The position numbers were made by a program, and so were the translations under genes. From assembly GCA_040757695.1 (NCBI GenBank), contig JBFLWK010000002.1, forward strand, positions 10,407-74,406: DNA of 64,000 nt, given 5' to 3'. This DNA is from Elusimicrobiota bacterium. Lineage in GTDB: Bacteria > Elusimicrobiota > UBA8919. Position 1 is the first letter of the stretch. Every line of letters starts with the position of its first letter. This document shows, in pieces, positions 1-64,000 of the stretch. Below the pieces are notes generated by a model. That model ran no database searches. It was not told the origin of the DNA and was given only the letters and a program-made list of their open reading frames with translations.

Positions 1-12
1 TTAAAAGTTAAA

Positions 13-345
13 ATGAAAAAACTATTTGCTATTCGCTATTCGCTATTTGCTGTTTCTAACGGTGCAGCGCTTGTTACTGCGTTAATTTTTCTTGTTTTTC
101 TGAGTGGTATTGGGATTGCACTGGTTGTATGGCTTACCTCCGAGTCAAAACAGGCAACACATAAGAAACTGGTCACCGCGGATTTGTATTTAGCAGAAGC
201 CGGTACAGAAAAAGTAGTTTATCTGTTAAGGTCGTCAACTGCAATAGCAAAACCGTTTCTTGATGATTTGCCAAACGATACAACCACATTTACATACTTT
301 ATCCGAGGCACAAGCGTAGTCGTTACTATTGATGATATACCGTAG
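13..345 (+). CDS. membrane-anchored hypothetical protein with PilX-N-like segment
   Basis: 110 aa; N-terminal hydrophobic helix then ADLYLAEAG, resembling the AEAG motif of PilX N-terminal domains. 5' coding region contains a (TATTCGC)x3 7-bp repeat. Upstream extent unknown. Confidence 0.3.
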   Translation: MKKLFAIRYSLFAVSNGAALVTALIFLVFLSGIGIALVVWLTSESKQATHKKLVTADLYLAEAGTEKVVYLLRSSTAIAKPFLDDLPNDTTTFTYFIRGTSVVVTIDDIP

Positions 346-380
346 AAATGCAGGTAAAAGGTTAAAGGTAAAAAGATTTA

Positions 381-426
381 TACCCGACTTCAGTCGGCTG
401 AAAAAAAGAAACCCACTAAAGTGGGG
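381..426. repeat. REP family-2 doublet (CCGACTTCAGTCGG ... CCCACTAAAGTGGGG hairpins)
   Basis: Same composite two-hairpin element recurs at 47866-47913 and 48531-48571 flanking RAYT 47954-48526. Confidence 0.7.
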
Positions 427-544
427 AGCAAAGAAATAAAGGGACGGAGCAAATTATTTTCTCAACCACGGAAGCACGGAATAATTTTTTTGTAGTAGCG
501 AGGTTTCCTCGCTATTTGGTTTTAACGACAGGTTAAAAGTTATT

Positions 545-1024
545 ATGACAGCAAGAGTTAGATTTATTTTGGTGATTTTTAGTTCGGTAGTCGCAATTTC
601 AGGGCTTACTTTTTTGCAAAAAAAATGGGAAATATACAGATATAAAAAACGTATCGCTGAAATAGAAGATACTTATAAATCTGCATTTGAATTAAATAAA
701 GAACGAAAATATACACAGGCAAAATTGCGATTTGAGAAAGCACTCGGTCTGTCACCTAATTATATTGATGCGCCTGATGCACATTTTTGTGTCGCACAAA
801 TCTATATATTAGAATCTGACTATACATTAGCAATAAGACATTATACAGAAATAATAGAAAAATTCGCTAATTCTAACAAGGCGAATGACTCGCTTTATAC
901 AACAGGTATTATCTATAAAAATTTTATCGGTAACCATAAAAAAGCACACCAGATTTTTAAAGAATACTGTAAAAAATATCCAAATGATAAACGAGCAAAA
1001 AAATTAAAGAGGTTTATGAAATGA
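545..1024 (+). CDS. TPR-repeat membrane-anchored protein
   Basis: 159 aa; N-terminal TM helix; TPR-like Ala/Tyr/Leu periodicity (KALGLSPNYIDAPDAHFCVAQIY...); stop overlaps next start (ATGA). Confidence 0.5.
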   Translation: MTARVRFILVIFSSVVAISGLTFLQKKWEIYRYKKRIAEIEDTYKSAFELNKERKYTQAKLRFEKALGLSPNYIDAPDAHFCVAQIYILESDYTLAIRHYTEIIEKFANSNKANDSLYTTGIIYKNFIGNHKKAHQIFKEYCKKYPNDKRAKKLKRFMK

Positions 1025-2286
1025 ATAACGAAACGCAGATAAACGCAGATAGAAACGCAGATAAACGCAGATTGAATATCTTGATTCTTGTTTCCTGCTT
1101 CTTGCTTCTTCTTACTTCCTGTACTAAAAAAACAGTTCTGAAACTTATGGTCTGGGGCACACAGGAAGAAGTAAAAACAGCCCGCTACTATCTGAAAACA
1201 TTTTATAAGTATAATCCGGAAATCAAAGTAGAAATTATATCAACCAATCCGTTTGAGTTTCACGGCAAATTGTTAGAATTAGAGAATAAAAATGGATATC
1301 CTGATGTGTTTTATATCTCACGGGAATGGTTTGAGTTCTTTGTTTCAACAGGGATTTTGTGTGACTTAACCGATTTTATAAAACAAGATAAAGAGTTTGG
1401 GTTTGACGATTTTTATGATAATGTAAAAAAATCATTCGCTATTTCTGGCAGATACTACGCAATCCCGAAGGACTTTACACCGCTTATTTTGTACTATAAC
1501 CAAAACATATTTGATGACTGTAAAGTAAAATACCCAACTGAAAACTGGAACTGGGCTGAGTTCTTGGAGACTGCAAAAAAAACAACCAGCAACGACCACT
1601 ACGGCTTTGTGTTTGAGTTCTGGCTTGGGCAGTATGCTCCATGGTTATGGAATGCCAGCGGTGATTTCTTTGACCGAAAAGGCAACTGGAATTTGTACAG
1701 TAAAGAAAATATAAAAGCGCTGGATTTTTTACAGGATATGGTGTATAAATATAAAACGAGTCCTTCACCGAAAGTATTACAGAAAAAGTCAGCCACCCAA
1801 CTTTTTATAGAGGGCAGAGCGGCGACTTTTTCTTCAGGCAGATGGTCCTGCTTAGATTTCAAGAATATCAAAAGTTTTAAGTGGAATGTTTGTTCATTGC
1901 CAAAATATAAAAACAAAACTACAGTCCTGCTCGCAGTCGGCTACGGAATAAACCAGAAATCAAAACATAAAGAAGATGCCTGGAAACTGGTCAGGTTTCT
2001 AACAGGAGCCGGCGGCGAAATTTTGGTTGCACAACAAGGACAGGCAATCCCAGCCCGACGGAGTATCGCACAATCGCCATATTTTATAAATTCACTTCCT
2101 GGTATTGATAATTATGTGTTTCTGAAAGCGATTGAAAACGGAAAATTTACACCAACATCAGCCAACTGGCCTGAAATAATAAAAATCATGGATAAACATT
2201 TGAACAGTATTTTTACAGAACAAATACCGCCTCAAAAAGCACTCTCTACCCTTCATAGCGAATTAGAAAAGCATGAAAAAAACTGA
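1021..2286 (+). CDS. ABC sugar transporter substrate-binding lipoprotein (SBP family 1)
   Basis: 421 aa; signal peptide ending LLLTSCTKK; paralogous to 37477-38877 (YYAIPKDFTPLILYYN vs YYGIAKDFTPLVLYYN). First 17 codons encoded by four ACGCAGAT iterons. Confidence 0.75.
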   Translation: MNNETQINADRNADKRRLNILILVSCFLLLLTSCTKKTVLKLMVWGTQEEVKTARYYLKTFYKYNPEIKVEIISTNPFEFHGKLLELENKNGYPDVFYISREWFEFFVSTGILCDLTDFIKQDKEFGFDDFYDNVKKSFAISGRYYAIPKDFTPLILYYNQNIFDDCKVKYPTENWNWAEFLETAKKTTSNDHYGFVFEFWLGQYAPWLWNASGDFFDRKGNWNLYSKENIKALDFLQDMVYKYKTSPSPKVLQKKSATQLFIEGRAATFSSGRWSCLDFKNIKSFKWNVCSLPKYKNKTTVLLAVGYGINQKSKHKEDAWKLVRFLTGAGGEILVAQQGQAIPARRSIAQSPYFINSLPGIDNYVFLKAIENGKFTPTSANWPEIIKIMDKHLNSIFTEQIPPQKALSTLHSELEKHEKN

Positions 2287-2318
2287 ATAAAAAAAAATTT
2301 GCAAAATCAAAAAAGCAC

Positions 2319-2347
2319 TTGACAAACTGCACATTTTATATTATACT
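2319..2347 (+). promoter_or_regulatory. sigma70-like promoter candidate TTGACA-17nt-TATACT
   Basis: TTGACA at 2319-2324, 17-nt spacer, TATACT at 2342-2347, in the intergenic region after the SBP gene. Confidence 0.3.
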
Positions 2348-2358
2348 TTTACCAGAGG

Positions 2359-2655
2359 TTGAAGAAAATGTTTGATAATGTTGTCATTGTGAGCGAAGCG
2401 AAACAATCTCATACTGTCATTCCCCTTTTCTCAAAAGTGGTGTCCCGCAGGGACGGGGTATTCATTCCCGAATGTTCCCCGATAGTGAATTTCGGGGACA
2501 GGCTCTATCGGGAATCCATAGATGTCGCCCCTGTGAATAACCCCAAAATTTTCGGGTGGGTAGGTGGGGTAAAAACCAGAAGTAAGAAGCAGGAAATAAG
2601 AAGTCAGAATTTTGTAGTGGCACGCTCGTGGCGTGCTTTTTACTCCCCACTTTAG
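2359..2655. repeat. cluster of dispersed repeats (GTCATTGTGAGCGAAGCGAAACAATC family plus GTCATTCCC/GGGAATC hairpins); ORF 2359-2655 is repeat-derived
   Basis: Contains gtcattgtgagcgaagcgaaacaatc and several attcccg...cgggaat hairpins; related copies at 32194, 33160, 50260, 53080, 59432. Confidence 0.55.
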
Positions 2656-2806
2656 TGGGTATTGTTTATTCCGATTGTAGATGAGTAGGATTCTACGACG
2701 CTTTAGCGTCGGTTTAAGGACTTAAGTCCAAATATCCCAACTAAAGTTGGGTAGAAATCTTTTAATTTTTAATTTTTAATTGCCGTCAAAAAGGGGTGAT
2801 AAGAAA

Positions 2807-3178
2807 ATGGGCAAACTTACAGAATCGGGTGAACGCGAATTCACGCGTCGGGTAATCAGTATCTTAAAAGAGACAAAAGATGAATTCAAGGGTACTGATT
2901 TAAATATTGACAGACGGGTAAAGGAGTTAGAAACGCTTGCAGCAGACGCTGATAAAGCGGAGGCAGCGCAGATAAAGGCGCAGGCGACAGCGAGACAGGC
3001 GACAAAGGTATCAATTGAGAAAAGGAAAGCGGCGTATAACAAGGCGTCTGCAACGATTGATGCGATTTCAGGTGCGTTAGGTAAAACACACGCACTCACA
3101 AAACGGTTAAAAAACCTGCGTGATGAGATGGCATTAGAGGCGTTGCGTGGCAAAAAGGCAGGGACGAGCAACAAGTAA
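2807..3178 (+). CDS. hypothetical coiled-coil (Ala/Lys-rich) protein
   Basis: ATG at 2807 preceded by AAAGGGGTGATAAGAAA (SD-like); the 2780 start lies inside a repeat. No recognisable family. Confidence 0.4.
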   Translation: MGKLTESGEREFTRRVISILKETKDEFKGTDLNIDRRVKELETLAADADKAEAAQIKAQATARQATKVSIEKRKAAYNKASATIDAISGALGKTHALTKRLKNLRDEMALEALRGKKAGTSNK

Positions 3179-3200
3179 TGGGGATAATGAAAAGTAACCC

Positions 3201-3232
3201 CAGTAGCCTACCCCTTAAGGGGTAGGCTACTG
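3201..3232. repeat. perfect 32-nt palindrome CAGTAGCCTACCCCTTAAGGGGTAGGCTACTG (GTAG...TTAA...CTAC REP-like)
   Basis: Exact 16+16 dyad with TTAA centre and GTAG/CTAC ends, same architecture as the REP family-1 palindromes. Confidence 0.8.
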
Positions 3233-3237
3233 CTGAT

Positions 3238-3432
3238 GTGATGATGACAAGTTCCTATGGGATGATGACGAGGACCTATGGGATGATGAAAAGTACATTG
3301 GGGATGATGGCAAGTACATTGGTACTCAAGCCGAGTACACAGGGGATTATGAAGAGTTCCTAGGGGATGATGACGAGTACCTAGGGGATGATAAAAAGTA
3401 CCTTGGTACTCAAGGCAAGTACCTTGGTACAC
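3238..3432. repeat. 21-bp minisatellite (GATGATGAnnAGTnCnTnGGG) x7 with two 21-22-bp extensions
   Basis: Seven contiguous degenerate 21-bp units in the 250 bp upstream of the 3496 gene; not spacer-interleaved (not CRISPR). Confidence 0.8.
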
Positions 3433-3495
3433 GGGACAATCCCCAATGCACTTTTGTCAAGTCCTTTAAAATAGTTCATTGTAGTGCGATTTTAT

Positions 3496-6333
3496 ATGAA
3501 AAGAATCAGAACCGTCTCAATTATTGGAATTTTTATATTTTTATTTTCTACCTGTCTTTTGGCTGATGCCTGGGACCCAACAGATGATATAGCGGTTAAT
3601 GGAACGGTCATTACTCCTACAACAGTAGAACAATCACATGGTCCACATGACTTATCTGCTACTGATACAACTGATTGGTTTAGGATAGATATGATTGCTG
3701 GAACTACATATTATTTTAATACTGTTGGTGGTTCCGGCGATAATTATGGTGAACTTTACAGCGACTCCGGCGGTACAAATCGTGTAGCATATAATGACGA
3801 TAGCGGTGGAAATCTGCAATTCGCCTTTTCATATCAAGCTGCTAATACCCAGACATATTATTTGAAAATAAGAACATATTCTGTTGGTGGAAGTTGGTCT
3901 GGCTCGCTTAACTATAAGTACGGTAACACCGCGCCGATACTTTCATGGACCGGTGAGGCAAATTATACATCAGATGGGCTTGACCCTGAAACAGGCAATA
4001 CATCAACAAACTTTACTTATCGTGTAACTTATACAGATGCGGATAATGATGTGCCTCTCAGCGGGACTCCAAAAGTGCATATCAAAAAAGGCGGCTCTGA
4101 AATTTCAGGTAGTCCGTTTACGATGACATACATTTCAGGAAATTACAACACCGGTGCGATTTACAAAAGCGAGGTGAACCTCGCTACTACAGGAACTGAT
4201 TACACATACTATTTTGAAGCACAGGATTCAAAAGGTGCTTCTGCAACAGGGCTACCGACAAACCCGATAGATGCGCCTGATGTTTATGCTGCTGTTCCTG
4301 CGGGCTTCACTGGTGATTTTTCACAGGCAGGTGGTAGCGTGTATGATGGTGGAAGTGATGACTATGGCTATGGTGTAGCAGTAGATACAATTTCTGTTGG
4401 TGGACCTTACATTTATGTTGTAGGCCCTTCTTCAAATGGTGTCAATGACTTTGATTATTTCACAATAAAATATAATGCTTCCGGTGTAATGCTTGCTTCT
4501 GCAACATTTAATAGTGGCTGGGAGGAGGTGGCTACAGATGTAGTAATAGATAATTCAGGTAATGTATATATTACTGGTTGGTCGCATAACGGCATAGTTG
4601 GGAACTGTCTCACAATCAAATACAATAGTAATTTGGTGTTTCAGTCGTCGGCTTGTATTGGAACCGGTGGATGGGCTATCGGCACAGGTGTAGTTGTAGA
4701 TAATTCAGGAAATGTTTTTGTTATATGTATTTCATACAATTTCCCAAATGACGATATTGTAACAATAAAATATAACAATAATTTAGTGTTTCAATCCTCT
4801 GTTACATTTAATAATAGTTACCGTGAAACAGGGAATGGTATTACAACAGATAATTTGGGAAATGTATATGTTACATGTATCTCGTCAAATGGCGCAACTG
4901 AAGATATTGCCATAGTGAAATATAACTCTAACTTAGTTTTCCAGTCATCAATCGCATTTAATGGTGGTTATAATGACGGAGGTAGTGATATTATTGTGGA
5001 TAATACGGGCAATATTTATGTTACAGGGAATTCATTTTATACTGATGACCGAACTATTACAATAAAATATGATTCCAACATGGTATTTCAGTCCTCGGCT
5101 GTGTTTAATCTATTGGGGTATTGGGGCAGTGGAATAGCGTTGGATAATACTGGTAATGTTTATGTTACATCATATGCAGAACCTAAAGGTCAAGGCGTTA
5201 ATTATTGCCTAATAAAATACAATTCTAATCTGGTATTTCAATCATCAGCAACATTTGATAGTGGTAGTGGTAATGATGATTGTAGTACTGATATAGCAAT
5301 AGACAATTCAGGCAATGTTTATGTTACGGGTTGGTCAAATAACGGCGTAAATGATGACATTCGCACAATAAGGTATACCTCATCTTTAACACCGCCTAAC
5401 AATGCACCTACAATATCATCCCTTACGGCAAACCCGACAAGTGTTTCTACAGGTGCGGTTTCTGTGATTACTTGTTCTGCATCAGACCCTGATGGCGATA
5501 CATTGAGTTATGCGTGGAGTTCTGCGAGTGGCACGATTTCTGGTAGTGGCTATCAAGTCAACTGGACTGCGCCATCATCTTCAGGCACCTATACAATCAC
5601 TGCTACTGTTTCTGATGGCAAAGGCGGTAGTGCTTCAAAAAGTGTAAACATAACTGTAACTGCTGCACAATCAGGTGTTAGTGTTTCCACTTACTACATC
5701 AAGGGCTATGTGAAGAATAGTAATGGCACAGGGATTGCGAATGTGACAATGAGTTTAACAGGCGCAACTGTAAAATCTGCGGCTACAAGTTCAACAGGGT
5801 ATTATGAATTTCTGAATTTAGCCGGTAAGAAAAGTTATACAATAACACCTAAAAAAGAAAACTGGAGTTTTAGCCCGTCAAATTATACTATTCTGCTTAC
5901 TGCAAATACAGAACAGAATTTTACCGGTATATATCTTTTAGTTGATAGCCCTGTAAATATAGATATTCCATTAGGCGAAAACGATAAGCCAGTAACAATA
6001 GAAATGCCAAAACCAAATGATGCAAAAATAGTAGTTGAAGAGCATTCTGAAAAACCTAAAGAGCAGCGCGGTACTGTTAATCCTGATAAGAATGAAGAAG
6101 TTGGGATTGTATTCAAGCCGGACAAAAAACCGGAAGAGTATATCGGGCAGAAATTTACTATACGGATATTTAATTTAGTTGGTGAACTTATAGAAGAGTT
6201 CACAAAAATACCACAGACTGCAGATGATACATGGATGAAATGGCTACCGAAAGATATTGCGTCTGGTATTTATATTGTTCAGGTTAATGGACCCGGTGTA
6301 AAGGTTCACAAGAAGGTAGCAATATTGAGGTAA
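3496..6333 (+). CDS. secreted multi-domain protein: PPC-like domain, SBBP beta-propeller repeats, PKD-like, carboxypeptidase-regulatory-like domain, T9SS-type C-terminal sorting domain
   Basis: Signal peptide LFSTCLLADA; repeated D-N-SGN-Y-VTG SBBP motifs x8; PKD-like ITCSASDPDGDTLSY; C-terminal ~80 aa ending GIYIVQVNGPGVKVHKKVAILR like T9SS/FlgD-Ig CTDs. GTG at 3484 is an alternative start. Confidence 0.75.
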   Translation: MKRIRTVSIIGIFIFLFSTCLLADAWDPTDDIAVNGTVITPTTVEQSHGPHDLSATDTTDWFRIDMIAGTTYYFNTVGGSGDNYGELYSDSGGTNRVAYNDDSGGNLQFAFSYQAANTQTYYLKIRTYSVGGSWSGSLNYKYGNTAPILSWTGEANYTSDGLDPETGNTSTNFTYRVTYTDADNDVPLSGTPKVHIKKGGSEISGSPFTMTYISGNYNTGAIYKSEVNLATTGTDYTYYFEAQDSKGASATGLPTNPIDAPDVYAAVPAGFTGDFSQAGGSVYDGGSDDYGYGVAVDTISVGGPYIYVVGPSSNGVNDFDYFTIKYNASGVMLASATFNSGWEEVATDVVIDNSGNVYITGWSHNGIVGNCLTIKYNSNLVFQSSACIGTGGWAIGTGVVVDNSGNVFVICISYNFPNDDIVTIKYNNNLVFQSSVTFNNSYRETGNGITTDNLGNVYVTCISSNGATEDIAIVKYNSNLVFQSSIAFNGGYNDGGSDIIVDNTGNIYVTGNSFYTDDRTITIKYDSNMVFQSSAVFNLLGYWGSGIALDNTGNVYVTSYAEPKGQGVNYCLIKYNSNLVFQSSATFDSGSGNDDCSTDIAIDNSGNVYVTGWSNNGVNDDIRTIRYTSSLTPPNNAPTISSLTANPTSVSTGAVSVITCSASDPDGDTLSYAWSSASGTISGSGYQVNWTAPSSSGTYTITATVSDGKGGSASKSVNITVTAAQSGVSVSTYYIKGYVKNSNGTGIANVTMSLTGATVKSAATSSTGYYEFLNLAGKKSYTITPKKENWSFSPSNYTILLTANTEQNFTGIYLLVDSPVNIDIPLGENDKPVTIEMPKPNDAKIVVEEHSEKPKEQRGTVNPDKNEEVGIVFKPDKKPEEYIGQKFTIRIFNLVGELIEEFTKIPQTADDTWMKWLPKDIASGIYIVQVNGPGVKVHKKVAILR

Positions 6334-6398
6334 GAAAGACAGACGATAGACGTTAGTAGTAGCCGTCTACTCTCTCGTGTCTGATTTATTGGTGGTGT

Positions 6399-7646
6399 GT
6401 GATGTTTAGAAAAATTTTATCTGTGTTTATCTGTGCCCTCTGTGGTTTTTCTCTGTGTCCTCTGTGGTCTCATTACGGAAAAAGTGGCTGGATTATATTT
6501 CGTAAGTTGCAATCACCAAAACCAAAATCAATAACAGCGGTATGCGCAGTACGAGGTGATTTATCCGGTGTGCTTTACAACCCTGCTACAGTTGCATCAG
6601 CTGAGCAAAAAGAAGTGTTTATATTAGGCGAAACAGGGCTTGCAAAAGATAGTGTTGCAGGACTAATTTATGCACAGCCGTTAAAATCGCAGACACTAGC
6701 AGCTGGTATAATGTCGTATAATGCTGGTAAAATGACACTTTACTGGATAGAAAACGGGCTGGAGAAAGAGAAAGAAGTTATAGCACAGCGTGATTTACTC
6801 GGATTTATATCATATGCACGGCAATTTACAGCAAAACTTCATATTGGTACTACATTAAAATTTGCAAATAGTAATATCGCAGAAGTAAAATCGGCATCCG
6901 CAATTGGCAGCGATTTCGGGCTGTTGTATCTAGCACATATTAACGGATTATCTTTATCTGTAGCGGTTCAGAATATAGGGCTTTCAACAAAATTTATAGA
7001 AAAAAAAGAAAAACTACCTGTAAGTATATCATTTGGTAGCGGATATACGAGCAAACTGACTCAGAAATCTTATTTAAGTTTCGGGTTTGAAGTTCCATAT
7101 ATTGTAAAAGATGAACATCTGATACCCGGTGTTGGACTTGAGTATGGTATTTCAGTATTCTCCATAAATTCAGGATACAGGTTTATTAAAAACGGTGATG
7201 CGGTTTTTCAGGCAGGGTTTGGAATAATGCTTGCAGATAAACTTGAGTTTGGTTATTCTTTTCTACCTGCAACATATTTATCTGATACACACAGAGTTAA
7301 CGTTGGCTACCGATTCGGAGAAGCACACGGAACCGACGCGGAAATAGAACGCGAAACTGACGCGGAAATAGAACGCGAAACTGACGCGGAAATAGAACGC
7401 GAAACTGATGCAGAACCTAAAGGCGAGATTGCTTCGCCTACGGCTCGCAATGACAAGCAATTAACGAATCGGAAAAAAAAGAACCTGATGACGGAACATT
7501 TTAATAAAGCGACTCAATTATATCAGAAAAAAAAATATGAGGAAGCAATCGCCGAGTGGGAAGCGGTCTTGAAACTTGACCCGCAACACAAGATATCCCA
7601 ACATAAAATAGAAACTGCAAAAAAGCAATTGAACTTAAAAAAATAA
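6399..7646 (+). CDS. PorV/PorQ-family-like outer-membrane beta-barrel with C-terminal TDAEIERE repeats and TPR-like tail
   Basis: Immediately downstream of CTD cargo; N-terminal motif LYNPATVASAEQ; alternating beta-strand pattern; C-terminus YEEAIAEWEAVLKLDPQH is TPR-like. Confidence 0.5.
   Translation: MMFRKILSVFICALCGFSLCPLWSHYGKSGWIIFRKLQSPKPKSITAVCAVRGDLSGVLYNPATVASAEQKEVFILGETGLAKDSVAGLIYAQPLKSQTLAAGIMSYNAGKMTLYWIENGLEKEKEVIAQRDLLGFISYARQFTAKLHIGTTLKFANSNIAEVKSASAIGSDFGLLYLAHINGLSLSVAVQNIGLSTKFIEKKEKLPVSISFGSGYTSKLTQKSYLSFGFEVPYIVKDEHLIPGVGLEYGISVFSINSGYRFIKNGDAVFQAGFGIMLADKLEFGYSFLPATYLSDTHRVNVGYRFGEAHGTDAEIERETDAEIERETDAEIERETDAEPKGEIASPTARNDKQLTNRKKKNLMTEHFNKATQLYQKKKYEEAIAEWEAVLKLDPQHKISQHKIETAKKQLNLKK
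7330..7410 (+). repeat. near-perfect 24-bp tandem repeat x3.5 inside CDS (encodes TDAEIERE x3)
   Basis: ACTGACGCGGAAATAGAACGCGAA repeated essentially without mismatches. Confidence 0.85.
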
Positions 7647-8135
7647 AATTGAGTTTTCATTCAAATTACAGAAATGCCTCTGATTATTTCGGAGTCATTT
7701 TTTTGTTTGCAATTTTTTTATTTTTTGAGGAAACTGGGGACGCTCCTAATTTTTGAGTGGATACAACTGGATTCCCGATTGAGGCACTCGGGAATGACAT
7801 AGCAGGACGCAGATTTGCGCAGATTATCAGGATTTTAAGTATCCAGACATTTCTGCGAGAATCAGCGTCCCCAAAAACCATTCGGGAATGACAAGTGAAG
7901 CAGGGAAACCCTGCAACTACATTTTGGTTTTAATTTCCTTCGTCCCCATTATCCCGTCCCCATTATCCCGTCGGTACTGAAGCCCCTAAAGGGCTGAAGT
8001 GCCGACTACATCCGAACTCATCCGAACTATTGCTTTTTGTTTTCCATTCCCCGCCTTATCTTTCCTTACAAAAATTTTACATTTCTCTAACCAAATTCTA
8101 ACACTCTTTCCTTATAATTATATTGAAAAAATCAA

Positions 8136-8184
8136 ATATCACATTAGCGATAATATGAGTATCATATTAGCGACAATGTGATAA
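8136..8184. promoter_or_regulatory. operator-like dyad TATCACATTAGCGATAATATGA / TATCATATTAGCGACAATGTGATA 9 bp upstream of the giant gene start
   Basis: Two ~22-bp half-sites whose outer arms (TATCACAT / ATGTGATA) are mutually reverse-complementary. Confidence 0.35.
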
Positions 8185-8192
8185 TATAAAAA

Positions 8193-11100
8193 ATGAAAAA
8201 GACGCTGAAGTATCGGCTGCTTTTCCTTCTACCTTCTACCTTCTACCTTCTTACCTGTCTTTATGCTGGTTCGTCCTTGCATTATGTTAATCACTGGCAT
8301 GACCATCAGCCAATCTACTGGCCTAACAAAACACGCGCTTCATCTGCCAACCGATATGAATACGGAAACGAGACAATCAATAACAAAAACAATTCGCCTT
8401 ACGCAGGACATTCGTCTGTAGATGTTTTTGGTGTGTTTAATGTAGACGATAGAAAAGCCGCTTACCAGTATCGTTGTAAAGATGCACTTGGAACAATTAC
8501 TGGTTATCCTGAAGCAGGCTTTACTATTTCATATACAGGTGCGCTTGCAGAAAATGTGAAATCACTCGGTGACGCATATGCACTCGGCTATGGTCCTGAC
8601 TGGAACAATCCCTGGAAAGAAGCACGCGCTTGGACAACTTCTGGTGGAAAATCCAGGATGGATATTTTACTGACTGGTTTTCATCACCAGTTTTTTCCGC
8701 TTCTGCCCGACGATACATTAGCACGAAGAATAATTCAGTTATACAAACAGGGCTATCCTGAATGGTGGGGTACAACACCTTCACAATCTACTGGTTTCTG
8801 GCCAATGGAACTCGCATTTTCAGAGCGAATGATACCAACACTTCTATCAGAGGGTGTTACCTGGACTTATATTGCAAATAGCCATATCTCGCGGTGTATG
8901 CCGAACTGGCCTGCAACGCCCGGTAACGGAATGAATACAGAGCCGCCAAACAAAGCAGACCAGTATAATCCAAATGGTACTGCGGGATGGCGGAACGCAA
9001 CGCAAGATGGAAGACCCACAACTAATGATTTACGAGAGGCGTACAGACCTCATTATGCTAAATATATTGACCCTGAAACTGGCACAGCGTCAAAAATAAT
9101 AGTTGTTCCTTGCGGTGATTACGAAGGTTATATTGACGGTTATCAGACATTTGATGTTGGGCTTTTTGATGCAATTGCCGGCGCACAAGATGCAACACGT
9201 CCTGCCCTTGTAGTATTAGCACACGATGGAGATAACGCCTGGGGCGGTGGTTATGATTCTTATATGACCAATACACCACAGAAAGCAAGTGGTGCAAGTG
9301 CTCGGGGCTATACACCTTCACAGACATCACAGTATTTAGCAGACCATCCTGTACCTGTTAGTGATATCTGGCATGTTGAAGATGGTCCGTGGGTAAATGC
9401 AGCGGGTGATTTTGGCTCGCCTACTTTTTCAAACTGGAACTGGCCCTGGAAAAAGGATAATCTGCCAAATGCACCGACATTTGACTCAACCGCATGGGAT
9501 GATAATTCGCAATTCTGGGCAATTTTAACAGCAGGAACAAATCGCATTCTAACCGCTGAAAGTTATGTCGGCACTCCGAATATGGCAAATGTTTTACATC
9601 CAGACCAGACCACACCATCAAATATAGATTTAGCATGGCACTACTGGTTAGCAGGGTTTGATTCCGGACATGTTTATTACGGGACTGCCGAAGATTTTTC
9701 GTGGATACCTATTATCGCCATGAACAATGCGATGCCTTATTGCGATGCGATTATTGGCAGTGGCGAGATTACAGGTGCTGATACCGTTCCGCCAACTGTA
9801 TGGATACCGCAGAGATTTCCATATAATCCTGGCTCGTTGAATTATGGCTGTGCGTATAATTATAAGTCATTCAATTATCCGGCAGAGTTTGATGTGTACA
9901 GTTTTGTATATGATGCTTCTGGGCTTTCATCTGTAAAATTAAAATATAGAACAGCAACAGGTGCGAATACTACACCAATTGAGCCGGATAATTTTATTTA
10001 CGCAGGCGGAACAGCAGTAACCAGTTGGAATGAAATAAATATGTCTACAGGCACATGGACGGTAAAAGTTATGTTAAATGGAACCGAACAGATTCCTGCG
10101 CCTGTTACACCGAATTATATGCCTGTTAGATGCTGGGCACATGTCTCACCGGGTGCCAATAAACTTGTTGATTACTATATTGAAGCGACGGATAAAAAAG
10201 GCAATATCCGGAAAACAGCAATTCAACACTGCTGGGTTGGTGATGGCTCAGGTGCAGGTGGTGGTGGAACACAACTCTGGACACCAACAAATCCAACTGC
10301 AAGCGACCAAATTACTATTTACGGCTCTATTCTCGGCAAACCTGGCAAACTGCATTGGGGTGTTAATGGTTGGACACAGCCGTCATCAGAATACTGGCCA
10401 AGCAACTCCACAACAACCGTCTATGATGCACAATCAGTTGAGACGGTGATGCTGTTTGATGGAACTTCTTACTATATTACACTCGGTCCTTTCAACAAAA
10501 ACCAGGCAGTAAGCGAGTTAAATTTTGTATTCCATTGGGATGATGGCACCTGGGATAATAATGGTGGCGCAAACTGGAAAATTGCGATAAGCCCTGTGGA
10601 TACAACACCGCCGGCAAGCCCTCAACGACTGACTGCAACTGCAAAAAATACTGCAATTGACCTATCCTGGCAGGCGAATACAGAACCGGATTTAGCCGGT
10701 TACAATATCTATCAATGGTTCGTTTCAAGTTATGCTGTTCTCAATTCACAACTTGTAACATGGACAACTGGTTACACTGTCTCCCAACTAACAAACGGTA
10801 CAACTTACACATTTGTCCTAACCGCAAAAGATACTACTGGCAATGAAGCCGGATATTCTACATCTGTAACAACCTCGCCTGTAGCAACTGATACATTTGC
10901 ACCCCAAACACCAACCAACTTCTCAGTTTCAGGCGGTATTGAGAAAACAATCCTTAACTGGACCGCTAATCTTGAAACAGACCTATACGGCTACAGGGTC
11001 TACAGAAGCACATATACCAGTTCGTTCGCTCAAAAAGTTTTTATTGCAACAGTCACAGCACCATCTTATTCATATAATGATTCAGGACTAACTGCCGGGC

Positions 11101-14100
11101 TTACATACTACTATCAAATCACAGCACTTGATAATCTGTATAATGAATCATCTGCGACATCTGAAAAATACGGGCTTGCTCAATCGGTCCCACCGCCATC
11201 AGCACCAACCGGTCTTGTTGCAACACCCGGGAATGCAGAAGTGTACCTGAACTGGAACCCGAATACAGAAGCAAATCTCGCTGGCTACAATCTATACTGC
11301 TCGTCTGTCGGTGTATATTACAAAGTTAATACCGCGCTTATTACAGGTGCAACAACCTATTCGCATACTTCACTCACAAATGGTGTAACCTACTACTATA
11401 AACTCACCGCAGTAAATACTGTCGGAGGTGAATCGCAATTTTCAAATGAGGTTTCTGCAATACCTGCTGCGTTAGTGCCTGTTATTTTTCAGGTTGATAT
11501 GCGAGATATCGCAAATGTGACTTCCGTAAATATAGCAGGCGATATTTTAACGCCAGCATGGTCAGCAACTGCCAATCCGTTAACAAACCAATCAGGCACA
11601 CTTTCAGGTATCTGGAAAGTCACTATTAGTCTTGCTCAAAATGCAACGCTTAAATACAAATATACATATAATGGCGCGAATTGGGAGAACGATTTCGGTA
11701 CCGCACCGAATAACAACCGTCAAATTACAATCAGCCCGAATAATGCGAATTCTATGTATGTCTCAAATAAATGGAACATAGCAGGCGATGCGATACCTCT
11801 GGTTCCAACAGGGCTCACCGCAACAGGACAATTAGATAGCAAAATACTTGTAAAATATAACGCAAATACTGAGTGGGATTTACATGGCTACAACATTTAT
11901 ACAAGCAGTTATTCTTCAACAGTTGGCTATATCAAAAGTGTTTCTACAACAACCTCAACATCTTATTTGCTTTCCGGACTTGAGAATAACAATACATATT
12001 ATGTAAAAATAGAAGCACAGGATTTATCAGGACAGAAAAGCGGTATCTGCGGGCCGGTTTCTGCGATTGCGGGTGTTGATGACCCACCAGCAGTTGTCAC
12101 GGGCTTAACTGCGACTGCTAAAGATTCTGCAGTTGAACTGAAATGGTCTGCAAATACAGAATCCGATTTAGCCGGCTATTATGTATTCTGGTCAACAAAC
12201 ACAGGTGGTCCTTATTCAAGCACATCCACATTTATCTCGTCAACAACAGTTATCTATACCGCGTCACCATTAACAAACGGCACAGCATACTATTTTGTTG
12301 TCCGTGCATCAGATACCGTTGGGAATTTAAGTACAAATTCATTACAAGTAACTGCTACACCATCTTCTCAGCCAAGTTATGAAGAACGCACTATTGATGG
12401 CAGTTTCCTGGATTGGAAATTTTCTGATGTCAGGGCTCTGGATGCCTGTGAGGATACATATAATTTTTCAGATGGCTATGATTCTGCGAGAGATATTGTA
12501 GCACTTTATTCTCGTGAAGGCGTTAATAATTACTATTTCAGGGTTGATTTTCACGAGTTAGGGCTTTATGCAGAAAACGGCTATCTGGACTTGTATCTCG
12601 CTATTGATTGTGCAACAGGCGGACAGGTCTGGCTGCCTGATTATATGGACTGTCAGACGGACAAGCCGTGGGAAATATGTATCGCACTCTATAACGCTAC
12701 CTCTGCGAGTATTTACAAGAACGACTGGACGACGGTAAATACCGCATTCCAGGGTGCAAAATTTAATAGCCAGTATGACTCTGTAGAACTCGCAATCTCA
12801 AAATCAGCACTCACCGCTTACGGCTGGACACCCGGGACACCAATTGGGATTCAGACATTTTCAACAAAAGATGGAACCAATGGCGGAACCGGCGAAATTG
12901 CCGGTGCTTCTGATATTGTTGATGCCATTGAAGACGATGATAGGGGATATTCCGACGGTATTTTGAATGGAAACACACTTTCTACCGCATCAACTGGCAG
13001 GGCAAAATACGGATTTATTTATCACGGGAACCAATCACTGAATCTTGCGAATGATATTCGGGGCTGGATTTACACAACTTATCTTGACCATACACCAACG
13101 GGCTATCGGCGTGGGCTTGATACTATAGAAAATTTCGGTGTAAAAGGCAATATCCATGTAAGCGGAACTTTAGCAAGTGCGATACAGTGGGCAGACACTA
13201 CTTTCAATCAACGGATTGCTAATCTAACCTCTAACGGACAGACCGCGGTTATTGGTGGCGTGTTAGCAGAACATATGATGCCGTATTTTGAGGACTCCGG
13301 CGGCTATAATCCAAATTCGCGTGCGATACAAAATGGGACGGAGCTATTAACCTCTATATACAACCTCGCAATACAGCCAAAGGTCTTCTGGACTCCTGAA
13401 AGAGTAATCCGAGGACTGACATTCGCTGATATACTTACTAACCACGATACGGGACAGCCAACCGGTTATACCGCCACTGTATTAGACGACAAATACCATC
13501 TCAGGAACTGGTTTGCAATGCCGGATTCACAAAGATTCAAGTTGCATAAAATAAATGGTGTCTATGTGTTCCTAATTAACGGTGTCCGTGCAGATAGCGA
13601 GGCACAACCGGGCGATACCAATCAACTCACTTACGGCTACTACGACCCTGATGGCGCCAAATTCTGGAATCAGGACAACGGAATGCATATCGGAACCAGA
13701 AAATTATTGTTAGAAAGAGCGCAGGATTCAGACCAGGAACAACTTGTGCTCGTGTTTGACGATTGGGAAGCATATGCGGGCAGGTCATTCACTTCAGCAC
13801 TGCCAAACGATAACGCGGATAACTGGGATAAGACAATCGGCTGGGTTGCAAACCACCAGTGGATTGAGACGGTAACACTTGAAGATATTCTTTCACGCGG
13901 CTGGACACCAATAGACCACGGAACTAATACAACACTGCCAGTTGTCACATATGACTGGCTGATGCATGCCTGTGAGAACTCATATGACAACTGGTATAAC
14001 GGCACATCTCTGGAAGAAAGTTTCTTAAATCGTATCCCGAATGTGAAAGGCACTACCCCACTGCCATCAAACAAAAAATACGGGAATCTGGCAACTGCTG

Positions 14101-17100
14101 GAACTATTATTCGCGATACATGGAGTGATATTAAACTTGCTACTGCTACACAATTAAGCACACTGGCAGGTATGGTCTATAATACGCTTAACTACGAAAC
14201 CGCATGGCATGATGAAGATAATTCTGACAAGTTTTCAGCCGCGGATACAACATATGATACTATCTCCGGCTGGGCGTTGTATCTGCACGGACATATCAGG
14301 CATTCTTCAATAATTGCGAAAGCAGCACAATGGGCGAATGCGGTTTCTACTGGCGGGATATCTGCTAATACAGTTGCTCAATCGGTTGATTTAGATTCCG
14401 ACGGTGAATTAGAGCATTTGCTCTATAACAACAAGGTCTATTCCGTATTTGAAAAATACGGTGGACGAATGATAATGGGTTTTGCATATCAGCCAACCGT
14501 CGGGGTGGGGGGGGTACAACTTATCGGCGCACCTGCTACAAATTACGATAACGAAGGCGAAGAGGAATCAACCAGACATATTTCGGCATTCAGAGACGAA
14601 AATCTCGGTATCTATTGTAACGATACTTATTCTGTATCTGTCTGGACTTCGTCAATCACATTCACATCGTCCGATGGTAAAATCACAAAAATAATCTCAT
14701 TACCTGATAATTCAGATACATTAACCGCAAACTATACTCAAACACTTGGCACAAATCTTTATGTCAAATTCGGGCTTTCACCTAATGTCTATGATATGTA
14801 TTTTAACGGGAAACAGAACCTTTTAGATATTAGTTCTACAACATATATTGGACTGAAAAATACAGCCGGCGGTAGTGTCTATCTGGCACTTAACGGCGGC
14901 GCAACACTTAACTCGGCTTATACCGACGGAACAGCTGACAATACAAACGCAGCACATACACGGGTCTTTGAGGTTTATGGTGGTGCCAATTTTTCGGTAT
15001 CTCTCACGCTCTCGGGAACCTCTGCTGTTGACTCAACCCCACCTTCTGCGATTACAAATTTAGTTGCTACAACAGGCACAAACGATGGTGAACTTAATCT
15101 TACCTGGACTGCACCCGGTGATGATGGTACCGTCGGGAATAATACCACAGATGCAAAATACGAAGTAAAATTCGCAACCTACGGTGTGGTTGGCGGGAAC
15201 ATTGAAGGCTGGTGGACAACTGCAAATACATATTCGCAAAACTGGCCAGTTGCAAACTGCGGTGTTACAGAAACCAAAACACTCACAGGACTGAACCGCG
15301 CAACCTTGTATTTTGTCGGTATCAAGACAATAGATGATGCAAATAACAAATCAGATATAACAATTGTTGCGTCCGCTTATACACCTTCTGATACCATTCC
15401 ACCGTCGGCAATTACTACGCTGTCTGCATTAACAGGCGATAATTCAGGCGAAATAAAACTTTCATGGCTGGCACCCGGTAACGATGGCACCGTCGGAACT
15501 GCGTTAGGTTATGATATAAGATACTCTACTATTGCTTCTGTGTCACCTGCAATTTCTACATCAACATTTTATTCTGCAATCCCCTATCCCCTATCCCCTA
15601 TCCCCTCACCGTCAGGCACACAGGAAGTATTCACACTCACAGGACTTTTATACGGAACAACATATTATTTTGCAATAATTTCTAAAGATACAAATAATTA
15701 TTCAGCACTTTCTAACGGTGCAACCGCAGTTGCTAAACCAGATACTAGCCCACCTGATGCAATTACCACACTTTCTGCATTAACAGGAAGTTCAGTAGGC
15801 GCCGTGCAACTCCAATGGACCGCAACAGGAGATGATGGAACTGTTGGGGCAGTAGTAAATGGTAAGTGGCAAGTGGATTACAGTACAATTTCCAATTACC
15901 AATTCACAATTGACAATTACAAATTACAAATCACTACTTCCTACTCACCACTCACTAATCACTATTCACTAATCACTGGTTTAACCGAGGGTGATACATA
16001 CTACATTCGGCTCTGGGCGACTGATGAAGTGCCAAACTGGTCAGGGCTCTCTAACGCAGCAACCGCGCAGGCAAAAGTTGATGATATCGCACCTGCAATA
16101 ATTACTGACTTGACAGGATTTACAGGATTATCAGATGGCGAGGTTATATTGCAATGGACATCACCCGGCGACGATAACTGGTCTGGAAATTTAACCGGTC
16201 AATTTGAAATTCGCTACTCCACAGACCCTAATCTCTCAATCTCTCAATCTCTTAATCTCTCTACTTCCTCTGTTGCTCCCCTATCTCTTATCTCCTATCT
16301 CATATCTGATTTAACCGAGGGTTCAACTTACTATTTCAAGATAAGAACTGCTGATGATAAAAATAACTATTCTCAACTTTCAGGTGGAACGACTGTCCAA
16401 GTTGACCACACCGCACCTGCTGGAATTTCTAACCTGACTGCTTTAACAGGCACACTTGAAGGTGAAATTACTCTGAAATGGACTGCACCGGGTGATGATG
16501 GAACTGTCGGGACTGTTTCTGGCTATCTTGTAAAATATGCAACCGCACCTGTAACTACTAATACTTTTTACAATGCCACAAGCGTAGGGGGGGAATTAAT
16601 TCCCCCCCTACCATCGGGTAGTGAGCAATTATCTACAATAACTGGGCTTACACCATCCGCAACATACTATTTCGCGATAAAAGCACAAGATGATAAAAAT
16701 AATTGGTCTGTATGGAACTCATCGTTAGATGTCTCAGGAGTGAACACATCATGCATTGCAGCAGTCCAATCAATAATTCCTGCGGCAATCACAAACCTGT
16801 CGGCACTTTCCGGCACCGAAACAGGCAGTATCAAAATCACCTGGACTGCACCTTGTGAAGATGGGACTTACGGGAATGCAGTTGCTTCCTACGAGATTCG
16901 GTATGCTACTTATTCATTTGATGAGGCAGAGTTCTCACAGGCAACATATCTTACATATCCGCCAACACCAGCATCACCAGGAACAACCCAATCCATAACA
17001 ATCATAAATCTTACGCAGGGTGCACAGTACTATTTCAGAATAAAATCAAAAGATGATGCAAACAATATCTCACCGATAGATACAACATCTCCACAATCAA

Positions 17101-20100
17101 ATGCAATAGCAACAACTGGTGGGACACTTCCGAAACCACCTATATATATCGCTTTCCAGTGGCATATGCACCAGCCAATATACTATCCTTACGAAACCGC
17201 ACCGCAGACAGATGATAATGCAAGATATTCATTCAGTGTTGTCCATGTTCATAACGATAGAACAGGTCCTTATACCTCATGGCCCAATATGGCGATACAG
17301 AAAGGTGTTACAGCAGGGCTTAAACATCTCGGTGCGCAGGTCTCTTTCAGTGGCTCATTATCAGAAAATATAAATAATATCGTTGCAGCGGGCAGGGGAT
17401 TCTGGTCAGGTTGGCAGAATGATTATAAAACAGGATACAACTCGCTTACACAATCGGAAACAACAACGCCACCCGGTGCCGCAGGTCCCGGGGGAAATAA
17501 TCCACGACTTGACCTAATCGGGTTCGGATATCACCATCCTTTAATGGGGCTTGTTTCTTATTCCGATGTCAGAAAACAGATTCAACTCCACAGACAACAG
17601 CATTCAAATGTTTTTGGAATCACAAGTTATTCAAAAGGAATCTTCCCGCCTGAAAATGCATTCCGTCCTGAAATGATACCTGCACTTGTTGATGAAGGGA
17701 TACAATGGGTAATAGTTGACAATATCCATTTTGATAGAACGGTTCAGGGCTATCCGTGGAATTCTGGTGGGAATTTATACGAGCCTAATCCTTCTGACCA
17801 GATAAACAATCCGTCAGGCATAACATGGCTGCAACTTGTTAATCTCTGGGCACCGACAAAGGTCTCTGTGCCGTGGGGCTACAGACCGCATTATGTTCAA
17901 TACACAAACCCTGAGACAGGCATTTCTAAAAAAATTATAGCAGTCCCCGGCGCAAGATATGAAGGTAACGAAGATGCACGTGGTGGATTCGGTGCTTTAC
18001 TGTATGAAGCGGTGATGTCACAATATGAGGCATACAATACAGATGCACAGCATCCAATGTTAGTTGTTCTACCACATGATGGCGATAATTACGGTGGTGG
18101 TACACTTTCTTATTACGATTCTAACTTCCAGAATTTTGTCAACTGGCTTTTAGCAAACCCGTCAAGATTTGTCTGCACAACTATCCAGGACTATCTGGAT
18201 ATGTTCCCGCCTGACCCGAATGATATTATTCATGTTGAAAATGGCTCGTGGTCAGGTGCGGATAACGGCGACCCTGAATTCTTAAAATGGAACGGTGACC
18301 CCTCAAACGGATATTCACCTGATAGAAATTCATGGGGGATTGTTACTGCTGCAAAAAATCGGTTAGATACCGCAGAGTCAATTTTACCAGCAGGTTCAAT
18401 TACCGATATCCTGAATAATACCGGCAATAATACTGCAAAAGCATGGCATTATTATTATAATGGTCAGACATCGTGCTACTGGTATTGGGATGGAACAGAA
18501 ATATGGGATTCTAACCCGGCAAGAGCGTGTAATCTCGCGGTCTCATATGCAGACCAGGTGCTTGGTTCAACCCCTAATGATATTATAGCACCGACGATAT
18601 ACATCCCTCAACGAGAGCCGTACAACCCTGGTGGCACAGAATGGGGTGTGTTGAAACCATCAACCTTTACCGTCTGGACATATATTTATGACTTATCAGG
18701 ACTGAATTCGGTTTCATTAAAATACCGTGTTGATGCAGATGGTGTTCGCGATGGTGCTAATGACTTGTATTCAGGCGGGACATGGAATTCATTGACGATG
18801 ACAGGCACAACAGAGCCATCAAATACCAATCCCCAGCCAATGTATAAAGCACAAAAATTTTCTGCTGATATAATAGGGCAGTCAAACAAACTTATTGATT
18901 ATTATGTTGAGGCAACAGATACAAAAGGCAATCTCAGTAAATCACCAATTATTCATGTCTGGGTAGGACAGTCAACAACACCGGGGCAGACAACACTCTG
19001 GCAGCCATCAAACCCGACGAAAAATGATATTATTACTGTAAATGCCTCACAGACAAAACCTGGCAAACTTCACTGGGGCGTGAATAACTGGACACTCCCA
19101 AATTCTGCATACTGGCCTTCAGGAACTGTTGATTACGGTGATGGTAAATCAGTAGAAACACCGCTACTTTTAAGCGGTTCTTCATATTATATCCAAATCG
19201 GTCCTTTTAATAATCCTATACAGCAAGTAACAGAGATTAATTTTGTATTCCACTGGGATGATGGTTCTTGGGATAATAATTCAGGACAGAACTGGAAAAT
19301 ACCGGTTGATAATACAGTTATTTCTACACCAACGGTAAATATCACATACCCTGCAAATAATTCGTCGGTCAGTGGCTCTACTGTGAATGTTACCGCATCC
19401 GCAACTGATGATATCGGTGTTACAAGGGTAGAATTTTATTACAAAATATCAACCGATACCGTCTGGACAATTATTTCAACAGTAACCGTTACACCTTACA
19501 GCACTTTCTGGAATACGCTATCACCCCCCCTTGCCGAAGATAAACAGTATATTCTTATTGCAAAGGCGTATGATGCTGACGGAAATTATGGGATTTCTCC
19601 GGAAGTAACAGTGCGTGTGAACAATACAAACTCTGCACCGACGATTACTGTGACATCACCTAATGGCAGCGAGATTTGGGCTGGTTCACAAAATATTACA
19701 TGGACAACTAACGATACTGATGGTGATACATTGTTGATTACACTACAACAGTCAACACAAACCGCGGCAGGCACAAACTGGATAAATATAATTGTCGGGA
19801 TGAATAATCTTGGCAGTTATGTATGGAATACAACACTGGTTGCGGATGCGACGAATTATTTAATTCGTGCTATTGCAACAGACCCCGGCGGACTTACAGG
19901 GCTGGATATTTCAGACGGGATATTCAGAATAAGAAATACGGATACCGAGGCACCATCAGCAATCACTAATCTGTCTGCGTTACCCGGTACTTACGGCGGT
20001 CAGATTCAATTAACATGGACTTCGCCAGGTGACGATGGCACAGTAGGGGCAATTCAAAATGGGGAATTCAAAATTCAAAATTCTACATGGACAGAAGTTA

Positions 20101-23100
20101 TTTGGTCAACAACAAATGCACAGATTAGTATTTCCACATCTGTTACCGCACTTTCCAATATAAATTACACACTCGCTGGCTTAACACCTGGTGATACATA
20201 TTATATCCGTATCTGGACTGCCGATGAATCGGCAAACTACAGCGATATCTCTAACTCAGCAACCAGTTATGCAAATACTGATACAGGCGTAACCTATCAT
20301 CCTGTCAATGTTGATGGCACAATTTCTGAATGGTCTGACCTAAAAGAAAAAATGGATACTTATACCGGTACAACATTTTATTTTACATGGTCGTCAACTG
20401 CAATATATTTCTCAGCCGCTGGGACTCAACCTGAGGATTTTTTTGTGTTTATTGATACTACACCTAATTACGATACAAACGAGGGCTCTACAACATATTC
20501 TAATGGGACTTGGGATGGCTTAAATCATAAACTTCCTTTTAGGGGAAATGTTTCAGTTGCGATGGAAGTGGGTGCGGCTGCTTACTGGGAGATGAGAAAT
20601 TACACAGGCGCTTGGAATAGTGTGCCTTATACATCTGCAGGACCAACAGGCGGAATAGAATACAGTTTTTCAGGCACAAATTCGGAAATGGCTGTTCCAC
20701 TGAGTATAATTGGCAATCCATCTGCAATAAAAGTTGTCGCATTCGCAAAACGAGAAAGCACAAAAGCAGCCTATAAAGCATTCCCGGCTGAAAATACCGT
20801 TAGTGATAGCGGTGATGATAATTTAAGTTGGTATTATAATTTTGCTCAACTTACTTCTGGTAAAAATCCTAACGATGCACCTCATATAAATACTGCAACG
20901 CAAGACCCGTCAGCACCCTGCGCAATCACTAATCTTGCGGCAACTTCCGGCGATACAGCCCCAGCTGCCGACGATTACGGAAAAGTCACTTTAACCTGGA
21001 CAGCACCGCCTGAAGATGGAACCTACGGCACTGCGGTTTCGTATTATATTGTAAGATACAGAACTGATGGTGCTGTTAGTGACTCAAACTGGGCGACTGC
21101 AACAGATGTTTCAGGCGAGCCGGTACCTTCTGCACCGGGTACAAATCAGACATTTGTCGTCGATAATTTAACAGCCGGTACACTTTATTACTTGGCAATA
21201 AAATCAGTTGACGATGCTTCAAAAACATCAGATTTAGATACATCTTCACCAAGACCCTCTGCAAAAGCAGGTGTAACATACCACAATATCAATAACATTG
21301 ATGGAAACATTTCTGACTGGTCTGCATTTAGTGAATTGGTAGACAACGACAATCGCAACGGCGGGAATAAATCATTATACATTACATGGTCGTCAACCGC
21401 AGTATATTTTGCTTATGGTAATAACAAATTTAACGATATGGACTTGTTCATTTTGATAGATACTCATACAAATTATGATACTGCAATTGGGACAAAAACA
21501 CCGCCGGGCGATTGGGATGGAATGCCACAACACTCACTTCCTTTTTATGCAGATTATTCTTTGTCAATTGAAGGTAGTGCCTGGAAAACACTTGACAGAT
21601 GGAACGGTTCTGCATGGGTTAATGATGGGAATGGTGCTAATATTTTCGCATCATCTATAAATGATGCAACCGCAGGTGGGAATTCGGAAATTGCAGTTTT
21701 GCGTTCCGCACTTTCAAACCCAACGCAACTTCGTATTATGTCTGTTCATAAATGGGATACTGCGAAAAATGTTTTTGCATCATTCCCGATAGAAAACCCG
21801 GCACCGAATACAGATACTGCAGTTACATTTACACATTTCTATGTTCTGAATTTGACAGATAGCGAGACACCTTCATCCGCACAGGTGGTCTCTTCAAACG
21901 ACCCAACACCACCATCAGCAATAACAACACTTTCAGCACTGCCAGGCGATAATTCAGGTGAGATAAAATTAAGTTGGCTCGCACCTGGTGATGACGGCAC
22001 AATAGGGCAGATAGTAGATGGCAGCTGGGAGATAAGATACTCAACAGTCCCTAATCTCTCAATCTCTCAATCTCTTAATCTCTCTACTTCCTCTGTTGCT
22101 CCCTTATCTCCTATCTCCTATCTCCTATCTGACTTAACACCCGGCGATACTTACTACTGCCAGATACGCGCCGCCGACGATGTCGGTAACTGGTCAGCAC
22201 TCTCTAATACAGCAACAAGTTATGCGCAAGTAGCAGGACCGCCGGCTGGCTCATTCACACCGGTGATTGATGGAATAAAAGACAGTCAGTGGGGTGGGAC
22301 ACCGAATGCAACCTCTGTGAATTACAAACTGCCCGCTGATTATGCACGCGATGTTTATGTAACAAACGACCAGGCATATCTGTATATCGGCTTCCAGTTC
22401 AAAGGCGACCCCTGGGACGATACAAAATCGGCACATTATAACTTCTTGATAGATACACAGACAACACAAGGTACCGCAACCGACCCGTGGGTTGCTACAA
22501 CACAAGTTTCGTGGAACAATAAGCCGGATGCGGCAGTCAACGGCTGGGTCAATGGTATCACAGCGAATAGTTTCGGTGGTATGCTCAGATATGTCTCTGA
22601 CGGCACAAACTGGGATGGTGGGACAACTCTATTCACTGGAATAGATTTTTCATCATCAAAAAGCAATGATTGGGCAGAGTTCCGTCTACCACTGAATATA
22701 CTCAAAGTCCAGCCGGGTAGCTCAATAAATATAATTCATCTGTTCCGACCTGACGAGACAAAATTAGGTGTCTCTGATTCTACACCTTTTGACTCTTCTG
22801 GCTGTAATGATTACGGGAATGCAAACTCAACAATTTCGTCATCGTTTACTTATACACTTCAAGGTGTAGGTGATACTACAGCACCAAGTGCAATCACAAC
22901 ACTTTTAGCAACACAAGGCGATACAGAAGGAATGCTGAAACTCGCTTGGGCTTCTACCGGTGATGATGGGATATCTGGAACAATTCAACTCGGCGAATTC
23001 AGAATTCAATACTCAACATGGAGTGATGTTTTATGGTCAACCGCTTCCGCACAAGTTATTATCTCAACTTCTGTTGCTCCTTTATCTCCTATCTCCTATC

Positions 23101-24557
23101 TCCTATCTGGTTTAACTGCTGGTGATACATATTACTGCCGTGTCTGGCTTGCGGATGAAGTACCGAACTGGTCATCAATTTCAAACGCCGCAACCGCGTG
23201 GGTCCAGGTTGATGTAACACCACCGGCAGAAATTACAGCGTTTTCAGCATCACCAGGTCAAACAGAAGGTAATATCCTGCTCAAATGGACATCGCCAGGC
23301 GACGACGGTACCGTTGGGCAGATAATAGATGGGCAATGGGAGATAAGGTATTCTACCGACTCTAACTTAACCACTTATTCACTTATTCACTTATCCACTT
23401 CTAATGTCGTTCCACTCACTACTCGCTACTCTACAATCACAGGGCTTGAGAGTGGCAAAACATATTATTTTGCATTAAAAACATATGACGAACGAAATAA
23501 TCCATCTGAACTATCAAATACTGCAACATCTTGGGCACAACTTGATATAATAGCACCTTCTAAGATAACTGACCTGTCTGCACTGACTGGCGGAAATACA
23601 GGCGAAATTCAACTTTCATGGACCGCACCCGGTGATGATGGAACAGTCGGTACAGCAAGTTATTATGATATAAGATACTCTACCGTTAGTGCAAATTCAC
23701 CTGCGATATCAATCATAACATTTTATTCTGCTATCCCCTATCCCCTATCCCCTATCCCCTATCCTTCAGGGACACAAGAATCATTAACGCTCACAGGACT
23801 TACACCCGCGGTAACATATTATTTTGCAATAAGAACAGGTGATGAATCATCTGAGTTTAAACAGATAAACTGGTCTCTGATTTCTAACGGTGCTACAACA
23901 TATGCCAAACCGGATATTATCCCGCCTACCACAATAACTACACTTTCAGCACTTACTGGAAGTTCAGTTGATACTGTTAGATTACACTGGATTGCACCTG
24001 GTGATGATGGTACCGTCGGAAATATTACAGGCGGTAAATACGAGATAAAATACTCATCTAACCAGTCGGACACTTGGGCGACTGCACCGTATTCAATCCT
24101 GTTTGATACAAATACTGTAAGCGGAACTGAAGAGTCAAGAATTATTACAGGGCTTACTTCCTCAAATACATATTACTTCTGGATAAAAACAAGAGATGAA
24201 ATCGCTGATAATTGGTCAGATGCATCTGCACAGGTACTCGGAATACGAGCATATTTAAACCTTACAGTTGATAAAACAAAATCGGTTGATTCTGCACTGC
24301 CCGGTGAGACGATAACTTATACAATCACACTCGGAAATACCGGAAGTATTCCGGCAACAGATGTAGTTGTAAAAGATAAGATACCACAGAATTGTGAATA
24401 TCAGTCCGGTAGTATCCGTTTGAATGGTATTAGTAAAACGGATGCTGTTGACGGTGACGAAGCGGATTATAGTTCAGGAATTGTTAATGTTAACCTTGGA
24501 ACAATAAACGCTGGAATAACAGGACAGACAGTAAAATTTGATATTAAAATTCAATAA
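8193..24557 (+). CDS. giant (5454 aa) secreted multi-GH57 alpha-glucan-active surface protein with CBM20/CBM25-like, CBM9-like, many FN3 and Ig-like domains and a C-terminal DUF11 domain
   Basis: Signal peptide LLTCLYAG. GH57 module 1 (~8270-9800): HDHQP, FHHQFFPLL, WPMELAF, LAHDGDNAWGG. GH57 module 2 (~17150-18700): HMHQP, PPENAF, LPHDGDNYGG. Degenerate module 3 (~13000-14600): WTPERV. LHWGVNGW...WDNN (CBM25-like) x2; IFQVDMRD...YKYTYNGANWE (CBM20-like); >20 FN3 repeats (APSAIT-L-A-G--GEI-L-W-APGDDGTVG). Confidence 0.85.
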   Translation: MKKTLKYRLLFLLPSTFYLLTCLYAGSSLHYVNHWHDHQPIYWPNKTRASSANRYEYGNETINNKNNSPYAGHSSVDVFGVFNVDDRKAAYQYRCKDALGTITGYPEAGFTISYTGALAENVKSLGDAYALGYGPDWNNPWKEARAWTTSGGKSRMDILLTGFHHQFFPLLPDDTLARRIIQLYKQGYPEWWGTTPSQSTGFWPMELAFSERMIPTLLSEGVTWTYIANSHISRCMPNWPATPGNGMNTEPPNKADQYNPNGTAGWRNATQDGRPTTNDLREAYRPHYAKYIDPETGTASKIIVVPCGDYEGYIDGYQTFDVGLFDAIAGAQDATRPALVVLAHDGDNAWGGGYDSYMTNTPQKASGASARGYTPSQTSQYLADHPVPVSDIWHVEDGPWVNAAGDFGSPTFSNWNWPWKKDNLPNAPTFDSTAWDDNSQFWAILTAGTNRILTAESYVGTPNMANVLHPDQTTPSNIDLAWHYWLAGFDSGHVYYGTAEDFSWIPIIAMNNAMPYCDAIIGSGEITGADTVPPTVWIPQRFPYNPGSLNYGCAYNYKSFNYPAEFDVYSFVYDASGLSSVKLKYRTATGANTTPIEPDNFIYAGGTAVTSWNEINMSTGTWTVKVMLNGTEQIPAPVTPNYMPVRCWAHVSPGANKLVDYYIEATDKKGNIRKTAIQHCWVGDGSGAGGGGTQLWTPTNPTASDQITIYGSILGKPGKLHWGVNGWTQPSSEYWPSNSTTTVYDAQSVETVMLFDGTSYYITLGPFNKNQAVSELNFVFHWDDGTWDNNGGANWKIAISPVDTTPPASPQRLTATAKNTAIDLSWQANTEPDLAGYNIYQWFVSSYAVLNSQLVTWTTGYTVSQLTNGTTYTFVLTAKDTTGNEAGYSTSVTTSPVATDTFAPQTPTNFSVSGGIEKTILNWTANLETDLYGYRVYRSTYTSSFAQKVFIATVTAPSYSYNDSGLTAGLTYYYQITALDNLYNESSATSEKYGLAQSVPPPSAPTGLVATPGNAEVYLNWNPNTEANLAGYNLYCSSVGVYYKVNTALITGATTYSHTSLTNGVTYYYKLTAVNTVGGESQFSNEVSAIPAALVPVIFQVDMRDIANVTSVNIAGDILTPAWSATANPLTNQSGTLSGIWKVTISLAQNATLKYKYTYNGANWENDFGTAPNNNRQITISPNNANSMYVSNKWNIAGDAIPLVPTGLTATGQLDSKILVKYNANTEWDLHGYNIYTSSYSSTVGYIKSVSTTTSTSYLLSGLENNNTYYVKIEAQDLSGQKSGICGPVSAIAGVDDPPAVVTGLTATAKDSAVELKWSANTESDLAGYYVFWSTNTGGPYSSTSTFISSTTVIYTASPLTNGTAYYFVVRASDTVGNLSTNSLQVTATPSSQPSYEERTIDGSFLDWKFSDVRALDACEDTYNFSDGYDSARDIVALYSREGVNNYYFRVDFHELGLYAENGYLDLYLAIDCATGGQVWLPDYMDCQTDKPWEICIALYNATSASIYKNDWTTVNTAFQGAKFNSQYDSVELAISKSALTAYGWTPGTPIGIQTFSTKDGTNGGTGEIAGASDIVDAIEDDDRGYSDGILNGNTLSTASTGRAKYGFIYHGNQSLNLANDIRGWIYTTYLDHTPTGYRRGLDTIENFGVKGNIHVSGTLASAIQWADTTFNQRIANLTSNGQTAVIGGVLAEHMMPYFEDSGGYNPNSRAIQNGTELLTSIYNLAIQPKVFWTPERVIRGLTFADILTNHDTGQPTGYTATVLDDKYHLRNWFAMPDSQRFKLHKINGVYVFLINGVRADSEAQPGDTNQLTYGYYDPDGAKFWNQDNGMHIGTRKLLLERAQDSDQEQLVLVFDDWEAYAGRSFTSALPNDNADNWDKTIGWVANHQWIETVTLEDILSRGWTPIDHGTNTTLPVVTYDWLMHACENSYDNWYNGTSLEESFLNRIPNVKGTTPLPSNKKYGNLATAGTIIRDTWSDIKLATATQLSTLAGMVYNTLNYETAWHDEDNSDKFSAADTTYDTISGWALYLHGHIRHSSIIAKAAQWANAVSTGGISANTVAQSVDLDSDGELEHLLYNNKVYSVFEKYGGRMIMGFAYQPTVGVGGVQLIGAPATNYDNEGEEESTRHISAFRDENLGIYCNDTYSVSVWTSSITFTSSDGKITKIISLPDNSDTLTANYTQTLGTNLYVKFGLSPNVYDMYFNGKQNLLDISSTTYIGLKNTAGGSVYLALNGGATLNSAYTDGTADNTNAAHTRVFEVYGGANFSVSLTLSGTSAVDSTPPSAITNLVATTGTNDGELNLTWTAPGDDGTVGNNTTDAKYEVKFATYGVVGGNIEGWWTTANTYSQNWPVANCGVTETKTLTGLNRATLYFVGIKTIDDANNKSDITIVASAYTPSDTIPPSAITTLSALTGDNSGEIKLSWLAPGNDGTVGTALGYDIRYSTIASVSPAISTSTFYSAIPYPLSPIPSPSGTQEVFTLTGLLYGTTYYFAIISKDTNNYSALSNGATAVAKPDTSPPDAITTLSALTGSSVGAVQLQWTATGDDGTVGAVVNGKWQVDYSTISNYQFTIDNYKLQITTSYSPLTNHYSLITGLTEGDTYYIRLWATDEVPNWSGLSNAATAQAKVDDIAPAIITDLTGFTGLSDGEVILQWTSPGDDNWSGNLTGQFEIRYSTDPNLSISQSLNLSTSSVAPLSLISYLISDLTEGSTYYFKIRTADDKNNYSQLSGGTTVQVDHTAPAGISNLTALTGTLEGEITLKWTAPGDDGTVGTVSGYLVKYATAPVTTNTFYNATSVGGELIPPLPSGSEQLSTITGLTPSATYYFAIKAQDDKNNWSVWNSSLDVSGVNTSCIAAVQSIIPAAITNLSALSGTETGSIKITWTAPCEDGTYGNAVASYEIRYATYSFDEAEFSQATYLTYPPTPASPGTTQSITIINLTQGAQYYFRIKSKDDANNISPIDTTSPQSNAIATTGGTLPKPPIYIAFQWHMHQPIYYPYETAPQTDDNARYSFSVVHVHNDRTGPYTSWPNMAIQKGVTAGLKHLGAQVSFSGSLSENINNIVAAGRGFWSGWQNDYKTGYNSLTQSETTTPPGAAGPGGNNPRLDLIGFGYHHPLMGLVSYSDVRKQIQLHRQQHSNVFGITSYSKGIFPPENAFRPEMIPALVDEGIQWVIVDNIHFDRTVQGYPWNSGGNLYEPNPSDQINNPSGITWLQLVNLWAPTKVSVPWGYRPHYVQYTNPETGISKKIIAVPGARYEGNEDARGGFGALLYEAVMSQYEAYNTDAQHPMLVVLPHDGDNYGGGTLSYYDSNFQNFVNWLLANPSRFVCTTIQDYLDMFPPDPNDIIHVENGSWSGADNGDPEFLKWNGDPSNGYSPDRNSWGIVTAAKNRLDTAESILPAGSITDILNNTGNNTAKAWHYYYNGQTSCYWYWDGTEIWDSNPARACNLAVSYADQVLGSTPNDIIAPTIYIPQREPYNPGGTEWGVLKPSTFTVWTYIYDLSGLNSVSLKYRVDADGVRDGANDLYSGGTWNSLTMTGTTEPSNTNPQPMYKAQKFSADIIGQSNKLIDYYVEATDTKGNLSKSPIIHVWVGQSTTPGQTTLWQPSNPTKNDIITVNASQTKPGKLHWGVNNWTLPNSAYWPSGTVDYGDGKSVETPLLLSGSSYYIQIGPFNNPIQQVTEINFVFHWDDGSWDNNSGQNWKIPVDNTVISTPTVNITYPANNSSVSGSTVNVTASATDDIGVTRVEFYYKISTDTVWTIISTVTVTPYSTFWNTLSPPLAEDKQYILIAKAYDADGNYGISPEVTVRVNNTNSAPTITVTSPNGSEIWAGSQNITWTTNDTDGDTLLITLQQSTQTAAGTNWINIIVGMNNLGSYVWNTTLVADATNYLIRAIATDPGGLTGLDISDGIFRIRNTDTEAPSAITNLSALPGTYGGQIQLTWTSPGDDGTVGAIQNGEFKIQNSTWTEVIWSTTNAQISISTSVTALSNINYTLAGLTPGDTYYIRIWTADESANYSDISNSATSYANTDTGVTYHPVNVDGTISEWSDLKEKMDTYTGTTFYFTWSSTAIYFSAAGTQPEDFFVFIDTTPNYDTNEGSTTYSNGTWDGLNHKLPFRGNVSVAMEVGAAAYWEMRNYTGAWNSVPYTSAGPTGGIEYSFSGTNSEMAVPLSIIGNPSAIKVVAFAKRESTKAAYKAFPAENTVSDSGDDNLSWYYNFAQLTSGKNPNDAPHINTATQDPSAPCAITNLAATSGDTAPAADDYGKVTLTWTAPPEDGTYGTAVSYYIVRYRTDGAVSDSNWATATDVSGEPVPSAPGTNQTFVVDNLTAGTLYYLAIKSVDDASKTSDLDTSSPRPSAKAGVTYHNINNIDGNISDWSAFSELVDNDNRNGGNKSLYITWSSTAVYFAYGNNKFNDMDLFILIDTHTNYDTAIGTKTPPGDWDGMPQHSLPFYADYSLSIEGSAWKTLDRWNGSAWVNDGNGANIFASSINDATAGGNSEIAVLRSALSNPTQLRIMSVHKWDTAKNVFASFPIENPAPNTDTAVTFTHFYVLNLTDSETPSSAQVVSSNDPTPPSAITTLSALPGDNSGEIKLSWLAPGDDGTIGQIVDGSWEIRYSTVPNLSISQSLNLSTSSVAPLSPISYLLSDLTPGDTYYCQIRAADDVGNWSALSNTATSYAQVAGPPAGSFTPVIDGIKDSQWGGTPNATSVNYKLPADYARDVYVTNDQAYLYIGFQFKGDPWDDTKSAHYNFLIDTQTTQGTATDPWVATTQVSWNNKPDAAVNGWVNGITANSFGGMLRYVSDGTNWDGGTTLFTGIDFSSSKSNDWAEFRLPLNILKVQPGSSINIIHLFRPDETKLGVSDSTPFDSSGCNDYGNANSTISSSFTYTLQGVGDTTAPSAITTLLATQGDTEGMLKLAWASTGDDGISGTIQLGEFRIQYSTWSDVLWSTASAQVIISTSVAPLSPISYLLSGLTAGDTYYCRVWLADEVPNWSSISNAATAWVQVDVTPPAEITAFSASPGQTEGNILLKWTSPGDDGTVGQIIDGQWEIRYSTDSNLTTYSLIHLSTSNVVPLTTRYSTITGLESGKTYYFALKTYDERNNPSELSNTATSWAQLDIIAPSKITDLSALTGGNTGEIQLSWTAPGDDGTVGTASYYDIRYSTVSANSPAISIITFYSAIPYPLSPIPYPSGTQESLTLTGLTPAVTYYFAIRTGDESSEFKQINWSLISNGATTYAKPDIIPPTTITTLSALTGSSVDTVRLHWIAPGDDGTVGNITGGKYEIKYSSNQSDTWATAPYSILFDTNTVSGTEESRIITGLTSSNTYYFWIKTRDEIADNWSDASAQVLGIRAYLNLTVDKTKSVDSALPGETITYTITLGNTGSIPATDVVVKDKIPQNCEYQSGSIRLNGISKTDAVDGDEADYSSGIVNVNLGTINAGITGQTVKFDIKIQ

Positions 24558-24583
24558 AAAAAATAGGGACGGAGGAAACTGAA

Positions 24584-25570
24584 ATGAAAAAGGTATTGTT
24601 GATAGTAACATTGTTGGTTTTTGGTGTATTAGGGTTCGCGGGTCTTGGAAATGCACATGGGACACAGGCAGGCACGGTTGTCTCAAATGGTGGCGATACA
24701 GGAACTGCCGGAACGGTTGATACAGCAGGTGATACGATTGTGACTTATACAAACGGTCCTGCAAACGGAATCAGTCCAACCGCAGTCACTGTAATTGTAT
24801 CAACAGGTTATGCGATTGCGAATCTTCCAACACCTAATGACCAGACGGTATTGGCAGGCGCTACTGCATATTTTGCATATACCATCTGTAATATCGCGAA
24901 TTCAACTGATACATTTACACTGGCTGCGGCATCTGTTCCTGTAACAGGTCAGCAGGAATGGCTACCAATTATCTATGCGGATGATGGTGCAGGTGGCGGA
25001 ACTGCGAATGATGGTGTCCATCAGAATGGTGAAACGAATACAGTTACCAATACAAGCCAATTTTTTACAAATACATCGTATTACTTTTTTGTAGCGGTTC
25101 CTGTACCATCCACAGCAGTAGATGGCTCTTCAACAACTGTTCGGCTTACTGTTAAGGATAAAAACGGTGACGGCACAGAAGATAACTGGCCAGCCGCTGG
25201 AGATGATACACGCACAGATGATACGATTACTATCTGTTCGGTTGCAGTGCTTACTATTACAAAATCAACAGATGTTGCGTCTGCCAGACCCGGTGAACTT
25301 GTAGAATATACAATTGTTGTAACTAATAACGGCACAGGTGCAGCAAGTAATGTTGTTGTGAAAGACAAGATACCTGCAAATGCAACATTCAATGCGGACA
25401 GTTATGCAGCGGGTTATGGTGTTCAACTTGACGGCGTGAATAAGACGAATGCTAATGATGGTGATGAGGCAGATTACAATGTTACCACTGCGGATGCGAT
25501 TACTGTTAATATCGGCACTATCAATGCAAGTAGCAGTAAGACAGTGAAGTTTAAGGTCCAGATAAATTAA
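24584..25570 (+). CDS. secreted DUF11 (conserved-repeat domain) protein
   Basis: 328 aa; signal peptide; C-terminal LTITKSTDVASARPGELVEYTIVVTNNG...VKDKIP matches the DUF11 pattern and the C-terminus of the giant protein. N-terminal domain paralogous to 25638 ORF. Confidence 0.6.
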   Translation: MKKVLLIVTLLVFGVLGFAGLGNAHGTQAGTVVSNGGDTGTAGTVDTAGDTIVTYTNGPANGISPTAVTVIVSTGYAIANLPTPNDQTVLAGATAYFAYTICNIANSTDTFTLAAASVPVTGQQEWLPIIYADDGAGGGTANDGVHQNGETNTVTNTSQFFTNTSYYFFVAVPVPSTAVDGSSTTVRLTVKDKNGDGTEDNWPAAGDDTRTDDTITICSVAVLTITKSTDVASARPGELVEYTIVVTNNGTGAASNVVVKDKIPANATFNADSYAAGYGVQLDGVNKTNANDGDEADYNVTTADAITVNIGTINASSSKTVKFKVQIN

Positions 25571-25581
25571 AAGGTATAAAA

Positions 25582-25609
25582 GGTAGTCGGCAATTAATTG
25601 CCGACTACC
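25582..25609. repeat. REP family-1 perfect palindrome GGTAGTCGGCAATTAATTGCCGACTACC
   Basis: 28-nt perfect dyad, GTAG 5' end, AATTAATT centre; same family as the RAYT-flanking palindromes. Confidence 0.8.
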
Positions 25610-25637
25610 AGTCAGGCAAGAATAATAAAATTGGATT

Positions 25638-27833
25638 ATGTATAGGATACCACGCTTATTATCAATAGCCATTTCACTACTCGTTTTACCGGTAATACTC
25701 TATTCTGCTGGTGTAACTCCGGGAACGGTGATTACAAACGGTGGTGATTCAGGAACCATTGGCATGGTTGATACACCCGGCGATACGATTGTAACATGGC
25801 ATTCTTCACCTAATGGTATATCACCATTACCTGTTTCAGTTACCGTTACTACCGGCTATGCTATGATATGGGTTTCAACACCAGCCAGTCAACAGAACCT
25901 GATGCCCGGAGCAACTGTTTATTATCCATATCAGATTAGAAATTATGCAAATGGTTCAGATAGTTTCACAGTTGCAGTTGCAACTATTGCAGGTCAGAAC
26001 TGGCAACACCGAATTTATGCCGACGACAACCAAGACGGCACACATCAAGAAAATGAAACAACTATAAGTTCTACAGGGTTGCTCCTGCCCGATACTACAT
26101 ATTATTTCATAGTTGGGGTTAATGTGTCAACATCTGCAACTTCAGGGCAGACTTCAACATTTCGGCTCACAGTTAAAAACCAGAATGGCCAAGGCACAGA
26201 AGATAACTGGCATTCTGCAGGTAATGATACATTAACTCATGAGATTGTCTCAACTGTAGGGTTACTTCCACCCGCTACACCATCTAATTTCTACGCCACT
26301 TCAGTGACGGTTTCATCAATAACTTGGACCTGGACTGATAACGCAACAAATGAAGACGGCTATCGGTTATCGGTTATCGGTGTTGGGATTCAAGAACTAC
26401 CAGCAAATACAATCTCTACGACAACCACGAACCTCACACCAAACACATCATATTCTGCATATGTAGAAAGTTGGAATATTTCAGGTAGCAGTGCATCTGT
26501 TACCGTCTCAACCTATACACTTGCTAATCCACCGTCAGGAACGCAGATTACGCAGATAACAACAAATACGATTACGCTGATGTGGTCAAACAATAGTAAT
26601 CCGAATTATACGAGTTATGGGGTTTATCGGTCAACCAATGGCAGTTCCTTCTCACTTCTTGATTCTGGCGTCTTTACTTCTTATCTGTCCTCTAACCTCT
26701 CACCTCTAACCTCTTATTGGTATAAGGTTCAGGCAATTAACGAAAATGGTATCGCAACTGCATTTGATATAACGGTTTCTACAAGAACAAAATCGGCTGA
26801 TACTACACCACCGAAACCACCTTGCGGTGTAAGGGGGGAATTAATTGCCGAGCAACTTGCAAAAATTATTTGGTCAGAAGTTACAAAAAATACCGATGGA
26901 ACAACTTGTACCGATTTAGCGAAATATAAAATTTATTATTCTAATATACTGGAAGGGCCTTGGAAAGTGGCAACTGATGTTCCATCATCGTCTACCTTCT
27001 ACCTTCTACCTTCTACCTTTTCATTCAATTATTACAAAATTACTGCAGTTGACACCAGTGACAACGAAAGCGCTGATTCAGTATATATTGACAACACTGC
27101 AGCGCTTTCGGCAGTTACGAAAGAAAATGGTAAAATAGTCGCATTTGTAAAAATTCCACAGGATGTATCAGCTGTGCTCTATAAAGATGGGAAATATACC
27201 GACGATATTGTGATAAATATGCAGAAATTACAGGACGATGATGAACGGGATATCTATGTATATGACTTCCAGCCACAAAAATCAACAACTGGTGAAAAAA
27301 TAGATGATTTCAGGTTTGTTCAGCAGAAAATAGAAATAACATTTTTCTATGATTTGAATAATGATGATTATATTGAAAAAGTAGGCTTGCCAATTTCAGA
27401 AGCAAAAAGCTGGCTTTCTATATTCTATCACAACGGTGTTGAATGGGAAAAACTTGGTGGTGTTGTGAATGCTAATGAGAAATCAATCACAGCAAAAGTT
27501 ACTCATTTGAGTAAGTACAAGTTGAGAAAAACATTAAGAACTATTGGGTTTGGCGATTTACGAATGTATCCGAAAAAGATATTCGCACCATATGAAACAA
27601 ATGATACATATAATAGAATGAAATTCTGTTTTGAAAATGATTCCGAGAAACGAGTAACATTAAGAATATTTGATATTAAAGGTAGAGAGATTTTTAGTGA
27701 CTCAACAACCGATACAGAAATTTATTGGTATGGTAAAGATACCGACGATAAAGTTGTTTCCGGTGGCGTGTATATCTACCAACTTGAATGTGATAAAAAA
27801 GTAATAAACGGCACTGTGGTGGTAGTGAAATGA
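25638..27833 (+). CDS. secreted FN3-containing protein with T9SS-type C-terminal sorting domain
   Basis: 731 aa; N-terminal domain paralogous to 24584 ORF; FN3 repeats; C-terminus ...RIFDIKGREIFSD...GVYIYQLECDKKVINGTVVVVK; stop overlaps next start (ATGA). Confidence 0.7.
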   Translation: MYRIPRLLSIAISLLVLPVILYSAGVTPGTVITNGGDSGTIGMVDTPGDTIVTWHSSPNGISPLPVSVTVTTGYAMIWVSTPASQQNLMPGATVYYPYQIRNYANGSDSFTVAVATIAGQNWQHRIYADDNQDGTHQENETTISSTGLLLPDTTYYFIVGVNVSTSATSGQTSTFRLTVKNQNGQGTEDNWHSAGNDTLTHEIVSTVGLLPPATPSNFYATSVTVSSITWTWTDNATNEDGYRLSVIGVGIQELPANTISTTTTNLTPNTSYSAYVESWNISGSSASVTVSTYTLANPPSGTQITQITTNTITLMWSNNSNPNYTSYGVYRSTNGSSFSLLDSGVFTSYLSSNLSPLTSYWYKVQAINENGIATAFDITVSTRTKSADTTPPKPPCGVRGELIAEQLAKIIWSEVTKNTDGTTCTDLAKYKIYYSNILEGPWKVATDVPSSSTFYLLPSTFSFNYYKITAVDTSDNESADSVYIDNTAALSAVTKENGKIVAFVKIPQDVSAVLYKDGKYTDDIVINMQKLQDDDERDIYVYDFQPQKSTTGEKIDDFRFVQQKIEITFFYDLNNDDYIEKVGLPISEAKSWLSIFYHNGVEWEKLGGVVNANEKSITAKVTHLSKYKLRKTLRTIGFGDLRMYPKKIFAPYETNDTYNRMKFCFENDSEKRVTLRIFDIKGREIFSDSTTDTEIYWYGKDTDDKVVSGGVYIYQLECDKKVINGTVVVVK

Positions 27834-29266
27834 ATATAAACCAGAAGTCAGAAGTCAGAAGTCAGAAGTCAGAAGTCAGAAAATTTTTGCTTCTTTTTTC
27901 TTACTTCTTGCCTCTTGCTTCTTGTCTTTATGGGGCATTTGAAGATACTGGCACTGGTGCACGGCCAATTTCTATCGGCGCATATACTGCAATCGCTGAC
28001 GATGCAAATGCAATTTTTTATAACTCTGCAGGGCTTACAAATGTATTGTATCCTGAACTTTCATCCTGCTATGGCAAACTTTACTGGGGCTTAAACGGGC
28101 CTGATGAGTCTGCTCTATCTGATACATCTGTTGGGTTTGTCTATCCATCACATTTCGGCACATTTGGACTCGGCTGGCTCAATTTCGGGCTATCAGGTTA
28201 TTATTCTGAAAATACGATTCTGTTGTCATATGGAAGAGATGTTATTGAAAGAATATCTCTCGGAACTACACTGAAATATCTTACAAGAAAATACGGACAG
28301 GATATTTATACAATCAATTATGATATGTTTAAGAAAAATGGCTATTTACAAAACACGGTCAGCGGTGATATTTCAATTTTGTACAATTCTGCAAATTTGA
28401 GTTTTGCAGTTGTTGTAAAAGATGTTAATCAACCCGATGTAGGTCTCGGCAATAAAGATATTGTTCCACTACTCGTTAAATTTGCTACCGCATATAAAAT
28501 CAAAAACCTGAATCTCGGGCTTGAAACATTTTACAAAGATAAAAAATACGGAGTTATACTTGGTGGCGAAAAACTATTTGGTGAGTTTGCACTCAGGTCA
28601 GGTTTTGAATTCGGAACTGATGAATTACGGAATCTTAATCTCGGTTTCGGTTATAAGTTTGCAGAAAGATTCTTGATTGATTATGCAGTTTCGTATCCAT
28701 TTTCAGGTTTGAAAGAAATATACGGTACACATCGGCTATCTATCGGACTTAAATTTGGACCTCAGCCTAAAGACGAACTCTCAGAAGCTAAAAAAGAAAT
28801 TGACCGACTGACTGACGAAATCTTAAAACTTGAAGAATCAATACAAAAAGTTCAAGCCGAAAATATCAAACTTAAAGAGTCAAAAATAGCGCCCGAGAAA
28901 GAACCACAACAAGAACCGCAACAAACAGAAAAAATAGAAGTTGAACTTGATAAGAAAAAAATTATGAAACAATACTACGATAAAGGGCTGGATTATTATC
29001 AGAAAGGTGAATACAGAAATGCAATAGCCGAATTTAACGAAATCCTGAAATTCCAGCCAGACCATCAACAATCAATTCGGTTAATAAAACAATCAAAACT
29101 AAAAATAGAAGAATTAACCGCGGAACTTTATTACAAAGGGCTCAAAGAGTACACTAAAGGTAATGTAAAACAGGCAATATCTTATTGGCAGAAAGCACTT
29201 GAAATTGATACAGAAAATGATAAAATAAAGAATGCGTTAGAAAAAGCAAAAACAGAAATACGCTGA
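27830..29266 (+). CDS. PorV/PorQ-family-like outer-membrane beta-barrel with C-terminal coiled-coil and tandem TPR-like tail
   Basis: N-terminal GARPISIGAYTAIADDANAIFYNSAGL (PorV/PorQ-like signature as I recall it); C-terminal EYRNAIAEFNEILKFQPDH and VKQAISYWQKALEIDTEN; 5' region (CAGAAGT)x4. Confidence 0.5.
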   Translation: MNINQKSEVRSQKSEVRKFLLLFSYFLPLASCLYGAFEDTGTGARPISIGAYTAIADDANAIFYNSAGLTNVLYPELSSCYGKLYWGLNGPDESALSDTSVGFVYPSHFGTFGLGWLNFGLSGYYSENTILLSYGRDVIERISLGTTLKYLTRKYGQDIYTINYDMFKKNGYLQNTVSGDISILYNSANLSFAVVVKDVNQPDVGLGNKDIVPLLVKFATAYKIKNLNLGLETFYKDKKYGVILGGEKLFGEFALRSGFEFGTDELRNLNLGFGYKFAERFLIDYAVSYPFSGLKEIYGTHRLSIGLKFGPQPKDELSEAKKEIDRLTDEILKLEESIQKVQAENIKLKESKIAPEKEPQQEPQQTEKIEVELDKKKIMKQYYDKGLDYYQKGEYRNAIAEFNEILKFQPDHQQSIRLIKQSKLKIEELTAELYYKGLKEYTKGNVKQAISYWQKALEIDTENDKIKNALEKAKTEIR

Positions 29267-29279
29267 TTGCCGCTGATAA

Positions 29280-29440
29280 ACAACGCGGATTCCCGCTGAT
29301 TTGTCATTCCCGAATGCCCCTGTCGGGAATCCTTGTTTTCACGTGGACAGGTTCTACTCCTTTAATGGATTCCCAATAGAACCATTTGGGAATGACACCT
29401 CCGATAGAGTCATTCGGGGGCAGATTTTGTGTCATCTGCG
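29280..29440. repeat. GTCATTCCCGA / TCGGGAATGACA dispersed hairpin-repeat cluster
   Basis: Several attcccg-N-cgggaat hairpins; related copies at 2400-2520, 7770-7900, 35430-35540, 36490-36600. Confidence 0.6.
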
Positions 29441-29448
29441 ATTCTTAT

Positions 29449-30873
29449 ATGCGAATCAAGACAAAATTCTCTATTTTTGCGGTTTTACTTATAGTTGTCT
29501 GCGTCATTGCAGTCAGTTATTCTATTTTTCTGATAGAAAAAAAACTGCTTGTTGAAAACCAGAACCAGGAACTAACAAAAACGATTTCGCAGTTTTCTGC
29601 AGTTGCCAGAGAGGCAATAATTGCAAAAGATGATTTGCTGGCACTGAATTATTTGAAGGCATTAAAAAAAACAGCACTCGGGTTTGAAAATGGCTATCTT
29701 ATAAATAAATTAGGCACAATTATCGCAACAACCAATGCGGATTTGCTAAGAAAAAAGAAACTGCCTGATAAAAAAGATAATTCTATAAGAATCAGTAATG
29801 ATGTTATATCAGGCAATAAAAAAATTGGATTTGTTTGTATTGATTTCTCTGCAGAAGTACTAAAAAAATTGACTGATGAAAATATAAAAAAAATCGGATT
29901 TCAGGTTCTGCTCACTTCATTGCTTGTTCTGGTTTTTGGAATAATAATTTCGGTTATGTTTGCAGCAAAATTATCAAAACCTGTAAAAAAACTGGTAACC
30001 GAAGTTCGCGCTATCGCAGATGGTAATTTAGAGACCAAAGCAGATGTTCTGACAAAAGATGAAATAGGCGATTTGGCAAATGAATTTAATAAAATGGCTG
30101 TATCACTAAAGTATCTGGACCATCTAAAATCGGATTTTATCTCTAATGTATCACATGAACTGCGGTCTCCACTGGCTGCAATAGAGAGTTATATCAATCT
30201 TATGCTTGAAGATAAAGAAGAACTTAACTACGAAAATCTTGCAAAAATAAAAAATAATACTGCACGATTATCAAAATTTATTGACGACCTTTTAGATGTT
30301 TCTAAAATTGAACAGAAGGGTGGGGAAATATCCGAAAAAAAAGTGGTAAAATTAAATACTGTTGTTGAAGATGTTGTCTCGCTTTTTAAAGTGCAGACAG
30401 AAGATAAAAACCTAAAATTAGAAAATAAATTACCAGAAAAGTTGCCTGATGTTATCGCGAATAGTGAACGACTTAAACAGGTTTTTATCAATCTTATTTC
30501 AAATGCAATAAAGTTCACACAGGAAGGCGGAAAAATACAGATAGAAGCAAGAGGCAAGAGGCAAGAGGCAAGTAAAGGCAAAGAAGTTGATTCTACTGGC
30601 ATCTTGCATCTTGCATCCTGCATCGAAGTTGCAGTGGCAGATACCGGTATCGGTATCCCCAGTGACCAGTTAGCAAAAATTTTTGATAAGTTCCATCAGG
30701 TAAAAGGAACCGTAGATGAACTAAAAGGACCTAAAGGAACAGGGCTTGGACTCTCAATTGTTAAAGGAATAATTGAAGAGCATAATGGAAAAGTATGGGT
30801 AGAGAGCGAATTAAATAAAGGCACAACATTCTATTTTACACTACCTGTAAACCCAAATAACGGCACCGAATAG
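29449..30873 (+). CDS. sensor histidine kinase (2 TM helices, periplasmic domain, HAMP, HisKA, HATPase_c)
   Basis: H-box SHELRSPLAAI; N-box LISNAIKFT; G-boxes DTGIGI and GTGLGLSIV. In-frame (GCAAGAG)x3 / (CATCTTG)x2 insert in the ATP-binding domain. Confidence 0.8.
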   Translation: MRIKTKFSIFAVLLIVVCVIAVSYSIFLIEKKLLVENQNQELTKTISQFSAVAREAIIAKDDLLALNYLKALKKTALGFENGYLINKLGTIIATTNADLLRKKKLPDKKDNSIRISNDVISGNKKIGFVCIDFSAEVLKKLTDENIKKIGFQVLLTSLLVLVFGIIISVMFAAKLSKPVKKLVTEVRAIADGNLETKADVLTKDEIGDLANEFNKMAVSLKYLDHLKSDFISNVSHELRSPLAAIESYINLMLEDKEELNYENLAKIKNNTARLSKFIDDLLDVSKIEQKGGEISEKKVVKLNTVVEDVVSLFKVQTEDKNLKLENKLPEKLPDVIANSERLKQVFINLISNAIKFTQEGGKIQIEARGKRQEASKGKEVDSTGILHLASCIEVAVADTGIGIPSDQLAKIFDKFHQVKGTVDELKGPKGTGLGLSIVKGIIEEHNGKVWVESELNKGTTFYFTLPVNPNNGTE

Positions 30874-30945
30874 AAACACCGAATACTACCGAATATTCGG
30901 GTCCATTTGGTTTACATTCGGTTGCTATTCGTGATTAAGGAGCGT
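30871..30945. promoter_or_regulatory. helically phased CCGAATA ... TATTCGG half-site array with central CCGAATATTCGG palindrome
   Basis: CACCGAATA x2-3 (10-13 bp spacing), palindrome at 30899-30910, then ATTCGG/ATTCGT at 10-11 bp spacing; overlaps the HK stop codon. Confidence 0.4.
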
Positions 30946-30952
30946 AGCGACT

Positions 30953-31342
30953 ATGAAAAAGATATTAGTTATTGACGATGAAAAAGATTTCAGAGACCTT
31001 GTAGAAAAAATATGTTCTAAGGAGTTTGAAGTTGTAAGTGTTGGTGATGCTGAGGAAGGTTTTAAGATTATCAAAAAAAATCTGACTGACTTGCTATTGC
31101 TTGATATAAATCTGCCTAGGGTTGGTGGCTATACGCTCTGTCAGCGAATCCGTGCGGATGAACAATTAAAAAAATTGCCAATAATAATGCTGACGGTAAG
31201 GCGCCGAAAAGAAGACCAACTAAAAGGGCTTGAACTTGGTGCAGATGATTATATCACAAAACCGTTTGAGCCGAAAGAGTTAATCGCACGGATAAAAACT
31301 GTTCTTGCCCGCTGTAAGAACCCGAATAAATGCACCGAATAA
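30953..31342 (+). CDS. single-domain response regulator (CheY-like receiver)
   Basis: 129 aa; DD...D...K receiver pattern (VIDDEKD, LLLDINLP, ADDYITKPF). Confidence 0.8.
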   Translation: MKKILVIDDEKDFRDLVEKICSKEFEVVSVGDAEEGFKIIKKNLTDLLLLDINLPRVGGYTLCQRIRADEQLKKLPIIMLTVRRRKEDQLKGLELGADDYITKPFEPKELIARIKTVLARCKNPNKCTE

Positions 31343-31402
31343 AAACACCAAATATAAGCGAATATTCGGTTCAATTCGGTTAACATTCGGTTTTCATTCG
31401 CG
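31320..31402. promoter_or_regulatory. second CCGAAT...CGAATATTCG...ATTCGG phased half-site array
   Basis: Paralogous to 30871-30945; overlaps the receiver stop codon (GCACCGAATAA) and lies upstream of the OmpR-family regulator. Confidence 0.4.
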
Positions 31403-31419
31403 TGTGAACGAAGTGAACA

Positions 31420-32112
31420 ATGAAAGAAAAAATACTGGTTGTTGACGATGATAAAGAAATTTTAGAACTTGTGAAAGATACTTTAGAGATTTCCGGGTTT
31501 TCTGTTATTACAGCAAGAGGTGCGGATAGTGCAATGGAAAAAATTGAAGCGGTCAGCCCGGCACTTGTGATTCTGGATTTGATGCTGCCAGGTATAAACG
31601 GATTTGAACTCACACGGATTCTTAAAAAAGATAACAAAACAAAAAATATACCGATTATCCTGATGTCTGCAAAATTTACAGATACACAATCAATAGTTAC
31701 AGGGCTTTCATCAGGTGCGGATGATTATATTGCAAAACCGTTTGATATTGATGTACTAATAGCGAGAGTAAAAGCGATTTTGAGACGGACAAGCGGAGGG
31801 GGGTATAGATATGAAGAACAGGAGTTTATCTCGTCAAAAAATATAAAAGTGAACCTGAAAAGTAAAACGGTTTATATGCGTGAAAAAGAAGTGAAGTTAA
31901 CACCGAAAGAATACGAACTGCTGGTCTATCTGATGAAAAAAAACGGTGCAGCATTAGACAGAAATACGATACTTCAAGCGGTCTGGGATTACAGTTATTT
32001 CGGGACAACACGAACCGTAGATGTCCATATTCAGCAATTGAGAAAAAAATTGAACGATGACGGGAAAATAATACAAACAATCAGCAAAACCGGCTATAAG
32101 TTTGAAGATTAA
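31420..32112 (+). CDS. OmpR-family response regulator (receiver + winged-helix Trans_reg_C)
   Basis: 230 aa; receiver VVDDDKE...LDLMLPG...ADDYIAKPF; C-terminal LTPKEYELLVYLMKKNGAALDRNTIL...TRTVDVHIQQLRKKL. Confidence 0.85.
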   Translation: MKEKILVVDDDKEILELVKDTLEISGFSVITARGADSAMEKIEAVSPALVILDLMLPGINGFELTRILKKDNKTKNIPIILMSAKFTDTQSIVTGLSSGADDYIAKPFDIDVLIARVKAILRRTSGGGYRYEEQEFISSKNIKVNLKSKTVYMREKEVKLTPKEYELLVYLMKKNGAALDRNTILQAVWDYSYFGTTRTVDVHIQQLRKKLNDDGKIIQTISKTGYKFED

Positions 32113-32193
32113 CGGAGGAAGCCAATGAAAAAATTGCAGATTGCAGATTGCAGATTGCAGATTGGTAGAAATTGGAACTGGAATTGGAAACGG

Positions 32194-32991
32194 ATGTCAT
32201 TGCGAGCGTTAGCGTGGCAATCTCGGTTTTGGGTTTTACTTTTTACCTTTCTACCTTTCCACCTTTCTACCTGCCTTTATGGACAGGATATGAAAGTGAA
32301 ACTGAACTCCGCAGACGGTTCTACCAGTTTCCAGGTGCGGGATTCTGCCGATGTTGTTGTAAGTTCCATAACATCCGACGGTAATATTCATACAAAATAT
32401 GGTGTAAAAGCAGCAACAGAATCAATTACAGGATTGTCAAGCGTATCAAGGAGTTCTGTGACATATGAGATTGTTGCAGCAAGCGCTTCCTTCACTGCAA
32501 CAGGAACTTACTCTATCATAACCAGTTCAGGGATAAGTCTCCCCGCAGGTGGCTTAAAGGACTTAACAGTAAAAAATGAAGATTTAATCATCACCTCAAC
32601 TTTTGTCTATGTTGCTAATACGAGTGGACTTGCTGAGCGTACGTGGACTGATACTGTGCCATTTTATGGAACACTGAACATAACGCAACAACCTGCTATG
32701 ATATATGCAGTTTTCACTACGAGTTGCTGCCGTACAGATAGTGGTTACCCAAAATTTGAATGGCAAATACTTGGAAATGGTTGCGGTCTTTCTTGGAACG
32801 TTATGGGTTATAGTGGAGGACAGTTACAGGCAGCAAATTATACTGGTTGGTCTTGGCTTGTGACTTGCGTCGGCGTGAAAAGGGTCACGCAGACGGGAAC
32901 CCTCACTGTGAAGGTACAGGACCAGCACTGGGGAAATATGAATCTCTCTGAATCAAATTTCTCTGCATTCTGGTTCCCATGTGGCCCGTAG
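32194..32991 (+). CDS. secreted hypothetical protein (Cys-rich C-terminus)
   Basis: ATG at 32194 lies inside a GTCATTGCGAGCG repeat; signal peptide ends HLSTCLYGQD. The 32125 start would add a (GCAGATT)x4 repeat-encoded leader. Confidence 0.45.
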   Translation: MSLRALAWQSRFWVLLFTFLPFHLSTCLYGQDMKVKLNSADGSTSFQVRDSADVVVSSITSDGNIHTKYGVKAATESITGLSSVSRSSVTYEIVAASASFTATGTYSIITSSGISLPAGGLKDLTVKNEDLIITSTFVYVANTSGLAERTWTDTVPFYGTLNITQQPAMIYAVFTTSCCRTDSGYPKFEWQILGNGCGLSWNVMGYSGGQLQAANYTGWSWLVTCVGVKRVTQTGTLTVKVQDQHWGNMNLSESNFSAFWFPCGP

Positions 32992-33350
32992 AAAAAAAAT
33001 TGTTATTCTGAGAGAAAGTAGCCGACGCTGGACTGAAATGGGGACGGATGAAAATCGCCCTAAAGGGACGCGCCAAAAAGGGACGGAGCAAATAACGGGA
33101 ATGGGGATGCTTCTAATAGGAAATAAGGGCGGGTCTGATTTATGATGTCTTGGAGAATTCCGAGCGAAGCGAGGGCTATCTTAACCACGAAATCACGAAA
33201 GTCCGAAAAAAAACTATCAAAAAGTTTCGTGTTTTCGTGTTTTCGTAGTCATGTAGTGTGGCCTTCATGCCACACTACAGGAAGACTACTTTTCTACGCT
33301 CCGATAAATTGGAGCGGTTCTAACCGAAACTAAAGTCAGTATGAAAAAAT

Positions 33351-35396
33351 ATGCACACCTATATAACTACTAGATGGAAAGATGGAAAGATGGAAAGATG
33401 GTTAGGTAATAGATTTTCCTTTCTATCTTTCTATTTTTCTATCTTTCTATCTCTCTATCTTTCTACCTGCCTTTATGCAACTGCATCTGCACCGAAAGTG
33501 GTTGAGGATGGTGTACTGTTCACATTTGACGCAAAGAATGCACATAAAGTATATTTAGCCGGCTCTTTTAAGAAAGATAATGATGGGAATTCAGTGGTTA
33601 ATTTCAGCGAACTTGTAACGGTAACTAAAAAACGGCTCTTGGTTGAAGGTCGGATTCTAAAACCGTTAATTGTTGAAAAAATCAAAAAAAATTTGGATAG
33701 CATTTATATAAAAAAAATAGTCCTGCATAAAATCTGGATAAAACCAAATGAAGAAACGAAAGTTACTGTAGATATAGAAAATATAGAGAGTAAAAAAAAA
33801 GATACTACACTTGTGTTTTATGTTAAAAAGTTTGACAACCAAGTATTAGCACAAAAAGAAACAAAAAAAATAGAGAAATCTATAACATTTGAAATCCAAA
33901 CAAAAAGTTACAGTGAAGACGGTTATATTTTTGAGTTTGAATTAAAAGAAAAAGAAAAAGTTATAGATAGAGAATATGAAGTTATTTCAATAGTAAAAAA
34001 TATTTCTGATGATTTAAGATACGGCTTCTATGCAAACTGGGATAAAATCGGCGCTGACTACAAGAAGAAAACCGACTATTTTGCACAACTGCATATCAAT
34101 GCGATTGAGTATTACGATTATTTTCCAGCACACGGTTATTACGCACCTAAAGAAAAAATGTATAAATCTGAGCCATTCGGTATAACGATTTTAGCCGACG
34201 ATATTCAGCAAAAAATTGATTCTGCACGAGACCGAAATATCCTGTCTGTTGCATATGTTGCTGCATATTCGGCTTCTAAATCTATTTATGAAAAATACCC
34301 GTATCCAATGACTGATGAAAAAGGCAACCCGAAAGTTTTTAATGGTAGTATCACAACAGAACTTGACGCCAAAAACCAAAACAAGGATATCTGGTTTTAT
34401 CTGATGGCAATCGCACAGGATACTAAATGGTATTCTTACATTATGGAACAGTTCAGAAAAACGATGGATAATTCTGCTGATGATTTGGTTTCATTTGATG
34501 GTTTTGAGATTGATTCTTACGGTCATTCCAAAAACGAACGATACTATAGTGCAAGTAGTAAATATAATGGTGAACTGTTGAGCACAATTATTATGACTTT
34601 TGTGAATGCTGTTCGTAAAATAGCACATAAAATTAAACCTGATTCTGTTGTATCGTTTAATTGTGTCAACGAATACGGTATAGAGCAAATGTGTAATATA
34701 GTGGATTTCCTATTCATAGAGAATTGGGCGGGTTATAAAAGCGGCTTAGAAGATTTAGTTGATATCTGCTATAAAAACCGTGTGGCTAAAAATCAGCGGG
34801 TAGTAATCAAACTCTATCCAGCGGATACTGTGGGCAGTCCAAAAATATTCTCAAAAGAATGTCTGAAATACTTACTCGGTGCTGCAATGACCGGCGGCGG
34901 CTCCGTTATGGTTGCCGGCGAGCCTGACGAACAAAACAACCGAATGCATGCGTTGAATACGCTTTATTATCCTGATAATGTCGCAATGCCCGACGACAAT
35001 TTTGGTATCTTAAAAAATTATTATACTTTTGATACACTGCTATACAGAATCACACACGGCAAAAATGTGAATAACCTGAAGTCAGATTTTGAACTACCGG
35101 ATTGTATTACAAGAGAATTTTTATCAAATAGATATATCGTGGTAAGTATTTTGCATAACGGCAACAACAGTGAATGGAATCAAAAAGTTGCCACACCGAA
35201 TACATTAGAAAACTACGAAATTGCTTATACTCTGCCTAAAAACAAAAAACCAGTCGCGGTCTATTATGGAACGCCGGATTACGAGGAATTACTAATACCT
35301 AAATCATTAGATTGGGAGTTAAAAGACGGATATATTCGGACACTACTGCCGAAACTTGAAACTTACGGTGTTTTAATAATAGAAACAATACAATGA
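33351..35396 (+). CDS. lipoprotein with putative TIM-barrel glycoside-hydrolase-like C-terminal domain (family uncertain; GH66/GH114-like suspected)
   Basis: 681 aa; repeat-built signal peptide ending YLSTCLYATASA; C-terminal FAQLHINAIEYYDYFPAHGYY. Sits next to ABC sugar transporter genes. Confidence 0.45.
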   Translation: MHTYITTRWKDGKMERWLGNRFSFLSFYFSIFLSLYLSTCLYATASAPKVVEDGVLFTFDAKNAHKVYLAGSFKKDNDGNSVVNFSELVTVTKKRLLVEGRILKPLIVEKIKKNLDSIYIKKIVLHKIWIKPNEETKVTVDIENIESKKKDTTLVFYVKKFDNQVLAQKETKKIEKSITFEIQTKSYSEDGYIFEFELKEKEKVIDREYEVISIVKNISDDLRYGFYANWDKIGADYKKKTDYFAQLHINAIEYYDYFPAHGYYAPKEKMYKSEPFGITILADDIQQKIDSARDRNILSVAYVAAYSASKSIYEKYPYPMTDEKGNPKVFNGSITTELDAKNQNKDIWFYLMAIAQDTKWYSYIMEQFRKTMDNSADDLVSFDGFEIDSYGHSKNERYYSASSKYNGELLSTIIMTFVNAVRKIAHKIKPDSVVSFNCVNEYGIEQMCNIVDFLFIENWAGYKSGLEDLVDICYKNRVAKNQRVVIKLYPADTVGSPKIFSKECLKYLLGAAMTGGGSVMVAGEPDEQNNRMHALNTLYYPDNVAMPDDNFGILKNYYTFDTLLYRITHGKNVNNLKSDFELPDCITREFLSNRYIVVSILHNGNNSEWNQKVATPNTLENYEIAYTLPKNKKPVAVYYGTPDYEELLIPKSLDWELKDGYIRTLLPKLETYGVLIIETIQ

Positions 35397-35399
35397 AAC

Positions 35400-35570
35400 C
35401 GCAGATGAACGCAGATATACGCAGACGCCGTTCCCGTCCCGTATGTGTCATTCCCGCGAAAGCGGGAATCTACGGGATAAACTCCAGCGGGAATCTACAA
35501 TTATGGATTCCCGATAGAGACACTCGGGAATGACACTTCGTGTCATCTGTGTTCTCAGTGTTCTCTGTGG
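35400..35570. repeat. left arm of ~150-bp inverted repeat (ACGCAGAT iterons + GGGAATGACA hairpins)
   Basis: Near-identical reverse complement of 36461-36655. Confidence 0.8.
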
Positions 35571-35580
35571 TTAAAATTAG

Positions 35581-36456
35581 ATGAAAAAAACAATAAAAGA
35601 AAACCTTACGGGCTATGCGTTTCTTTTACCAAATATCTTGGGCTTTCTGGTATTTGTTTTTTTGCCAGTTTTCGCATCGCTGGTCTTAAGTTTTTTTGAA
35701 TGGGATCTGTTCAGTACACCTGTTTTCGTCGGTGTCGCTAATTTTGTGAAACTGGTCAAAGACACTTATTTCTGGAAATATCTGTTGAACACACTGTTCT
35801 TTATGCTTGGAATACCTGTTGGAATGGCGGTCTCTTTACTTTTTGCAATAATGATGAATCAGAAAATCAAAGGAATCGTATTTTTCAGAACTGTTTATTT
35901 TATGCCAGTTGTCTCGTCATTTGTCGCCTGCGCACTGCTCTGGCGATGGATTTATAATCCTGATTTCGGGCTCTTGAACGGGCTGTTAAAAATGGTTGGC
36001 ATAAACGGTCCTGCATGGCTTTCTTCAACAACTTGGGCTAAACCAGCAATTATTTTGATGAATATCTGGAAAGGTGCAGGATATAATATGCTGCTTTATT
36101 TAGCAGCACTTCAAGGCATTCCGGATTTTTTATACGAAGCTGCAGAAGTGGATGGCGCAGACATTTGGAATAAATTCTGGCATATCACTTTTCCATTGCT
36201 TTCACCAACACATTTCTTTATTATCATTATGAGCGTAATTGGTGTCTTCCAAACATTTGGCGAGATATTTATGATGACAGGTGGCGGACCCGGTGGCTCA
36301 ACCACGACAATCGTTTATTACATCTATAATAATGCATTCCAGTGGTTCCATATGGGTTATGCATCGGCAATCTCTTGGGCACTTTTTGCGCTGATTTTTG
36401 GCGCTACTATTCTTCAATGGAAATATACTGCCAAATTCAGAGAACTAACATATTAA
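35581..36456 (+). CDS. ABC sugar transporter permease (MalF/UgpA-like)
   Basis: 291 aa, 6 TM; EAA-like loop LAALQGIPDFLYEAAEVDGA. Confidence 0.85.
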   Translation: MKKTIKENLTGYAFLLPNILGFLVFVFLPVFASLVLSFFEWDLFSTPVFVGVANFVKLVKDTYFWKYLLNTLFFMLGIPVGMAVSLLFAIMMNQKIKGIVFFRTVYFMPVVSSFVACALLWRWIYNPDFGLLNGLLKMVGINGPAWLSSTTWAKPAIILMNIWKGAGYNMLLYLAALQGIPDFLYEAAEVDGADIWNKFWHITFPLLSPTHFFIIIMSVIGVFQTFGEIFMMTGGGPGGSTTTIVYYIYNNAFQWFHMGYASAISWALFALIFGATILQWKYTAKFRELTY

Positions 36457-36460
36457 AAAA

Positions 36461-36655
36461 ATGAAACCACAGATAAACACAGATGAACACAGATGACACG
36501 AAGTGTCATTCCCGAGTGTCTCTATTGGGAATCCATAATTGTAGATTCCCGCTGGAGTTTATCCCGTAGATTCCCGCTTTCGCGGGAATGACACATACGG
36601 GACGGGAACGGTGTCTGCGTATATCTGTGTGCAATCTGCGTAATCTGCGTTCAAA
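36461..36655. repeat. right arm of ~150-bp inverted repeat
   Basis: Reverse complement of 35400-35570; compared base-by-base by hand over ~150 nt. Confidence 0.8.
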
Positions 36656-36658
36656 AAT

Positions 36659-37468
36659 ATGGTAAAAAAAATTATTACTTATTCAATACTGATATTTGGC
36701 GCAGTTGTAATGCTCGCACCGTTTCTGTGGATGCTCTCTACATCGTTAAAAGAGCCCGGTGCAGTGTTTGTATATCCGCCAAAATGGCTGCCTGTGCCTG
36801 TCCGATGGCGAAATTATGTTGATGCATGGAATGCGGTTCCGTTTGGCAGGTTCTTCCTGAATTCTATTCTTGTCTCTTTATGCGTTACAATCGGGCAGGT
36901 GCTCACATCATCGCTTGCTGCATATGCGTTTGCGCGGCTGAGTTTCAAAGGCAGAGATAAAATATTTTTAGGCTATCTCGCTACAATGATGATACCATTC
37001 CCAGTAACAATGATACCGGTTTTTATCTTAATCACAAAATTGCAACTGATTGATTCTATACAAGCACTGATACTACCGGGGCTTTTTACCGCATATGGAA
37101 CTTTTATGTTAAGGCAGTTTTTTCTGTCTATCCCGAAAGAATTAGAAGAGGCGGCAGTGATTGACGGTGCGAGCAAATTCAGAATCTGGTGTCAGATAAT
37201 CATGCCTTTATCAAAACCGGCATTAGCAACACTGGCAACATTCACATTTATGGGCACCTGGAATGATTTTATGTGGCCATTGATTGTGATAAAAACAAAA
37301 ACAAAAATGACACTACCAGTCGGGCTGGCATCGTTTCAGGGAATGTATTATACCGACTGGACGCTCCTTATGGCTGCAAGTGTGATTGTGCTTCTGCCAG
37401 TGCTGTTGGTTTATATATTCAACCAACGATTTTTTGTTAAAGGTATCGCCTTAACAGGACTTAAGTAG
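36659..37468 (+). CDS. ABC sugar transporter permease (MalG/UgpE-like)
   Basis: 269 aa, 6 TM; EAAVIDGASKFRIWCQIIMPL EAA motif. Confidence 0.85.
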   Translation: MVKKIITYSILIFGAVVMLAPFLWMLSTSLKEPGAVFVYPPKWLPVPVRWRNYVDAWNAVPFGRFFLNSILVSLCVTIGQVLTSSLAAYAFARLSFKGRDKIFLGYLATMMIPFPVTMIPVFILITKLQLIDSIQALILPGLFTAYGTFMLRQFFLSIPKELEEAAVIDGASKFRIWCQIIMPLSKPALATLATFTFMGTWNDFMWPLIVIKTKTKMTLPVGLASFQGMYYTDWTLLMAASVIVLLPVLLVYIFNQRFFVKGIALTGLK

Positions 37469-37476
37469 GGGGGATT

Positions 37477-38877
37477 ATGCAAAAAGTGGCTAAGTGGTTT
37501 GTTGACTTCAAGTGGTTAAGTGGTCAAGTGAATAGATGGTTTGGTGGTCAGGTGGTTAGGTGGTTAGGTTTGGTTTTCCTATCTACCTATCTACCTATCT
37601 ACCTATCTACCTGCTTTACCGGTTGCAGGAAAAAAGATGGGAAGTTAAAAGAAGGCGAGGTAGAACTTGAATATATGATGTGGGGTGAGCCGGATGAATT
37701 AAAAACGGTAACCGAGTACTTGAAACAATTTGAAGAAAAGTTCCCTAAAATCAAGATAAAAATACTGCATACCCCACAAAATTACGACGATAAACTAAAA
37801 ACGATGTTCGCTGCACATACACCGCCGGATGTTATGTATGTCGGGCTTGAGACATTCCCATCATTCGCAACCCGCGGTGTGCTTTTAGACCTCAATCCAT
37901 ATCTTGAACGAGATAAGCAGGAGTTTAACCTTAACGATTTTTATCCGGAACTGATGAAATGTTTTGAATACGATGGAAAGTATTACGGGATTGCAAAGGA
38001 CTTTACACCGTTAGTTTTGTATTACAACAAAGATATGTTTGATAAAATGGGGGTAAAATATCCGAATAAGAAGGGTGGGTGGAAATGGGCTGATTTTTTA
38101 GATGCTGCAAAAAAACTGACTGTTGATTTTAATAACGATGGTAAAATAGACCAGTACGGGTTTGTATTAGAGACATGGTTTCAAGAATGGGCACCTTGGG
38201 TTTGGCAGAATGATGGAAAAATAATGAGCGATGATAAAAAGAAATGGCTGCTCGGCTCACCTGAGTATATTGATAGAAATTCAGAAGCAGTCCAGTTCCT
38301 TGCGGATTTGGTCTGGAAACATAATGTCGCACCGAGACCAACTGTGACAACTGATTTTGGTACTGCGGATATGTTTATGACTGGCAAAGTGGCTATGTGC
38401 ACTTACGGTAGATGGATGTGTATGCAATTCAGGCATATAAAAGATTTTAAGTGGGATATCGCACCACTGCCGTATAACAAAAAACGGGCTGCTACGCTTT
38501 TTGTTGTCTGCTACGGTATCGCAAACGAATCCAAACATAAAGAAGAGGCATGGCAACTTATAAAGTACTTGATGAGTAAAGAAGGGCAGGAATTGGTTGC
38601 AGAAGCAGGTCATGCTATACCGTCTTTGAAATCAGTTGCAAAGTCAGACCGTTTCCTGAAAGCGAAAGTGATTACTCAGCCGATAGATGCAAAGGTTTAT
38701 CTTGATTCAATAAAATATGCTCAACCGACACCGACAAATCCATACTGGGTTGAAATAAATGAGTTATTAGGCAGAGAGATTGATTGGGTCTGGCAGGGTA
38801 AAAAACCAGCCAAAGAAGTTTTAGAAACAATTCAGCCACAGATAGAAAACCTGCTATCAAAATATTATGTAAAATAA
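37477..38877 (+). CDS. ABC sugar transporter substrate-binding lipoprotein
   Basis: 466 aa; paralogous to 1021-2286; leader built from AAGTGG/AGGTGG and CTACCTAT repeats ending YLSTCFTGC. True start may be an internal GTG. Confidence 0.8.
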   Translation: MQKVAKWFVDFKWLSGQVNRWFGGQVVRWLGLVFLSTYLPIYLSTCFTGCRKKDGKLKEGEVELEYMMWGEPDELKTVTEYLKQFEEKFPKIKIKILHTPQNYDDKLKTMFAAHTPPDVMYVGLETFPSFATRGVLLDLNPYLERDKQEFNLNDFYPELMKCFEYDGKYYGIAKDFTPLVLYYNKDMFDKMGVKYPNKKGGWKWADFLDAAKKLTVDFNNDGKIDQYGFVLETWFQEWAPWVWQNDGKIMSDDKKKWLLGSPEYIDRNSEAVQFLADLVWKHNVAPRPTVTTDFGTADMFMTGKVAMCTYGRWMCMQFRHIKDFKWDIAPLPYNKKRAATLFVVCYGIANESKHKEEAWQLIKYLMSKEGQELVAEAGHAIPSLKSVAKSDRFLKAKVITQPIDAKVYLDSIKYAQPTPTNPYWVEINELLGREIDWVWQGKKPAKEVLETIQPQIENLLSKYYVK

Positions 38878-38959
38878 TAGAGTCAACTTTTTCTACGAAA
38901 CTTTAGTTTCGGTTAAAACCGAATCAGAACCGGCACTGAAGTGTCAAAAGTAACACAAG

Positions 38960-39582
38960 GTAGACGGCAATTAATTGCCGTCTACGGAAGGAGATAAATA
39001 TATGGGCAAAATTCACAGGTTTTTGGAAAAAGGTGCGGTTCATTTTGTAACAACTAATACTATAAATCGTGTGAAAATTTTTAATGATGAAGTTTCTGCA
39101 AGATTTCTGTTATTATGTATTGGGTATCATAAGTTTATGCTTAATTTTTACCTTCTGGGATATGTGATTATGCCAGACCATTTACATATGTTGTTGCAGA
39201 TTTTAAGCGAGAAATATAATCTATCTGTTATTATGAAGCAAATCAAAGGCAATTTTGCCCGTAAATACAACGAATGGTATCAAAAAAACCAACCCACAGG
39301 TAGTCGGCGTTTAAACGCCGACTACCTGAAATGGGATTATAGAGGGTTTTCATACAAACCTGTATGGCAGGAAAGTTTTTATGACACTGCATTACGAGAC
39401 CCAAAACAAGTTCGTGAAAAAATAGAATATATGCATTGGAATCCCGTCAAAGCAGGGATTGTTGACCACCCTAAAGATTATGAATTTTCAAGTTATCACC
39501 AGTATTACGGTGAAAAAAGATTATGGATACAAATCCCTATAGAAAAATTTATAATTTAATACGGCATTTAATTGCCGTCTAC
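38960..39582 (+). mobile_element. RAYT family-1 cassette: REP palindrome - RAYT gene - REP
   Basis: 5' GTAGACGGCAATTAATTGCCGTCTAC (38960-38985), 3' ACGGCATTTAATTGCCGTCTAC (39561-39582); same architecture as 62614-63222. Confidence 0.7.
39002..39559 (+). CDS. REP-associated tyrosine transposase (RAYT; IS200-like Y1 HuH transposase, COG1943-like)
   Basis: HuH motif PDHLHMLL; C-terminal YMHWNPVKAGIVDHPKDYEFSSY. SD GGAAGGAG upstream of ATG 39002; ~80% identical to 62656-63210. Contains an internal perfect 28-nt palindrome at 39299-39326. Confidence 0.75.
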   Translation: MGKIHRFLEKGAVHFVTTNTINRVKIFNDEVSARFLLLCIGYHKFMLNFYLLGYVIMPDHLHMLLQILSEKYNLSVIMKQIKGNFARKYNEWYQKNQPTGSRRLNADYLKWDYRGFSYKPVWQESFYDTALRDPKQVREKIEYMHWNPVKAGIVDHPKDYEFSSYHQYYGEKRLWIQIPIEKFII

Positions 39583-42500
39583 ATTGTAATAGGTATTTCT
39601 TACCTTTATGGGTCATTTACTATAACTGCGGGGACGGCTACGCTTTCTGATTTCACAACTGTTGATATTTCAAGCGATGTTGCAATTGATGCAGGTGCAG
39701 TGTTCGTAGCAAGCGGTGGTGTTATCAATATAGGCAGAAACTGGACCAAAAATGATACCGGTATTTTTGATTTCGGCACCTCAACCATTACATTTTATAC
39801 AACATATACAAGCACACTTACAGGCAATACCACTTTTTACTGTTTTCGTTGCGAAACCTCAGCAAAAGAATTGCAATTTACCGAAAAGTCAACCCAGACG
39901 GTAACAAATATATTCACACTAACAGGTGCTTCGGGTAATTTGATAAAACTGCGGTCAACAGTTGACGCTTCTTTATGGTATATTCAATTCCCAAACAGCG
40001 CTCAATCGGTTGATTATGTAGATGTTAAGGACTCATCTGCCTGTATAAAAACGGTTACCGCTAACTATTCTACTGATTCCGGGAACAACTTTAACTGGAT
40101 ATTCCCGAATAACCCGCCGACAATTTCAGGACTTACTCAACTTGCTGGGAGTGAGGCTTTAGCCTCAATGCAATGGACAAATTCGTCATTAATCATTTCG
40201 TCATTCACACTTCAAGACCCGCAAGCAGGTGATACTGTAAAGTTTTATCTACACGTGACTTCAGTCACAAGTGGAAGTTCTGCTGACTGGTCACAGCCAT
40301 TTTTCTGTACAACATCTGCATATCTATCGCAAGGGACTACAGGATACCTGTGGACTACACTAACCGATAAAGCAACATACTGGTGGCGATGCTGGGCAGA
40401 AGACAGTCAAGGTGCCACATCGTCCACAAATACAACACTCGGTCAGGGCGGTGTCGCAAAATTCGCCTTTGATAACAAGCCACCGGATGCTATCTCAAAT
40501 CTTACCGCACTCACAGGCACACAATACGATGGTGATATATTACTCAAATGGACTGCACCCGGTAGCGATGGTGCAGTTGGCGATTTCTCAGGTCAATACC
40601 ATATCAAATGGTCTACAAGAACAGAAAATATTACAAATTTTGACTCCCCACCATATCCTACATATGAACGGTATGTAAGTAGTTCTATAATAGCACAACA
40701 AGAACAGGTATTCACAATGACTGGTTTAAATCCAGGCACAACTTATTATTTCGCAATTGAAACGATAGATACCGCCGGGAATACAGCATCATGGTCAACA
40801 GTCGGTGTCAATACAGCCAACCGAAATTATGCTTTGGACTTAAATCCTAATCCACCACCTTCACTTTCTGCAATTTCCAACTCCTCAACAACTATCAATC
40901 TGTCCTGGGAAAAACCTGTCCCTCTATATATTGATGATATTTCGTATTACCATATTTTTCGTGCTACATTTACATTCACAAGCACAACAACACTGAATGT
41001 TATTTTGGTAGATACCGTTACTCATCCTACTGATGTTCATATATCAACAGGACTCGCTATCCATACAACCTACTACTACCGGATAGTTACTTTTGATAAA
41101 GGTGATACAGACCCCGGGCTTATAAGTTATGTGTTGAACTCTATTACTTCTACGATAGTAAACGCCTGTCCGCAACCGACTGCCTCTGAAAAAGTAAAGG
41201 TAAGCGTGGTCTATGATAACCGTTCTTCTACAAATACAAACAATTACGGGCTTATTGATGGTATTGAAGATGCAGATGGTACTGTCACCTGGGATTGGCC
41301 ATTTATACCTGATGGTGGGAATATCACCAAATACGAGATTGAGGTCTCAACAGATATAAATTTTTCATTCTACTCATCTTCTGCAGCGCTTTCATCAACT
41401 GTTTCTACATATACCGCAACGGGTTTAGTGCGTGGAAAATATCATTATGCGCGTGTCCGTGCCACAAATGACGAAGCCATCACAGGTAGTTGGACTGCTT
41501 CAGACGGTATCTATGTGAATGCAAAAACGGTTGACGGCTCGCTTGCCGATTGGTCAACTTTTAACCTATCAACATATAACTTTATAACTACCTATCAAGG
41601 TGCAGGAAACTGGCGTGAGGCGGTCTGGATTGATACAACTACTGACGAGCGTGGTGCAGATGATAACCAGCCAAATTATACACAACTGGATATCGCTACA
41701 TTTTCAATTACTTGTGATGAATATAATCTTTATATGTATGTGCTTTTTGCTTCCAGTAATACCGGTGGTAGTTCGCCTGTTTTTGATGGCAGGAATTTTG
41801 TACAAATTTTAATTGACAATGGTAACATCTCTGCAGAACGCGTCTTCCGTGGTCGTGGTGATAAATACGAGGACAGTTATGTCTCAAAATATGTTTCCTG
41901 GGAATATCTATGTGAGATTGTAACAGGTAACGACCAGTTTCGTGTAGAAGATAATTTATTCACTAACCGCCAGTATGGAAAGTATACAGAAAATAACAGC
42001 GGCTACTTTTATGAAGTTGCAATGCCATTATCAAAATTAGGTGGCAGTAGCAAATTTTTAGGCAAAACGGTTAACTTCACAGTTGCAACATTCTGGAATG
42101 ATGGTGACGCTATCGGCAACTGGTCACCTGCAACAAATTCTAATATAGTAGATGTAGTAAGTTCATCAGGACCTGCTACTTGGAATGAAGTTGAAGGCAG
42201 GATTGTTGACCATTATCTCGCAATCACATTTTCTACATTTGGCTATGTTAGTTCTGCTACTTCTACACTATCAACAACATCTTCAATCCCGGATGAGCCA
42301 GAAAACGCATCAAACGGTGTCTCACCCTGCCCGCCTTCTGCACTGGACTATATTATGTATCGGCTTTTCCCGGATGCATGGTATAACGGCGATACTACTA
42401 ACGACGATATCGGCGATACTAACGATTACGGTGGTGATTTCCAGGGTGTTATAGATAAAGTGGACTACCTCAACGAGATGGGAATCAATATGGTTTATTT

Positions 42501-45500
42501 CGGGCCTTTCCATGAAAATGGTGGCGGTATCTGGGGCTACAATATTGACGATATCTACAAGCACGAAGGTAAGTTCGGTGGTACTTCCAAATATATTGAG
42601 ATGATGAAAACACTCAGAAACCATAATATCAAAGTAATGATGGACTGGGTACCGGGTCAGGTTGGTGGACCTGATTCACCAACTGCGAAGAAGCATCCTA
42701 CATATTATCAGCCGGAGCAGTTTTCTACCTCTGGCGGTGGCACAAAACAGGAATATGCAGAACCACGCGCACTTTATCTCAACAATCTCATCTGGAATAT
42801 GTCAATAACAGATGCTGTCCGTTTTGATAACCCCAAATTCTGGGATAATGGTCTCGGACCTGAACAATATGAGTTTAATAGAGCGTTGAGGAAACTTACT
42901 GACCGCTGGGACCCGCAGTACTACCTCTTTTCTGAGATACCAGAAACCGCTGGCGATATCAATAACTATACAGGAAATAACGGGCCGATGCTACACGGTG
43001 GCGAGCAGATGAAAGTAGGTGGGTATAAAGAAGGTGGGCAGTATTATATCAGTTCGTGGGCTATGCCCAAGGGTACTGTTGGTGTGGCTGCTGAAGCTAA
43101 TAATAGACATAGTAACGCAGATGGCTGGAATACTTCTCAAGTTTGTAGAAATAGTTTAGATAATGAAGAAATCAATTGGAAAAACGAGTGGGCGATAAAC
43201 GCAACAATTATGGAAAGCCATGATGAACGAAGATTCATCAGCAGATCTCGTGGAGATGATGGTGCTTCCTGGGGATATGATTCTCAGGTTGGTTATATGG
43301 CAGCAATCACACTCGGTGGGCCTTTAAGTATTATGTATGGTGGTGAAGTCGGTCTTGAAGGTCCTTACGATGGCTCACAAAAAGCAAAAATGGATATCAA
43401 CGGCAATGTTCGGCTAATGGAGTTTGATAGAGTTAATGTTGACCCGTGGACTAATGTTAGACCCGCTATCCGGCGAGCAATTCAAGCAAAAGCAAATTTC
43501 GCACCATTGCGCGGCGATCCCCAAGAAGGCGGTCGCGGATGGTATAACGGAACAGATGCTGCCGAGTTTGATACAAATATTCTTGGATGTTCAAGAACTG
43601 GCTGGGGTCAGAAAGCAATTGTCTTCTGGAACTGGTCAGCAGGTGATATAACCCTGCCAGCTCTTATAGGCACAGGTGATGCAAGCACAAGTTATAAGGA
43701 CTGGCTTACCGATGCTGGATATACAACGAATGCGTCCGGACAGTTCACAACTACAATTGTAGTGCCATCACATTACGGAAGAATTCTGATTCGTGGTGGT
43801 TATGACTGGGTAAACTGCACAGGCACCGTTACAAGTGGTGGCTCACCTGTCGCAAACGCTGTTGTTGATATTGACCAGAAATCACACTGGACTGTGATGA
43901 CTGATGCGAATGGTTATTATTCTATTTCAGGCAATTTAAGAAAGATATTAACCGGAAGTCATACTATACGCTGCTGGGCGGATGGCTATAATATCGCAAC
44001 CACAGATGTTAATTTCACAACCGCACTCATAAATAATGGTGTTGATTTTACATTAACAACAGATAATACACCACCATCAGCACCATCAACACTCGCTGCA
44101 CAGCCAAGAAGTGAAGCAGTGATGCTTTCCTGGCAGCCAAATACAGAATCGGATTTTCAGTCGTATCTTATCTATCGCTCGTCAACAGAACCTATACCCG
44201 ATGGCTCATTCCCAGAACCAGTTTTTGAGGTATTCAAAACATTTTATTATGATAACAATCTTGACGGACAATTAGACAGCAACGACAATGTCTACGACCG
44301 GATACAAAATGGAACTACATACTACTACCGTATCCGTGCGGTTGATAGGAACGGTAACAAATCTGCATTATCTAATCAAATTACTGTAATCCCAAGAGCT
44401 GTAAAAGTAAAATTCTGGCTGGATGCGCGGGATTCCGGACTCACCATAACATCTGCTACTGTAACTGGCGGTGCACTCGCATTCGGGAATGCTACATATG
44501 GCAGTTGGCCCAACGGTTTGGCAATGGATGAAGTTGTAGACGGTGTTTTTCAGAAAGAGGTTGAGTTTGACGATACAATATTTTTGGAATACAAATATAA
44601 ACTTCACAATGGTAATAATGTTTGGGAGGGTAGTAGTGGTCAATTGTTCCTTGACGGGCCTCAACAAGGTCACAACCGTGGTGAACTTTACAAATATAAC
44701 CAGTCAAATAGTGTGAATGAAAACGAGCAGGTGCCTGATATTGAAATAAAAGATGAAGGCAATGGCGAGATGATATTAGCGGATAAATGGCAATACTATA
44801 ATGACCAAGCACCAAGAACACCACAAGGGCTTGAAATCACCGCAGGACCGAATCAACTAACTGTTGGATGGACGGCAAATGCAGAGCCGGATTTGAATTA
44901 TTACACAATCCGTACTTCTAATACTGCCGATAGTACACTTAAATATGTGCAGGTATCAAGTGCAGCAATCAATTATGTTGACCTCGGGCTAACTAATAAT
45001 GTTACCTATTTCTATTCTGTTTCCGCTACTGATAGACGAGGCAATACATCCGGCTATTCTTCTGTAATTTCGGACTACCCGAGAGCAACTGATACATCTG
45101 CACCTTCTACACCAACAGGGCTTGAAGCAGTAGGCGCAGGCACTGATGGCTTGACTGCAATCAAAGTAAAATGGTCGCAAAATTACGAAGGTGATTTAGC
45201 AGGATATAATATCTATAAATCAACTGTGTCAGGTTTCACACCCGACACTACAAATAAATTGAATTATACGCTTATCTGCCCAACCGCTACTTATTATACC
45301 GATTCTAATATCACAACCGGCACTACTTACTATTACAAACTCGCAGCAGTTGATTCTTCAGGCAACAGTTCACCGTATACCTCACAACTCTCTGTGAATT
45401 TATTCCCAATCACTTTTGAAGTAGATATGGGTAATATCACATTAACAAATGTCCAGATTATCGGTGATACAGAACCACTTGACTGGACCACATCGATAAA

Positions 45501-47886
45501 CCTTACACAAATGAGTAATAGTACCACATGGTATCGCCAACTCGGAATGGTCGCTAATAGCAGCATCAGATACAGATACTCGTATAATAACGATTTAGAT
45601 AACAAAGAACAGAACTTTAATACAGCATCTACAGACCGTGAATATACAATCCCATATTCAACAACAACAAACTACGACGACTGGGAAGAAAATCCGGATG
45701 CAATTGCAGGCACACTGGTTTATGCAGGGTATCAAAAAGCGAATCTTTATTGGGATAGAAATACAACCGCTGAAGAATTACTCGGCTACAATATCTATAG
45801 AAACGACGGGCTTACAAGCCAGACAACTATACAGCTAAATGCATCACCTGTCTCTTACAGCCAGCCATACACTGTAGAAGGACTTACACTTGGCAATACT
45901 TACTCATTCCTGATTCGTGCAGTTGATTCAGGTGGCCAAAAACTTGAAAGTTCTACCGCAACCGTTGTTTCCTGCTGGATTAGTAACCAGATTGTTTATG
46001 TTAATTTCGGTGTGCCATACACAATTGGGCTTGCAAGTTCGCCTTGGGGTGATAGTAGTAAAATCCAACTGCAACTCGCGATAATGTCATCAACACAAAC
46101 TTCAGTTTGGAGTTCAGCCGACAGAGCGAATATTACTAATGGAAAACTTGATATGACTGCAGATGCTACAAACAAAACCTATCGCGCTAGTGTGCCGCTG
46201 ATTAAAGGGCAGTACTACAATTTCTTGTTCTTTGCAGAAACAACCGCAACACCACCAGACGGGCTTAAAGCTAATACCGTATACTACGATTGCGTCTGGA
46301 ACGCTGGCACCTGGAATAGTTATTCTGTAGTTCCATCAACTGCAAAATTTATCACATCTAAAAGTTCAACTTCTATAACAGGTAATCAATACGGCTGGTT
46401 TGGTAACGCAGGCAAAGATAATGATGCTCGCAGAATCTTGTATGTGGATACAACACTTGACAATGATGCTACCTGGTATGTATTCGCTAATTTTGCATCT
46501 ACACCTACCGCACCAACATATATTCAAGCGATACCCGGGAATCAAAAGGTTACCCTTGTATGGTCTGCACCTTACGGCAATGCATGGATATGGCCACCAC
46601 CCCAAAACACAGGTAATGTGCCTGCAAGTGGTGGTGAGTCAATGAAAGCCGCAGATGTTGTCTGCGGCGGTGTCTACCAGATATATGTCTGCACAGATAT
46701 AGCAATCACAAACGATTTCTCTAAATATCAAGCAACTGCTACTGTTTCCGGTAGTTCGTTTACATATACATCCCCGCCACTCAAAAACGGCGTCACATAT
46801 TACTACATTATCCGTGCTTCAGATACCTTTAAGGGAATTGCTGGCGGAATTGACGGCAACTGCTACAGCGTATTTTCTGCCACTGTCTCTGCGTGCCCGA
46901 CTAACGAGTATGTAGTTGTAAAAATAAGAGTGAATAAAGGCGCAGAACCAATATGGCGTAATGTCCGAAAAACAATCGCATTCCAGGAAGGTCAAACCGT
47001 GTCCGCATGGGATGAAGTAGGCAGGTCTAATTTAACATCAACAGGTCGTGCTGTAAATATGACCGCACCTGCTGATGATTCAACCGAGCAGGAGTTTTCT
47101 GTAAATCTTGCTGGTGGAACAACTTACAATTTTATATTATTCGCATATTCTACATTCACAATCTCAGGACTTACCGTCGGAACAACATATTACGATACCG
47201 TCCCTACAAGCGGCTCTAATGGTATGGCAACCTCAACATCTACCGCTAATATCACATCACACGGTTCTGCGTGGTATGGCAATGTAGGTGCTACTGGCGA
47301 TTCCAGACGGCTTTTATATGTGCCACGATTATCTCAACTTGGTGGCGGTGCAACTTTGTATGTATATTGCAACTTCGCAGCCAGACCTACACAGTCGTCT
47401 GTGTATGCCACTGCTGCATCTTCTTATTCAATATTGTTAATGTGGACACCATATGGTGCCTGGGGAACTGATAGCGAATCATTCAAAGCTGCTGATGTCA
47501 TTGCAGGCGGGTTTTATTATGTTTATCGCTCGTCAGTTTCAGCATCAGGACCATATGTTTTGTGGGCTTCTACAGATGTTATGTCATGGACTGATGATGA
47601 TAAAGATACATCTGGTGATAACAAAGGGCTGATTGGTGGGAATGAGTATTTCTATGTTATTGTCGCATCAGACGCATACAAAGGTGCATCAGGTCAGGTA
47701 GCAATACCGAATCTGTATCGCACAGGTGCACCTGAATTCTCAACTGCAGATGCTAGTTTTACACCCGGTGAGCGGATACCGCTATATTTCAAGGTAGAAA
47801 GAAAAGATATTATATACCCGACTTTAGTCGGCTACGTAGAAAAAAGATTTACACCTGACTTACTTATACCCGACTTTAGTCGGTAA
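39523..47886 (+). CDS. giant (2787 aa) secreted GH13 alpha-amylase-family surface protein with beta-helix-like N-terminus, FN3, CBM9-like, CBM20-like x2-3 and three C-terminal modules of unknown function
   Basis: GH13 module ~42300-43600: GGDFQGVIDKVDYLNEMGINMVYFGPF, NIKVMMDWVPGQ, IMESHDERRF. CBM20-like: ITFEVDMGNITL...IRYRYSYNNDLDNKEQNF. Only in-frame start (39523) lies inside the RAYT 3' end; the stop lies inside the REP family-2 cluster. Confidence 0.8.
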   Translation: MDTNPYRKIYNLIRHLIAVYIVIGISYLYGSFTITAGTATLSDFTTVDISSDVAIDAGAVFVASGGVINIGRNWTKNDTGIFDFGTSTITFYTTYTSTLTGNTTFYCFRCETSAKELQFTEKSTQTVTNIFTLTGASGNLIKLRSTVDASLWYIQFPNSAQSVDYVDVKDSSACIKTVTANYSTDSGNNFNWIFPNNPPTISGLTQLAGSEALASMQWTNSSLIISSFTLQDPQAGDTVKFYLHVTSVTSGSSADWSQPFFCTTSAYLSQGTTGYLWTTLTDKATYWWRCWAEDSQGATSSTNTTLGQGGVAKFAFDNKPPDAISNLTALTGTQYDGDILLKWTAPGSDGAVGDFSGQYHIKWSTRTENITNFDSPPYPTYERYVSSSIIAQQEQVFTMTGLNPGTTYYFAIETIDTAGNTASWSTVGVNTANRNYALDLNPNPPPSLSAISNSSTTINLSWEKPVPLYIDDISYYHIFRATFTFTSTTTLNVILVDTVTHPTDVHISTGLAIHTTYYYRIVTFDKGDTDPGLISYVLNSITSTIVNACPQPTASEKVKVSVVYDNRSSTNTNNYGLIDGIEDADGTVTWDWPFIPDGGNITKYEIEVSTDINFSFYSSSAALSSTVSTYTATGLVRGKYHYARVRATNDEAITGSWTASDGIYVNAKTVDGSLADWSTFNLSTYNFITTYQGAGNWREAVWIDTTTDERGADDNQPNYTQLDIATFSITCDEYNLYMYVLFASSNTGGSSPVFDGRNFVQILIDNGNISAERVFRGRGDKYEDSYVSKYVSWEYLCEIVTGNDQFRVEDNLFTNRQYGKYTENNSGYFYEVAMPLSKLGGSSKFLGKTVNFTVATFWNDGDAIGNWSPATNSNIVDVVSSSGPATWNEVEGRIVDHYLAITFSTFGYVSSATSTLSTTSSIPDEPENASNGVSPCPPSALDYIMYRLFPDAWYNGDTTNDDIGDTNDYGGDFQGVIDKVDYLNEMGINMVYFGPFHENGGGIWGYNIDDIYKHEGKFGGTSKYIEMMKTLRNHNIKVMMDWVPGQVGGPDSPTAKKHPTYYQPEQFSTSGGGTKQEYAEPRALYLNNLIWNMSITDAVRFDNPKFWDNGLGPEQYEFNRALRKLTDRWDPQYYLFSEIPETAGDINNYTGNNGPMLHGGEQMKVGGYKEGGQYYISSWAMPKGTVGVAAEANNRHSNADGWNTSQVCRNSLDNEEINWKNEWAINATIMESHDERRFISRSRGDDGASWGYDSQVGYMAAITLGGPLSIMYGGEVGLEGPYDGSQKAKMDINGNVRLMEFDRVNVDPWTNVRPAIRRAIQAKANFAPLRGDPQEGGRGWYNGTDAAEFDTNILGCSRTGWGQKAIVFWNWSAGDITLPALIGTGDASTSYKDWLTDAGYTTNASGQFTTTIVVPSHYGRILIRGGYDWVNCTGTVTSGGSPVANAVVDIDQKSHWTVMTDANGYYSISGNLRKILTGSHTIRCWADGYNIATTDVNFTTALINNGVDFTLTTDNTPPSAPSTLAAQPRSEAVMLSWQPNTESDFQSYLIYRSSTEPIPDGSFPEPVFEVFKTFYYDNNLDGQLDSNDNVYDRIQNGTTYYYRIRAVDRNGNKSALSNQITVIPRAVKVKFWLDARDSGLTITSATVTGGALAFGNATYGSWPNGLAMDEVVDGVFQKEVEFDDTIFLEYKYKLHNGNNVWEGSSGQLFLDGPQQGHNRGELYKYNQSNSVNENEQVPDIEIKDEGNGEMILADKWQYYNDQAPRTPQGLEITAGPNQLTVGWTANAEPDLNYYTIRTSNTADSTLKYVQVSSAAINYVDLGLTNNVTYFYSVSATDRRGNTSGYSSVISDYPRATDTSAPSTPTGLEAVGAGTDGLTAIKVKWSQNYEGDLAGYNIYKSTVSGFTPDTTNKLNYTLICPTATYYTDSNITTGTTYYYKLAAVDSSGNSSPYTSQLSVNLFPITFEVDMGNITLTNVQIIGDTEPLDWTTSINLTQMSNSTTWYRQLGMVANSSIRYRYSYNNDLDNKEQNFNTASTDREYTIPYSTTTNYDDWEENPDAIAGTLVYAGYQKANLYWDRNTTAEELLGYNIYRNDGLTSQTTIQLNASPVSYSQPYTVEGLTLGNTYSFLIRAVDSGGQKLESSTATVVSCWISNQIVYVNFGVPYTIGLASSPWGDSSKIQLQLAIMSSTQTSVWSSADRANITNGKLDMTADATNKTYRASVPLIKGQYYNFLFFAETTATPPDGLKANTVYYDCVWNAGTWNSYSVVPSTAKFITSKSSTSITGNQYGWFGNAGKDNDARRILYVDTTLDNDATWYVFANFASTPTAPTYIQAIPGNQKVTLVWSAPYGNAWIWPPPQNTGNVPASGGESMKAADVVCGGVYQIYVCTDIAITNDFSKYQATATVSGSSFTYTSPPLKNGVTYYYIIRASDTFKGIAGGIDGNCYSVFSATVSACPTNEYVVVKIRVNKGAEPIWRNVRKTIAFQEGQTVSAWDEVGRSNLTSTGRAVNMTAPADDSTEQEFSVNLAGGTTYNFILFAYSTFTISGLTVGTTYYDTVPTSGSNGMATSTSTANITSHGSAWYGNVGATGDSRRLLYVPRLSQLGGGATLYVYCNFAARPTQSSVYATAASSYSILLMWTPYGAWGTDSESFKAADVIAGGFYYVYRSSVSASGPYVLWASTDVMSWTDDDKDTSGDNKGLIGGNEYFYVIVASDAYKGASGQVAIPNLYRTGAPEFSTADASFTPGERIPLYFKVERKDIIYPTLVGYVEKRFTPDLLIPDFSR

Positions 47887-47940
47887 AAACAAACAAGCCC
47901 ACTAAAGTGGGGAATAATTTTACACCCGACTTTAGTCGGC
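47812..47940. repeat. REP family-2 cluster (3x ACCCGACTTTAGTCGG + CCCACTAAAGTGGGG)
   Basis: Encodes the last ~25 aa and stop codon of the 2787-aa protein (...YPTLVGYVEKRFTPDLLIPDFSR*). Confidence 0.75.
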
Positions 47941-47953
47941 AAAAACAAAAAAT

Positions 47954-48526
47954 ATGCGGTTTTATCTAGATAATACATATTATTTCATAACGTGTGCAAC
48001 CAGAGAACATTATACACTATTTAATACAAATGAGAAAAAACAAATTTTACTTAATCAAATAAATAAAGTAGAAAAAAACCTAAAAATTCCAGTTCTGTCA
48101 TATGGGATTCTTGCAAATCATTATCATATATTATTTCATCTTTTAGAAGGTAAGAAACTTAAAAAAGCAATGCAAACTATAAATGGTGGCAGTTCGTATC
48201 TGCTAAATCAACTGACCGGTATCTATCGGTCGGTATGGGATAAATACTTTGCAAAAATAATAACTACCGAACAGATGTTTTACAAAATTATTGGATATAT
48301 TGCGGGAAATCCTTTAAAACACAGTGAAGTAAATAATTTTGAAGAATTAAAATCGTACCAATTCTCAAATTATTATCAGCTTTGTTACATTTATGGCGAA
48401 AAAACAGCAAAGGCGCTTGTGCAAAGTACAATTGTAGTAGATGAAGCAGATAATTTTAAACCCGACTTTAGTCGGTTGAAAGAAGCGCAACTTACACCCG
48501 ACTTCAGTTGGCTGAAAGAAGTGTAA
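47954..48526 (+). CDS. REP-associated tyrosine transposase, second family
   Basis: 190 aa; HuH-like ILANHYHILFHL; C-terminal YIAGNPLKHSEVNNFEELKSYQFSNY. C-terminus (PDFSRLKEAQLTPDFSWLKEV) is REP-encoded; flanked both sides by REP-2 clusters. Confidence 0.6.
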   Translation: MRFYLDNTYYFITCATREHYTLFNTNEKKQILLNQINKVEKNLKIPVLSYGILANHYHILFHLLEGKKLKKAMQTINGGSSYLLNQLTGIYRSVWDKYFAKIITTEQMFYKIIGYIAGNPLKHSEVNNFEELKSYQFSNYYQLCYIYGEKTAKALVQSTIVVDEADNFKPDFSRLKEAQLTPDFSWLKEV

Positions 48527-48571
48527 CTTACACCCGACTTTAGTCGGAGAAAACAAACCCACTAAAGTGGG
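48461..48571. repeat. REP family-2 cluster (CCCGACTTTAGTCGG, ACCCGACTTCAGTTGG, ACCCGACTTTAGTCGG, CCCACTAAAGTGGG)
   Basis: Mirrors the upstream cluster 47812-47940. Confidence 0.75.
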
Positions 48572-48726
48572 AAATAATATGGTCGCTAACCAGACAAAAG
48601 GGGGTGATTAAAATGGGAAGATGGTTAGAAACTGGAGTACGACGATTTATCGTCGCTAATTCGCGTATATTCGCGGGTCTAATTCGCGAAGATTCGCGTT
48701 ATTCTAAAAAAAAGGAGGTGATTAGA

Positions 48727-49854
48727 ATGGAAAGATGGTTAGATGGAAAGATGGTAAGATGGCTCGGTCTTGCTTCTTGCTTCTTGTTTCTTGTTTCTTG
48801 TTCGCTGTTTGCTGATTTTGGTGGTGCAGGTGCGCCTACTGCTGATGGTACATATGGTGCAGCGGTAAAGTACATCTCTTTACAGCAAGGAACAACATCA
48901 TCTGCATGGATGAATAGAGGCAATATCGCAGCATTCGCTCAAATGACTTCTGTTGGTGATGGAACATACTACTGCAAATACAACCTCTATCCGGGCGCTG
49001 TCTACAACTATATGTTTTTTGCTACTTTTGGTAGTTCAACACCACCAACCGGTATAACCGGTGGGACAACCTACTATGACTGCCCTCGTGATAGCGGTGA
49101 TGATGCTGCATTCTTTGTAGCGGTTGACTCCAACAACCCAACTGGAACAAGACGAGCCGGTGCCGCATATTTCGGTGCAGGTAATGATAGTGGTGATTCC
49201 AGACGAATACTTGTTGTGCCACAGGATACCGGTTATTCGCTTTCTTCAACCTCAGGTGTCTGGGTGTATAACAACTGGTCATCTACCGGTGTAGCAAATG
49301 TAGATGCAATCCCTGTAAGTAACACATCTCTCAATGTTACACTTGGTGCGTACACAACATGGGGAACTGGTGAAAGTTACAAATCTATTGACATCTACGG
49401 TGGCGGGAAATGGTTTCTCTATAGAGCAACAGACCTCACGGGTACTTACGGGTTAATTGCATCTTCTACCTCTGCTAACTTAGGTGCTAATATGACCTAT
49501 CTGGATGAAGGTTTAACAACAGGTACCACTTATTACTACATCGCAGTTACATCAGATGCCTATAAAGGTGCAATGAACGCACTTGCAGCAGATGGCTGTC
49601 TTGTGAGGCAGTTAACTGGCGGTGCAACAGGACCATATGCGCCAAGTTATGACCAGCCTAGTGAAATCAGTTATGACGACTACGCAAGACCTGCAGCTGC
49701 GATACCTGTGTACTTCAAAGTTGAAGCACCCAACTGGGACTATATCGCAGAGCATGACTACATAGTATACCTGACACCGGTTGGTAAAGACGGCAGAGAA
49801 TGGCCATACAAGATGCCAGGCAGAATCTGTAGAGTGTATCTACCGAAAACATAA
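48727..49854 (+). CDS. secreted protein paralogous to the C-terminal modules of the 2787-aa protein
   Basis: SD AAGGAGGTGATTAGA before ATG 48727; signal peptide FLFLVSCSLFADF. YFGAGNDSGDSRRILVVP ~ WYGNVGATGDSRRLLYVP; PVYFKVEAPNW ~ PLYFKVERKD. A near-duplicate start (ATG 48613) lies upstream. Confidence 0.6.
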   Translation: MERWLDGKMVRWLGLASCFLFLVSCSLFADFGGAGAPTADGTYGAAVKYISLQQGTTSSAWMNRGNIAAFAQMTSVGDGTYYCKYNLYPGAVYNYMFFATFGSSTPPTGITGGTTYYDCPRDSGDDAAFFVAVDSNNPTGTRRAGAAYFGAGNDSGDSRRILVVPQDTGYSLSSTSGVWVYNNWSSTGVANVDAIPVSNTSLNVTLGAYTTWGTGESYKSIDIYGGGKWFLYRATDLTGTYGLIASSTSANLGANMTYLDEGLTTGTTYYYIAVTSDAYKGAMNALAADGCLVRQLTGGATGPYAPSYDQPSEISYDDYARPAAAIPVYFKVEAPNWDYIAEHDYIVYLTPVGKDGREWPYKMPGRICRVYLPKT

Positions 49855-49929
49855 GCACGAATAAATGCTATATTCGTGAGTTAGTTCAGCCCATAATAGG
49901 GGTATATATTTTTGTGCCTTGATGTGATG

Positions 49930-50215
49930 GTTGTAGTGTTTAGTGTAGGGGCGGGTTTACCCGCCCGAAACAACGGACAGGTAAACCTGTCCCTACGGAT
50001 GAAATGTAGCGCCCGATTTCCCGCCATAGGCGGGTCTGCCTAAGGCATGATATATCGGGCGTAGGTACGTCCCATATAAAATGGGACGCTACAAATGAAA
50101 AACTGCAATTATAAAAATTATATCTAAGGACATGGGAAGGGAGTGGTTTATCTCTAAAAACCAATGAAAAATTAAAAATTAAAAATGTAGTGCGATGCTT
50201 TAGCATCGCTATAGG
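49930..50215. repeat. cluster of GTAG-prefixed nested GC-rich hairpins (BIME-like REP cluster; alternatively a structured ncRNA)
   Basis: TGTAGGGGCGGGTTTACCCGCCC, GGACAGGTAAACCTGTCC...CCCTAC, TGTAGCGCCCGAT...ATCGGGCG, GTAGGTACGTCCCATATAAAATGGGACGCTAC, TGTAGTGCGATGCTTTAGCATCGC. Confidence 0.5.
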
Positions 50216-50329
50216 CTAAAAATGGACAGAAAAAATTATTATCACAGATTAACACAGAAATGTCATTCTGAACGAAGCGTTAGCGGAGTGAAGAATCTCG
50301 GGATTCTTCCCCGCCTCAGGCGGGTCAGA

Positions 50330-53053
50330 ATGACAACAATGCTGTTATCTGCGTTCATCTGTATCTTTTTTCTGCAGTCATTTGTGTTCTGTAGTTCTGA
50401 GAAAGCGCCATGGTCTAACTACTCGAAATGGCTTACTGGTTCGGATACACTTGGCAACTGGCAGGTAAAAGCAAACACAGGCACCTGGGATGGCGCTAAT
50501 AACTGGGTAATAAAAATATCTACTGAAGATCCGCAAAAAGCATTTTTCCCGGGTAGAGATTATTACTATCTCTATCAGACCATAACACCGGCGGGGGGTG
50601 GGGGTGAGGGGGTTGTCTGGGACCAACGAGCACGCGGGAAATCACAAGACCAATGGCAACCTTGGAAATCAGAACGAAAAATCAATCTACCTATTTTAGG
50701 TATTGATAAAGTGCTTGCAAATGGAACAACATATTATCCACTAAATGATTATATTGTCTGGTATGGCTCATGGCCTGTTGATAGCGGCCATTGGGAAGTC
50801 TACGATAACTGGGGTGGTGGGAATACAACTGACTCAAGAAAAGGTCCACCACTACCACCAACAAATCTTACCGGCTTTTTAATTGGTAAATATACAGGTG
50901 TAGGAGCATCAATAGAATGGACTCAACCTACCTGGTATGGTGATGATATCAAGGACTTAACAGCCGGCGGTGGTTATGAATTATGGCGGTCGTCTTATTC
51001 TTCTATTGCATCAACAACCACATTCACAAAAGTTGCAATTGCACTTGGTCCAGCACCACCACTTTCTTACACAGATACAGGGCTTTTATCAAATACCACA
51101 TATTTCTATTGTTTGAAATCATATGATGCCTATCTGCCAGCAGATTATTCTGGATTCTCTAATGTGTTAGCGCTCTATGGCGCTCAGCAACCGGTTGATA
51201 TCACATTCAATATTGATATAACAGGCTATTCTGCAGATAAGGTTTTTGTCTGGTGTGAATTCTCTAATGAAAAATACCAGATGCCTGACAGAAAAAACCA
51301 TCTCTGGAGTATAAAAATTCCGAATTCTGCAGCACCATTAAAACTGCTTATTGGTAACACAATAAAATACAGGTATGTTAAAGATAATGACTGGGAGCAG
51401 TATGACAGAAGCGTGCTGCTGGTTTCTACAGATACTGTATTAAACGATATCTGGGGTGTAGAAACAGTGCCGGATTCACCCGCAGGTCTGGCAGCTGAAA
51501 TCGTCACTTTTAGAACTGAGCCCGTCGGAAGTTATAGAACAAATGTTCTATGGGAGACAGACCCGAAACAATTACAAAATATCGCTGGCTATGAAATTCA
51601 GCACTCTACATTTTCAAACTTTACCAGTTCTACTACAATTACAATTCTGTCTGCAAATACAAGTTCGTATTTCCTGACATCCGCGGCTGCATATTTTAGA
51701 TTCTCAACTATTTACAAAACTGGCGTAAAATCAAGCCAGTCTGATATAATCCCACGTGGAACTGAACTACCTGCACTTGTTGAATTACAGAATACCGATG
51801 CAAAAGCTATAAATACATTGATTGCAAGAACTGGCTCAAATACAGGCGAGATTATTCTGTTTTGGAAGGCGCCGGAAATATCTACATCAGCCGGTAGTGC
51901 AAACCATTATATCATTCGCCAGGCAACTTTTCCAATGACGAACATTTCATTATTCAAACAAGGTACTCTCACAGGTAAAGCAAAAGCACATTATACTGAT
52001 ACTGATGAAGCATACATAACATTGAATCTTGGTGAAGAATGCCCTGGCTATTATTTTGGTATAGAAGCGATTTATGGCAACTGGAAAGCAGCAACTGTAT
52101 CAAACAATATAATCGGTGTTGCAGGTAAGTTTATTGTAACCAAAAAAGGCGGGACTACCGAAAAAGCAGCAAAAGGATTAGGAACTGAAGAACAGTACTT
52201 AACAAAACCGAACATAATAACCAAAAAATACGGAGTATCCGTTCCGAACGCAATTTTTGTTGTAAAAAATTCTGTTGAACTCGCAAAACTAACCGAGCCG
52301 GAATTAAAAAAGATACTAACTTCTGAGACACTACCGAATTTAGCAGCACAAAAACGATTTAAACAGCCGACTGAAAATACGGATTTAGAAAATAAGGACT
52401 CTACTGTGTTTGAATTCTCGGCATTTAGCCAGGCAAGTAATAAATTATTCAGCAGTGCCGAAAATATCAATCTGCCGTTTGTCATCGCAATCCCGTATTC
52501 TCAACTTGATAAAGATAATGACGGAATAGTAGATTCATCTAAAGGCACACAAAATGAGATAAAAGTCGCTAACCTGCGGGTTTATCGGCTGAATGAAAAA
52601 TATAACCCACCTTTCTGGCAGCGACTGAAAGATGGCACCAATTCTGTTGATACTGTCAACAAATTGGTAAAAGCAGAAACAAAACATCTATCATACTTCT
52701 GTCTCGCCACACCCGGTAATGCTGCGGAAGATTTATCAAATGTCGTTGTATTCCCGAACCCGTTCAAGCCTTACGATAATAAAGCCGAAACAGGCAGTTA
52801 TGAAACCGGGATTATATTCACCAACTTGACACCAACTGCCGAAATATGGATTTATACTATCGCAGCCGAACTGGTAAAAAAACATAAACTTCAAGGGCTT
52901 TCTGATGACGAAAAAGAAGGTAAATGGAAATGGGATGTCCGAAATGATGCTGGCGAACGGCTCGCATCCGGTGTGTATGTTTTTGTTGTAAAAGATGAAA
53001 ATGTGAAATTGGGGAAGGACAAATTTGTAGGAAAATTATGTGTTATTAGATGA
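50330..53053 (+). CDS. secreted FN3/CBM20-like protein with T9SS-type C-terminal sorting domain
   Basis: ATG 50330 lies in the terminal IR of a GTCATTCTGA...TCAGAATGAC repeat; signal peptide ICIFFLQSFVFCSSE. CBM20-like VDITFNIDITGY...IKYRYVKDNDWEQYDR; CTD starts VVFPNPFKPY and ends KFVGKLCVIR. Confidence 0.65.
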   Translation: MTTMLLSAFICIFFLQSFVFCSSEKAPWSNYSKWLTGSDTLGNWQVKANTGTWDGANNWVIKISTEDPQKAFFPGRDYYYLYQTITPAGGGGEGVVWDQRARGKSQDQWQPWKSERKINLPILGIDKVLANGTTYYPLNDYIVWYGSWPVDSGHWEVYDNWGGGNTTDSRKGPPLPPTNLTGFLIGKYTGVGASIEWTQPTWYGDDIKDLTAGGGYELWRSSYSSIASTTTFTKVAIALGPAPPLSYTDTGLLSNTTYFYCLKSYDAYLPADYSGFSNVLALYGAQQPVDITFNIDITGYSADKVFVWCEFSNEKYQMPDRKNHLWSIKIPNSAAPLKLLIGNTIKYRYVKDNDWEQYDRSVLLVSTDTVLNDIWGVETVPDSPAGLAAEIVTFRTEPVGSYRTNVLWETDPKQLQNIAGYEIQHSTFSNFTSSTTITILSANTSSYFLTSAAAYFRFSTIYKTGVKSSQSDIIPRGTELPALVELQNTDAKAINTLIARTGSNTGEIILFWKAPEISTSAGSANHYIIRQATFPMTNISLFKQGTLTGKAKAHYTDTDEAYITLNLGEECPGYYFGIEAIYGNWKAATVSNNIIGVAGKFIVTKKGGTTEKAAKGLGTEEQYLTKPNIITKKYGVSVPNAIFVVKNSVELAKLTEPELKKILTSETLPNLAAQKRFKQPTENTDLENKDSTVFEFSAFSQASNKLFSSAENINLPFVIAIPYSQLDKDNDGIVDSSKGTQNEIKVANLRVYRLNEKYNPPFWQRLKDGTNSVDTVNKLVKAETKHLSYFCLATPGNAAEDLSNVVVFPNPFKPYDNKAETGSYETGIIFTNLTPTAEIWIYTIAAELVKKHKLQGLSDDEKEGKWKWDVRNDAGERLASGVYVFVVKDENVKLGKDKFVGKLCVIR

Positions 53054-53116
53054 ATAATGTAGCCACCGAATTTATTCGGGGGTGAGCGAAGCGAATAATA
53101 AGTTCGTGGGGAAGTT

Positions 53117-54157
53117 TTGTATAATCCGATGAATAAAAATCAAAAATCAAAAATCAAAAATCAAAATGACAGATTAAAATTCAAAAATTTTAGATTTTGG
53201 ATTGTCATTTTGCATTTTACATTTTGCATTTTACATTTTGCCGAAGGCAGTGGTCCCGGCACTACTTCTGCCAATTTCCTGAAAATAGGTATCGGTGCAA
53301 GACCTGTGGCAATGGGTGAGGCATTCGTTGCAGTTGCCGACGATGCTAATACAATCGTGCATAATCCTGCCGGGCTTGCTCAACTATCACAAAAAGAATT
53401 CTCAGCAATGCATCTGGAGTATTTTCAGAATATAAAATATGAAGCGCTTTCATATCTACAACCATTCAAATTCGGAACTGCTGGTATCTCGCTTGGTTAT
53501 CTTTATATGAACGATATAAAGCGAACCTATTTTTACGAAGAAGAGTATTATAAAGAAGCAGGCGAATTCGGCGCCGCAGACAGAACCGCGGTTTTAGGTT
53601 TCGGTAAAAAATTAGGTAGTCGGCACTTAAGTGCCGACTACGGATATGGCTTAGCAGTAAGGTTTATCCGAGAGACGCTTGAGAGCGAATCCGCTACTGC
53701 TTTTGCGTTGGATATCGGGTTGCTCTGTAATCGGCAATTAATTGCCAATTACATTTCTTTACCACTGTCTTTTGGTATCGCAATTCAGAACATTGGCACA
53801 CAGATGAAGTTTATTGAAGTAAAAGAGAAACTACCAATTATTTTGAGAACTGGTGTTTGCTGGAATGTATCAGGTAAGAGGGGAATTAATTCCCCCCTAC
53901 TTGCGTTTGAGTTTTATAAACCATCAGATAATTATCCGGAATTAAAACTCGGCTCGGAAATATGGCTTTTTGACCTTTTTGCACCACGTATTGGCTATCG
54001 TTACAGAACCTGGGCAAGAAATAACTATCTTGGTGACCTCTCAGGGCTTACCGCAGGGCTTGGTATCAAAATATATAATTATACAGTTGATTACGCATTC
54101 GTGCCTTACGGTGATTTGGGCTATACGCATAGATTCTCACTAGGTGGCAGATTTTAA
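53117..54157 (+). CDS. PorV/PorQ-family-like outer-membrane beta-barrel (no TPR tail)
   Basis: FLKIGIGARPVAMGEAFVAVADDANTIVHNPAGLAQL; contains three in-frame REP family-1 palindromes (53617-53642, 53732-53748, 53879-53896). Leader from (AAATCAAA)n/(ACATTTTG)n repeats. Confidence 0.55.
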   Translation: MYNPMNKNQKSKIKNQNDRLKFKNFRFWIVILHFTFCILHFAEGSGPGTTSANFLKIGIGARPVAMGEAFVAVADDANTIVHNPAGLAQLSQKEFSAMHLEYFQNIKYEALSYLQPFKFGTAGISLGYLYMNDIKRTYFYEEEYYKEAGEFGAADRTAVLGFGKKLGSRHLSADYGYGLAVRFIRETLESESATAFALDIGLLCNRQLIANYISLPLSFGIAIQNIGTQMKFIEVKEKLPIILRTGVCWNVSGKRGINSPLLAFEFYKPSDNYPELKLGSEIWLFDLFAPRIGYRYRTWARNNYLGDLSGLTAGLGIKIYNYTVDYAFVPYGDLGYTHRFSLGGRF

Positions 54158-54201
54158 GAAAGGCAGATAGGAGATAGGGGATAGGAGATGGGAGATGGGA
54201 G

Positions 54202-54435
54202 ATGAGAATGGAACACGAAGGATACTGTTTACGAAATTATAAACAAGAATATATGCACTATTTATATCGTGCATATGCTGAGTGTAGAGAGACAATCGAA
54301 CATTTAGAGTTTCTGTATGAAACAGGTTCTCTAAAAGAGAAACCATCCAATCTTTTCACAGAATATTCAAACTTGTGTAAAATGATATATTCCTTTATAA
54401 TCTCTGTAGAAAAAGAACACATAAGCAAAAAATGA
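54202..54435 (+). CDS. small four-helix-bundle (23S rRNA IVS-like) protein, probably truncated
   Basis: 77 aa; YAECRETIEHLEFLYETGSLKEKPSNLFTEYSNLCKMIYSFIISVEKE resembles the C-terminal half of the TIGR02436 four-helix-bundle family. Flanked by inverted STR arrays 54158-54200 and 54450-54490. Confidence 0.3.
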   Translation: MRMEHEGYCLRNYKQEYMHYLYRAYAECRETIEHLEFLYETGSLKEKPSNLFTEYSNLCKMIYSFIISVEKEHISKK

Positions 54436-56555
54436 AAACCTGTATCTGCTATCTGCTATCTGCTATCTGCTATCTGCTATCTCCTATCTGCCTTTTCGCC
54501 TCTTCACCTCACACAATCACAGTTGACGGTAACCTTTCCGACTGGTCTTCAGACGAATTGATTTATGATGACCCGACAAACGACGGTGCCTGGGGACAAC
54601 AGAATCAGGTTGATAATCTGTATCTCACCTGGGATAGTAATAATCTGTATATCGGTGTAAGCGGTGTTCAGAAAGATGGGAATTGTTTTGTATTGTATTT
54701 AGATGCTGGAAGGGAACTTACAAATATCGGTCAGAAATTTGGTGATTATTCAGATGTATCTCAACTGAAAGATTCAAGTGGCTATTCTTGGTGGTGGTCA
54801 AGAAATCATAAATTCCCGTTTGGCTTTTTACCTGATTATCAACTTCATCTTTATGAAATGCAGTTAAAATTGAACGAGGGACACGGACTTTTCAGATATA
54901 CAACAAGCAGTCAGACAGTATCAGTTGAGATGAGTTCTTCTGCATATATTGGTGGTGGGACAGGTGTTTATGGCAGTTTTGAAGTTGCAATCCCGTGGGC
55001 TCAAATCTATCCTGATTACGGGGGAAGTATTCCTCAAAATGCAACCTTACAACTTGTTGCTGTGATGTCAGGCGGGAATGACACATCTAACCAACTACTC
55101 GGTTCTGTCCATGATTCAATTCCTGACCAACTAACGGATTTCACAACCTATTGGCACGGAGCATTTACGTTTGATACATGGCTAACAATACCGTTAGACC
55201 AAGATAGAAATAAGGAACCTGATATAAATCGGTCGCCTGTCCCGAGGAATCTTTTGGCAAAAGCAGGTGATGGTTGCGCATTTTTATCCTGGCAGAAAAA
55301 GGGCTTCTGGGAAAAAAATCTTAACGGCTATAAACTGTATTACAAAAAGCAACAGAGTTTTGCAGAAACAGATTTCTCATTAACAGGTGCAACTTCTGTT
55401 TTCGTTAGTAATACTACAAGTTATATTTTAACCGGTTTAGAAAATAATGTTTCATACTATTTTGTGCTAACTGCTATAAATACTGACGGGACTGAATCAG
55501 GTTGCTGTGAAGAAGAGTATTGTTATATCCACGGACCTACAATCTTTCATACATCAATAGAAAAGTTTGCATATCCAGGCAAAAATATCACAGTATCTGC
55601 TAATATCACAGATTCATCAGAACTTAAAATAGTAAATTTTTACTATAAAGTTCACGGTGGCGTATGTTATTCTGAAAATGTATTAACTCCAACACCCCCA
55701 ACATCGGCATCTTACAACTTCACAATCCCGGGTGATTCTGTAACACCGGAAGGGATTGACTATTACTTTTTAGCCGAGAATAATTCTGGCGATGTGAATA
55801 TCGCATCATCAACAATTGTGATTGTTTCAACAGAGTCCGGAAATTATAGTGTGGAAGCAGGGCTGGAATTGAAATTATCTGATACATCAACATATCCAAC
55901 AAAAATCGTAATCCCACCTTACGCATTAGACAGAACCCAAAAAATCTATGTTGAAGTAAAAAGCCACGGTGTTATCTTTCAAGACAACCAATCTCCAATC
56001 CCCAATCCCCAATCTCCAATCTCTGACATTTACCCTGTCTGTGTCTATGATTTTTATGGTGAGAATAAAACAGCAGTCGCATTTTCTAAAAATGCAGAAA
56101 TATATCTGAAATACTTTGATGACGATTTAGATAACAATTACTCTGAGATAACCTTGAAGCCGTTTGTCTGGACTGGTACGGAGTGGCTTGAATTAAAAAA
56201 TATCACACAAAATACTACCAATAATTTTGTTAAAGGTAAAACAGGTCATATCTCAAGATTTGCCGTATTTTATACCAACTCTTCTGGTAGCGCAGCCTTA
56301 AGGCCACATCTACAAAAAGTTGTCCGTTCTACTTTTATTCCTGACCGCGGTGAAGTTGTTGAGTTTAATTGTGCACAGTTGCCAACAAAAATAGAAATTT
56401 TTAATACATACGGTGCAAGAGTAAAAAAAATTACAGAACTCACTTACTGGGACGGCAGAGATGAAAACGGTACGATTGTGTCCGCAGGCGTTTATATCTA
56501 CCAGATACATTTTGGTAAAGAAATAATCTCAGGCAGTTGCGTTGTGGTGAAATGA
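54432..56555 (+). CDS. secreted CBM9-like/FN3 protein with T9SS-type C-terminal sorting domain
   Basis: Leader (CTGCTAT)x5; ITVDGNLSDWSSDE...LYLTWDSNNLYIGV; FN3; C-terminus WDGRDENGTIVSAGVYIYQIHFGKEIISGSCVVVK; stop overlaps next start. Confidence 0.7.
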   Translation: MKTCICYLLSAICYLLSPICLFASSPHTITVDGNLSDWSSDELIYDDPTNDGAWGQQNQVDNLYLTWDSNNLYIGVSGVQKDGNCFVLYLDAGRELTNIGQKFGDYSDVSQLKDSSGYSWWWSRNHKFPFGFLPDYQLHLYEMQLKLNEGHGLFRYTTSSQTVSVEMSSSAYIGGGTGVYGSFEVAIPWAQIYPDYGGSIPQNATLQLVAVMSGGNDTSNQLLGSVHDSIPDQLTDFTTYWHGAFTFDTWLTIPLDQDRNKEPDINRSPVPRNLLAKAGDGCAFLSWQKKGFWEKNLNGYKLYYKKQQSFAETDFSLTGATSVFVSNTTSYILTGLENNVSYYFVLTAINTDGTESGCCEEEYCYIHGPTIFHTSIEKFAYPGKNITVSANITDSSELKIVNFYYKVHGGVCYSENVLTPTPPTSASYNFTIPGDSVTPEGIDYYFLAENNSGDVNIASSTIVIVSTESGNYSVEAGLELKLSDTSTYPTKIVIPPYALDRTQKIYVEVKSHGVIFQDNQSPIPNPQSPISDIYPVCVYDFYGENKTAVAFSKNAEIYLKYFDDDLDNNYSEITLKPFVWTGTEWLELKNITQNTTNNFVKGKTGHISRFAVFYTNSSGSAALRPHLQKVVRSTFIPDRGEVVEFNCAQLPTKIEIFNTYGARVKKITELTYWDGRDENGTIVSAGVYIYQIHFGKEIISGSCVVVK

Positions 56556-58054
56556 TGACAATTAAAAATTACAAATTAAAAATTAAAAATTGTGGTTTGT
56601 TTTTGACATTCATTTTTCATTTTTCATTTTTCATTTTTCATTGCCTCTATGCTTCTTTTTCCGATATAAATATCACAAAAAATGATGGGCTTGCCAAATC
56701 AGGTGTCGCATCAATTTCCGATATTTCTGCATCTGTTATCAATCCAGCAGGTATCTCGCTTATTAAAGGAACACAGGTCTCTGTTGAATATCAGAAACTG
56801 TTTGTTGGATTGAAAGGTCCGTCTTACGAAGTTGACGGATTCAACAAACTAGATATCTCTAACAGTTTTTTGGGCTTGGCGACATCACTGCCTAAAAATA
56901 TCGGTGCAGTATCGTTCTATTGGAAATCATTCACAAGTTATAACCAGTATTTGGAAAATGTTTACGCTTTATGCTATGCAAGAAATTTAGAAGAAATATT
57001 TTTACGAGAAAAAGAAGAAGAATTCTCAGTTGGCGTTTCGTTAAAATATCTAACTGTTGGATATACCGCAGATGAATACACTCAGGATTTTTTTGATAAA
57101 TACGGGAATACAGCCAGCGGGTTTTCATCTGACTTGGGCTTGAAGTACTCGCCTGTCAGAGGGTTGGATTTCGGCGTTGCATTCTTGAATATCTATTCAT
57201 CTGATTTAGGGCTTGTTTATGAAAACAAACCGGAAAAACAGACTTTTTTAGGCGCTTCCTATAAACCAATAAACTATCTGACTGCAACCTGTGCATATTC
57301 GTTCAAAGAATCATATCCGTCTCAAAATGTTCATCTTGGTGCTGAATTTGAACTCCTAAGAAAACTTATTACTCTGCGGTCAGGCATTAACCGTGATGAA
57401 ATAACTACCGGCTGGACATTAAAAGGTGGGAAGTGGGGAAATTTTAATATCAATTACGCATTTGCATATCCGTTCCAGCTCGTTTCCTCCTACGGCTCAC
57501 ATATTCTATCGGTAGTATTTGAACTTCCACCAACTGCAGCAGAAGAACCTGAAACTGTCACACCAGCACCACCAGCTCCCCCAGTCACTGAACAACCTCA
57601 GCCAGAACCTGTCCCGACTGAAATTGAGAAACCAGTTGAAGCAGTCCCCCCCCCACCCCTCCCAGAACCACAGGTGCCGAAACCAGTCCCTAAACAAAAA
57701 GAATTTACAGAAAAACAGAAGAAAAGAATTATGGAACGACATTATAATAAAGCAATCTGGCATTTGCAACATGGTGAAGATAAACAGGCAATAATAGAGT
57801 TTGAAAAAATACTGAAATTAGAACCGAACCATAAACCATCGTTAGTACGGCTTGAGGCAGCAAAAAAACGGACTGATAAAGAACGAATAAAAGAAAAAAT
57901 AAAACAGCATTGGACACAGGGTGTAAAACTTTACCAGCAGAAACAATTTGATAATGCAAAAAAGGAGTTTGAAGAAATTCTGAAAATAAATCCAGCACAC
58001 GAACCATCAAAAAAACGGCTGGAACTGATAAAAAAAGAGTTGAAAAAAAGGTAA
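56552..58054 (+). CDS. PorV/PorQ-family-like outer-membrane beta-barrel with Pro-rich linker and two C-terminal TPR-like repeats
   Basis: ISASVINPAGISL motif; linker PAPPAPPVTEQPQPEPVP; tail HYNKAIWHLQHGEDKQAIIEFEKILKLEPNH and FDNAKKEFEEILKINPAH. ATG 56552 overlaps the upstream stop. Confidence 0.5.
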   Translation: MMTIKNYKLKIKNCGLFLTFIFHFSFFIFHCLYASFSDINITKNDGLAKSGVASISDISASVINPAGISLIKGTQVSVEYQKLFVGLKGPSYEVDGFNKLDISNSFLGLATSLPKNIGAVSFYWKSFTSYNQYLENVYALCYARNLEEIFLREKEEEFSVGVSLKYLTVGYTADEYTQDFFDKYGNTASGFSSDLGLKYSPVRGLDFGVAFLNIYSSDLGLVYENKPEKQTFLGASYKPINYLTATCAYSFKESYPSQNVHLGAEFELLRKLITLRSGINRDEITTGWTLKGGKWGNFNINYAFAYPFQLVSSYGSHILSVVFELPPTAAEEPETVTPAPPAPPVTEQPQPEPVPTEIEKPVEAVPPPPLPEPQVPKPVPKQKEFTEKQKKRIMERHYNKAIWHLQHGEDKQAIIEFEKILKLEPNHKPSLVRLEAAKKRTDKERIKEKIKQHWTQGVKLYQQKQFDNAKKEFEEILKINPAHEPSKKRLELIKKELKKR

Positions 58055-58178
58055 AAAAGTTGTAAAATGACCCGTTGTATTAAAAACAGGACGCAGATGA
58101 ACGCAGATGGACACAGATTATATCCTGATTTTTCTGCGTAAATCTGCGTCCAGTTTGCATACGATACGGAATCCGACT

Positions 58179-59522
58179 ATGCTGAACAAATATCTTGTTA
58201 GTCAATTTTTATTGCCCGTAATTTGCGGGTTGTTTTCTATCTATTTTTTGTATAACTCTGCTATACAAACCGTTAATATCAGATATATATTCCCGGTTTT
58301 TATTTTTTTTCTTTTTATATTGTATTTTTTGTCAGACCAGGTTTTAGCCGGTATTTTTTTTATATTTTATCTGGCTGTCGGCTTTTTAGCACTGATTTTT
58401 TCAAACGGGTTTGACAGGATTATCGTACTTCTGGAAATTGGTTATCTGATTGCTATCTTTATACTGGCTGATAGATTTTTGAATACATTTTCAGAAAAAT
58501 GTGCTATCCTGAAAGAAGAAACCGAAAATCTGCACTCTAAGTTAAACAATGCAGTAAAAACAAGTAAAGAACTTGTAAAAAAAGAAGATGGCTTAAAAAT
58601 ACAACTTGCTAATTATAAATCAATCACAGATATTATCCAGAATGTAAGTGCTACATTTGATACAAAAATAATAGAAACCTCTATTGTTGACTCAATCAAA
58701 CGATTTATTCCAAAAGGTAGTGTAGAACTCTTTTTCAATAAAAATAACGACCGTATTATCACCGATATTTTTGATAAAAATATAATGCTCAAAATTGACG
58801 ATATGAACTATTCACAGTACAGAGATACGCCGGTTAATTTCAGATCCTGTATTGCAGTACCATTCATAAATGAAGGGCAAACATTTGCAGTCGCAACAGT
58901 AAAATCAGATACCGCATATAATTTTAACGATTCAGATTTGAGAATGCTTTCTGTATTAGCGGATATCTTTTCACTCGGCTATATCAATGCACAACTCTAT
59001 AAAAAAACAGAAGAACTGGCAATCACTGACGGGCTCACAGGACTTTTTGTCCATTCATATTTTATAGAAATCCTGTCAGGAAATGTGTCCACTGCCAAAT
59101 ATTCAAAAACTAATCTTTCACTGATTATGCTGGATATTGATAATTTTAAGGACTTCAATGATAGATTCGGACATGAAGCCGGCGACGCAGTGCTCAAGTT
59201 TGTTGCAGATAGTATCCGTGCCAATACCAGAGAAACGGATATTATCGCCAGATATGGTGGTGAAGAGTTTGTAATACTTTTGCCATATACAAAACTGAAC
59301 GATGCAAAAGCAATTGCAGAACGAACCCGAAAATGGATTTATACAAAAGAGATAAATTTCAATAATAATATTTTGAAAATAACTGCAAGTTTCGGTGTCT
59401 GTGAATATAAATGTAGCCCCGACTTTAGTCAGGGTGAGCGAAGTGAAACAGAAGATTTTATAAATAATTGCGATATAAATTTATACACTGCCAAAAAACG
59501 AGGAAAAAACTGTGTGGTATGA
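58179..59522 (+). CDS. membrane-anchored GGDEF diguanylate cyclase
   Basis: RYGGEEF at the active site; multiple N-terminal TM helices. The 58107 start lies inside an ACGCAGAT iteron palindrome. In-frame REP-2-like insert SPDFSQGERSE at 59420-59455. Confidence 0.7.
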   Translation: MLNKYLVSQFLLPVICGLFSIYFLYNSAIQTVNIRYIFPVFIFFLFILYFLSDQVLAGIFFIFYLAVGFLALIFSNGFDRIIVLLEIGYLIAIFILADRFLNTFSEKCAILKEETENLHSKLNNAVKTSKELVKKEDGLKIQLANYKSITDIIQNVSATFDTKIIETSIVDSIKRFIPKGSVELFFNKNNDRIITDIFDKNIMLKIDDMNYSQYRDTPVNFRSCIAVPFINEGQTFAVATVKSDTAYNFNDSDLRMLSVLADIFSLGYINAQLYKKTEELAITDGLTGLFVHSYFIEILSGNVSTAKYSKTNLSLIMLDIDNFKDFNDRFGHEAGDAVLKFVADSIRANTRETDIIARYGGEEFVILLPYTKLNDAKAIAERTRKWIYTKEINFNNNILKITASFGVCEYKCSPDFSQGERSETEDFINNCDINLYTAKKRGKNCVV

Positions 59523-60657
59523 AATAATATCAGGAGTTATATGGCTGCTGCCTGTTTTGTTTATTACATTGAAACAACTCAAAGGAAGCCAGATATTTGG
59601 ATTGTGTTCTATCGGTATTTTTATCTTTATTTTTTGTTTTGTAAAAAGCATTTATTTCTATCATATTTCAGGGATGCTGTTTTTAATTGTAGCAGGTATT
59701 GTAAGATATAATTCAGATAAAAAATTCGGTTTGCTGTATTCAGAACATTTAGGAATAAAAGAAAAAATGAATACTGATATTGTGAAAACCGAGAATGAAA
59801 TAATCGGTCTTACTAAAAATACTGCAGAGGCAGAAAAAAATATCGCTACATATGAGATGTTCTACTCAATCTCCAAAATTCTTGTAAAACAGATAGACTT
59901 GAATGAAATAGTAAAGAATATAAAATCAGTAGTATTCTTTTTGAGACCGTTTATAAAGACATTTGAGATTTATACAGGTGAAAATCTACCAAAAAAATGG
60001 TCGGGATTTGAAGTGCCTGTTTTGATTGGCGAAGAACGGCTCGGCGTTATCCAACTGGCAGTAGATAAAGAAATAGCAGCTGCGTTTTCATACAATTTTT
60101 TAGAAGAGTGCGAAGTAATTTCACATCAGGTGGCACTCGGACTGAAAAGAGCAAGGTTGTATCAACTGGTTTTAGAACGCTCCCGAATTGATGGGCTCAC
60201 TGGCTTGTATCTCAGACGCTATTTTATTGAACGACTGAAACAGGAGTTTGTGTATTCACGACGGTATGGAACCTTCTTCTCGTTTCTGATAATAGATATT
60301 GACCATTTCAAAAAAATTAACGATACCTACGGGCACCTGACTGGTGATAAAATACTTTCTGAACTCGCAACAATTTTTAAATCGGTATTTCATCCTGGAA
60401 TAATTGTTTCCAGATACGGTGGTGAAGAGTTTGCTGTGGTTGTCGGACTTACTCCAAAAGAAGAAGTAAAACAATTAGCAGAAAAATTGAGAAAAACGGT
60501 TGAAGAACATCTTTTTGCTGAAGATATACAAACAACAATAAGTATCGGTATCGCTTACAGACATCAGGCAGAAAGCGAGGATGAAATCATCAGAAAGGCA
60601 GACGAGGCACTCTACAGAGCAAAAAATAAAGGTCGGAACAAAGTCGTAGAATACTAA
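59512..60657 (+). CDS. GGDEF diguanylate cyclase with N-terminal TM and GAF-like region
   Basis: RYGGEEF, KADEALYRAKNKGRN. Confidence 0.8.
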   Translation: MWYEIISGVIWLLPVLFITLKQLKGSQIFGLCSIGIFIFIFCFVKSIYFYHISGMLFLIVAGIVRYNSDKKFGLLYSEHLGIKEKMNTDIVKTENEIIGLTKNTAEAEKNIATYEMFYSISKILVKQIDLNEIVKNIKSVVFFLRPFIKTFEIYTGENLPKKWSGFEVPVLIGEERLGVIQLAVDKEIAAAFSYNFLEECEVISHQVALGLKRARLYQLVLERSRIDGLTGLYLRRYFIERLKQEFVYSRRYGTFFSFLIIDIDHFKKINDTYGHLTGDKILSELATIFKSVFHPGIIVSRYGGEEFAVVVGLTPKEEVKQLAEKLRKTVEEHLFAEDIQTTISIGIAYRHQAESEDEIIRKADEALYRAKNKGRNKVVEY

Positions 60658-60715
60658 ATCACGAATAACACCCGAATGAAAAATATTGATATTCGGGAGA
60701 TATTTGGGAGGAATT

Positions 60716-61636
60716 ATGTTAAACTCAAAAACGCGTGAGACAGTTGTATCGTATCTTTTTTTAGCACCATTTTTGGCAATTTTTTCTGTGTTCCTTTTGT
60801 ATCCTGTATTCTATTCGCTGTATCTTTCATTCCGGTCAATCACACCCACTACGGATTTGTTTAACGCTTTTGCAGATATGAAGTTCGTCGGACTAAAAAA
60901 TTATATCACACTTGTGAATGATTTTGAGTTCTGGTGGTCGTTAGTAACTACGGGTTATTATGCGGTTTTGTATATCCCGCTTTCTATCGGTGTATCGCTC
61001 GTGCTTGCAATTATTTTGAATAACCAACTGAAAGGCCATTCTATTTTTAGGTCTGCATATTTTCTGCCGAATGTATTGGATATGTTTGTCGTCGGTATTA
61101 TCTGGCTTTTTATATATGCACCACATTATGGAATTTTAGACAGAGTTCTTACGCTTTTTAATATTACATACTTTGCTGAGAAAGGTGTTCTGGCAAACGA
61201 AAAAACAGCGATGCTCGGCGTGGTAGTTGCGCTGGTTCTGAAAAATGCCGGGTTTGGGATGATACTGTTTCTCGCAGCAATCCAGAATATATCTCAATCC
61301 GTTTTTGAGGCTGCGGATATTGATGGTGCTAACGAATGGCAAAAATTCAAACATATAACACTACCACTTGTCAGACCGATTATTTTGTTTCTTGTAATAA
61401 CAGGCACTATTGTTGCGTTGAATGCGTTCGCAGAAATTTATGCAATGACCAGTGGTGGGCCTGAAATGGTTGTTGCAGGAAAAACAGTCGGTGCAACAAA
61501 AGTTTCCGGGTATTATCTTTATAGACAATTTGAACGAATGAATTATGGTGATGCTGCAGCAATTTCGTATTTTCTGTTAGCATTAACGCTGGTTATCTCA
61601 TATATAAATGCAAAAGTGTTACATAAAAAATATTAA
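60716..61636 (+). CDS. ABC sugar transporter permease (MalF-like)
   Basis: 6 TM; EAA loop AAIQNISQSVFEAADIDGA; GGGAGG SD 5 nt before ATG 60716. Confidence 0.8.
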   Translation: MLNSKTRETVVSYLFLAPFLAIFSVFLLYPVFYSLYLSFRSITPTTDLFNAFADMKFVGLKNYITLVNDFEFWWSLVTTGYYAVLYIPLSIGVSLVLAIILNNQLKGHSIFRSAYFLPNVLDMFVVGIIWLFIYAPHYGILDRVLTLFNITYFAEKGVLANEKTAMLGVVVALVLKNAGFGMILFLAAIQNISQSVFEAADIDGANEWQKFKHITLPLVRPIILFLVITGTIVALNAFAEIYAMTSGGPEMVVAGKTVGATKVSGYYLYRQFERMNYGDAAAISYFLLALTLVISYINAKVLHKKY

Positions 61637-61639
61637 AAA

Positions 61640-61735
61640 GGCAAGTTAAAGGTATAAATTAAAGGTTAAAATTAAAGGTATAAATTAAAATTACAACCAA
61701 ATTTTAACCTTTAACCTTTAACCTTTAACCTGCAG
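61640..61735. repeat. long inter-cistronic hairpin of (TTAAAGGT)n ... (AACCTTTA)n inverted 8-bp repeat arrays
   Basis: 4 direct TAAAGGT units then 4 inverted AACCTTTAA units between the two permease genes. Confidence 0.7.
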
Positions 61736-61737
61736 TT

Positions 61738-62598
61738 ATGGGGGGTTCTATGCCAAAAGTACAAGGTGAAAAAACAGTGGTGTTTATTAAGCGGTCAATT
61801 CTTTATGTAGCAATAACATTAGGAGCGATATTTGTACTGTTCCCGTTTTTCTGGATGGTTTTTGTTGCTATAAAACCGGAAGGTCAGGCGTTTTCGTTGA
61901 CAATCTCGTTTGCAAAACCGTTATGGAAAAACTTCGTCTCTATTGCAACTGACCCGTCATACCCGTTCTGGAGATTTTTCATAAACAGTTTGATTGTCGC
62001 TACAATGGGCGCCGCATTGACGACACTTTTTTGTTCTATGGGTGGTTATGTATTCGCTAAAAAAGATTTCTATCTGAAAGAAATATTATTCTGGTTTTTG
62101 CTTTCTACAATGATGATACCGGGAATGATGTTTTTAGTGCCGCAGTTTGCAATCGTCACAAAACTACACTGGATAAATACATACAAAGGAATGGTTATCC
62201 CGCATGTAGCAAGTGTATTCGGGATTTTTATGATGCGGCAGTATATTGAAACGATTCCTTCATCCTTGATTGAATCGGCAAAAATTGATGGAGCATCAGA
62301 ATTACAGATTTTTTTCAGGATTATTATCCCGTTATCGCTTGCAATTACTACAACGCTGTTTTTGTTGACATTCCTGTTTCATTGGTCAAATTTTTTGTGG
62401 CATCTTGTTGTGAATACACCGGATTCGCCGAAATTAACTCTGCCCGTCGGGCTCGCACTTTTTAGAGGACAGTATCAGATGGACTGGGAAAAGATGATGG
62501 CTGCGAGTTGTTTTACAATAATACCAATAGCAATTCTGTTTCTGTTAGCACAAAAATTCTTTATAGAGGGTTTAACCTCCGGCGCAGTAAAAGAATAA
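61738..62598 (+). CDS. ABC sugar transporter permease (MalG-like)
   Basis: 6 TM; ESAKIDGASELQIFFRIIIPL EAA motif. Confidence 0.8.
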   Translation: MGGSMPKVQGEKTVVFIKRSILYVAITLGAIFVLFPFFWMVFVAIKPEGQAFSLTISFAKPLWKNFVSIATDPSYPFWRFFINSLIVATMGAALTTLFCSMGGYVFAKKDFYLKEILFWFLLSTMMIPGMMFLVPQFAIVTKLHWINTYKGMVIPHVASVFGIFMMRQYIETIPSSLIESAKIDGASELQIFFRIIIPLSLAITTTLFLLTFLFHWSNFLWHLVVNTPDSPKLTLPVGLALFRGQYQMDWEKMMAASCFTIIPIAILFLLAQKFFIEGLTSGAVKE

Positions 62599-62613
62599 AA
62601 AAAATTAAAAAAA

Positions 62614-63222
62614 GTAGACGGCACTTAAGTACCGTCTACTAAAGGAGAAAACTTTATGGGTAAACTTCAAAGATTTTTGGAGAAAGGAGCGGTATATTTT
62701 GTAACAACAAATACAATTGAACGAAACAAAATTTTTAGTGATGAAACCGCAGCAAAATTTCTATTGTTATGTATTGGTTATCACAAATTTATGCTCAATT
62801 TTAATTTATTGGGTTATGTAATAATGCTAGACCATTTACATTTATTATTGCAGGTTTTAACTGAAAAATATAGTTTGTCTAATATAATGAAACAAATCAA
62901 AGGCAATTTCGCAAGAAAATATAACGAATGGTTATATCAAAGTAGTCGGCACTTAAGTGCCGACTACAAGAAAAGGATTATGAAAAAATCTGGGAACCAT
63001 ATTTACATGCCCGCATGGCAGGAAAAATTTTATGATATTGCGTTACGCGACCCGAAACAGATTCGGGAAAAAATTGAGTATATGCACTGGAATCCCGTCA
63101 AGGCAGGGCTTGTTAATCACCCTAAAGAATACGAATTTTCAAGCTATCACCAGTATTACGGTGAAAAAAGAACATGGATACAAATACCGATAGAAAAATT
63201 CATTATCTAATACGGCACTTAA
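62614..63222 (+). mobile_element. RAYT family-1 cassette, second copy (REP - RAYT - REP)
   Basis: 5' GTAGACGGCACTTAAGTACCGTCTAC (62614-62639), 3' ACGGCACTTAAATGCCGTCTAC (63201-63222). Confidence 0.7.
62656..63210 (+). CDS. REP-associated tyrosine transposase (RAYT), paralog of 39002-39559
   Basis: LDHLHLLL HuH; YMHWNPVKAGLVNHPKEYEFSSY; internal perfect 26-nt palindrome 62943-62968 at the same position as in the paralog; SD AAAGGAG. Confidence 0.75.
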   Translation: MGKLQRFLEKGAVYFVTTNTIERNKIFSDETAAKFLLLCIGYHKFMLNFNLLGYVIMLDHLHLLLQVLTEKYSLSNIMKQIKGNFARKYNEWLYQSSRHLSADYKKRIMKKSGNHIYMPAWQEKFYDIALRDPKQIREKIEYMHWNPVKAGLVNHPKEYEFSSYHQYYGEKRTWIQIPIEKFII

Positions 63223-63260
63223 ATGCCGTCTACATAATTAGATAATTAGATGACTGAAAA

Positions 63261-64000
63261 ATGAAAATATCTAAAATACTGATACCACTTTATATACTAT
63301 TTTTAGTTTATGTCTTTGTTTTACAGTTTCTTTCTGTCGCATCATTTGTTAAACTGATTTTACTACTTGTTATTATTACGAGTTTTGTCTGGATTATCTT
63401 ACATTACAAGAAAAAAATATCATCTATTGAAAGAAAATATCATAATATCTTAACAAAGTATTTAGACCCGAAAATTGTAAAACAACTTGTTACAGAGCAA
63501 GATGAACTACATTCTGAAACAGAAAAGAGAAGTATTACAATAATGTTTATAGATATTAGGGGATATACAAGTTTGGCAGAGAAAATTCAGCCTGAAAAAT
63601 TGGTAAAGACACTTAATGAATATTTGGAAGCTATTACAAATATTATTATCAAATTTGGTGGAACTGTTGATAAATTTATAGGAGACGGTATATTATGCTT
63701 TTTTGGTAATCCGACTGAATATGCTGACCATCCTTTGCGTGCTATAAAATCTGCATTAGTAATCCAAAACACAATAAAGTCGTTAAATAAACAATGGATA
63801 AAAACAGAGCAACCTCTTATTCATCTCGGAATAGGAATAAATACGGGTGAAGTGATAATTGGGAATATCGGTGGGAATGACAGAATGGATTATACAGTTA
63901 TTGGTGATAATGTGAACATTACTTCACGATTATGCGATATTGCAGAAGCAGAACAGATAATTGTTTCCGAATTAACATATGAAGCAGTAAAAGAAAATGT
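63261..64000 (+). CDS. membrane-anchored class III adenylate/guanylate cyclase (partial, runs off window end)
   Basis: My own translation: two TM helices then ITIMFIDIRGYTSLAEKI...GGTVDKFIGDGILCFFGNP...LGIGINTGEVIIGNIGG (CHD catalytic-domain motifs). No stop before 64000. Confidence 0.7.
   Translation, partial: MKISKILIPLYILFLVYVFVLQFLSVASFVKLILLLVIITSFVWIILHYKKKISSIERKYHNILTKYLDPKIVKQLVTEQDELHSETEKRSITIMFIDIRGYTSLAEKIQPEKLVKTLNEYLEAITNIIIKFGGTVDKFIGDGILCFFGNPTEYADHPLRAIKSALVIQNTIKSLNKQWIKTEQPLIHLGIGINTGEVIIGNIGGNDRMDYTVIGDNVNITSRLCDIAEAEQIIVSELTYEAVKEN

Follow-up and report, generated by a model that had tools for sequence, protein, structure and literature searches.

Introduction

For hairpins of the NTS type, we know of no dedicated transposase. 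BIMEs and NIMEs are mosaic intergenic elements made up of REP units, whose hairpins can lie between the cistrons of an operon, for example between malE and malF of E. coli. Known invertons, by comparison, combine short repeats (roughly 10-40 nt) with an adjacent recombinase. Members of the CGTC-1 REP family, which includes the dRS3 repeats of Neisseria, carry a tag, an 8-bp stem that begins with AT and a 4-nt loop, and occur mostly as inverted dimers (Di Nocera et al. 2013, PMC3733652). The partner of the NTS is SsnA, a small single-stranded DNA nuclease of the GIY-YIG type (cd10448), whose gene is often itself flanked by the motif (PMC11893778).

Here we describe a pair of repeats from an Elusimicrobiota genome that resemble these elements. 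The window, by which we mean the entire 64,000-nucleotide stretch of DNA that was analyzed, contains a sugar ABC transporter operon in which a long inverted repeat brackets the first permease gene (Table 1). We think it probable that the two arms are REP/MITE-like composite copies located in adjacent intercistronic spacers of this operon, and that their inverted geometry is incidental.

Results

Two near-identical arms flank a single permease gene

A repeat search identified the arms as reverse complements over 149 nt (35406-35554 and 36485-36633) that are 97% identical, lie 930 nt apart and form the longest inverted repeat of the whole window. The arms differ at four positions within this match (35408, 35411, 35427 and 35513) and share a perfect stretch of 85 nt. 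A gapped alignment lengthens the homologous regions to 176 nt (35397-35572) and 190 nt (36461-36650), and every indel lies within the outer tandem arrays. Arm 1 immediately follows the stop codon of the upstream gene (TGA, 35394-35396) and leaves 8 nt to the ATG of permease 1. Arm 2 starts 4 nt past the permease 1 stop codon and likewise leaves 8 nt to the following ATG (36659). The arms enclose a single ORF, that of permease 1, so that the original prediction of a near-perfect inverted repeat of ~150 bp enclosing this gene alone was borne out; the sequence quoted there is also correct. The arms are rich in GC (47-51%).

Table 1 Features of the permease locus and related repeats in the window
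Feature	Coordinates	Strand	Basis or remark
Partial/degenerate family member: GGATTCCCGATTGAGGCACTCGGGAATGACA, then CGCAGAT x2	7768..7893	+	
Family member, older and diverged, laid out in the same way: CGCTGAT arrays, ATTCCCG hairpin dimer with outward tags, GTGTCATCTGCG	29255..29455	+	
Upstream gene, 681 aa	33351..35396	+	No Pfam match; lipoprotein-like N-terminus
Arm 1, complete 176-nt composite repeat	35397..35572	+ (element sense strand = +)	Homology to arm 2; fills upstream gene/permease 1 spacer
Outer 5' array, CGCAGAT(nnn) x3, 10-nt period	35400..35426	+	Pairs with 3' array, including G:T positions, in folds
NTS/SRM-type hairpin TGTCATTCCCGCGAAAGCGGGAATCTAC (CGTC-1 REP; dRS3 core ATTCCC-N8-GGGAAT)	35446..35473	+	Exact SRM pattern match
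Inner module GGGATAAACTCCAGCGGGAATCTAC, half-hairpin unit	35474..35498	+	Also present in L151, L262 and L013
Long-loop hairpin TGTCATTCCCGAGTGTCTCTATCGGGAATCC, inverted dimer partner of NTS	35505..35535	-	Inverted-repeat search
Small hairpin ATGACACTTCGTGTCAT, then outer 3' array of ATCTGTGTTC-type units, terminal GTGGTT	35530..35572	+	
Permease 1, 291 aa, intact	35581..36456	+	Pfam BPD_transp_1
Arm 2, 190-nt composite copy, inverted	36461..36650	-	Homology to arm 1; fills permease 1/permease 2 spacer
Long-loop hairpin of arm 2, TGTCATTCCCGAGTGTCTCTATTGGGAATCC	36504..36534	+	Inverted-repeat search
NTS/SRM-type hairpin of arm 2	36566..36593	-	28-mer identical to that of arm 1, opposite strand
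Permease 2, 269 aa	36659..37468	+	BPD_transp_1
Solute-binding protein	37477..38877	+	SBP_bac_1; lipoprotein-type N-terminus
'Empty' outer stem: CGCAGAT-array hairpin GGACGCAGAT…ATCTGCGTCC without GGGAAT core	58085..58150	+	

Inverted repeats are a known cause of assembly errors, and this speaks for the idea that a metagenome assembler duplicated one repeat copy in inverted form. An exact match to permease 1 was found only on a 990-nt contig (L001) of the independent Logan assembly of run SRR29635779; permease 2 and the neighboring Y1 transposase had no exact match in other assemblies. On the Logan contig, permease 1 is joined to the inner ends of both arms. The contig stops within both arms, which is compatible with an artefact and means that it carries no orientation information, but its two inner ends differ from one another by indels (TTCTCAGTGTTCTCTGTGG vs CCACAGATAAACACAGATGAACACAGATG) and each is 100% identical to the window, which shows that the arms are two separate, real loci. 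Moreover, an artefactual duplication would not yield the four substitutions and several indels found between the arms, and we regard an assembly artefact as hardly credible.

The arms appear to be insertions into a native operon

The spacers that precede and follow permease 1 are 184 and 202 nt long. We compared them with the corresponding sites of operons whose proteins are 60-76% identical to those encoded here. Orthologous spacers are generally 10-30 nt: in one locus (L015) homologues of the upstream gene lie 9 nt upstream of permease 1, and in another (L311) the two spacers are 0 and 29 nt. Because orthologous operons have spacers of 0-30 nt at both sites, both arms are insertions relative to these operons.

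Permease 1 itself is native to the operon, since it and permease 2 are similarly related to the same relatives (76% and 77% identity, respectively) and since its GC content is ordinary (38.8%, compared with 39.8% for the window). The same observations led us to reject an origin of permease 1 as a foreign cassette. The best relative of the permease in reference genomes is 71% identical, and relatives from a protein search are 74-76% identical. Note that, in the same operon, paired octamer arrays encode the lipoprotein-type N-terminus of the binding protein; signal peptides specified by paired tandem arrays may be what is more unusual about this genome.

Each arm is a composite built around a REP-type hairpin dimer

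Each arm consists of outer arrays with a 10-nt period (CGCAGAT and ATCTGTG), which make up a stem, and a core of ~120 nt in which two ATTCCC…GGGAAT hairpins form a dimer whose tags face outward. The core comprises the unit TGTC-ATTCCCGC-GAAA-GCGGGAAT-CTAC and a long-loop partner in inverted orientation, with 31 nt separating the two units in each arm (35473 to 35505 in arm 1). The NTS units of both arms read toward permease 1. Terminal inverted repeats are present at the outer ends of the composite (AACCRCAGAT…ATCTGYGGTT) as well as at the ends of the core (TGTCATTCCCG…CGGGAATGACA). The original prediction spoke of 'CGCAGAT iterons', a term that is not supported: these are 10-nt-period tandem arrays (CGCAGATnnn x3) of a type found throughout the window, and nothing ties them to replication.

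The hairpin can be compared with published families. The pattern of the Ssn-related motif (SRM), HGTCWYN(0-2)YYVSBRHN(0-5)WNVSBRGN(0-2)RNCYNB (PMC11893778), has two strict matches in the window, one in each arm and on opposite strands, whereas 0.18 ± 0.38 matches were expected from 50 dinucleotide shuffles of the window. The dRS3 core, ATTCCC-N8-GGGAAT, occurs exactly at 35450-35469 and 36570-36589. As in CGTC-1 REPs, there is an unpaired TGTC tag, an 8-bp stem starting with AT, a 4-nt loop and a short 3' tail (CTA, where the CGTC-1 REP consensus is CCA), and the 31-nt spacer of both arms lies within the 20-100 nt that separate the units of inverted CGTC-1 dimers. A search with the Neisseria NTS consensus CGTCATTCCCGCGMAVGCGGGAATCYRG that allowed at most one mismatch failed, as the hairpin has two (T for C at the first position and C for G at the last). 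Judged by its sequence, the hairpin is therefore best described as a relative of the SRM class rather than as a canonical Neisseria NTS, and the arms are composite members of the CGTC-1 REP / dRS3 / NTS hairpin family.

The likeness to CGTC-1 REPs covers the TGTC/CGTC tag, the 8-bp stem ATTCCCGC, the GAAA loop, the short tail, the inverted dimers, the intergenic position and the lack of an associated transposase. The arms differ from CGTC-1 REPs in that the dimer is a heterodimer of a 4-nt-loop and a 9-nt-loop unit whose spacer holds an additional half-unit, in that it sits inside the stem of 10-nt-period tandem arrays, and in that the host belongs to a phylum, the Elusimicrobiota, outside the five listed for CGTC repeats. 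With NTS the arms share an exact SRM pattern and a hairpin that departs from the Neisseria consensus only at the first and last bases; furthermore, an 'NTS-gene-NTS' arrangement around a membrane-protein gene is a configuration that has been discussed for Neisseria. Here, however, the elements consist of two discrete, 97%-identical composites as opposed to the large repeat clusters of Neisseria, and searches of the ORFs of the 64-kb window revealed no GIY-YIG nuclease and no ssnA-like gene.

Relatives of the hairpin occur within and beyond the window

Within the 64 kb there are two full copies and approximately three degenerate copies of the composite. The decamer GGGAATGACA occurs 11 times in the window compared with 0.19 times expected, and the sites include those near 2400, 7790 and 29300, in agreement with the original prediction, which placed further members of a GGGAATGACA family there.

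Beyond the window, the NTS 24-mer is widespread. In a dimer pattern it was found in more than 120 metagenome contigs among the matches listed; the 24-mer is present in 109 viral contigs, and also in arrays of the Neisseria type and in simple dimers. Of 325 external exact copies, 165 have an inverted partner that is an NTS (100), NTS-like (40) or a long-loop variant (25), the last being the class into which the partner in the arms falls. Another 38 of the 325 have some other GGGAATGAC partner. The core has its nearest external relative in L151, to which it is 79% identical over 122 nt and with which it has the inner module in common, and no copy of the full-length composite was present in any other locus that was fetched. 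Small ORFs that recur beside NTS copies were clustered as candidates for an ssnA-like partner and were rejected, the clusters containing Neisseria prophage noise only; little can be read from this clustering, as a genome with hundreds of NTS copies carries a single ssnA.

Both arms are predicted to fold strongly

The predicted RNA fold of arm 1 has a free energy of about -82 to -83 kcal/mol (-81.9 and -82.9; z = -7.5), and its DNA fold one of -43.9 kcal/mol (z = -8.2). For arm 2, RNA of the + strand folds with about -74.4 to -76.0 kcal/mol (z = -5.7) and RNA of the - strand with -85.2 kcal/mol. A duplex between the arms is predicted at -335.8 kcal/mol, and the minimum free energy structure of the entire 1271-nt segment pairs the arms with each other (169 pairs). 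Rfam gave no match on the whole window at gathering thresholds, nor on 35300-36750 at E <= 1. In scans with terminator and promoter consensus sequences, sites were no more numerous than in shuffles.

Discussion

Probable insertion of two composite copies

The reading that we favor, namely insertion of two composite copies, would have the following course. A non-coding composite of ~176-190 nt would have been copied into two neighboring spacers in opposite orientations, giving rise to the long inverted repeat around permease 1. The copies may have spread via a single-stranded DNA intermediate and without target-site duplication, as has been proposed for hairpins of the REP/NTS type. Spread of this kind, together with SsnA as the published partner and the lack of a known dedicated transposase, argues that the inverted geometry is incidental rather than that of a dedicated switch. 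In the polycistronic mRNA, the permease cistron would probably be bordered on either side by very stable hairpins, akin to REP/BIME elements in other operons, and the operon would carry a standing but low risk of a homologous inversion that would inactivate the transporter. The suggestion that these are two MITE-like copies of the GGGAATGACA family in opposite orientation, which the original prediction offered as its alternative, is thus supported by the relatives in the window and by the 0-30-nt orthologous spacers, and can be refined to CGTC-1 REP / dRS3 / NTS composites.

Similarity to MITEs and to the Correia elements (CREE) of Neisseria lies in the size (~150-200 nt), the terminal inverted repeats, the intergenic position, the co-transcription, the strong folding and the possible role as a substrate for inversions (PMC3454330). 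In contrast to those elements, the building blocks here are REP-type hairpins and not a deleted insertion sequence, and no target-site duplication is visible. In particular, the flanks (…AATGA / AAAATTAG for arm 1 and, in element orientation, …TTTTG / TCATTTTT for arm 2) have no direct repeat in common, and neither a mobilizing enzyme nor an autonomous relative with the same ends was found in the 64-kb window. Like BIMEs and NIMEs, the arms are mosaics that combine linker motifs with inverted hairpin units, lie between the genes of a single operon, are transcribed with it and have the potential, predicted here, to form stable mRNA hairpins; unlike them, they are built from another family of units, and two near-identical, opposed composites flank a single cistron. 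REPINs, in which inverted REP doublets make one long hairpin and which are thought to move through single-stranded DNA, are similar in these respects, and the window contains three RAYT-like Y1_Tnp genes (at 38975, 47954 and 62656). These genes, however, are flanked by GTAG-type palindromes of their own (GTAGACGGCAATTAATTGCCGTCTAC; ACCCGACTTTAGTCGG) and not by GGGAAT hairpins. A RAYT was rejected as the mobilizer: when the three proteins were compared with 310 loci by tblastn, an adjacent fragment was detected in 1 of 229 hairpin-bearing loci (L129), and there was a further weak match in an operon locus (L016). Intramolecular replicative transposition was likewise rejected as the source of the inverted arrangement, as it would leave the gene antisense and permease 1 is sense.

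Alternative explanations

What was inserted might have been smaller than the composite. Stems made of CGCAGAT arrays could have pre-existed in both spacers, with only the ~120-nt NTS-dimer core inserted into the stem loops, twice and recently; the mobile unit would then be the core and not the whole composite. We view this as possible though doubtful. The arrays have diverged more (4 substitutions in 55 aligned positions plus 18 gap columns) than the core (1 in 119, without gaps; Fisher p = 0.035), but tandem arrays mutate fast by slippage, and greater divergence of the arrays is expected in any case. The 'empty' array hairpin in the window (Table 1) fits pre-existing stems, as does an orthologue of 74% identity (L313) that has CCACAGATGAACA directly after the permease 1 stop codon, although with another central hairpin; moreover, REP dimers within target palindromes have been described (PMC3733652). 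External NTS dimers are slightly enriched in outer stems (7% vs 2.4% for stems of at least 10 nt), but this enrichment is weak, and array and core meet at identical junctions in the two arms. Retention of the arms for a role in the mRNA is a further idea, which we judge to be unlikely. Local hairpins might stabilize or insulate cistrons, or a duplex of ~170 bp between the arms might loop out the permease ORF and be cut by RNase III, uncoupling the expression of the four genes. The strong local folds and the predicted duplex would suit such a role, as would the placement of the arms exactly between stop and start codons and the G:T asymmetry of the outer arrays, which gives G.U pairs on the sense strand of the element; REP/BIME elements are also reviewed as affecting mRNA stability (PMC3733652). 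Arm 2, however, is antisense to the operon, so that in the mRNA it has A.C mismatches in its outer stem and folds ~9 kcal/mol worse than on the other strand, which argues against selection at the mRNA level. In addition, orthologous operons do without such an element, co-transcriptional folding favors local hairpins over the duplex, and the search of Rfam counts against a selected RNA.

The idea that the original prediction put first, inversion of the permease gene, deserves separate consideration. If recombination between the arms were to flip permease 1 at a meaningful rate, cells would be heterogeneous for an ON/OFF transporter. Physically, inversion is possible: with 149 nt at 97% identity and a perfect stretch of 85 nt, the arms exceed the minimum for homologous recombination and suffice for that of the RecA type. 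The core, with its single substitution in 119 nt, is more alike than its flanks, as gene conversion between the arms could bring about; were this the source of their near-identity, the arms would then recombine. Repeat arrays, dRS3 and Correia elements have, moreover, been reported at inversion breakpoints in Neisseria (PMC3454330). Yet the check for an invertase or recombinase that the original prediction called for came back negative for the 64-kb window: a Pfam scan of all ORFs of at least 110 aa, except the giant repeat ORFs 8193-24557 and 39523-47886, and of selected ORFs of at least 45 aa outside large ORFs revealed no serine or tyrosine recombinase and no integrase. Inversion would place the first permease antisense in a co-directional operon, which amounts to loss of function and not to a promoter switch, and permease 1 is sense in both assemblies, notwithstanding that the Logan contig ends inside the arms. 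With invertons the locus has in common that an inverted repeat brackets a defined segment, but its arms are much longer (149 nt vs roughly 10-40 nt), the 64-kb window lacks a recombinase, and what the arms bracket is an entire gene from within an operon as opposed to a promoter or gene fragment. We thus consider a switch of this kind very unlikely. Just as improbable, in our estimation, is that permease 1 is a cassette that could be flipped or excised via breaks or nicks made by an Ssn-type nuclease at the opposed NTS hairpins, or via RecA recombination of the arms; were that so, a sugar transporter would be switched ON and OFF without a recombinase, a mode of phase variation built from REP-type repeats.

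Implications

The locus extends the CGTC-1/dRS3/NTS family, best known from Neisseria and the alphaproteobacteria, to an Elusimicrobiota genome. If two composite copies were indeed inserted, it also reveals a new packaging of the family, in which a heterodimer sits inside stems of tandem arrays and is copied together with them. Pairs of repeats such as this one break short-read assemblies, as the Logan contig illustrates, and will be flagged by pipelines that search for invertons; recognizing them as REP-type insertions would avoid false claims of phase variation. Should inversion or mRNA processing prove to occur at this locus, it would provide a simple natural example of selfish hairpin repeats rewiring an operon.

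A near-perfect inverted repeat brackets permease 1

The longest inverted repeat of the window is formed by two arms that are 97% complementary over 149 nt, with mismatches only at positions 35408, 35411, 35427 and 35513; gapped alignment widens the homology to 35397-35572 and 36461-36650, the indels being confined to the outer tandem arrays. The original prediction of a near-perfect inverted repeat of about 150 nt therefore stands, as does its statement that a single permease gene lies between the arms. Arm 1 begins directly after the TGA of the preceding gene (681 aa, without a Pfam match) and ends 8 nt 5' of the permease 1 ATG, and arm 2 runs from 4 nt past the permease 1 stop to 8 nt short of the permease 2 ATG; the spacers around permease 1 (184 and 202 nt) are almost wholly occupied by the arms.

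An assembly artefact was ruled out by a 990-nt contig from the Logan assembly of run SRR29635779, which is 100% identical to the window and links both ends of permease 1 to the arm-specific inner sequences. This contig proves the existence of both arms and is silent on their orientation; it ends where the arms become identical, as a k = 31 de Bruijn graph would be expected to do at a true inverted repeat.

Table. Features of the permease operon, its repeats and the transposase genes, in window coordinates
Feature	Position	Strand	Remarks
Arm 1	35406-35554	+	element sense strand
SRM match, arm 1	35446-35473	+	reads toward permease 1
Permease 1	35581-36456	+	291 aa, BPD_transp_1; sole gene enclosed by the arms
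Arm 2	36485-36633	-	element sense strand
SRM match, arm 2	36566-36593	-	reads toward permease 1
Permease 2	36659-37468	+	downstream of permease 1
Solute-binding protein	37477-38877	+	downstream of permease 2
Older family member	29255-29455		layout as in the arms
Partial family member	7768-7893
Y1 transposase gene 1	38975-39559		IS200-like, RAYT-type
Y1 transposase gene 2	47954-48526		IS200-like, RAYT-type
Y1 transposase gene 3	62656-63210		IS200-like, RAYT-type

The arms are composites built around a known kind of hairpin

Read in element sense orientation, each arm comprises an outer 5' array in which CGCAGAT units recur every 10 nt, the linker GCCGTTCCCGTCCCGTATG, the hairpin TGTC-ATTCCCGC-GAAA-GCGGGAAT-CTAC, the half-unit GGGATAAACTCCAGCGGGAATCTAC, the inverted hairpin GGATTCCCGATAGAGACACTCGGGAATGACA, whose loop measures 9 nt, the small hairpin ATGACAC-TTCG-GTGTCAT and an outer 3' array of ATCTGTG-type units with GTGGTT at its end. 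The outer arrays are mutually complementary, a G of the 5' array facing a T of the 3' array, and because they pair, each arm folds as one long branched hairpin. For arm 1 the predicted folds reach -82.9 kcal/mol as RNA (z = -7.5) and -43.9 kcal/mol as DNA (z = -8.2).

The 24-mer GTCATTCCCGCGAAAGCGGGAATC is not unique to this genome. The dimer pattern is present on at least 120 metagenome contigs from many environments and the plain 24-mer on 109 viral contigs, its occurrences including simple inverted dimers and 77-nt-period mosaics of Neisseria type. ATTCCC-N8-GGGAAT is the dRS3 repeat of Neisseria, assigned by Di Nocera et al. to the CGTC-1 REP family, whose members have CGTC or TGTC as a tag, a stem of 8 bp that begins with AT and a 4-nt loop, form mostly inverted dimers and have no associated transposase (PMC3733652); the arm hairpin shares the TGTC tag, ATTCCC-N8-GGGAAT and a 4-nt loop, GAAA. 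In a 2025 study the oriented 28-mer received the new name Neisseria Transformation Sequence (NTS) and was shown to be cleaved in single-stranded DNA by the small GIY-YIG nuclease SsnA; the authors also described a degenerate Ssn-related motif (SRM) present across phyla (PMC11893778). Scanning the window with the SRM pattern gave exactly two matches (0.18 expected). Mismatches to the strict Neisseria consensus at the first and last base exclude a canonical NTS, and with these two mismatches the arm hairpin is therefore an SRM-class relative.

Among the external copies that match the 24-mer exactly (n = 325), 100 lie in homodimers, 40 have an NTS-like partner and 25 a long-loop partner resembling the arm's own; 38/325 have another GGGAATGAC partner and 121/325 none. 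Only the arm core (about positions 50-140) is common to other loci, the CGCAGAT arrays not being shared. The best external relative, locus L151, aligns over 122 nt with 79% identity and has the inner half-unit in common. This half-unit is also found 5' of the orthologous permease of L013, a metagenome-assembled genome (MAG) of another lineage (permease 61% identical). In L013 this permease is immediately preceded by a mosaic of its own (5760-5935; GTCATTCCTGC…/GATTCCCGCTGGAGTTTACCCC…GGGAATGACA), and no element lies between its two permeases. Within the window, CGCAGAT arrays also stand alone (for example in the hairpin 58085-58150). Of three further family sites in the original prediction, two are the family members listed in the table; the third falls in an intergenic mosaic, 2390-2530, with a second TGTC-tagged unit, of a different sequence type. 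This mosaic (TGTCATTGTGAGCGAAGCGAAACAATC, TGTCATTCCCC…, then a ATTCCCGAATG…CGGGAATCC unit) resembles a small NIME/BIME-like cluster.

Both arms are insertions in an operon to which permease 1 is native

In 80 related operons of reference genomes, permease 2 directly follows permease 1. The spacer between them, where read, is a few tens of nt (L002, L004 and L015) or about 20 nt (L013); the exception, L007, has a spacer of about 235 nt that holds an unrelated hairpin repeat. L015 keeps the full four-gene order with 9 nt between the upstream gene and permease 1. In an Elusimicrobiota MAG among the closest by protein search (L311, 76% identical) the two spacers are 0 and 29 nt, and in a second relative from that search (L313, 74% identical) a spacer of 68 nt precedes permease 1, the contig ending on the downstream side; the GGGAAT hairpin is absent from the spacers of L311 and from those of L313 as far as its contig extends. 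By this comparison, both arms are insertions relative to the related operons. Permease 1 and permease 2 are 76% and 77% identical to one neighbouring pair in L311, and the GC content of permease 1 is 38.8% (window, 39.8%; arms, 47-51%). Judged from sequence, permease 1 is thus native to the operon.

Origin of the two copies

No target-site duplication is visible around the arms, which fits REP-like transposition better than classical MITE transposition. The alternative offered in the original prediction, two MITE-like copies in opposite orientation, is supported, the copies now being assignable to a REP-type hairpin family. All three Y1 genes are bordered by GTAG-type palindromic REP units of their own rather than by the arm hairpin: GTAGACGGCAATTAATTGCCGTCTAC-type palindromes lie at 38946, 39286, 39543, 62600 and 62928, and ACCCGACTTTAGTCGG-type palindromes at 47812-48563, including a 36-nt tandem repeat (x2.6) at 48456-48547. 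DNA identity between genes 1 and 3 is 78-86%. A RAYT adjoins the hairpin in 1 of 229 external hairpin loci, in agreement with the published lack of a dedicated transposase for CGTC repeats, and the 64-kb window holds no GIY-YIG gene.

Could the core alone be the recent mobile part of the composite? Divergence between the arms is piled up in the arrays, with 4 substitutions over 55 positions and another 18 gap columns, the core being nearly invariant (1/119, gapless; Fisher p = 0.035). Moreover, in L313 (2987-3075, run SRR13662870) CCACAGATGAACA…AAACACAGA directly follow the permease 1 stop and surround a different central hairpin, CCCCGATGCCCATCGGGG, where the contig ends; array-type elements would accordingly seem to have occupied this spacer earlier than the GGGAAT core. 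Quicker slippage in the arrays would, however, give the same divergence pattern, and NTS dimers inside outer stems are weakly enriched elsewhere (stems of at least 10 nt: 7% vs 2.4%). Given the array-biased divergence and CCACAGATGAACA in L313, we regard a nested model, in which the core alone moved recently, as possible, though less likely than not.

Other repeats in the window

The window is dense in tandem arrays of 7-10-nt units (for example 1031-1118, 8225-8256, 27842-27924, 32133-32272, 33372-33465, 37512-37612, 48722-48810, 53135-53241 and 56560-56642), frequently paired, a purine-rich array being followed by a partly complementary pyrimidine-rich neighbour with G facing T. The first 150 nt of ORFs, 7.3% of the window, hold 22 of the 64 arrays, which there encode signal-peptide-like N-termini (charged n-region, hydrophobic h-region, …LSTC/…FTGC; e.g. 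MHTYITTRWKDGKMERWLGNRFSFLSFYFSIFLSLYLSTC). Hairpin-forming tandem repeats as putative signal-peptide code seem out of the ordinary, and perhaps a greater novelty than the permease bracket.

A second small gene between inverted arrays occurs at 54159-54495, where AGATAGG x5.6 (54165-54203) and TATCTGC x7 (54443-54491) surround a 77-aa ORF (54202-54435) whose match to PF05635, the 23S rRNA-intervening-sequence protein family, covers the C-terminal half of that family (E = 7.5e-7, under the gathering score). Inverted heptamer arrays at 27896-27931 (TTGCTTC-type) and 30541-30576 (AGAGGCA-type), 81% complementary and 2.6 kb apart, flank a stretch that comprises a TPR gene and the greater part of a histidine-kinase gene. 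The giant ORFs 8193-24557 (5454 aa) and 39523-47886 (2787 aa) have repeated modules of ~340-360 nt containing heptamer arrays (e.g. TATCTCC x3.7 and ATCCCCT x4), three heptamers preserving the frame; the Pfam scan covered ORFs other than these, and its fn3 and CHU_C matches lie in a different ORF, 25638-27833. The + strand carries all 31 substantial ORFs, an unusually long co-directional run. A 21-nt tandem repeat, GATGATGACAAGTACCTAGGG (3240-3422, ~7.8 copies, 84-nt super-period), sits inside a 1.2-kb region (2287-3483) without a convincing gene.

Possible inversion, possible RNA function and the probable ordinary reading

The arms contain an 85-nt perfect stretch, which, within 149 nt at 97% identity, suffices for homologous recombination. 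Moreover, inversion breakpoints in Neisseria carry repeats of arm-like and related kinds (PMC3454330). A programmed switch that inverts permease 1 is nonetheless very improbable: an inverted permease 1 would be antisense inside a co-directional operon, promoter-like sites are not enriched, and the nearby invertase or recombinase that the original prediction proposed to look for did not appear, neither a serine nor a tyrosine recombinase being found among the scanned ORFs of the 64-kb window (all of at least 110 aa except the two giant repeat ORFs, plus selected small ones).

As to RNA, if the operon yields one transcript, a very stable local hairpin could form at each arm. Predicted arm-arm pairing reaches -335.8 kcal/mol, compared with -156.3 for both local folds summed, and 169 pairs join the two arms in the minimum-free-energy structure predicted for the full segment; the arms would thus thermodynamically favour pairing with each other over folding locally. 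These predictions speak for a selected RNA function, but arm 2 runs antisense to the operon genes, its fold being weaker on the + (mRNA) strand than on its own (-76.0 vs -85.2 kcal/mol), and related operons manage without such an element; a selected RNA function is therefore possible but rather unlikely.

We think it likely that the repeat is a REP/NTS-type composite present twice, in neighbouring spacers, the opposite orientation of the two copies giving rise to the bracket around permease 1. On this reading the bracket has an ordinary explanation; the kind of hairpin is already known, and what is new here is the composite architecture and the host phylum, Elusimicrobiota.

Follow-up and report, generated by a model that had tools for sequence, protein, structure and literature searches.

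REPtrons are said to be RAYT genes flanked by their own REPs, as reportedly described by Nunvar et al. in 2010 and by Bertels & Rainey in 2011, and the related E. coli enzyme TnpA_REP, reportedly studied by Ton-Hoang et al. in 2012, is said to correspond to PDB entry 4ER8. E. coli REPs next to a stop codon reportedly cut translation of the upstream gene via ribosome stalling and trans-translation, a finding that is said to come from Liang, Rudd & Deutscher in Mol Cell in 2015; the effect on expression is reported for REPs within ~15 nt of the stop codon. MITEs lying beside genes can supply new gene ends or regulatory signals, or take over from existing ones, and a 2011 review by Delihas is said to treat such MITE-driven ORF remodelling for Correia/NEMIS, ERIC and RUP elements.

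REPs lying inside genes were already described by Di Nocera, De Gregorio & Rocco (2013, BMC Genomics 14:522, PMC3733652): of the intragenic REPs, >10% have a C-terminal position in the ORF and a larger share an N-terminal one, the repeats encode segments of 20-30 aa, GTAG termini often supply the TAG stop to flanking ORFs, and RAYT gene ends are overlapped by REPs ('5'ov/3'ov'). According to the account given there of Ogata et al. 2000 (via PMC3733652), Rickettsia palindromic elements (RPE) are in-frame insertions in protein-coding genes. A full-text literature search, judged by titles and abstracts, found no paper on REP/RAYT elements of Elusimicrobiota.

We analysed a window of 64,000 nt of an uncultured Elusimicrobiota bacterium (GCA_040757695.1 JBFLWK010000002.1:10407-74406), in which REP/RAYT cassettes abut both ends of a gene for a megaprotein and contribute the codons for ~21 residues at its N-terminus and ~25 at its C-terminus. 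The original prediction had described an 8.4-kb GH13 gene bracketed by two different RAYT/REP cassettes, and all its features were found in place; of its interpretation, the cassette-encoded start and the REP-encoded stop stand, while a proposed truncation of the last module by the REPs does not. It did not mention the REPs at these two ends in sister genomes, the additional 6.5 kb that accompany the altered 5' end, or the published precedents. The features are as follows:

33000..39584, + strand: 6.5-kb block between p250 (32125-32991) and the megaprotein gene
38960..38985, no strand: left REP of the RAYT-1 cassette, a perfect 26-nt GTAG-type palindrome, GTAGACGGCAATTAATTGCCGTCTAC
39002..39559, + strand: RAYT-1, REP-associated tyrosine (HUH/Y1) transposase, 185 aa
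39297..39328, no strand: internal RAYT-1 palindrome, perfect, 32 nt, GTAG, read in frame as TGSRRLNADYL
39523..47886, + strand: megaprotein gene, 2787 aa, with a divergent GH13 catalytic region, fn3 and beta-sandwich modules
39523..39612, + strand: predicted signal peptide, 30 codons, MDTNPYRKIYNLIRHLIAVYIVIGISYLYG followed by SFTITAG, the first 62 nt being cassette DNA
39561..39584, no strand: right REP of the RAYT-1 cassette, ACGGCATTTAATTGCCGTCTAC plus AT, the REP proper being 39561-39582
47809..47886, + strand: REP family-2 array and TAA, with a degenerate copy (47844-47860) set between copies at 47809-47832 and 47861-47884
47896..47940, no strand: inverted variant hairpin, CCCACTAAAGTGGG, and third family-2 REP
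47954..48526, + strand: RAYT-2, Y1/HUH transposase, 190 aa, with REPs unrelated to those of RAYT-1
48453..48580, no strand: downstream REP family-2 array, with copies at 48453-48476, 48489-48512 and 48525-48548 and an inverted variant at 48556-48580
48727..49854, + strand: downstream paralog, 375 aa from ATG 48727, resembling the last modules of the megaprotein
62613..63235, + strand: RAYT-3 cassette, the comparator that sets the boundaries of the RAYT-1 cassette

The megaprotein matches the Pfam family Alpha-amylase (PF00128) with 77.8 bits at a cut-off of 22, the best stretch being residues 948-1044, and fn3 repeats were matched in Pfam as well. GH13 enzymes of the PDB match along the first ~105 barrel residues only (best E = 2e-14), and region I reads DWVPGQ, not D..NH. 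The putative catalytic residues D1102 (AVRFD1102NPKF), E1138 (SE1138IPE) and D1234 (ESHD1234E), assigned by eye in regions without significant alignment to solved GH13 enzymes, are unchanged in six orthologs. The ORF is intact and shares 74% identity with its ortholog P0002 along 99% of its length; no relative closer than 73% identity was found in the databases searched. The gene is part of a cluster with the conserved order response regulator, p250, megaprotein, paralog, p943 and PorV-like gene, and its product is probably an ordinary GH13-family giant, predicted to be secreted or bound to the cell surface, within this conserved Elusimicrobiota cluster.

Both transposases next to the gene resemble those of REPtrons in carrying an HUH motif and a catalytic Tyr which align with 4ER8. 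RAYT-1 scores 120.2 bits against the NCBIfam model REP_Tyr_transpos (NF047646; cut-off 80) and also matches Pfam Y1_Tnp; its H60 and H62 (DHLHM) and Tyr143 (IEY143MHWNP) align with the HMH and Y115 of the E. coli protein, with Y143 being invariant and H60 and H62 nearly so in an alignment of 13 sequences. RAYT-2, 29% identical to RAYT-1, shows the aligned motifs NHYHI and IGYIAGNP and reaches 36.5 bits against Y1_Tnp (PF01797; cut-off 23). As in REPtrons, each of the two genes has REPs of a family of its own on either side, and further members of both families are scattered over the window. Family 1 (GTAG(A/T)CGGC...CTAC) carries the GTAG head; related copies lie at 25582, 53616, 62613, 62942 and 63212 besides the RAYT-1 flanks, and the palindrome has 3 matches in the window versus 0 expected. 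Family 2 (TTACACCCGACTTTAGTCGG) has further copies at 383, 412, 2645, 2737 and 59418, its core being matched 12 times in the window versus 0.05 expected, and forms inverted REPIN-like doublets, such as the one composed of 47861-47884 and the inverted variant hairpin upstream of RAYT-2.

The locus also departs from described REPtrons. Family-2 REPs have no GTAG, GTGG or CGTC tag and flank RAYT-2 in direct instead of inverted order, with three copies and one inverted variant on each side; RAYT-2 itself stays just under the NCBIfam cut-off (73.9 bits, cut-off 80), and the host belongs to the Elusimicrobiota. RAYT-1 and RAYT-3 each harbour a REP inside their own ORF, which in both falls into a loop, ~27 aa long in RAYT-1, that is missing from E. 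coli TnpA_REP and most relatives. RAYT-3 (37 bits against PF01797) and RAYT-1 are, judged by dS ~1.1 and dN/dS 0.13, old paralogs under purifying selection. Their left REPs align, and the one of RAYT-1 folds with -18.4 kcal/mol (z = -6.4).

Comparison of the two cassettes defines the 5' end of the megaprotein gene, the homology between them stopping at 39584 and taking in ATG 39523. This ATG, the first start of the 2787-aa ORF, sits, in another frame, among the final 12 codons of RAYT-1 (LWIQIPIEKFII*). An in-frame TGA at 39511, 4 codons before it, makes a start outside RAYT-1 impossible, and no further ATG/GTG/TTG occurs until GTG 39700 (codon 60), beyond the conserved mature N-terminus; both bear out that the only in-frame start lies inside the RAYT-1 end, and the search for an alternative upstream start ends at the TGA. 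Cassette DNA supplies the start codon, the n-region and half of the predicted hydrophobic core of the signal peptide, in agreement with the earlier claim of a partly REP-encoded h-region. The residues contributed are MDTNPYRKIYNLIRHLIAVY(I), of which the right REP reads (I)RHLIAVY, and the gene's own sequence picks up at VIGISYLYG, followed by SFTITAG.

Simple measures of charge and hydrophobicity, on which the signal-peptide call is based, give a net charge of +2 for the n-region and a KD value of 3.03 for the core LIAVYIVIGI (best 10 residues), resembling REP-free orthologs, so that the N-terminus is on par with those of the orthologs in length, charge and hydrophobic core. Cleavage is predicted after LYG and before SFTITAG, where the orthologs have IHA, AYG or VSA before SF at the matching position; all orthologs show a predicted signal peptide followed by the conserved (S/N)F(T/I)I..G, and the mature N-terminus SFTITAGT is conserved across them. 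An SD-like CGGTGA lies 8-9 nt before ATG 39523, inside RAYT-1, with a duplex energy of -7.6 kcal/mol that is mid-range among the genes of the window. We found no sigma-70-like promoter site on the + strand between 38700 and 39700. ATG 39523 is probably the start in use, and the megaprotein is probably exported.

The RAYT-3 cassette carries an equivalent out-of-frame ATG at 63174, which opens 23 codons before a stop. Over the overlap, five differences separate the cassettes; none changes an amino acid of the RAYT, which has the same tail in both. In the other frame, the exchanges P/T, Y/D and I/N render the peptide of the window more hydrophobic and less acidic than its RAYT-3 counterpart in this single comparison. 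For most N-terminal REPs mis-called starts are suspected in the survey of GTAG REPs (PMC3733652), whereas the megaprotein has no alternative start and the REP must therefore be translated if the protein is exported. Unlike the cases collected in that survey, the start codon itself derives from inside a RAYT ORF, and signal peptides are mentioned 0 times in its text.

At the 3' end, the family-2 array starts 5 codons past the conserved PLYFKVE and encodes the last ~25 codons (IIYPTLVGYVEKRFTPDLLIPDFSR), with TAA directly after and RAYT-2 following, confirming a stop provided by family-2 hairpins. The region 47809..47886 folds with -41.2 kcal/mol (z = -6.6), the stop being placed immediately 3' of the stem, and the downstream array 48453..48580 with -44.8 kcal/mol (z = -5.7). 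RAYT-2 shares this arrangement, its own last ~25 codons being REP-encoded (KPDFSR..TPDFSW; REPs 48453-48512 within the ORF). As for the stop-proximal REPs of E. coli, a strong hairpin finishes at the megaprotein stop and another one begins 11 nt later; unlike there, two hairpins lie inside the ORF. By analogy, these hairpins at and just past the stop may either reduce expression or stabilise it.

The original prediction went further in proposing that the REPs cut the last module short compared with the downstream paralog, which retains a conserved C-terminal tail (..PVYFKVEAPNWDYI..VYLTP..PYK.PG.I.RVYLPKT). This is not supported: the tail of ~45 aa, whose absence in all strains had been suggested as a check, is missing in all seven orthologs of the megaprotein, with or without REPs. 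P0004 stops 11 aa past FKVE with a 3' end without a REP, and P0005, P0006 and L007 have just a divergent tail of ~30 aa left. The loss of the paralog tail is clade-wide and therefore not attributable to the REP array of the window. In the window and in L003 a short R(K/N)(D)II stub follows FKV(E/M), then different REP families; since the stub is common to both, the REPs of the window have taken the place of a nearby stop. Measured against the nearest orthologs, they lengthen the ORF by ~22 codons and do not truncate it. What stands of the claimed remodelling of the C-terminus is that REP DNA makes up the final 25 codons together with the stop.

The related genomes, compared for both gene ends as had been proposed, show no RAYT adjoining the megaprotein gene in any of seven orthologous loci. 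Gene ends are REP-free in the three most distant orthologs (L005/L008, L006 and L007), and the three closest carry different REPs, each in the signal-peptide region or at the stop. In L002, which encodes P0002, a 57-nt REP doublet adds 19 codons in frame inside the signal peptide, which without the doublet is canonical, and the TAG stop falls within a GTAG REP head. In L003 the final ~20 codons and the stop consist of REP sequence, and in L004 a family-1 REP in the 5' coding region is read as SNRHLSADY. Neither P0002 nor P0004 has a start downstream of its REPs. In-frame copies also occur in other genes of the window, and the PorV-like gene contains GSRHLSADY as 5-8 extra amino acids compared to L007 and L008; the 5454-aa ORF and the GGDEF gene are further candidates for such an insertion. 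Stop donation, REPs at ORF ends, encoded segments and RAYT overlap, as described for GTAG REPs (PMC3733652), are all seen here and in L002-L004.

As for RPE, in so far as PMC3733652 describes them, short palindromes are tolerated in frame in functional genes, here the PorV-like gene, RAYT-1, RAYT-3 and the signal peptides of P0002 and P0004; unlike RPE, which in that account are longer, have no RAYT and occur in reduced intracellular genomes, we find 26-32-nt REPs together with RAYTs. The likeness to MITEs is that small non-autonomous repeats beside a gene alter its ends; MITEs have terminal inverted repeats and DDE transposases, whereas here hairpin REPs are combined with Y1/HUH RAYTs.

How the cassettes came to the gene ends allows for several readings. 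A possible, though less probable, alternative to transposition of RAYT-1 into the gene is that REP-REP recombination created the 5' junction, a resident signal-peptide REP having recombined with the REP at the right end of a REPtron that followed an ABC-transporter operon, so that one event imported the whole 6.5-kb block and swapped the 5' end of the gene. This fits with p250 and the megaprotein gene being adjacent in 7/7 orthologous loci and 6.5 kb apart in the window, where a 681-aa gene, two ABC permeases, a solute-binding protein and RAYT-1 lie between a GTAG palindrome at 33249-33282, the left edge of the block, and the right REP of RAYT-1. It fits as well with REPs in the signal-peptide region of sister genomes, including the same family-1 REP in L004, and with the age of RAYT-1 (dS ~1.1) and the purifying selection on it, which suggest a copy long in place and not one that has hopped recently. 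However, a genome with the parental arrangement was not found, and the distance from REP to cleavage site varies by genome (10, 17 and 31 codons), so that a shared ancestral REP lacks support; for the gene, the outcome of both routes is the same. That the contig was mis-joined at REPs and the cassettes are not truly beside the gene is hardly credible. REPs are repeats which break assemblies, and a Logan contig terminates in REPs on both sides, one being the palindrome 39297..39328 inside RAYT-1. Yet this separately assembled contig is identical to the window from 39299 to 47907, across both junctions, leading without a break from RAYT-1 across the right REP of 22 nt to the gene, and from there through the first two family-2 REPs, all shorter than typical assembly k-mers, and the NCBI MAG contig measures 94.9 kb.

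It is unlikely that the REP-encoded ends are not part of a functional protein, be it that the 5' insertion severed the gene from its true start, which would make it silent or a young, undecayed pseudogene, or that translation starts non-canonically after the REP. Di Nocera et al. warn that many 'N-terminal' REPs are extragenic through mis-called starts (PMC3733652), and the downstream paralog and the L002 counterpart show this very pattern, with a second SD-ATG after the REP; the lack of a sigma-70-like promoter on the + strand and the modest SD-like motif point in the same direction. Against this, no ATG/GTG/TTG occurs from the REP to the conserved mature N-terminus, ATT or ATA starts after the REP would give an uncharged stub of 9 residues, P0002 and P0004 are likewise without a start past their REPs, and the 8.4-kb ORF is intact with the identity to P0002 given above. 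Adaptive co-option, with REPs or REPtrons acting as signal-peptide donors, RAYT-amylase translation coupling or stop-proximal hairpins tuning the yield, is more doubtful still. The same two gene ends are hit by different REP families in four related genomes, strong structures sit exactly at the stop, and the P/T, Y/D and I/N exchanges would improve the peptide relative to that of RAYT-3. This recurrence, however, is equally expected from a preference of REPs for short ORF-end spacers combined with a filter for tolerated sites (PMC3733652), the 'improving' substitutions are known from one comparison only, and the three most distant orthologs do well REP-free.

We favour a model according to which two unrelated REP/RAYT systems probably colonised the short spacers flanking the megaprotein gene. 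The cassette of RAYT-1 is joined by its right end straight to the part of the gene encoding the end of the signal peptide, such that the ATG borne by every copy of this type of cassette, out of the RAYT frame, now opens the 2787-aa ORF. At the other end, an array of RAYT-2-family REPs takes the place of the nearby original stop, adding ~22 codons and ending at the TAA adjoining the hairpin. Both changes would be tolerated by-products of REP/REPtron insertion or REP-REP recombination, surviving because nearly any sequence of suitable character is acceptable in the n- and h-regions of signal peptides and in the C-terminal tail, and because REP copies persist only in a stop-free frame. Translation would most likely proceed from ATG 39523 via the SD-like GGTGA within RAYT-1, and transcription most likely from upstream, either RAYT-1 or the ABC operon.

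The phenomenon is real and is a clear local example of already known REP behaviour. That REP/REPtron DNA serves in this Elusimicrobiota clade as recurrent raw material for working gene ends, beyond being a tolerated passenger, seems rather improbable. If it were true, the stop-free frame of GTAG REPs, encoding Arg/His and then hydrophobic residues, would time and again have become part of signal peptides in large secreted proteins, REPtrons would bring along an outward-reading SD and ATG able to re-start a decapitated gene, and operons would be rewired through recombination bounded by REPs, which here would have put a sugar ABC-transporter block immediately upstream of an amylase gene.

Cassette DNA supplies coding sequence at both ends of the megaprotein gene, which lies in an Elusimicrobiota metagenome-assembled genome and is flanked by two different REP-associated tyrosine transposase genes, RAYT-1 and RAYT-2.

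Features of the megaprotein locus and the RAYT cassettes (window coordinates)
33000-39584: 6.5-kb block containing a 681-aa gene without Pfam match, two ABC permeases, a solute-binding protein and RAYT-1
38960-38985: left flank of RAYT-1, perfect GTAG palindrome
39002-39559: RAYT-1, passing the NCBIfam RAYT model with 120 bits (cut-off 80)
39561-39582: right flank of RAYT-1, truncated palindrome copy
39523-47886: megaprotein ORF, 2787 aa
47954-48526: RAYT-2, narrowly below the NCBIfam RAYT cut-off with 73.9 bits, passing Pfam Y1_Tnp
Each side of RAYT-2: three direct copies of TTACACCCGACTTTAGTCGG and an inverted compensated variant (CCCACTAAAGTGGG), making REPIN-like doublets
62613-63235: RAYT-3 cassette with gene 62656-63210, paralog of RAYT-1

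The 2787-aa product is identical to the NCBI entry 'alpha-amylase family glycosyl hydrolase [Elusimicrobiota bacterium]', encoded on a 94.9-kb contig. The Pfam matches (Alpha-amylase catalytic region with 77.8 bits, six fn3 stretches and one CarboxypepD_reg-like domain), the alignment of solved GH13 enzymes with the first ~105 barrel residues only, and the putative catalytic residues D1102, E1138 and D1234, assigned by eye and invariant in six megaprotein orthologs, support the assignment to GH13 at the family level, as a divergent enzyme. The cluster order conserved in relatives is histidine kinase and response regulator, the ~250-aa protein p250, megaprotein, a ~370-aa paralog of the megaprotein's last modules, a ~900-aa protein carrying a T9SS-type C-terminus, and a PorV-like outer-membrane protein.

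RAYT-1 and RAYT-2 share 29% identity, and both show the HUH motif and catalytic tyrosine when aligned to E. coli TnpA_REP (PDB 4ER8). Matches to their REPs in the window clearly exceed expectation, with 12 versus 0.05 expected for family 2 (RAYT-2 system) and three versus 0 expected for the GTAG-type family 1 (RAYT-1/RAYT-3 system). RAYT-3 has the same flanking REPs and alternative-frame ATG as RAYT-1, and with 78% amino acid identity, a dS of about 1.1 and a dN/dS of 0.13 the two are old paralogs, so that RAYT-1 is no fresh copy; conservation between the two cassettes is far higher over their last ~115 nt than elsewhere. The final ~25 codons of RAYT-2 are themselves REP-encoded. Both family-1 transposase genes additionally contain a perfect GTAG palindrome in frame within the own ORF (RAYT-1 39297-39328, GSRRLNADY; RAYT-3 62942-62967, SSRHLSADY), kept perfect by two compensatory pair changes between them and located in a hypervariable loop absent from E. 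coli TnpA_REP and most relatives. In one relative (P0054) the loop at this site reads GELIPP, a peptide encoded by another palindrome family of the window.

At the 5' end, the megaprotein frame is shut upstream by TGA 39511 and the first start is ATG 39523; we found no alternative start up- or downstream of the REP, the next ATG/GTG/TTG being codon 60. In all orthologs an N-terminal signal peptide precedes the conserved motif (S/N)F(T/I)I.(A/G)G, which in the window begins at codon 31, and ATG 39523 is therefore the sole canonical start giving an exportable protein. The cassette boundary is set by the alignment of the RAYT-1 and RAYT-3 cassettes, which extends from the left REP to ...GCCGTCTACAT (window 39584), the sequences being unrelated beyond. 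The out-of-frame ATG of RAYT-3 at 63174 reads MDTNTDRKIHYLIRHLNAVYIIR, then stop. By this comparison, the ATG, an SD-like CGGTGA 8-9 nt ahead of it (-7.6 kcal/mol, mid-range for the window) and the 62 nt opening the megaprotein ORF are all standing features of the cassette. The 30 N-terminal residues comprise an n-region of net charge +2, a hydrophobic core, LIAVYIVIGI, half of which is REP-encoded, and LYG|SF where the cleavage sites of the orthologs lie, making this predicted signal peptide indistinguishable from those of REP-free orthologs on simple measures. The RAYT-3 alignment and the lack of another start thus uphold the original prediction that RAYT-1/REP DNA supplies the start and part of the signal peptide.

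We compared seven orthologous loci, L002-L006 obtained via exact-protein look-ups and L007 and L008 via a genome scan. None of the seven has a RAYT adjoining the megaprotein gene. A search of 5.8 billion proteins for a closer relative with empty sites gave nothing between 100% and 73% identity, and scanning genome contigs for closer relatives added only two distant orthologs.

Gene ends of megaprotein orthologs
P0002 (locus L002), close, 73-74% identity: in-frame 57-nt REP doublet within the signal peptide at the 5' end; TAG stop within a GTAGCCGCA REP head at the 3' end
P0003 (L003), close: REP-free 5' start; GTAGCGCGGGAG repeats at the 3' end, holding the final ~20 codons and the stop
P0004 (L004), close: family-1 REP (SNRHLSADY) in the 5' coding region, no start downstream of the REP; short REP-free 3' tail
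P0005 (L008), P0006 and L007, distant, 53-59% identity: REP-free 5' end; REP-free 3' end with ~30-aa tail

Removing the doublet's 19 codons from P0002 leaves a textbook signal peptide, and an R(K/N)(D)II stub is common to the window and L003 ahead of unrelated REPs. The differing REPs in relatives and this shared stub show REPs having entered both gene ends repeatedly and independently within one clade. A REP family with GTAGCCGCA...TGCGGCTAC termini is common to three related genomes (L002 1638-1694 and 9853-9921, L003 905-965, L007 about 15160-15190) and none was seen in the window, indicating that REP families turn over between close Elusimicrobiota lineages with the occupied sites by the gene remaining constant.

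At the 3' end, homology among the orthologs stops directly after PVYFKV(E/D). Past the equivalent position the window continues with RKDII, after which a pair of family-2 REPs plus a degenerate copy encode YPTLVGYVEKRFTPDLLIPDFSR, and TAA follows. The final 22 codons form part of a structure of -41 kcal/mol (z = -6.6) whose stem is directly followed by the stop, a second hairpin beginning 11 nt further on. In E. coli, REP hairpins close to a stop codon can reduce translation. As originally predicted, the last codons and the stop are REP-encoded. The accompanying proposal of a REP-caused truncation relative to the downstream paralog (375 aa, ATG 48727) calls for correction, since the paralog's ~45-aa tail, strongly conserved among paralogs at all loci, is absent from every megaprotein ortholog, so that its loss is not attributable to the window's REP array, and the array lengthens the ORF by ~22 codons compared to P0002, P0003 and P0004. 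We also rejected the idea that the REP-encoded tail is what divergence left of the paralog tail: a BLAST alignment extended through it, but six repeats of this DNA lie around RAYT-2, and the similarity is therefore taken as chance.

The 6.5-kb block parts the megaprotein gene from p250 (32125-32991), its immediate upstream neighbour in all seven orthologous loci. The block is bounded on the left by a GTAG palindrome (33249-33282) and on the right by the right REP of RAYT-1; the palindrome lies, together with short tandem repeats, in a 360-nt spacer at the left edge. The 5' change is larger than a cassette insertion, and the block may have arisen via transposition or via REP-REP recombination.

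Further palindromes occur in the window. The PorV-like gene (ORF 53117-54157) has an in-frame family-1 REP (53616-53641, GSRHLSADY) with 5-8 aa extra compared to the L007/L008 orthologs, and a degenerate G-rich palindrome (53877-53898) in a variable loop. A family-2 copy with one mismatch (59418-59432) in a GAF-GGDEF gene (ORF 58107-59522) reads SPDFSQ, in the frame of the megaprotein and RAYT-2 tails; it is a candidate insertion, but the GGDEF match exceeds the model by just ~4 aa. The perfect 28-nt palindrome GTAGGGGGGGAATTAATTCCCCCCCTAC (16584-16611), midway along a 5454-aa ORF of fn3 repeats (8193-24557), reads VGGELIPPLP and is probably not a simple insertion, the loop of sibling repeats having similar length. 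At the paralog's start, a module of SD, ATG and (G/E)RWL(E/D) is duplicated (48596-48750) around ~85 nt with small palindromes (CGACGATTTATCGTCG, TTCGCG repeats), a layout that recurs in L002 (9945-10052) with a GTAGGGGCGAATTTATTCGCCC REP enclosed; the upstream start chosen there for the paralog gene by the gene caller is probably a mis-call. Palindromes of neither family are CAGTAGCCTACCCCTTAAGGGGTAGGCTACTG (3201-3232, intergenic), AGTAGCGAGGTTTCCTCGCTATT (494-516) and the pair ATTCCCGCGAAAGCGGGAAT / ATTCCCGCTTTCGCGGGAAT (35450-35469 / 36570-36589) in spacers of ABC-transporter genes.

A separate Logan contig equals window 39299-47907 exactly, crossing both junctions, and is broken in REPs at both its ends, as expected of repeats; the gene is carried by Logan run SRR29635779. 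Translation would begin at 39523 and yield an exported protein, with transcription presumably arriving from upstream; a promoter scan of 38700-39700 left the + strand empty, a result under shuffle expectation and uninformative for this phylum. The arrangement may persist through permissiveness of the C-terminal tail and of the n- and h-regions of signal peptides. All coding copies of family 1 read S/G-R-H/R-L-x-A-D/V-Y and the remaining two frames meet TAA or TAG, suggesting that REP copies survive only in the stop-free frame.

GTAG REP termini often provide flanking ORFs with a TAG stop, REPs are found within genes, at either terminus of ORFs and overlapping the ends of RAYT genes, and many N-terminal cases are possibly mis-annotations (Di Nocera et al. 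2013, PMC3733652). The general behaviour is thus already published and we describe no new mechanism. What sets the present locus apart is a start codon supplied from inside a RAYT ORF, together with a REP that has to be translated, being part of a predicted signal peptide without alternative start. Among the papers returned by full-text searches, judged by title and abstract, we found neither a REP-signal-peptide/start-codon case of this kind nor one on REP/RAYT elements of Elusimicrobiota.

The locus provides a clean, well-bounded example of 'extragenic' REPs and transposase cassettes becoming coding sequence at both gene ends. Unlike in most reported N-terminal cases, a mis-called start is no explanation; the start codon and half of the predicted signal peptide are cassette-derived. 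Gene callers and curators should not automatically trim such starts. As contigs of these metagenome-assembled genomes break at REPs, the giant genes recovered often lack their real ends or neighbours, and comparisons of C-terminal tails in the megaprotein family must allow for REP turnover. Our data extend REP/RAYT systems to the Elusimicrobiota, with intragenic REPs and REPs within RAYT genes among them.

What the first reader, a model, noticed from the sequence alone, without database searches (positions are those of the whole stretch)
48727..48770. AGATGG 8-bp repeats place an ATG in all three reading frames in front of the signal peptide
Two leaders carry this repeat:
- ATGGAAAGATGGTTAGATGGAAAGATGGTAAGATGG (48727-48762)
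- AGATGGAAAGATGGAAAGATGGAAAGATGG (33363-33392)

They carry ATG triplets at 8-bp spacing, so successive ATGs fall in frames 0, 2, 1, 0... A one-unit slippage would therefore still leave an ATG in frame with the downstream h-region, changing only the n-region length rather than abolishing expression.

The same peptide module (W-[KL]-D-G-K-M-x-R-W-L-G) thus appears on three unrelated genes (33351, 48727, 37477 with AAGTGG/GTG variants). A near-duplicate RBS+start (AAAGGGGGTGATTAAAATGGGAAGATGGTTAGAA at 48597-48630) sits 120 bp upstream of the 48727 start.
Basis: partly seen in the sequence, partly recalled or inferred. Interest (0 to 1): 0.55.

Follow-up and report, generated by a model that had tools for sequence, protein, structure and literature searches.

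The report
Signal peptide encoded by short repeats
The AGATGG repeat is real, but it is the front part of an ordinary secretion signal that this uncultured Elusimicrobiota lineage routinely builds from 7-8-base tandem repeats, and the ATG in every unit looks like a by-product of the unit's sequence rather than a slippage-proof start site.

Summary
The repeat exists as described: 48727-48762, five ATGs 8 bp apart. The second array is really at 33372-33401, not 33363-33392. It is far beyond chance.

It is not a special device of two leaders. The window, from an Elusimicrobiota MAG, holds 59 short arrays against 0-4 in shuffles. Arrays of period 7/8 cover 16% of the first 150 nt of genes against 1% of the remaining coding sequence. 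Most exported proteins have a purine-rich array encoding the signal peptide's n-region, a pyrimidine-rich array encoding the h-region, and then a [LF][FY][AGS] cleavage motif.

At 48727 the first ATG follows one of only two full-length Shine-Dalgarno sites in 64 kb. The out-of-frame ATGs give 4-26-aa dead ends. A 61%-identical orthologue keeps the same peptide through five synonymous changes, two Arg-to-Lys changes and one 3-nt indel. That is ordinary coding evolution in one frame, not unit slippage.

An in-frame ATG does formally survive ±1-2 units, but there is no evidence that slippage occurs, because no strain variants exist in any collection.

More interesting is that adjacent arrays are often wobble reverse complements (p about 5e-5; not at 48727). 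Whole modules are also shared between unrelated genes.

The parts
48727..49854 (+). Gene for a 375-aa exported protein of unknown function (no Pfam family). Prodigal/Logan start at 48727. PGAP aa from 48613 (MEW6555837.1).
48727..48813 (+). Predicted Sec signal peptide MERWLDGKMVRWLGLASCFLFLVSCSLFA. Cleavage after LFA is inferred from alignment with orthologues (...LFA|xFGGAGA); no predictor was run.
48727..48762 (+). Flagged array: degenerate 8-bp repeat (ATGGWWAG x4.5, 82% matches) that encodes the n-region. ATGs at 48727, 48735, 48743, 48751, 48759.
48768..48810 (+). 7-bp pyrimidine-rich array (TCTTGYT x5) that encodes the h-region. It is not complementary to the 8-bp array.
48712..48721 (+). 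Shine-Dalgarno site 2 (AAGGAGGTGA), 5 nt upstream of ATG 48727.
   Evidence: complementarity to the 16S rRNA 3' end is from general knowledge
48598..48630 (+). Shine-Dalgarno site 1 (AAGGGGGTGA) plus ATG 48613 plus GGAAGATGGTTAGAA. Near-duplicate (30/34) of 48713-48746 and in frame with the main ORF.
48640..48655 (+). Leader hairpin CGACGA-TTTA-TCGTCG. The same loop with different stems occurs in L012, L014, L015 and at window 53067.
48659..48698 (+). Four ATTCGCG copies spaced 10, 13 and 10 bp apart. They are conserved in L014 but read in different frames there, so they are a nucleic-acid element and not a peptide.
33372..33401 (+). Perfect (AGATGGAA) x3.8 array, the n-region of a GH66-family exported protein (gene 33351-35396).
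33419..33465 (+). (CTTTCTAT) x5.9 h-region array. It is the wobble reverse complement of 33372-33401, and the two form a 30-bp stem.
37512..37569 (+). (GTGGTTAG) x7.2 n-region array of a sugar ABC substrate-binding lipoprotein (gene 37477-38877).
37578..37612 (+). (CCTATCTA) x4.4 h-region array, complementary to 37512-37569 with G.U pairs.

Best explanation
The AGATGG repeat is the purine-rich, n-region-encoding half of a Sec signal peptide. Like most signal peptides in this Elusimicrobiota lineage, that signal peptide is assembled from short non-triplet tandem arrays. A purine-rich array gives the K/R/W/D/G/E-rich n-region. A pyrimidine-rich array gives the L/F/S/Y/I/C-rich h-region. A conserved [LF][FY][AGS] c-region follows.

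Shown or supported by sequence comparison: translation of the 48727 gene runs in frame 0 through the repeat, and the peptide is under ordinary purifying selection.

Inferred: initiation is at the Shine-Dalgarno-proximal ATG 48727. The ATG in each unit is incidental to the unit sequence AGATGGWW. That unit is a common octamer repeat elsewhere, and at 33372 it is the wobble complement of the h-region unit TTCTATCT. The arrays arise by a lineage-specific propensity to generate 7-8-bp arrays, often as inverted pairs, and persist where proteins tolerate them, above all in signal peptides. Modules are occasionally copied between genes.
For: Lineage-wide pattern:
- 59 arrays (32 of period 7/8) against 0-4 (0-1) in 20 dinucleotide shuffles.
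- Period-7/8 arrays cover 16.1% of the first 150 nt of CDSs, 1.1% of the rest of CDSs and 3.3% of intergenic DNA.
- By inspection, about 12 of 17 exported proteins carry arrays in their signal peptide, against essentially none of the cytoplasmic or polytopic proteins.
- Array density is high in close relatives (L012, L013, L015) and zero in distant ones (L002, L003, L007, L009).

Start site: only two A[AG]GG[AG]GGTGA sites occur in the window, at 48598 and 48712. Orthologues start 'MKKFL...' directly after the equivalent site.

Coding constraint: against L012, the n-region has 7 identical codons, 5 synonymous changes, 2 Arg-to-Lys changes and one 3-nt indel.

Out-of-frame ATGs end after 4-26 codons.

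The upstream leader is not protein-constrained, because its ATTCGCG copies are read in different frames in the window and in L014.

Other n-arrays lack ATG.

(AGATGGAA)n is widespread as non-coding arrays that yield spurious small ORFs 'MERWKDGKMERW...' in many metagenomes.

Orthologues keep the mature protein but carry entirely different repeat-built signal peptides.
Against: - Non-triplet repeat units concentrated in the 5' coding region of surface or secreted-protein genes are the classic signature of contingency loci.
- Several arrays are perfect (100% matches), which suggests recent expansion or ongoing homogenisation.
- No population data could be obtained. All protein clusters are singletons, and the one extra contig is identical and comes from a single sequencing run, SRR29635779. 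Slippage is therefore untested, not excluded.
- An in-frame ATG does survive ±1-2 units in simulation.
- A second strong Shine-Dalgarno site plus ATG at 48613 is in frame, PGAP uses it, and the double-start architecture recurs in L012, L014, L015 and L003.
- The signal peptide and its cleavage site are inferred by alignment and not by a predictor.
Confidence: 0.65

Rival explanations
1. One reading: the arrays are slipped-strand contingency repeats. Because each unit carries an ATG, a gain or loss of units re-selects an in-frame start, so expression is kept or tuned while the n-region length changes. This would be a licA-like translational switch without an OFF state.
For: - ATGs lie in frames 0, 2, 1, 0, 2.
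- The simulation always leaves an in-frame ATG.
- Non-triplet arrays are enriched about 15-fold at gene 5' ends, mostly in exported proteins.
- Precedents exist: licA CAAT with alternative initiation codons (PMC2212159) and opa CTCTT in the leader peptide (PMC3960869).
Against: - A Shine-Dalgarno site precedes only the first ATG.
- The other frames are closed.
- The orthologue shows codon-wise rather than unit-wise evolution.
- Most sister arrays have no ATG.
- The h-region arrays that follow would still frameshift, so the design would not protect expression.
- All array-bearing genes in the window are in frame.
- Paralogous fn3-loop arrays in the giant gene keep the same length.
- The array at 33372 is locked in a -46.6 kcal/mol stem.
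Confidence: 0.12
2. The arrays are primarily nucleic-acid elements. Paired, wobble-complementary arrays form a hairpin in the mRNA or DNA and may act as a regulatory, processing or mobile cassette. Coding for a signal peptide would be a secondary use: the purine arm is hydrophilic and the pyrimidine arm is hydrophobic.
For: - Cognate array pairs are far more complementary than non-cognate ones: 11 curated pairs, 0 of 20,000 permutations; 18 automatically enumerated pairs, p = 5e-5.
- The sense RNA is much more stable than the antisense for five pairs, through G.U pairs.
- The same paired arrays occur in intergenic DNA (61646-61731; L013:2205-2271) and inside a histidine-kinase ATPase loop (30543-30624).
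- In L013 a 123-column module is 87% identical between two unrelated genes, with identical arms and a diverged loop.
Against: - The flagged 48727 pair is not complementary: rank 9/11 and 10/18, fold z = +0.5.
- 1021, 56537 and L012:204 are also weak.
- Part of the signal is simply shared period and purine/pyrimidine bias.
- There is no Rfam match.
- No function was demonstrated, and the G.U bias can also be explained by coding constraints.
Confidence: 0.15
3. Translation really starts at 48613, as PGAP has it. The AGATGG array would then be internal to a 52-residue n-region or N-terminal extension, and the in-array ATGs would be irrelevant as starts.
For: - A strong Shine-Dalgarno site lies 5 nt before ATG 48613, and the frame is open into the main ORF.
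- The same in-frame double-start layout occurs in L012, L014, L015 and L003.
Against: - The leader's conserved features are a hairpin with covarying stems and ATTCGCG repeats read in different frames in different species, so no peptide is conserved.
- Orthologue L013 has no leader at all.
- In-frame continuity was ascertained on proteins that had been called long, which biases the sample.
Confidence: 0.1

Closest known systems
Haemophilus influenzae licA (lic1) CAAT translational switch
   Same: Both have a non-triplet tandem repeat in the 5' end of the ORF with potential ATG start codons in more than one frame, so that unit number decides which start is in frame (PMC2212159).
   Different: In licA the ATGs lie upstream of a long, perfect tract (6-33 units in the isolates tabulated in PMC2212159), and unit number is demonstrably variable with ON and OFF states. 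Here the ATGs are inside a short, degenerate 4.5-unit array, only one has a Shine-Dalgarno site, the other frames are closed, and no variation is documented.
Neisseria opa CTCTT coding repeat
   Same: Both have a pyrimidine-rich, non-triplet repeat inside the leader-peptide coding region of surface proteins (PMC3960869). It is the best analogue of the h-region arrays (TCTTGYT, CTTTCTAT, CCTATCTA).
   Different: In opa one unit is shared by a paralogous family, and phase variation is proven at about 1e-3 per generation. Here there are many different units on unrelated genes, each paired with a purine-rich partner array, and all copies are in frame.
Abundant heptamer/octamer direct repeats in other bacteria (TAACTGA in Beggiatoaceae, Cyanobacteria and Bacteroidetes; GGGNATC in Xanthomonas and Nostoc; cyanobacterial STRR)
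   Same: Both show genome-wide excess of 7-nt-class tandem repeats with 2-8 copies close to gene starts, sometimes tolerated at protein termini (PMC4679880; PMC4692102). STRR is cited from my own knowledge.
   Different: Those systems have one or a few dominant unit sequences and are mostly non-coding. Here there are dozens of different units of period 7 or 8, most enriched inside the first 150 nt of ORFs, and often arranged as inverted, wobble-complementary pairs.
Rickettsia palindromic elements inserted in frame in genes
   Same: Both are palindromic or hairpin-forming repeats that sit inside ORFs and are translated as extra peptide segments where the protein tolerates them (from my own knowledge; the search only listed papers that mention RPEs).
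   Different: RPEs are about 100-150-bp dispersed elements of fixed sequence families. Here the arms are tandem 7-8-mers that differ between loci.
Canonical Sec (type I / lipoprotein) signal peptide
   Same: Both have a positively charged n-region, a hydrophobic h-region, and a c-region with small residues. Orthologues have plain 'MKKFL...LFA' signals at the same place.
   Different: Here the n-regions are unusually long (13-35 aa) and Trp-rich, and both n- and h-regions are encoded by non-triplet DNA repeats read in three frames.

Membership tests
Sec signal peptide | N-terminal basic n-region followed by a 10-20-residue hydrophobic h-region | tested here: met
   MERWLDGKMVRW | LGLASCFLFLVSCSLFA. 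The same layout occurs in the other array-bearing genes.
Sec signal peptide | Cleavage motif with small residues, and a mature N-terminus conserved among homologues | tested here: met
   18 homologues align from '...[LF][FY]A | xFGGAGA' onward, while the preceding region is not conserved. No dedicated predictor was available.
Sec signal peptide | Experimental export or cleavage | not testable with these tools
   The organism is an uncultured MAG.
SSR contingency locus (phase variation) | Tandem repeat with a unit not divisible by 3 inside the ORF or promoter | tested here: met
   Periods 8 and 7 within codons 1-28.
SSR contingency locus (phase variation) | Unit number varies between cells, strains or samples | not testable with these tools
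   All clusters are singletons. The only other contig (Logan, SRR29635779) is identical. No raw sequencing reads could be examined.
SSR contingency locus (phase variation) | Both in-frame and out-of-frame alleles are seen among loci or genomes | tested here: not met
   Every array-bearing 5' end in the window, and in L012, L013 and L015, is in frame. The orthologue differs by a 3-nt indel and not by an 8-nt unit. Caveat: the sequences are consensus assemblies.
licA-type multi-ATG translational switch | Start codons in at least 2 frames positioned so that repeat number selects one | tested here: met
   ATGs lie in frames 0, 2, 1, 0, 2, and an in-frame ATG is retained after ±1-2 units.
licA-type multi-ATG translational switch | Each alternative start is usable (has an initiation context and an open frame to the body of the gene) | tested here: not met
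   A Shine-Dalgarno site precedes only 48727. The frame-1 and frame-2 ATGs terminate after 4, 26 and 18 codons. At 33372 the ATGs lie in a 30-bp stem.
Abundant heptamer-repeat systems (TAACTGA / GGGNATC type) | One dominant unit sequence, mainly intergenic | tested here: not met
   Dozens of different units occur, and the strongest enrichment is in the first 150 nt of CDSs.

The most novel reading that the evidence does not exclude
In this Elusimicrobiota lineage, inverted pairs of 7-8-bp tandem arrays form hairpin cassettes. The purine-rich arm, when translated, gives a hydrophilic, basic n-region. The wobble-complementary pyrimidine-rich arm gives a hydrophobic h-region. These cassettes would be generated, homogenised and copied between unrelated genes, and possibly linked to the REP/RAYT or 23S-IVS-protein elements that sit among them. 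They would act as ready-made, exchangeable signal peptides and as mRNA stems. The G.U positions mark where exact complementarity would create a stop (TAG) in one arm or His/Pro codons in the other.
Probability: 0.3. Interest if true: 0.75.

Novelty: new variant of a known kind. Interest (0 to 1): 0.5.

Why it matters
If the ordinary reading holds, the practical lessons concern annotation.
- In this lineage, start codons inside repeats mislead gene callers. PGAP and Prodigal disagree by 38 codons here, and hundreds of spurious 'MERWKDGK...' ORFs exist in databases.
- Signal peptides can be encoded by non-triplet microsatellites without being phase-variable.

If the paired-array reading holds, it would give a concrete mechanism for de novo birth and rapid replacement of signal peptides. 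It would exploit the fact that the complement of a hydrophobic-coding strand is hydrophilic-coding. It would also add a new class of in-ORF hairpin repeats in an environmental phylum.

If slippage does occur, a free-living Elusimicrobiota genome would carry one of the densest sets of contingency loci on surface proteins known outside host-adapted pathogens.

Tried and rejected
1. Strain variants. Exact-protein look-ups and 90% clusters for ten window proteins gave only the source MAG and identical Logan contigs from SRR29635779. Unit-number polymorphism could therefore not be tested.
2. Metagenome scan for AGATGGNNAGATGGNNAGATGG. It returned more than 120 heterogeneous loci, many with long multi-copy repeat arrays and none a close relative. 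Only anecdotal parallels emerged: L063, paired arrays inside a MurG-like ORF, and L130, an array upstream of a short ORF that resembles the 23S rRNA-IVS protein family by eye (not scanned).
3. Orthologues of the GH66 gene 33351. The closest is 65% identical, and those inspected have ordinary signal peptides, so there is no unit-number series.
4. RNA hairpin as the explanation of the flagged array. Rejected for 48727 (z = +0.5; rank 10/18), although it holds for 33372 and several others.
5. Rfam: no family anywhere in the window.
6. The promoter/terminator scan of 48300-48900 was uninformative about which start lies on the transcript.
7. The idea that 'MKK' at 33341 is the true start of gene 33351 put out of phase by the array. 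Rejected, because its frame stops at TAG 33371-33373, before the array.
8. Tandem duplication as the origin of the two RBS+start copies. Rejected, because only the 34-bp ends are similar and the 82 bp between them has no counterpart downstream.
9. Literature searches for repeat-encoded signal peptides in Elusimicrobia found nothing relevant.

Full report
**1. Observation**

The flagged stretch reads exactly as described. 48727-48762 is ATGGAAAGATGGTTAGATGGAAAGATGGTAAGATGG. Tandem Repeats Finder scores it as an 8-bp repeat of 4.5 copies with 82% matches. ATGs lie at 48727, 48735, 48743, 48751 and 48759, in frames 0, 2, 1, 0, 2.

The second array is a perfect (AGATGGAA) x3.8. It lies at 33372-33401, not 33363-33392. 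The GTG variant lies at 37512-37569.

AGATGGNNAGATGG with up to 1 mismatch occurs 7 times, against 0.29 expected. The near-duplicate RBS+start at 48597-48630 matches 48713-48746 at 30 of 34 positions.

**2. Source and gene**

The window is part of a 94.9-kb contig of an NCBI MAG labelled Elusimicrobiota bacterium (locus tags AB1349_005xx-006xx). A Logan contig from run SRR29635779 is identical over 47888-53095.

The flagged gene encodes a 375-aa protein with no Pfam family. It has 33 homologues in Elusimicrobia, Omnitrophota and Endomicrobiia MAGs. The homologues align from '...[LF][FY]A | xFGGAGA' onward, and most begin with a plain 'MKKFL...' signal peptide. The repeat therefore lies in a cleavable Sec signal peptide, MERWLDGKMVRWLGLASCFLFLVSCSLFA. 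The cleavage site is inferred by alignment.

**3. The repeat is one instance of a window-wide pattern**

- TRF finds 59 non-overlapping arrays (32 of period 7 or 8), against 0-4 (0-1) in 20 dinucleotide shuffles.
- Period-7/8 arrays cover 16.1% of the first 150 nt of ORFs, 1.1% of the remaining coding sequence and 3.3% of intergenic DNA.
- Reading the 5' ends, about 12 of 17 proteins with an export signal carry such arrays. These are the genes at 13, 1021, 6402, 8193, 27830, 32125, 33351, 37477, 48727, 53129, 54432 and 56552.
- They usually come as a pair. A purine-rich array encodes the n-region: CAGAAGT gives QKSEVRSQKSEVR, AAAAATC gives NKNQKSKIKNQ, and AGATGGAA gives RWKDGKME. A pyrimidine-rich array encodes the h-region: TTGCTTC, CTTTCTAT, CCTATCTA, TTCATTT, TATCTGC. 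A recurrent c-region follows (C-L-Y-[AG], L-F-A).
- Cytoplasmic and polytopic proteins lack these arrays at their starts.
- The array density is lineage-specific. It is 3.5-9.4 period-7/8 arrays per 10 kb in the window and in the close relatives L012, L013 and L015. It is zero in the more distant L002, L003, L007 and L009.

**4. Which ATG is used at 48727**

- Only two sites in 64 kb match A[AG]GG[AG]GGTGA, the extended complement of the conserved 16S rRNA 3' end (general knowledge). One lies 5 nt before ATG 48727 and the other 5 nt before ATG 48613.
- The in-array ATGs have no such site.
- The ATG at 48743 stops after 4 codons, 48735 after 26 and 48759 after 18. Only 48751 (Met9) is in frame.
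- The 61%-identical orthologue in L012 has MEKLDGKMVKWLGL... after its own ribosome-binding site. Codon by codon, its n-region shows 7 identical codons, 5 synonymous changes (GGA/GGT, AAG/AAA, GTA/GTT, CTC/TTA, GGT/GGG), two Arg-to-Lys changes and one 3-nt indel.

This is the signature of a peptide translated in frame 0 under purifying selection. The DNA repeat is decaying while the peptide is kept. It is not the signature of a tract that gains and loses 8-bp units.

**5. The upstream near-duplicate start**

PGAP starts the protein at 48613 (413 aa), while Prodigal starts it at 48727. The layout is SD1+start, short purine array, hairpin with a TTTA loop, then SD2+start. It recurs in L012, L014 and L015 and, in reduced form, in L003 and L005.

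What is conserved in this leader is nucleic acid:
- The hairpin stem covaries: CGACGA/TCGTCG, CCCGA/TCGGG, GGGGCGAA/TTCGCCC.
- The four ATTCGCG copies are read in frames 2, 1, 0, 2 in the window but 1, 0, 0, 2 in L014.
- Orthologue L013 has no leader.

I therefore take 48727 as the main start. I keep initiation at 48613 as a rival.

**6. The slippage idea**

In a simulation of ±1 and ±2 units, an in-frame ATG always remains: 48751 gives 'MVRWLGL...' and 33390 gives 'MERWLG...'. The formal claim is therefore correct.

The evidence does not favour it as a mechanism:
- After a slip the only SD-served ATG is out of frame, and it would drive ribosomes through a dead-end ORF that overlaps the internal ATG.
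- The following h-region array (period 7) would still frameshift if it slipped.
- Most sister n-arrays contain no ATG.
- Every array-bearing 5' end examined is in frame.
- Paralogous arrays in fn3 loops of the 5454-aa gene keep their length.
- At 33372 all in-array ATGs are inside a 30-bp stem (-46.6 kcal/mol, z = -8).

Unit-number polymorphism itself could not be tested, because no strain variants exist in the collections.

**7. Paired complementarity**

For many genes the h-region array is the reverse complement of the n-region array if G.U pairs are allowed. Examples are AGAUGGAA/UUCUAUCU (33372/33419), GGUUAGGU/ACCUAUCU (37512/37578), GGAGAUA/UAUCUGC (54165/54443) and GGUGUAG/CUAUACC (L013).

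- Duplex energies of cognate pairs beat non-cognate pairings in 20,000 of 20,000 permutations for 11 curated pairs.
- For 18 automatically enumerated adjacent pairs, p = 5e-5.
- For five pairs the sense RNA is 10-21 kcal/mol more stable than the antisense, because the mismatches are G.U.
- At 33372 the exact complement of the h-unit would be AGATAGAA, which has an in-frame TAG every third unit. Conversely, the exact complement of AGATGGAA is TTCCATCT, which would put His and Pro into the h-region. Either way, the wobble position is where coding and pairing conflict. This is an inference.
- The flagged 48727 pair (period 8 next to period 7) is not complementary: fold z = +0.5, rank 9/11 and 10/18.

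**8. The paired arrays are not confined to signal peptides**

- One pair sits in a loop of the HATPase_c domain of a histidine kinase (30543-30624, giving ...ARGKRQEASKGKEVDSTGILHLASCI...).
- Others are intergenic (61646-61731; L013:2205-2271).
- One pair (54165-54203 and 54443-54491) brackets the C-terminal half of a PF05635 23S-rRNA-IVS-protein gene (E = 7.5e-7, below the gathering score).
- (AGATGGAA)n is common as a non-coding array in unrelated metagenomes, where gene callers produce small 'MERWKDGKMERW...' ORFs.

**9. Turnover and exchange**

Orthologues keep the mature protein, but their signal peptides are built from different arrays. This holds for the 943-aa family in the window, L012 and L013, for the PorV-like family and for the 288-aa family.

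In L013 a 123-column module (both arms identical, loop diverged) is 87% identical between the 5' ends of two unrelated neighbouring genes. The flanks are 31% and 46% identical.

In the window, 33390 and 48727 share the 16-mer ATGGAAAGATGGTTAG, and genes 32125 and 33351 share a 19-mer across the h/c boundary. Random segment pairs give a mean longest common substring of 8.9 nt, with a 95th percentile of 10.

**10. Comparison with known systems**

There, CAAT number aligns one of several initiation codons with the ORF (PMC2212159).
- The h-region arrays resemble the opa CTCTT repeat in the leader peptide (PMC3960869).
- Abundance of heptamer repeats near gene starts is known in Beggiatoaceae, Cyanobacteria, Bacteroidetes and Xanthomonas (PMC4679880, PMC4692102).

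The defining feature of the first two, documented unit-number variation with ON and OFF alleles, could not be tested or was not met here. The third differs in having one dominant, mostly non-coding unit. I found no description of signal peptides built from paired complementary non-triplet arrays, but the library searched is limited.

**11. Verdict**

The best reading is a repeat-encoded but otherwise ordinary signal peptide with a single Shine-Dalgarno-served start.

The lineage-wide paired-array architecture is the part worth following up.

Noticed in passing
window 33372-33465, 37512-37612, 27842-27924, 53135-53241, 54165-54491; L013:2408-2505: The n-region and h-region arrays of the same gene are wobble reverse complements of each other and can form long stems, up to 30 bp and -46.6 kcal/mol. 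Cognate pairs beat non-cognate pairs with p about 5e-5.
   Followed up: yes
L013:2426-2545 and L013:5170-5290 (approx.): A signal-peptide module of about 123 bp is 87% identical at the 5' ends of two unrelated adjacent genes. The arms are identical and the loop has diverged. The flanks are unrelated. The module has been copied between genes.
   Followed up: partly
window 30543-30624: A paired array (AGAGGCA x4.3 and GCATCTT x3.7) is inserted in frame in the HATPase_c domain of a histidine kinase. It adds about 20 residues (ARGKRQEASKGKE...ILHLASCI).
   Followed up: partly
window 15579-16307 and 22053-23764 (inside ORF 8193-24557, 5454 aa); 26357-27019: Perfect 7-8-bp pyrimidine-rich arrays (ATCCCCT, AATCTCTC, TATCTCC, TCTACCT and others) lie in frame within the repetitive, domain-like units of giant surface proteins. 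Paralogous copies keep the same length.
   Followed up: partly
window 54202-54432: A 77-aa ORF matches the C-terminal half of PF05635 (23S rRNA-intervening-sequence protein; E = 7.5e-7, below the gathering cut-off). It sits between a complementary pair of arrays (54165-54203 and 54443-54491). By eye (no domain search run on these stretches), IVS-protein-like sequence also adjoins arrays in L012:4463 and L130.
   Followed up: partly
window 48456-48571; 38950-39000; 47900-47950; genes 38975-39559, 47954-48526, 62656-63210: The IS200-like Y1 transposase gene 47954-48526 (Pfam-confirmed) and two apparent relatives, 38975-39559 and 62656-63210 (judged by eye), lie next to hairpin repeats. These include a 36-bp-period array of CACCCGACTTTAGTCGG and GTAG-hairpins such as GTAGACGGCAA-TTAA-TTGCCGTCTAC.
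   Followed up: no
window 48640-48698; 53060-53085; L012:153; L014:8261; L015:10006 and 11213: A leader hairpin with an invariant TTTA loop and covarying stems recurs, often preceded by (G)TAG and a short purine array. In the window and L014 it is followed by four ATTCGCG copies at a spacing of about 10 bp. This could be a REP or a regulator-binding site.
   Followed up: partly
window 1030-1076, 2942-2985, 35400-35425, 36468-36496, 36614-36654, 58091-58118, 31322-31400: Intergenic and 5' arrays of period 9-13 share CGCAGAT / ATCTGCG or CCGAAT / ATTCGG cores. The spacing is about one helical turn, as in OmpR/PhoB-type binding sites. A response-regulator-like gene (30953-31342, judged from its N-terminal sequence) and its neighbour 31420-32112 lie nearby.
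   Followed up: no
window 50255-50335; 32195-32230: Palindromic elements (TGTCATTCTGA...TCAGAATGACA with inner hairpins, and a related GTCATTGCGAGCG...GCAATC) are inserted in frame in the n-regions of two signal peptides. They are translated as 'CHSERSVSGVKNLGILPRLRRVRM' and 'SLRALAWQSR'.
   Followed up: no
window 33341-33373: A 10-codon uORF (MKKYAHLYNY) with a typical 'MKK' start lies in the +2 frame and ends at the TAG that begins the AGATGGAA array. The annotated start at 33351 has no Shine-Dalgarno site.
   Followed up: partly
window 33500-33700: Compared with its 65%-identical orthologues, the GH66-family protein appears to lack most of the region between '...YLAGSF' and the catalytic part. 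Some orthologues carry the precomputed PF16561 domain; no Pfam family was found in the window protein.
   Followed up: no
L063:1187-1300 (JGI metagenome): A pair of arrays (GGTCAGAT-type and CGACCACC-type) is inserted in frame just after a 'GGTGGHVYP' motif in an ORF that looks MurG-like by eye (no domain search run), in an unrelated organism.
   Followed up: no
P0141-P0256; L138:1258-1340; L140:590-660: (AGATGGAA)n arrays of 3-8 units are widespread in metagenomes as non-coding DNA. They give rise to more than 100 spurious small ORFs that begin 'MERWKDGKMERW...'.
   Followed up: partly
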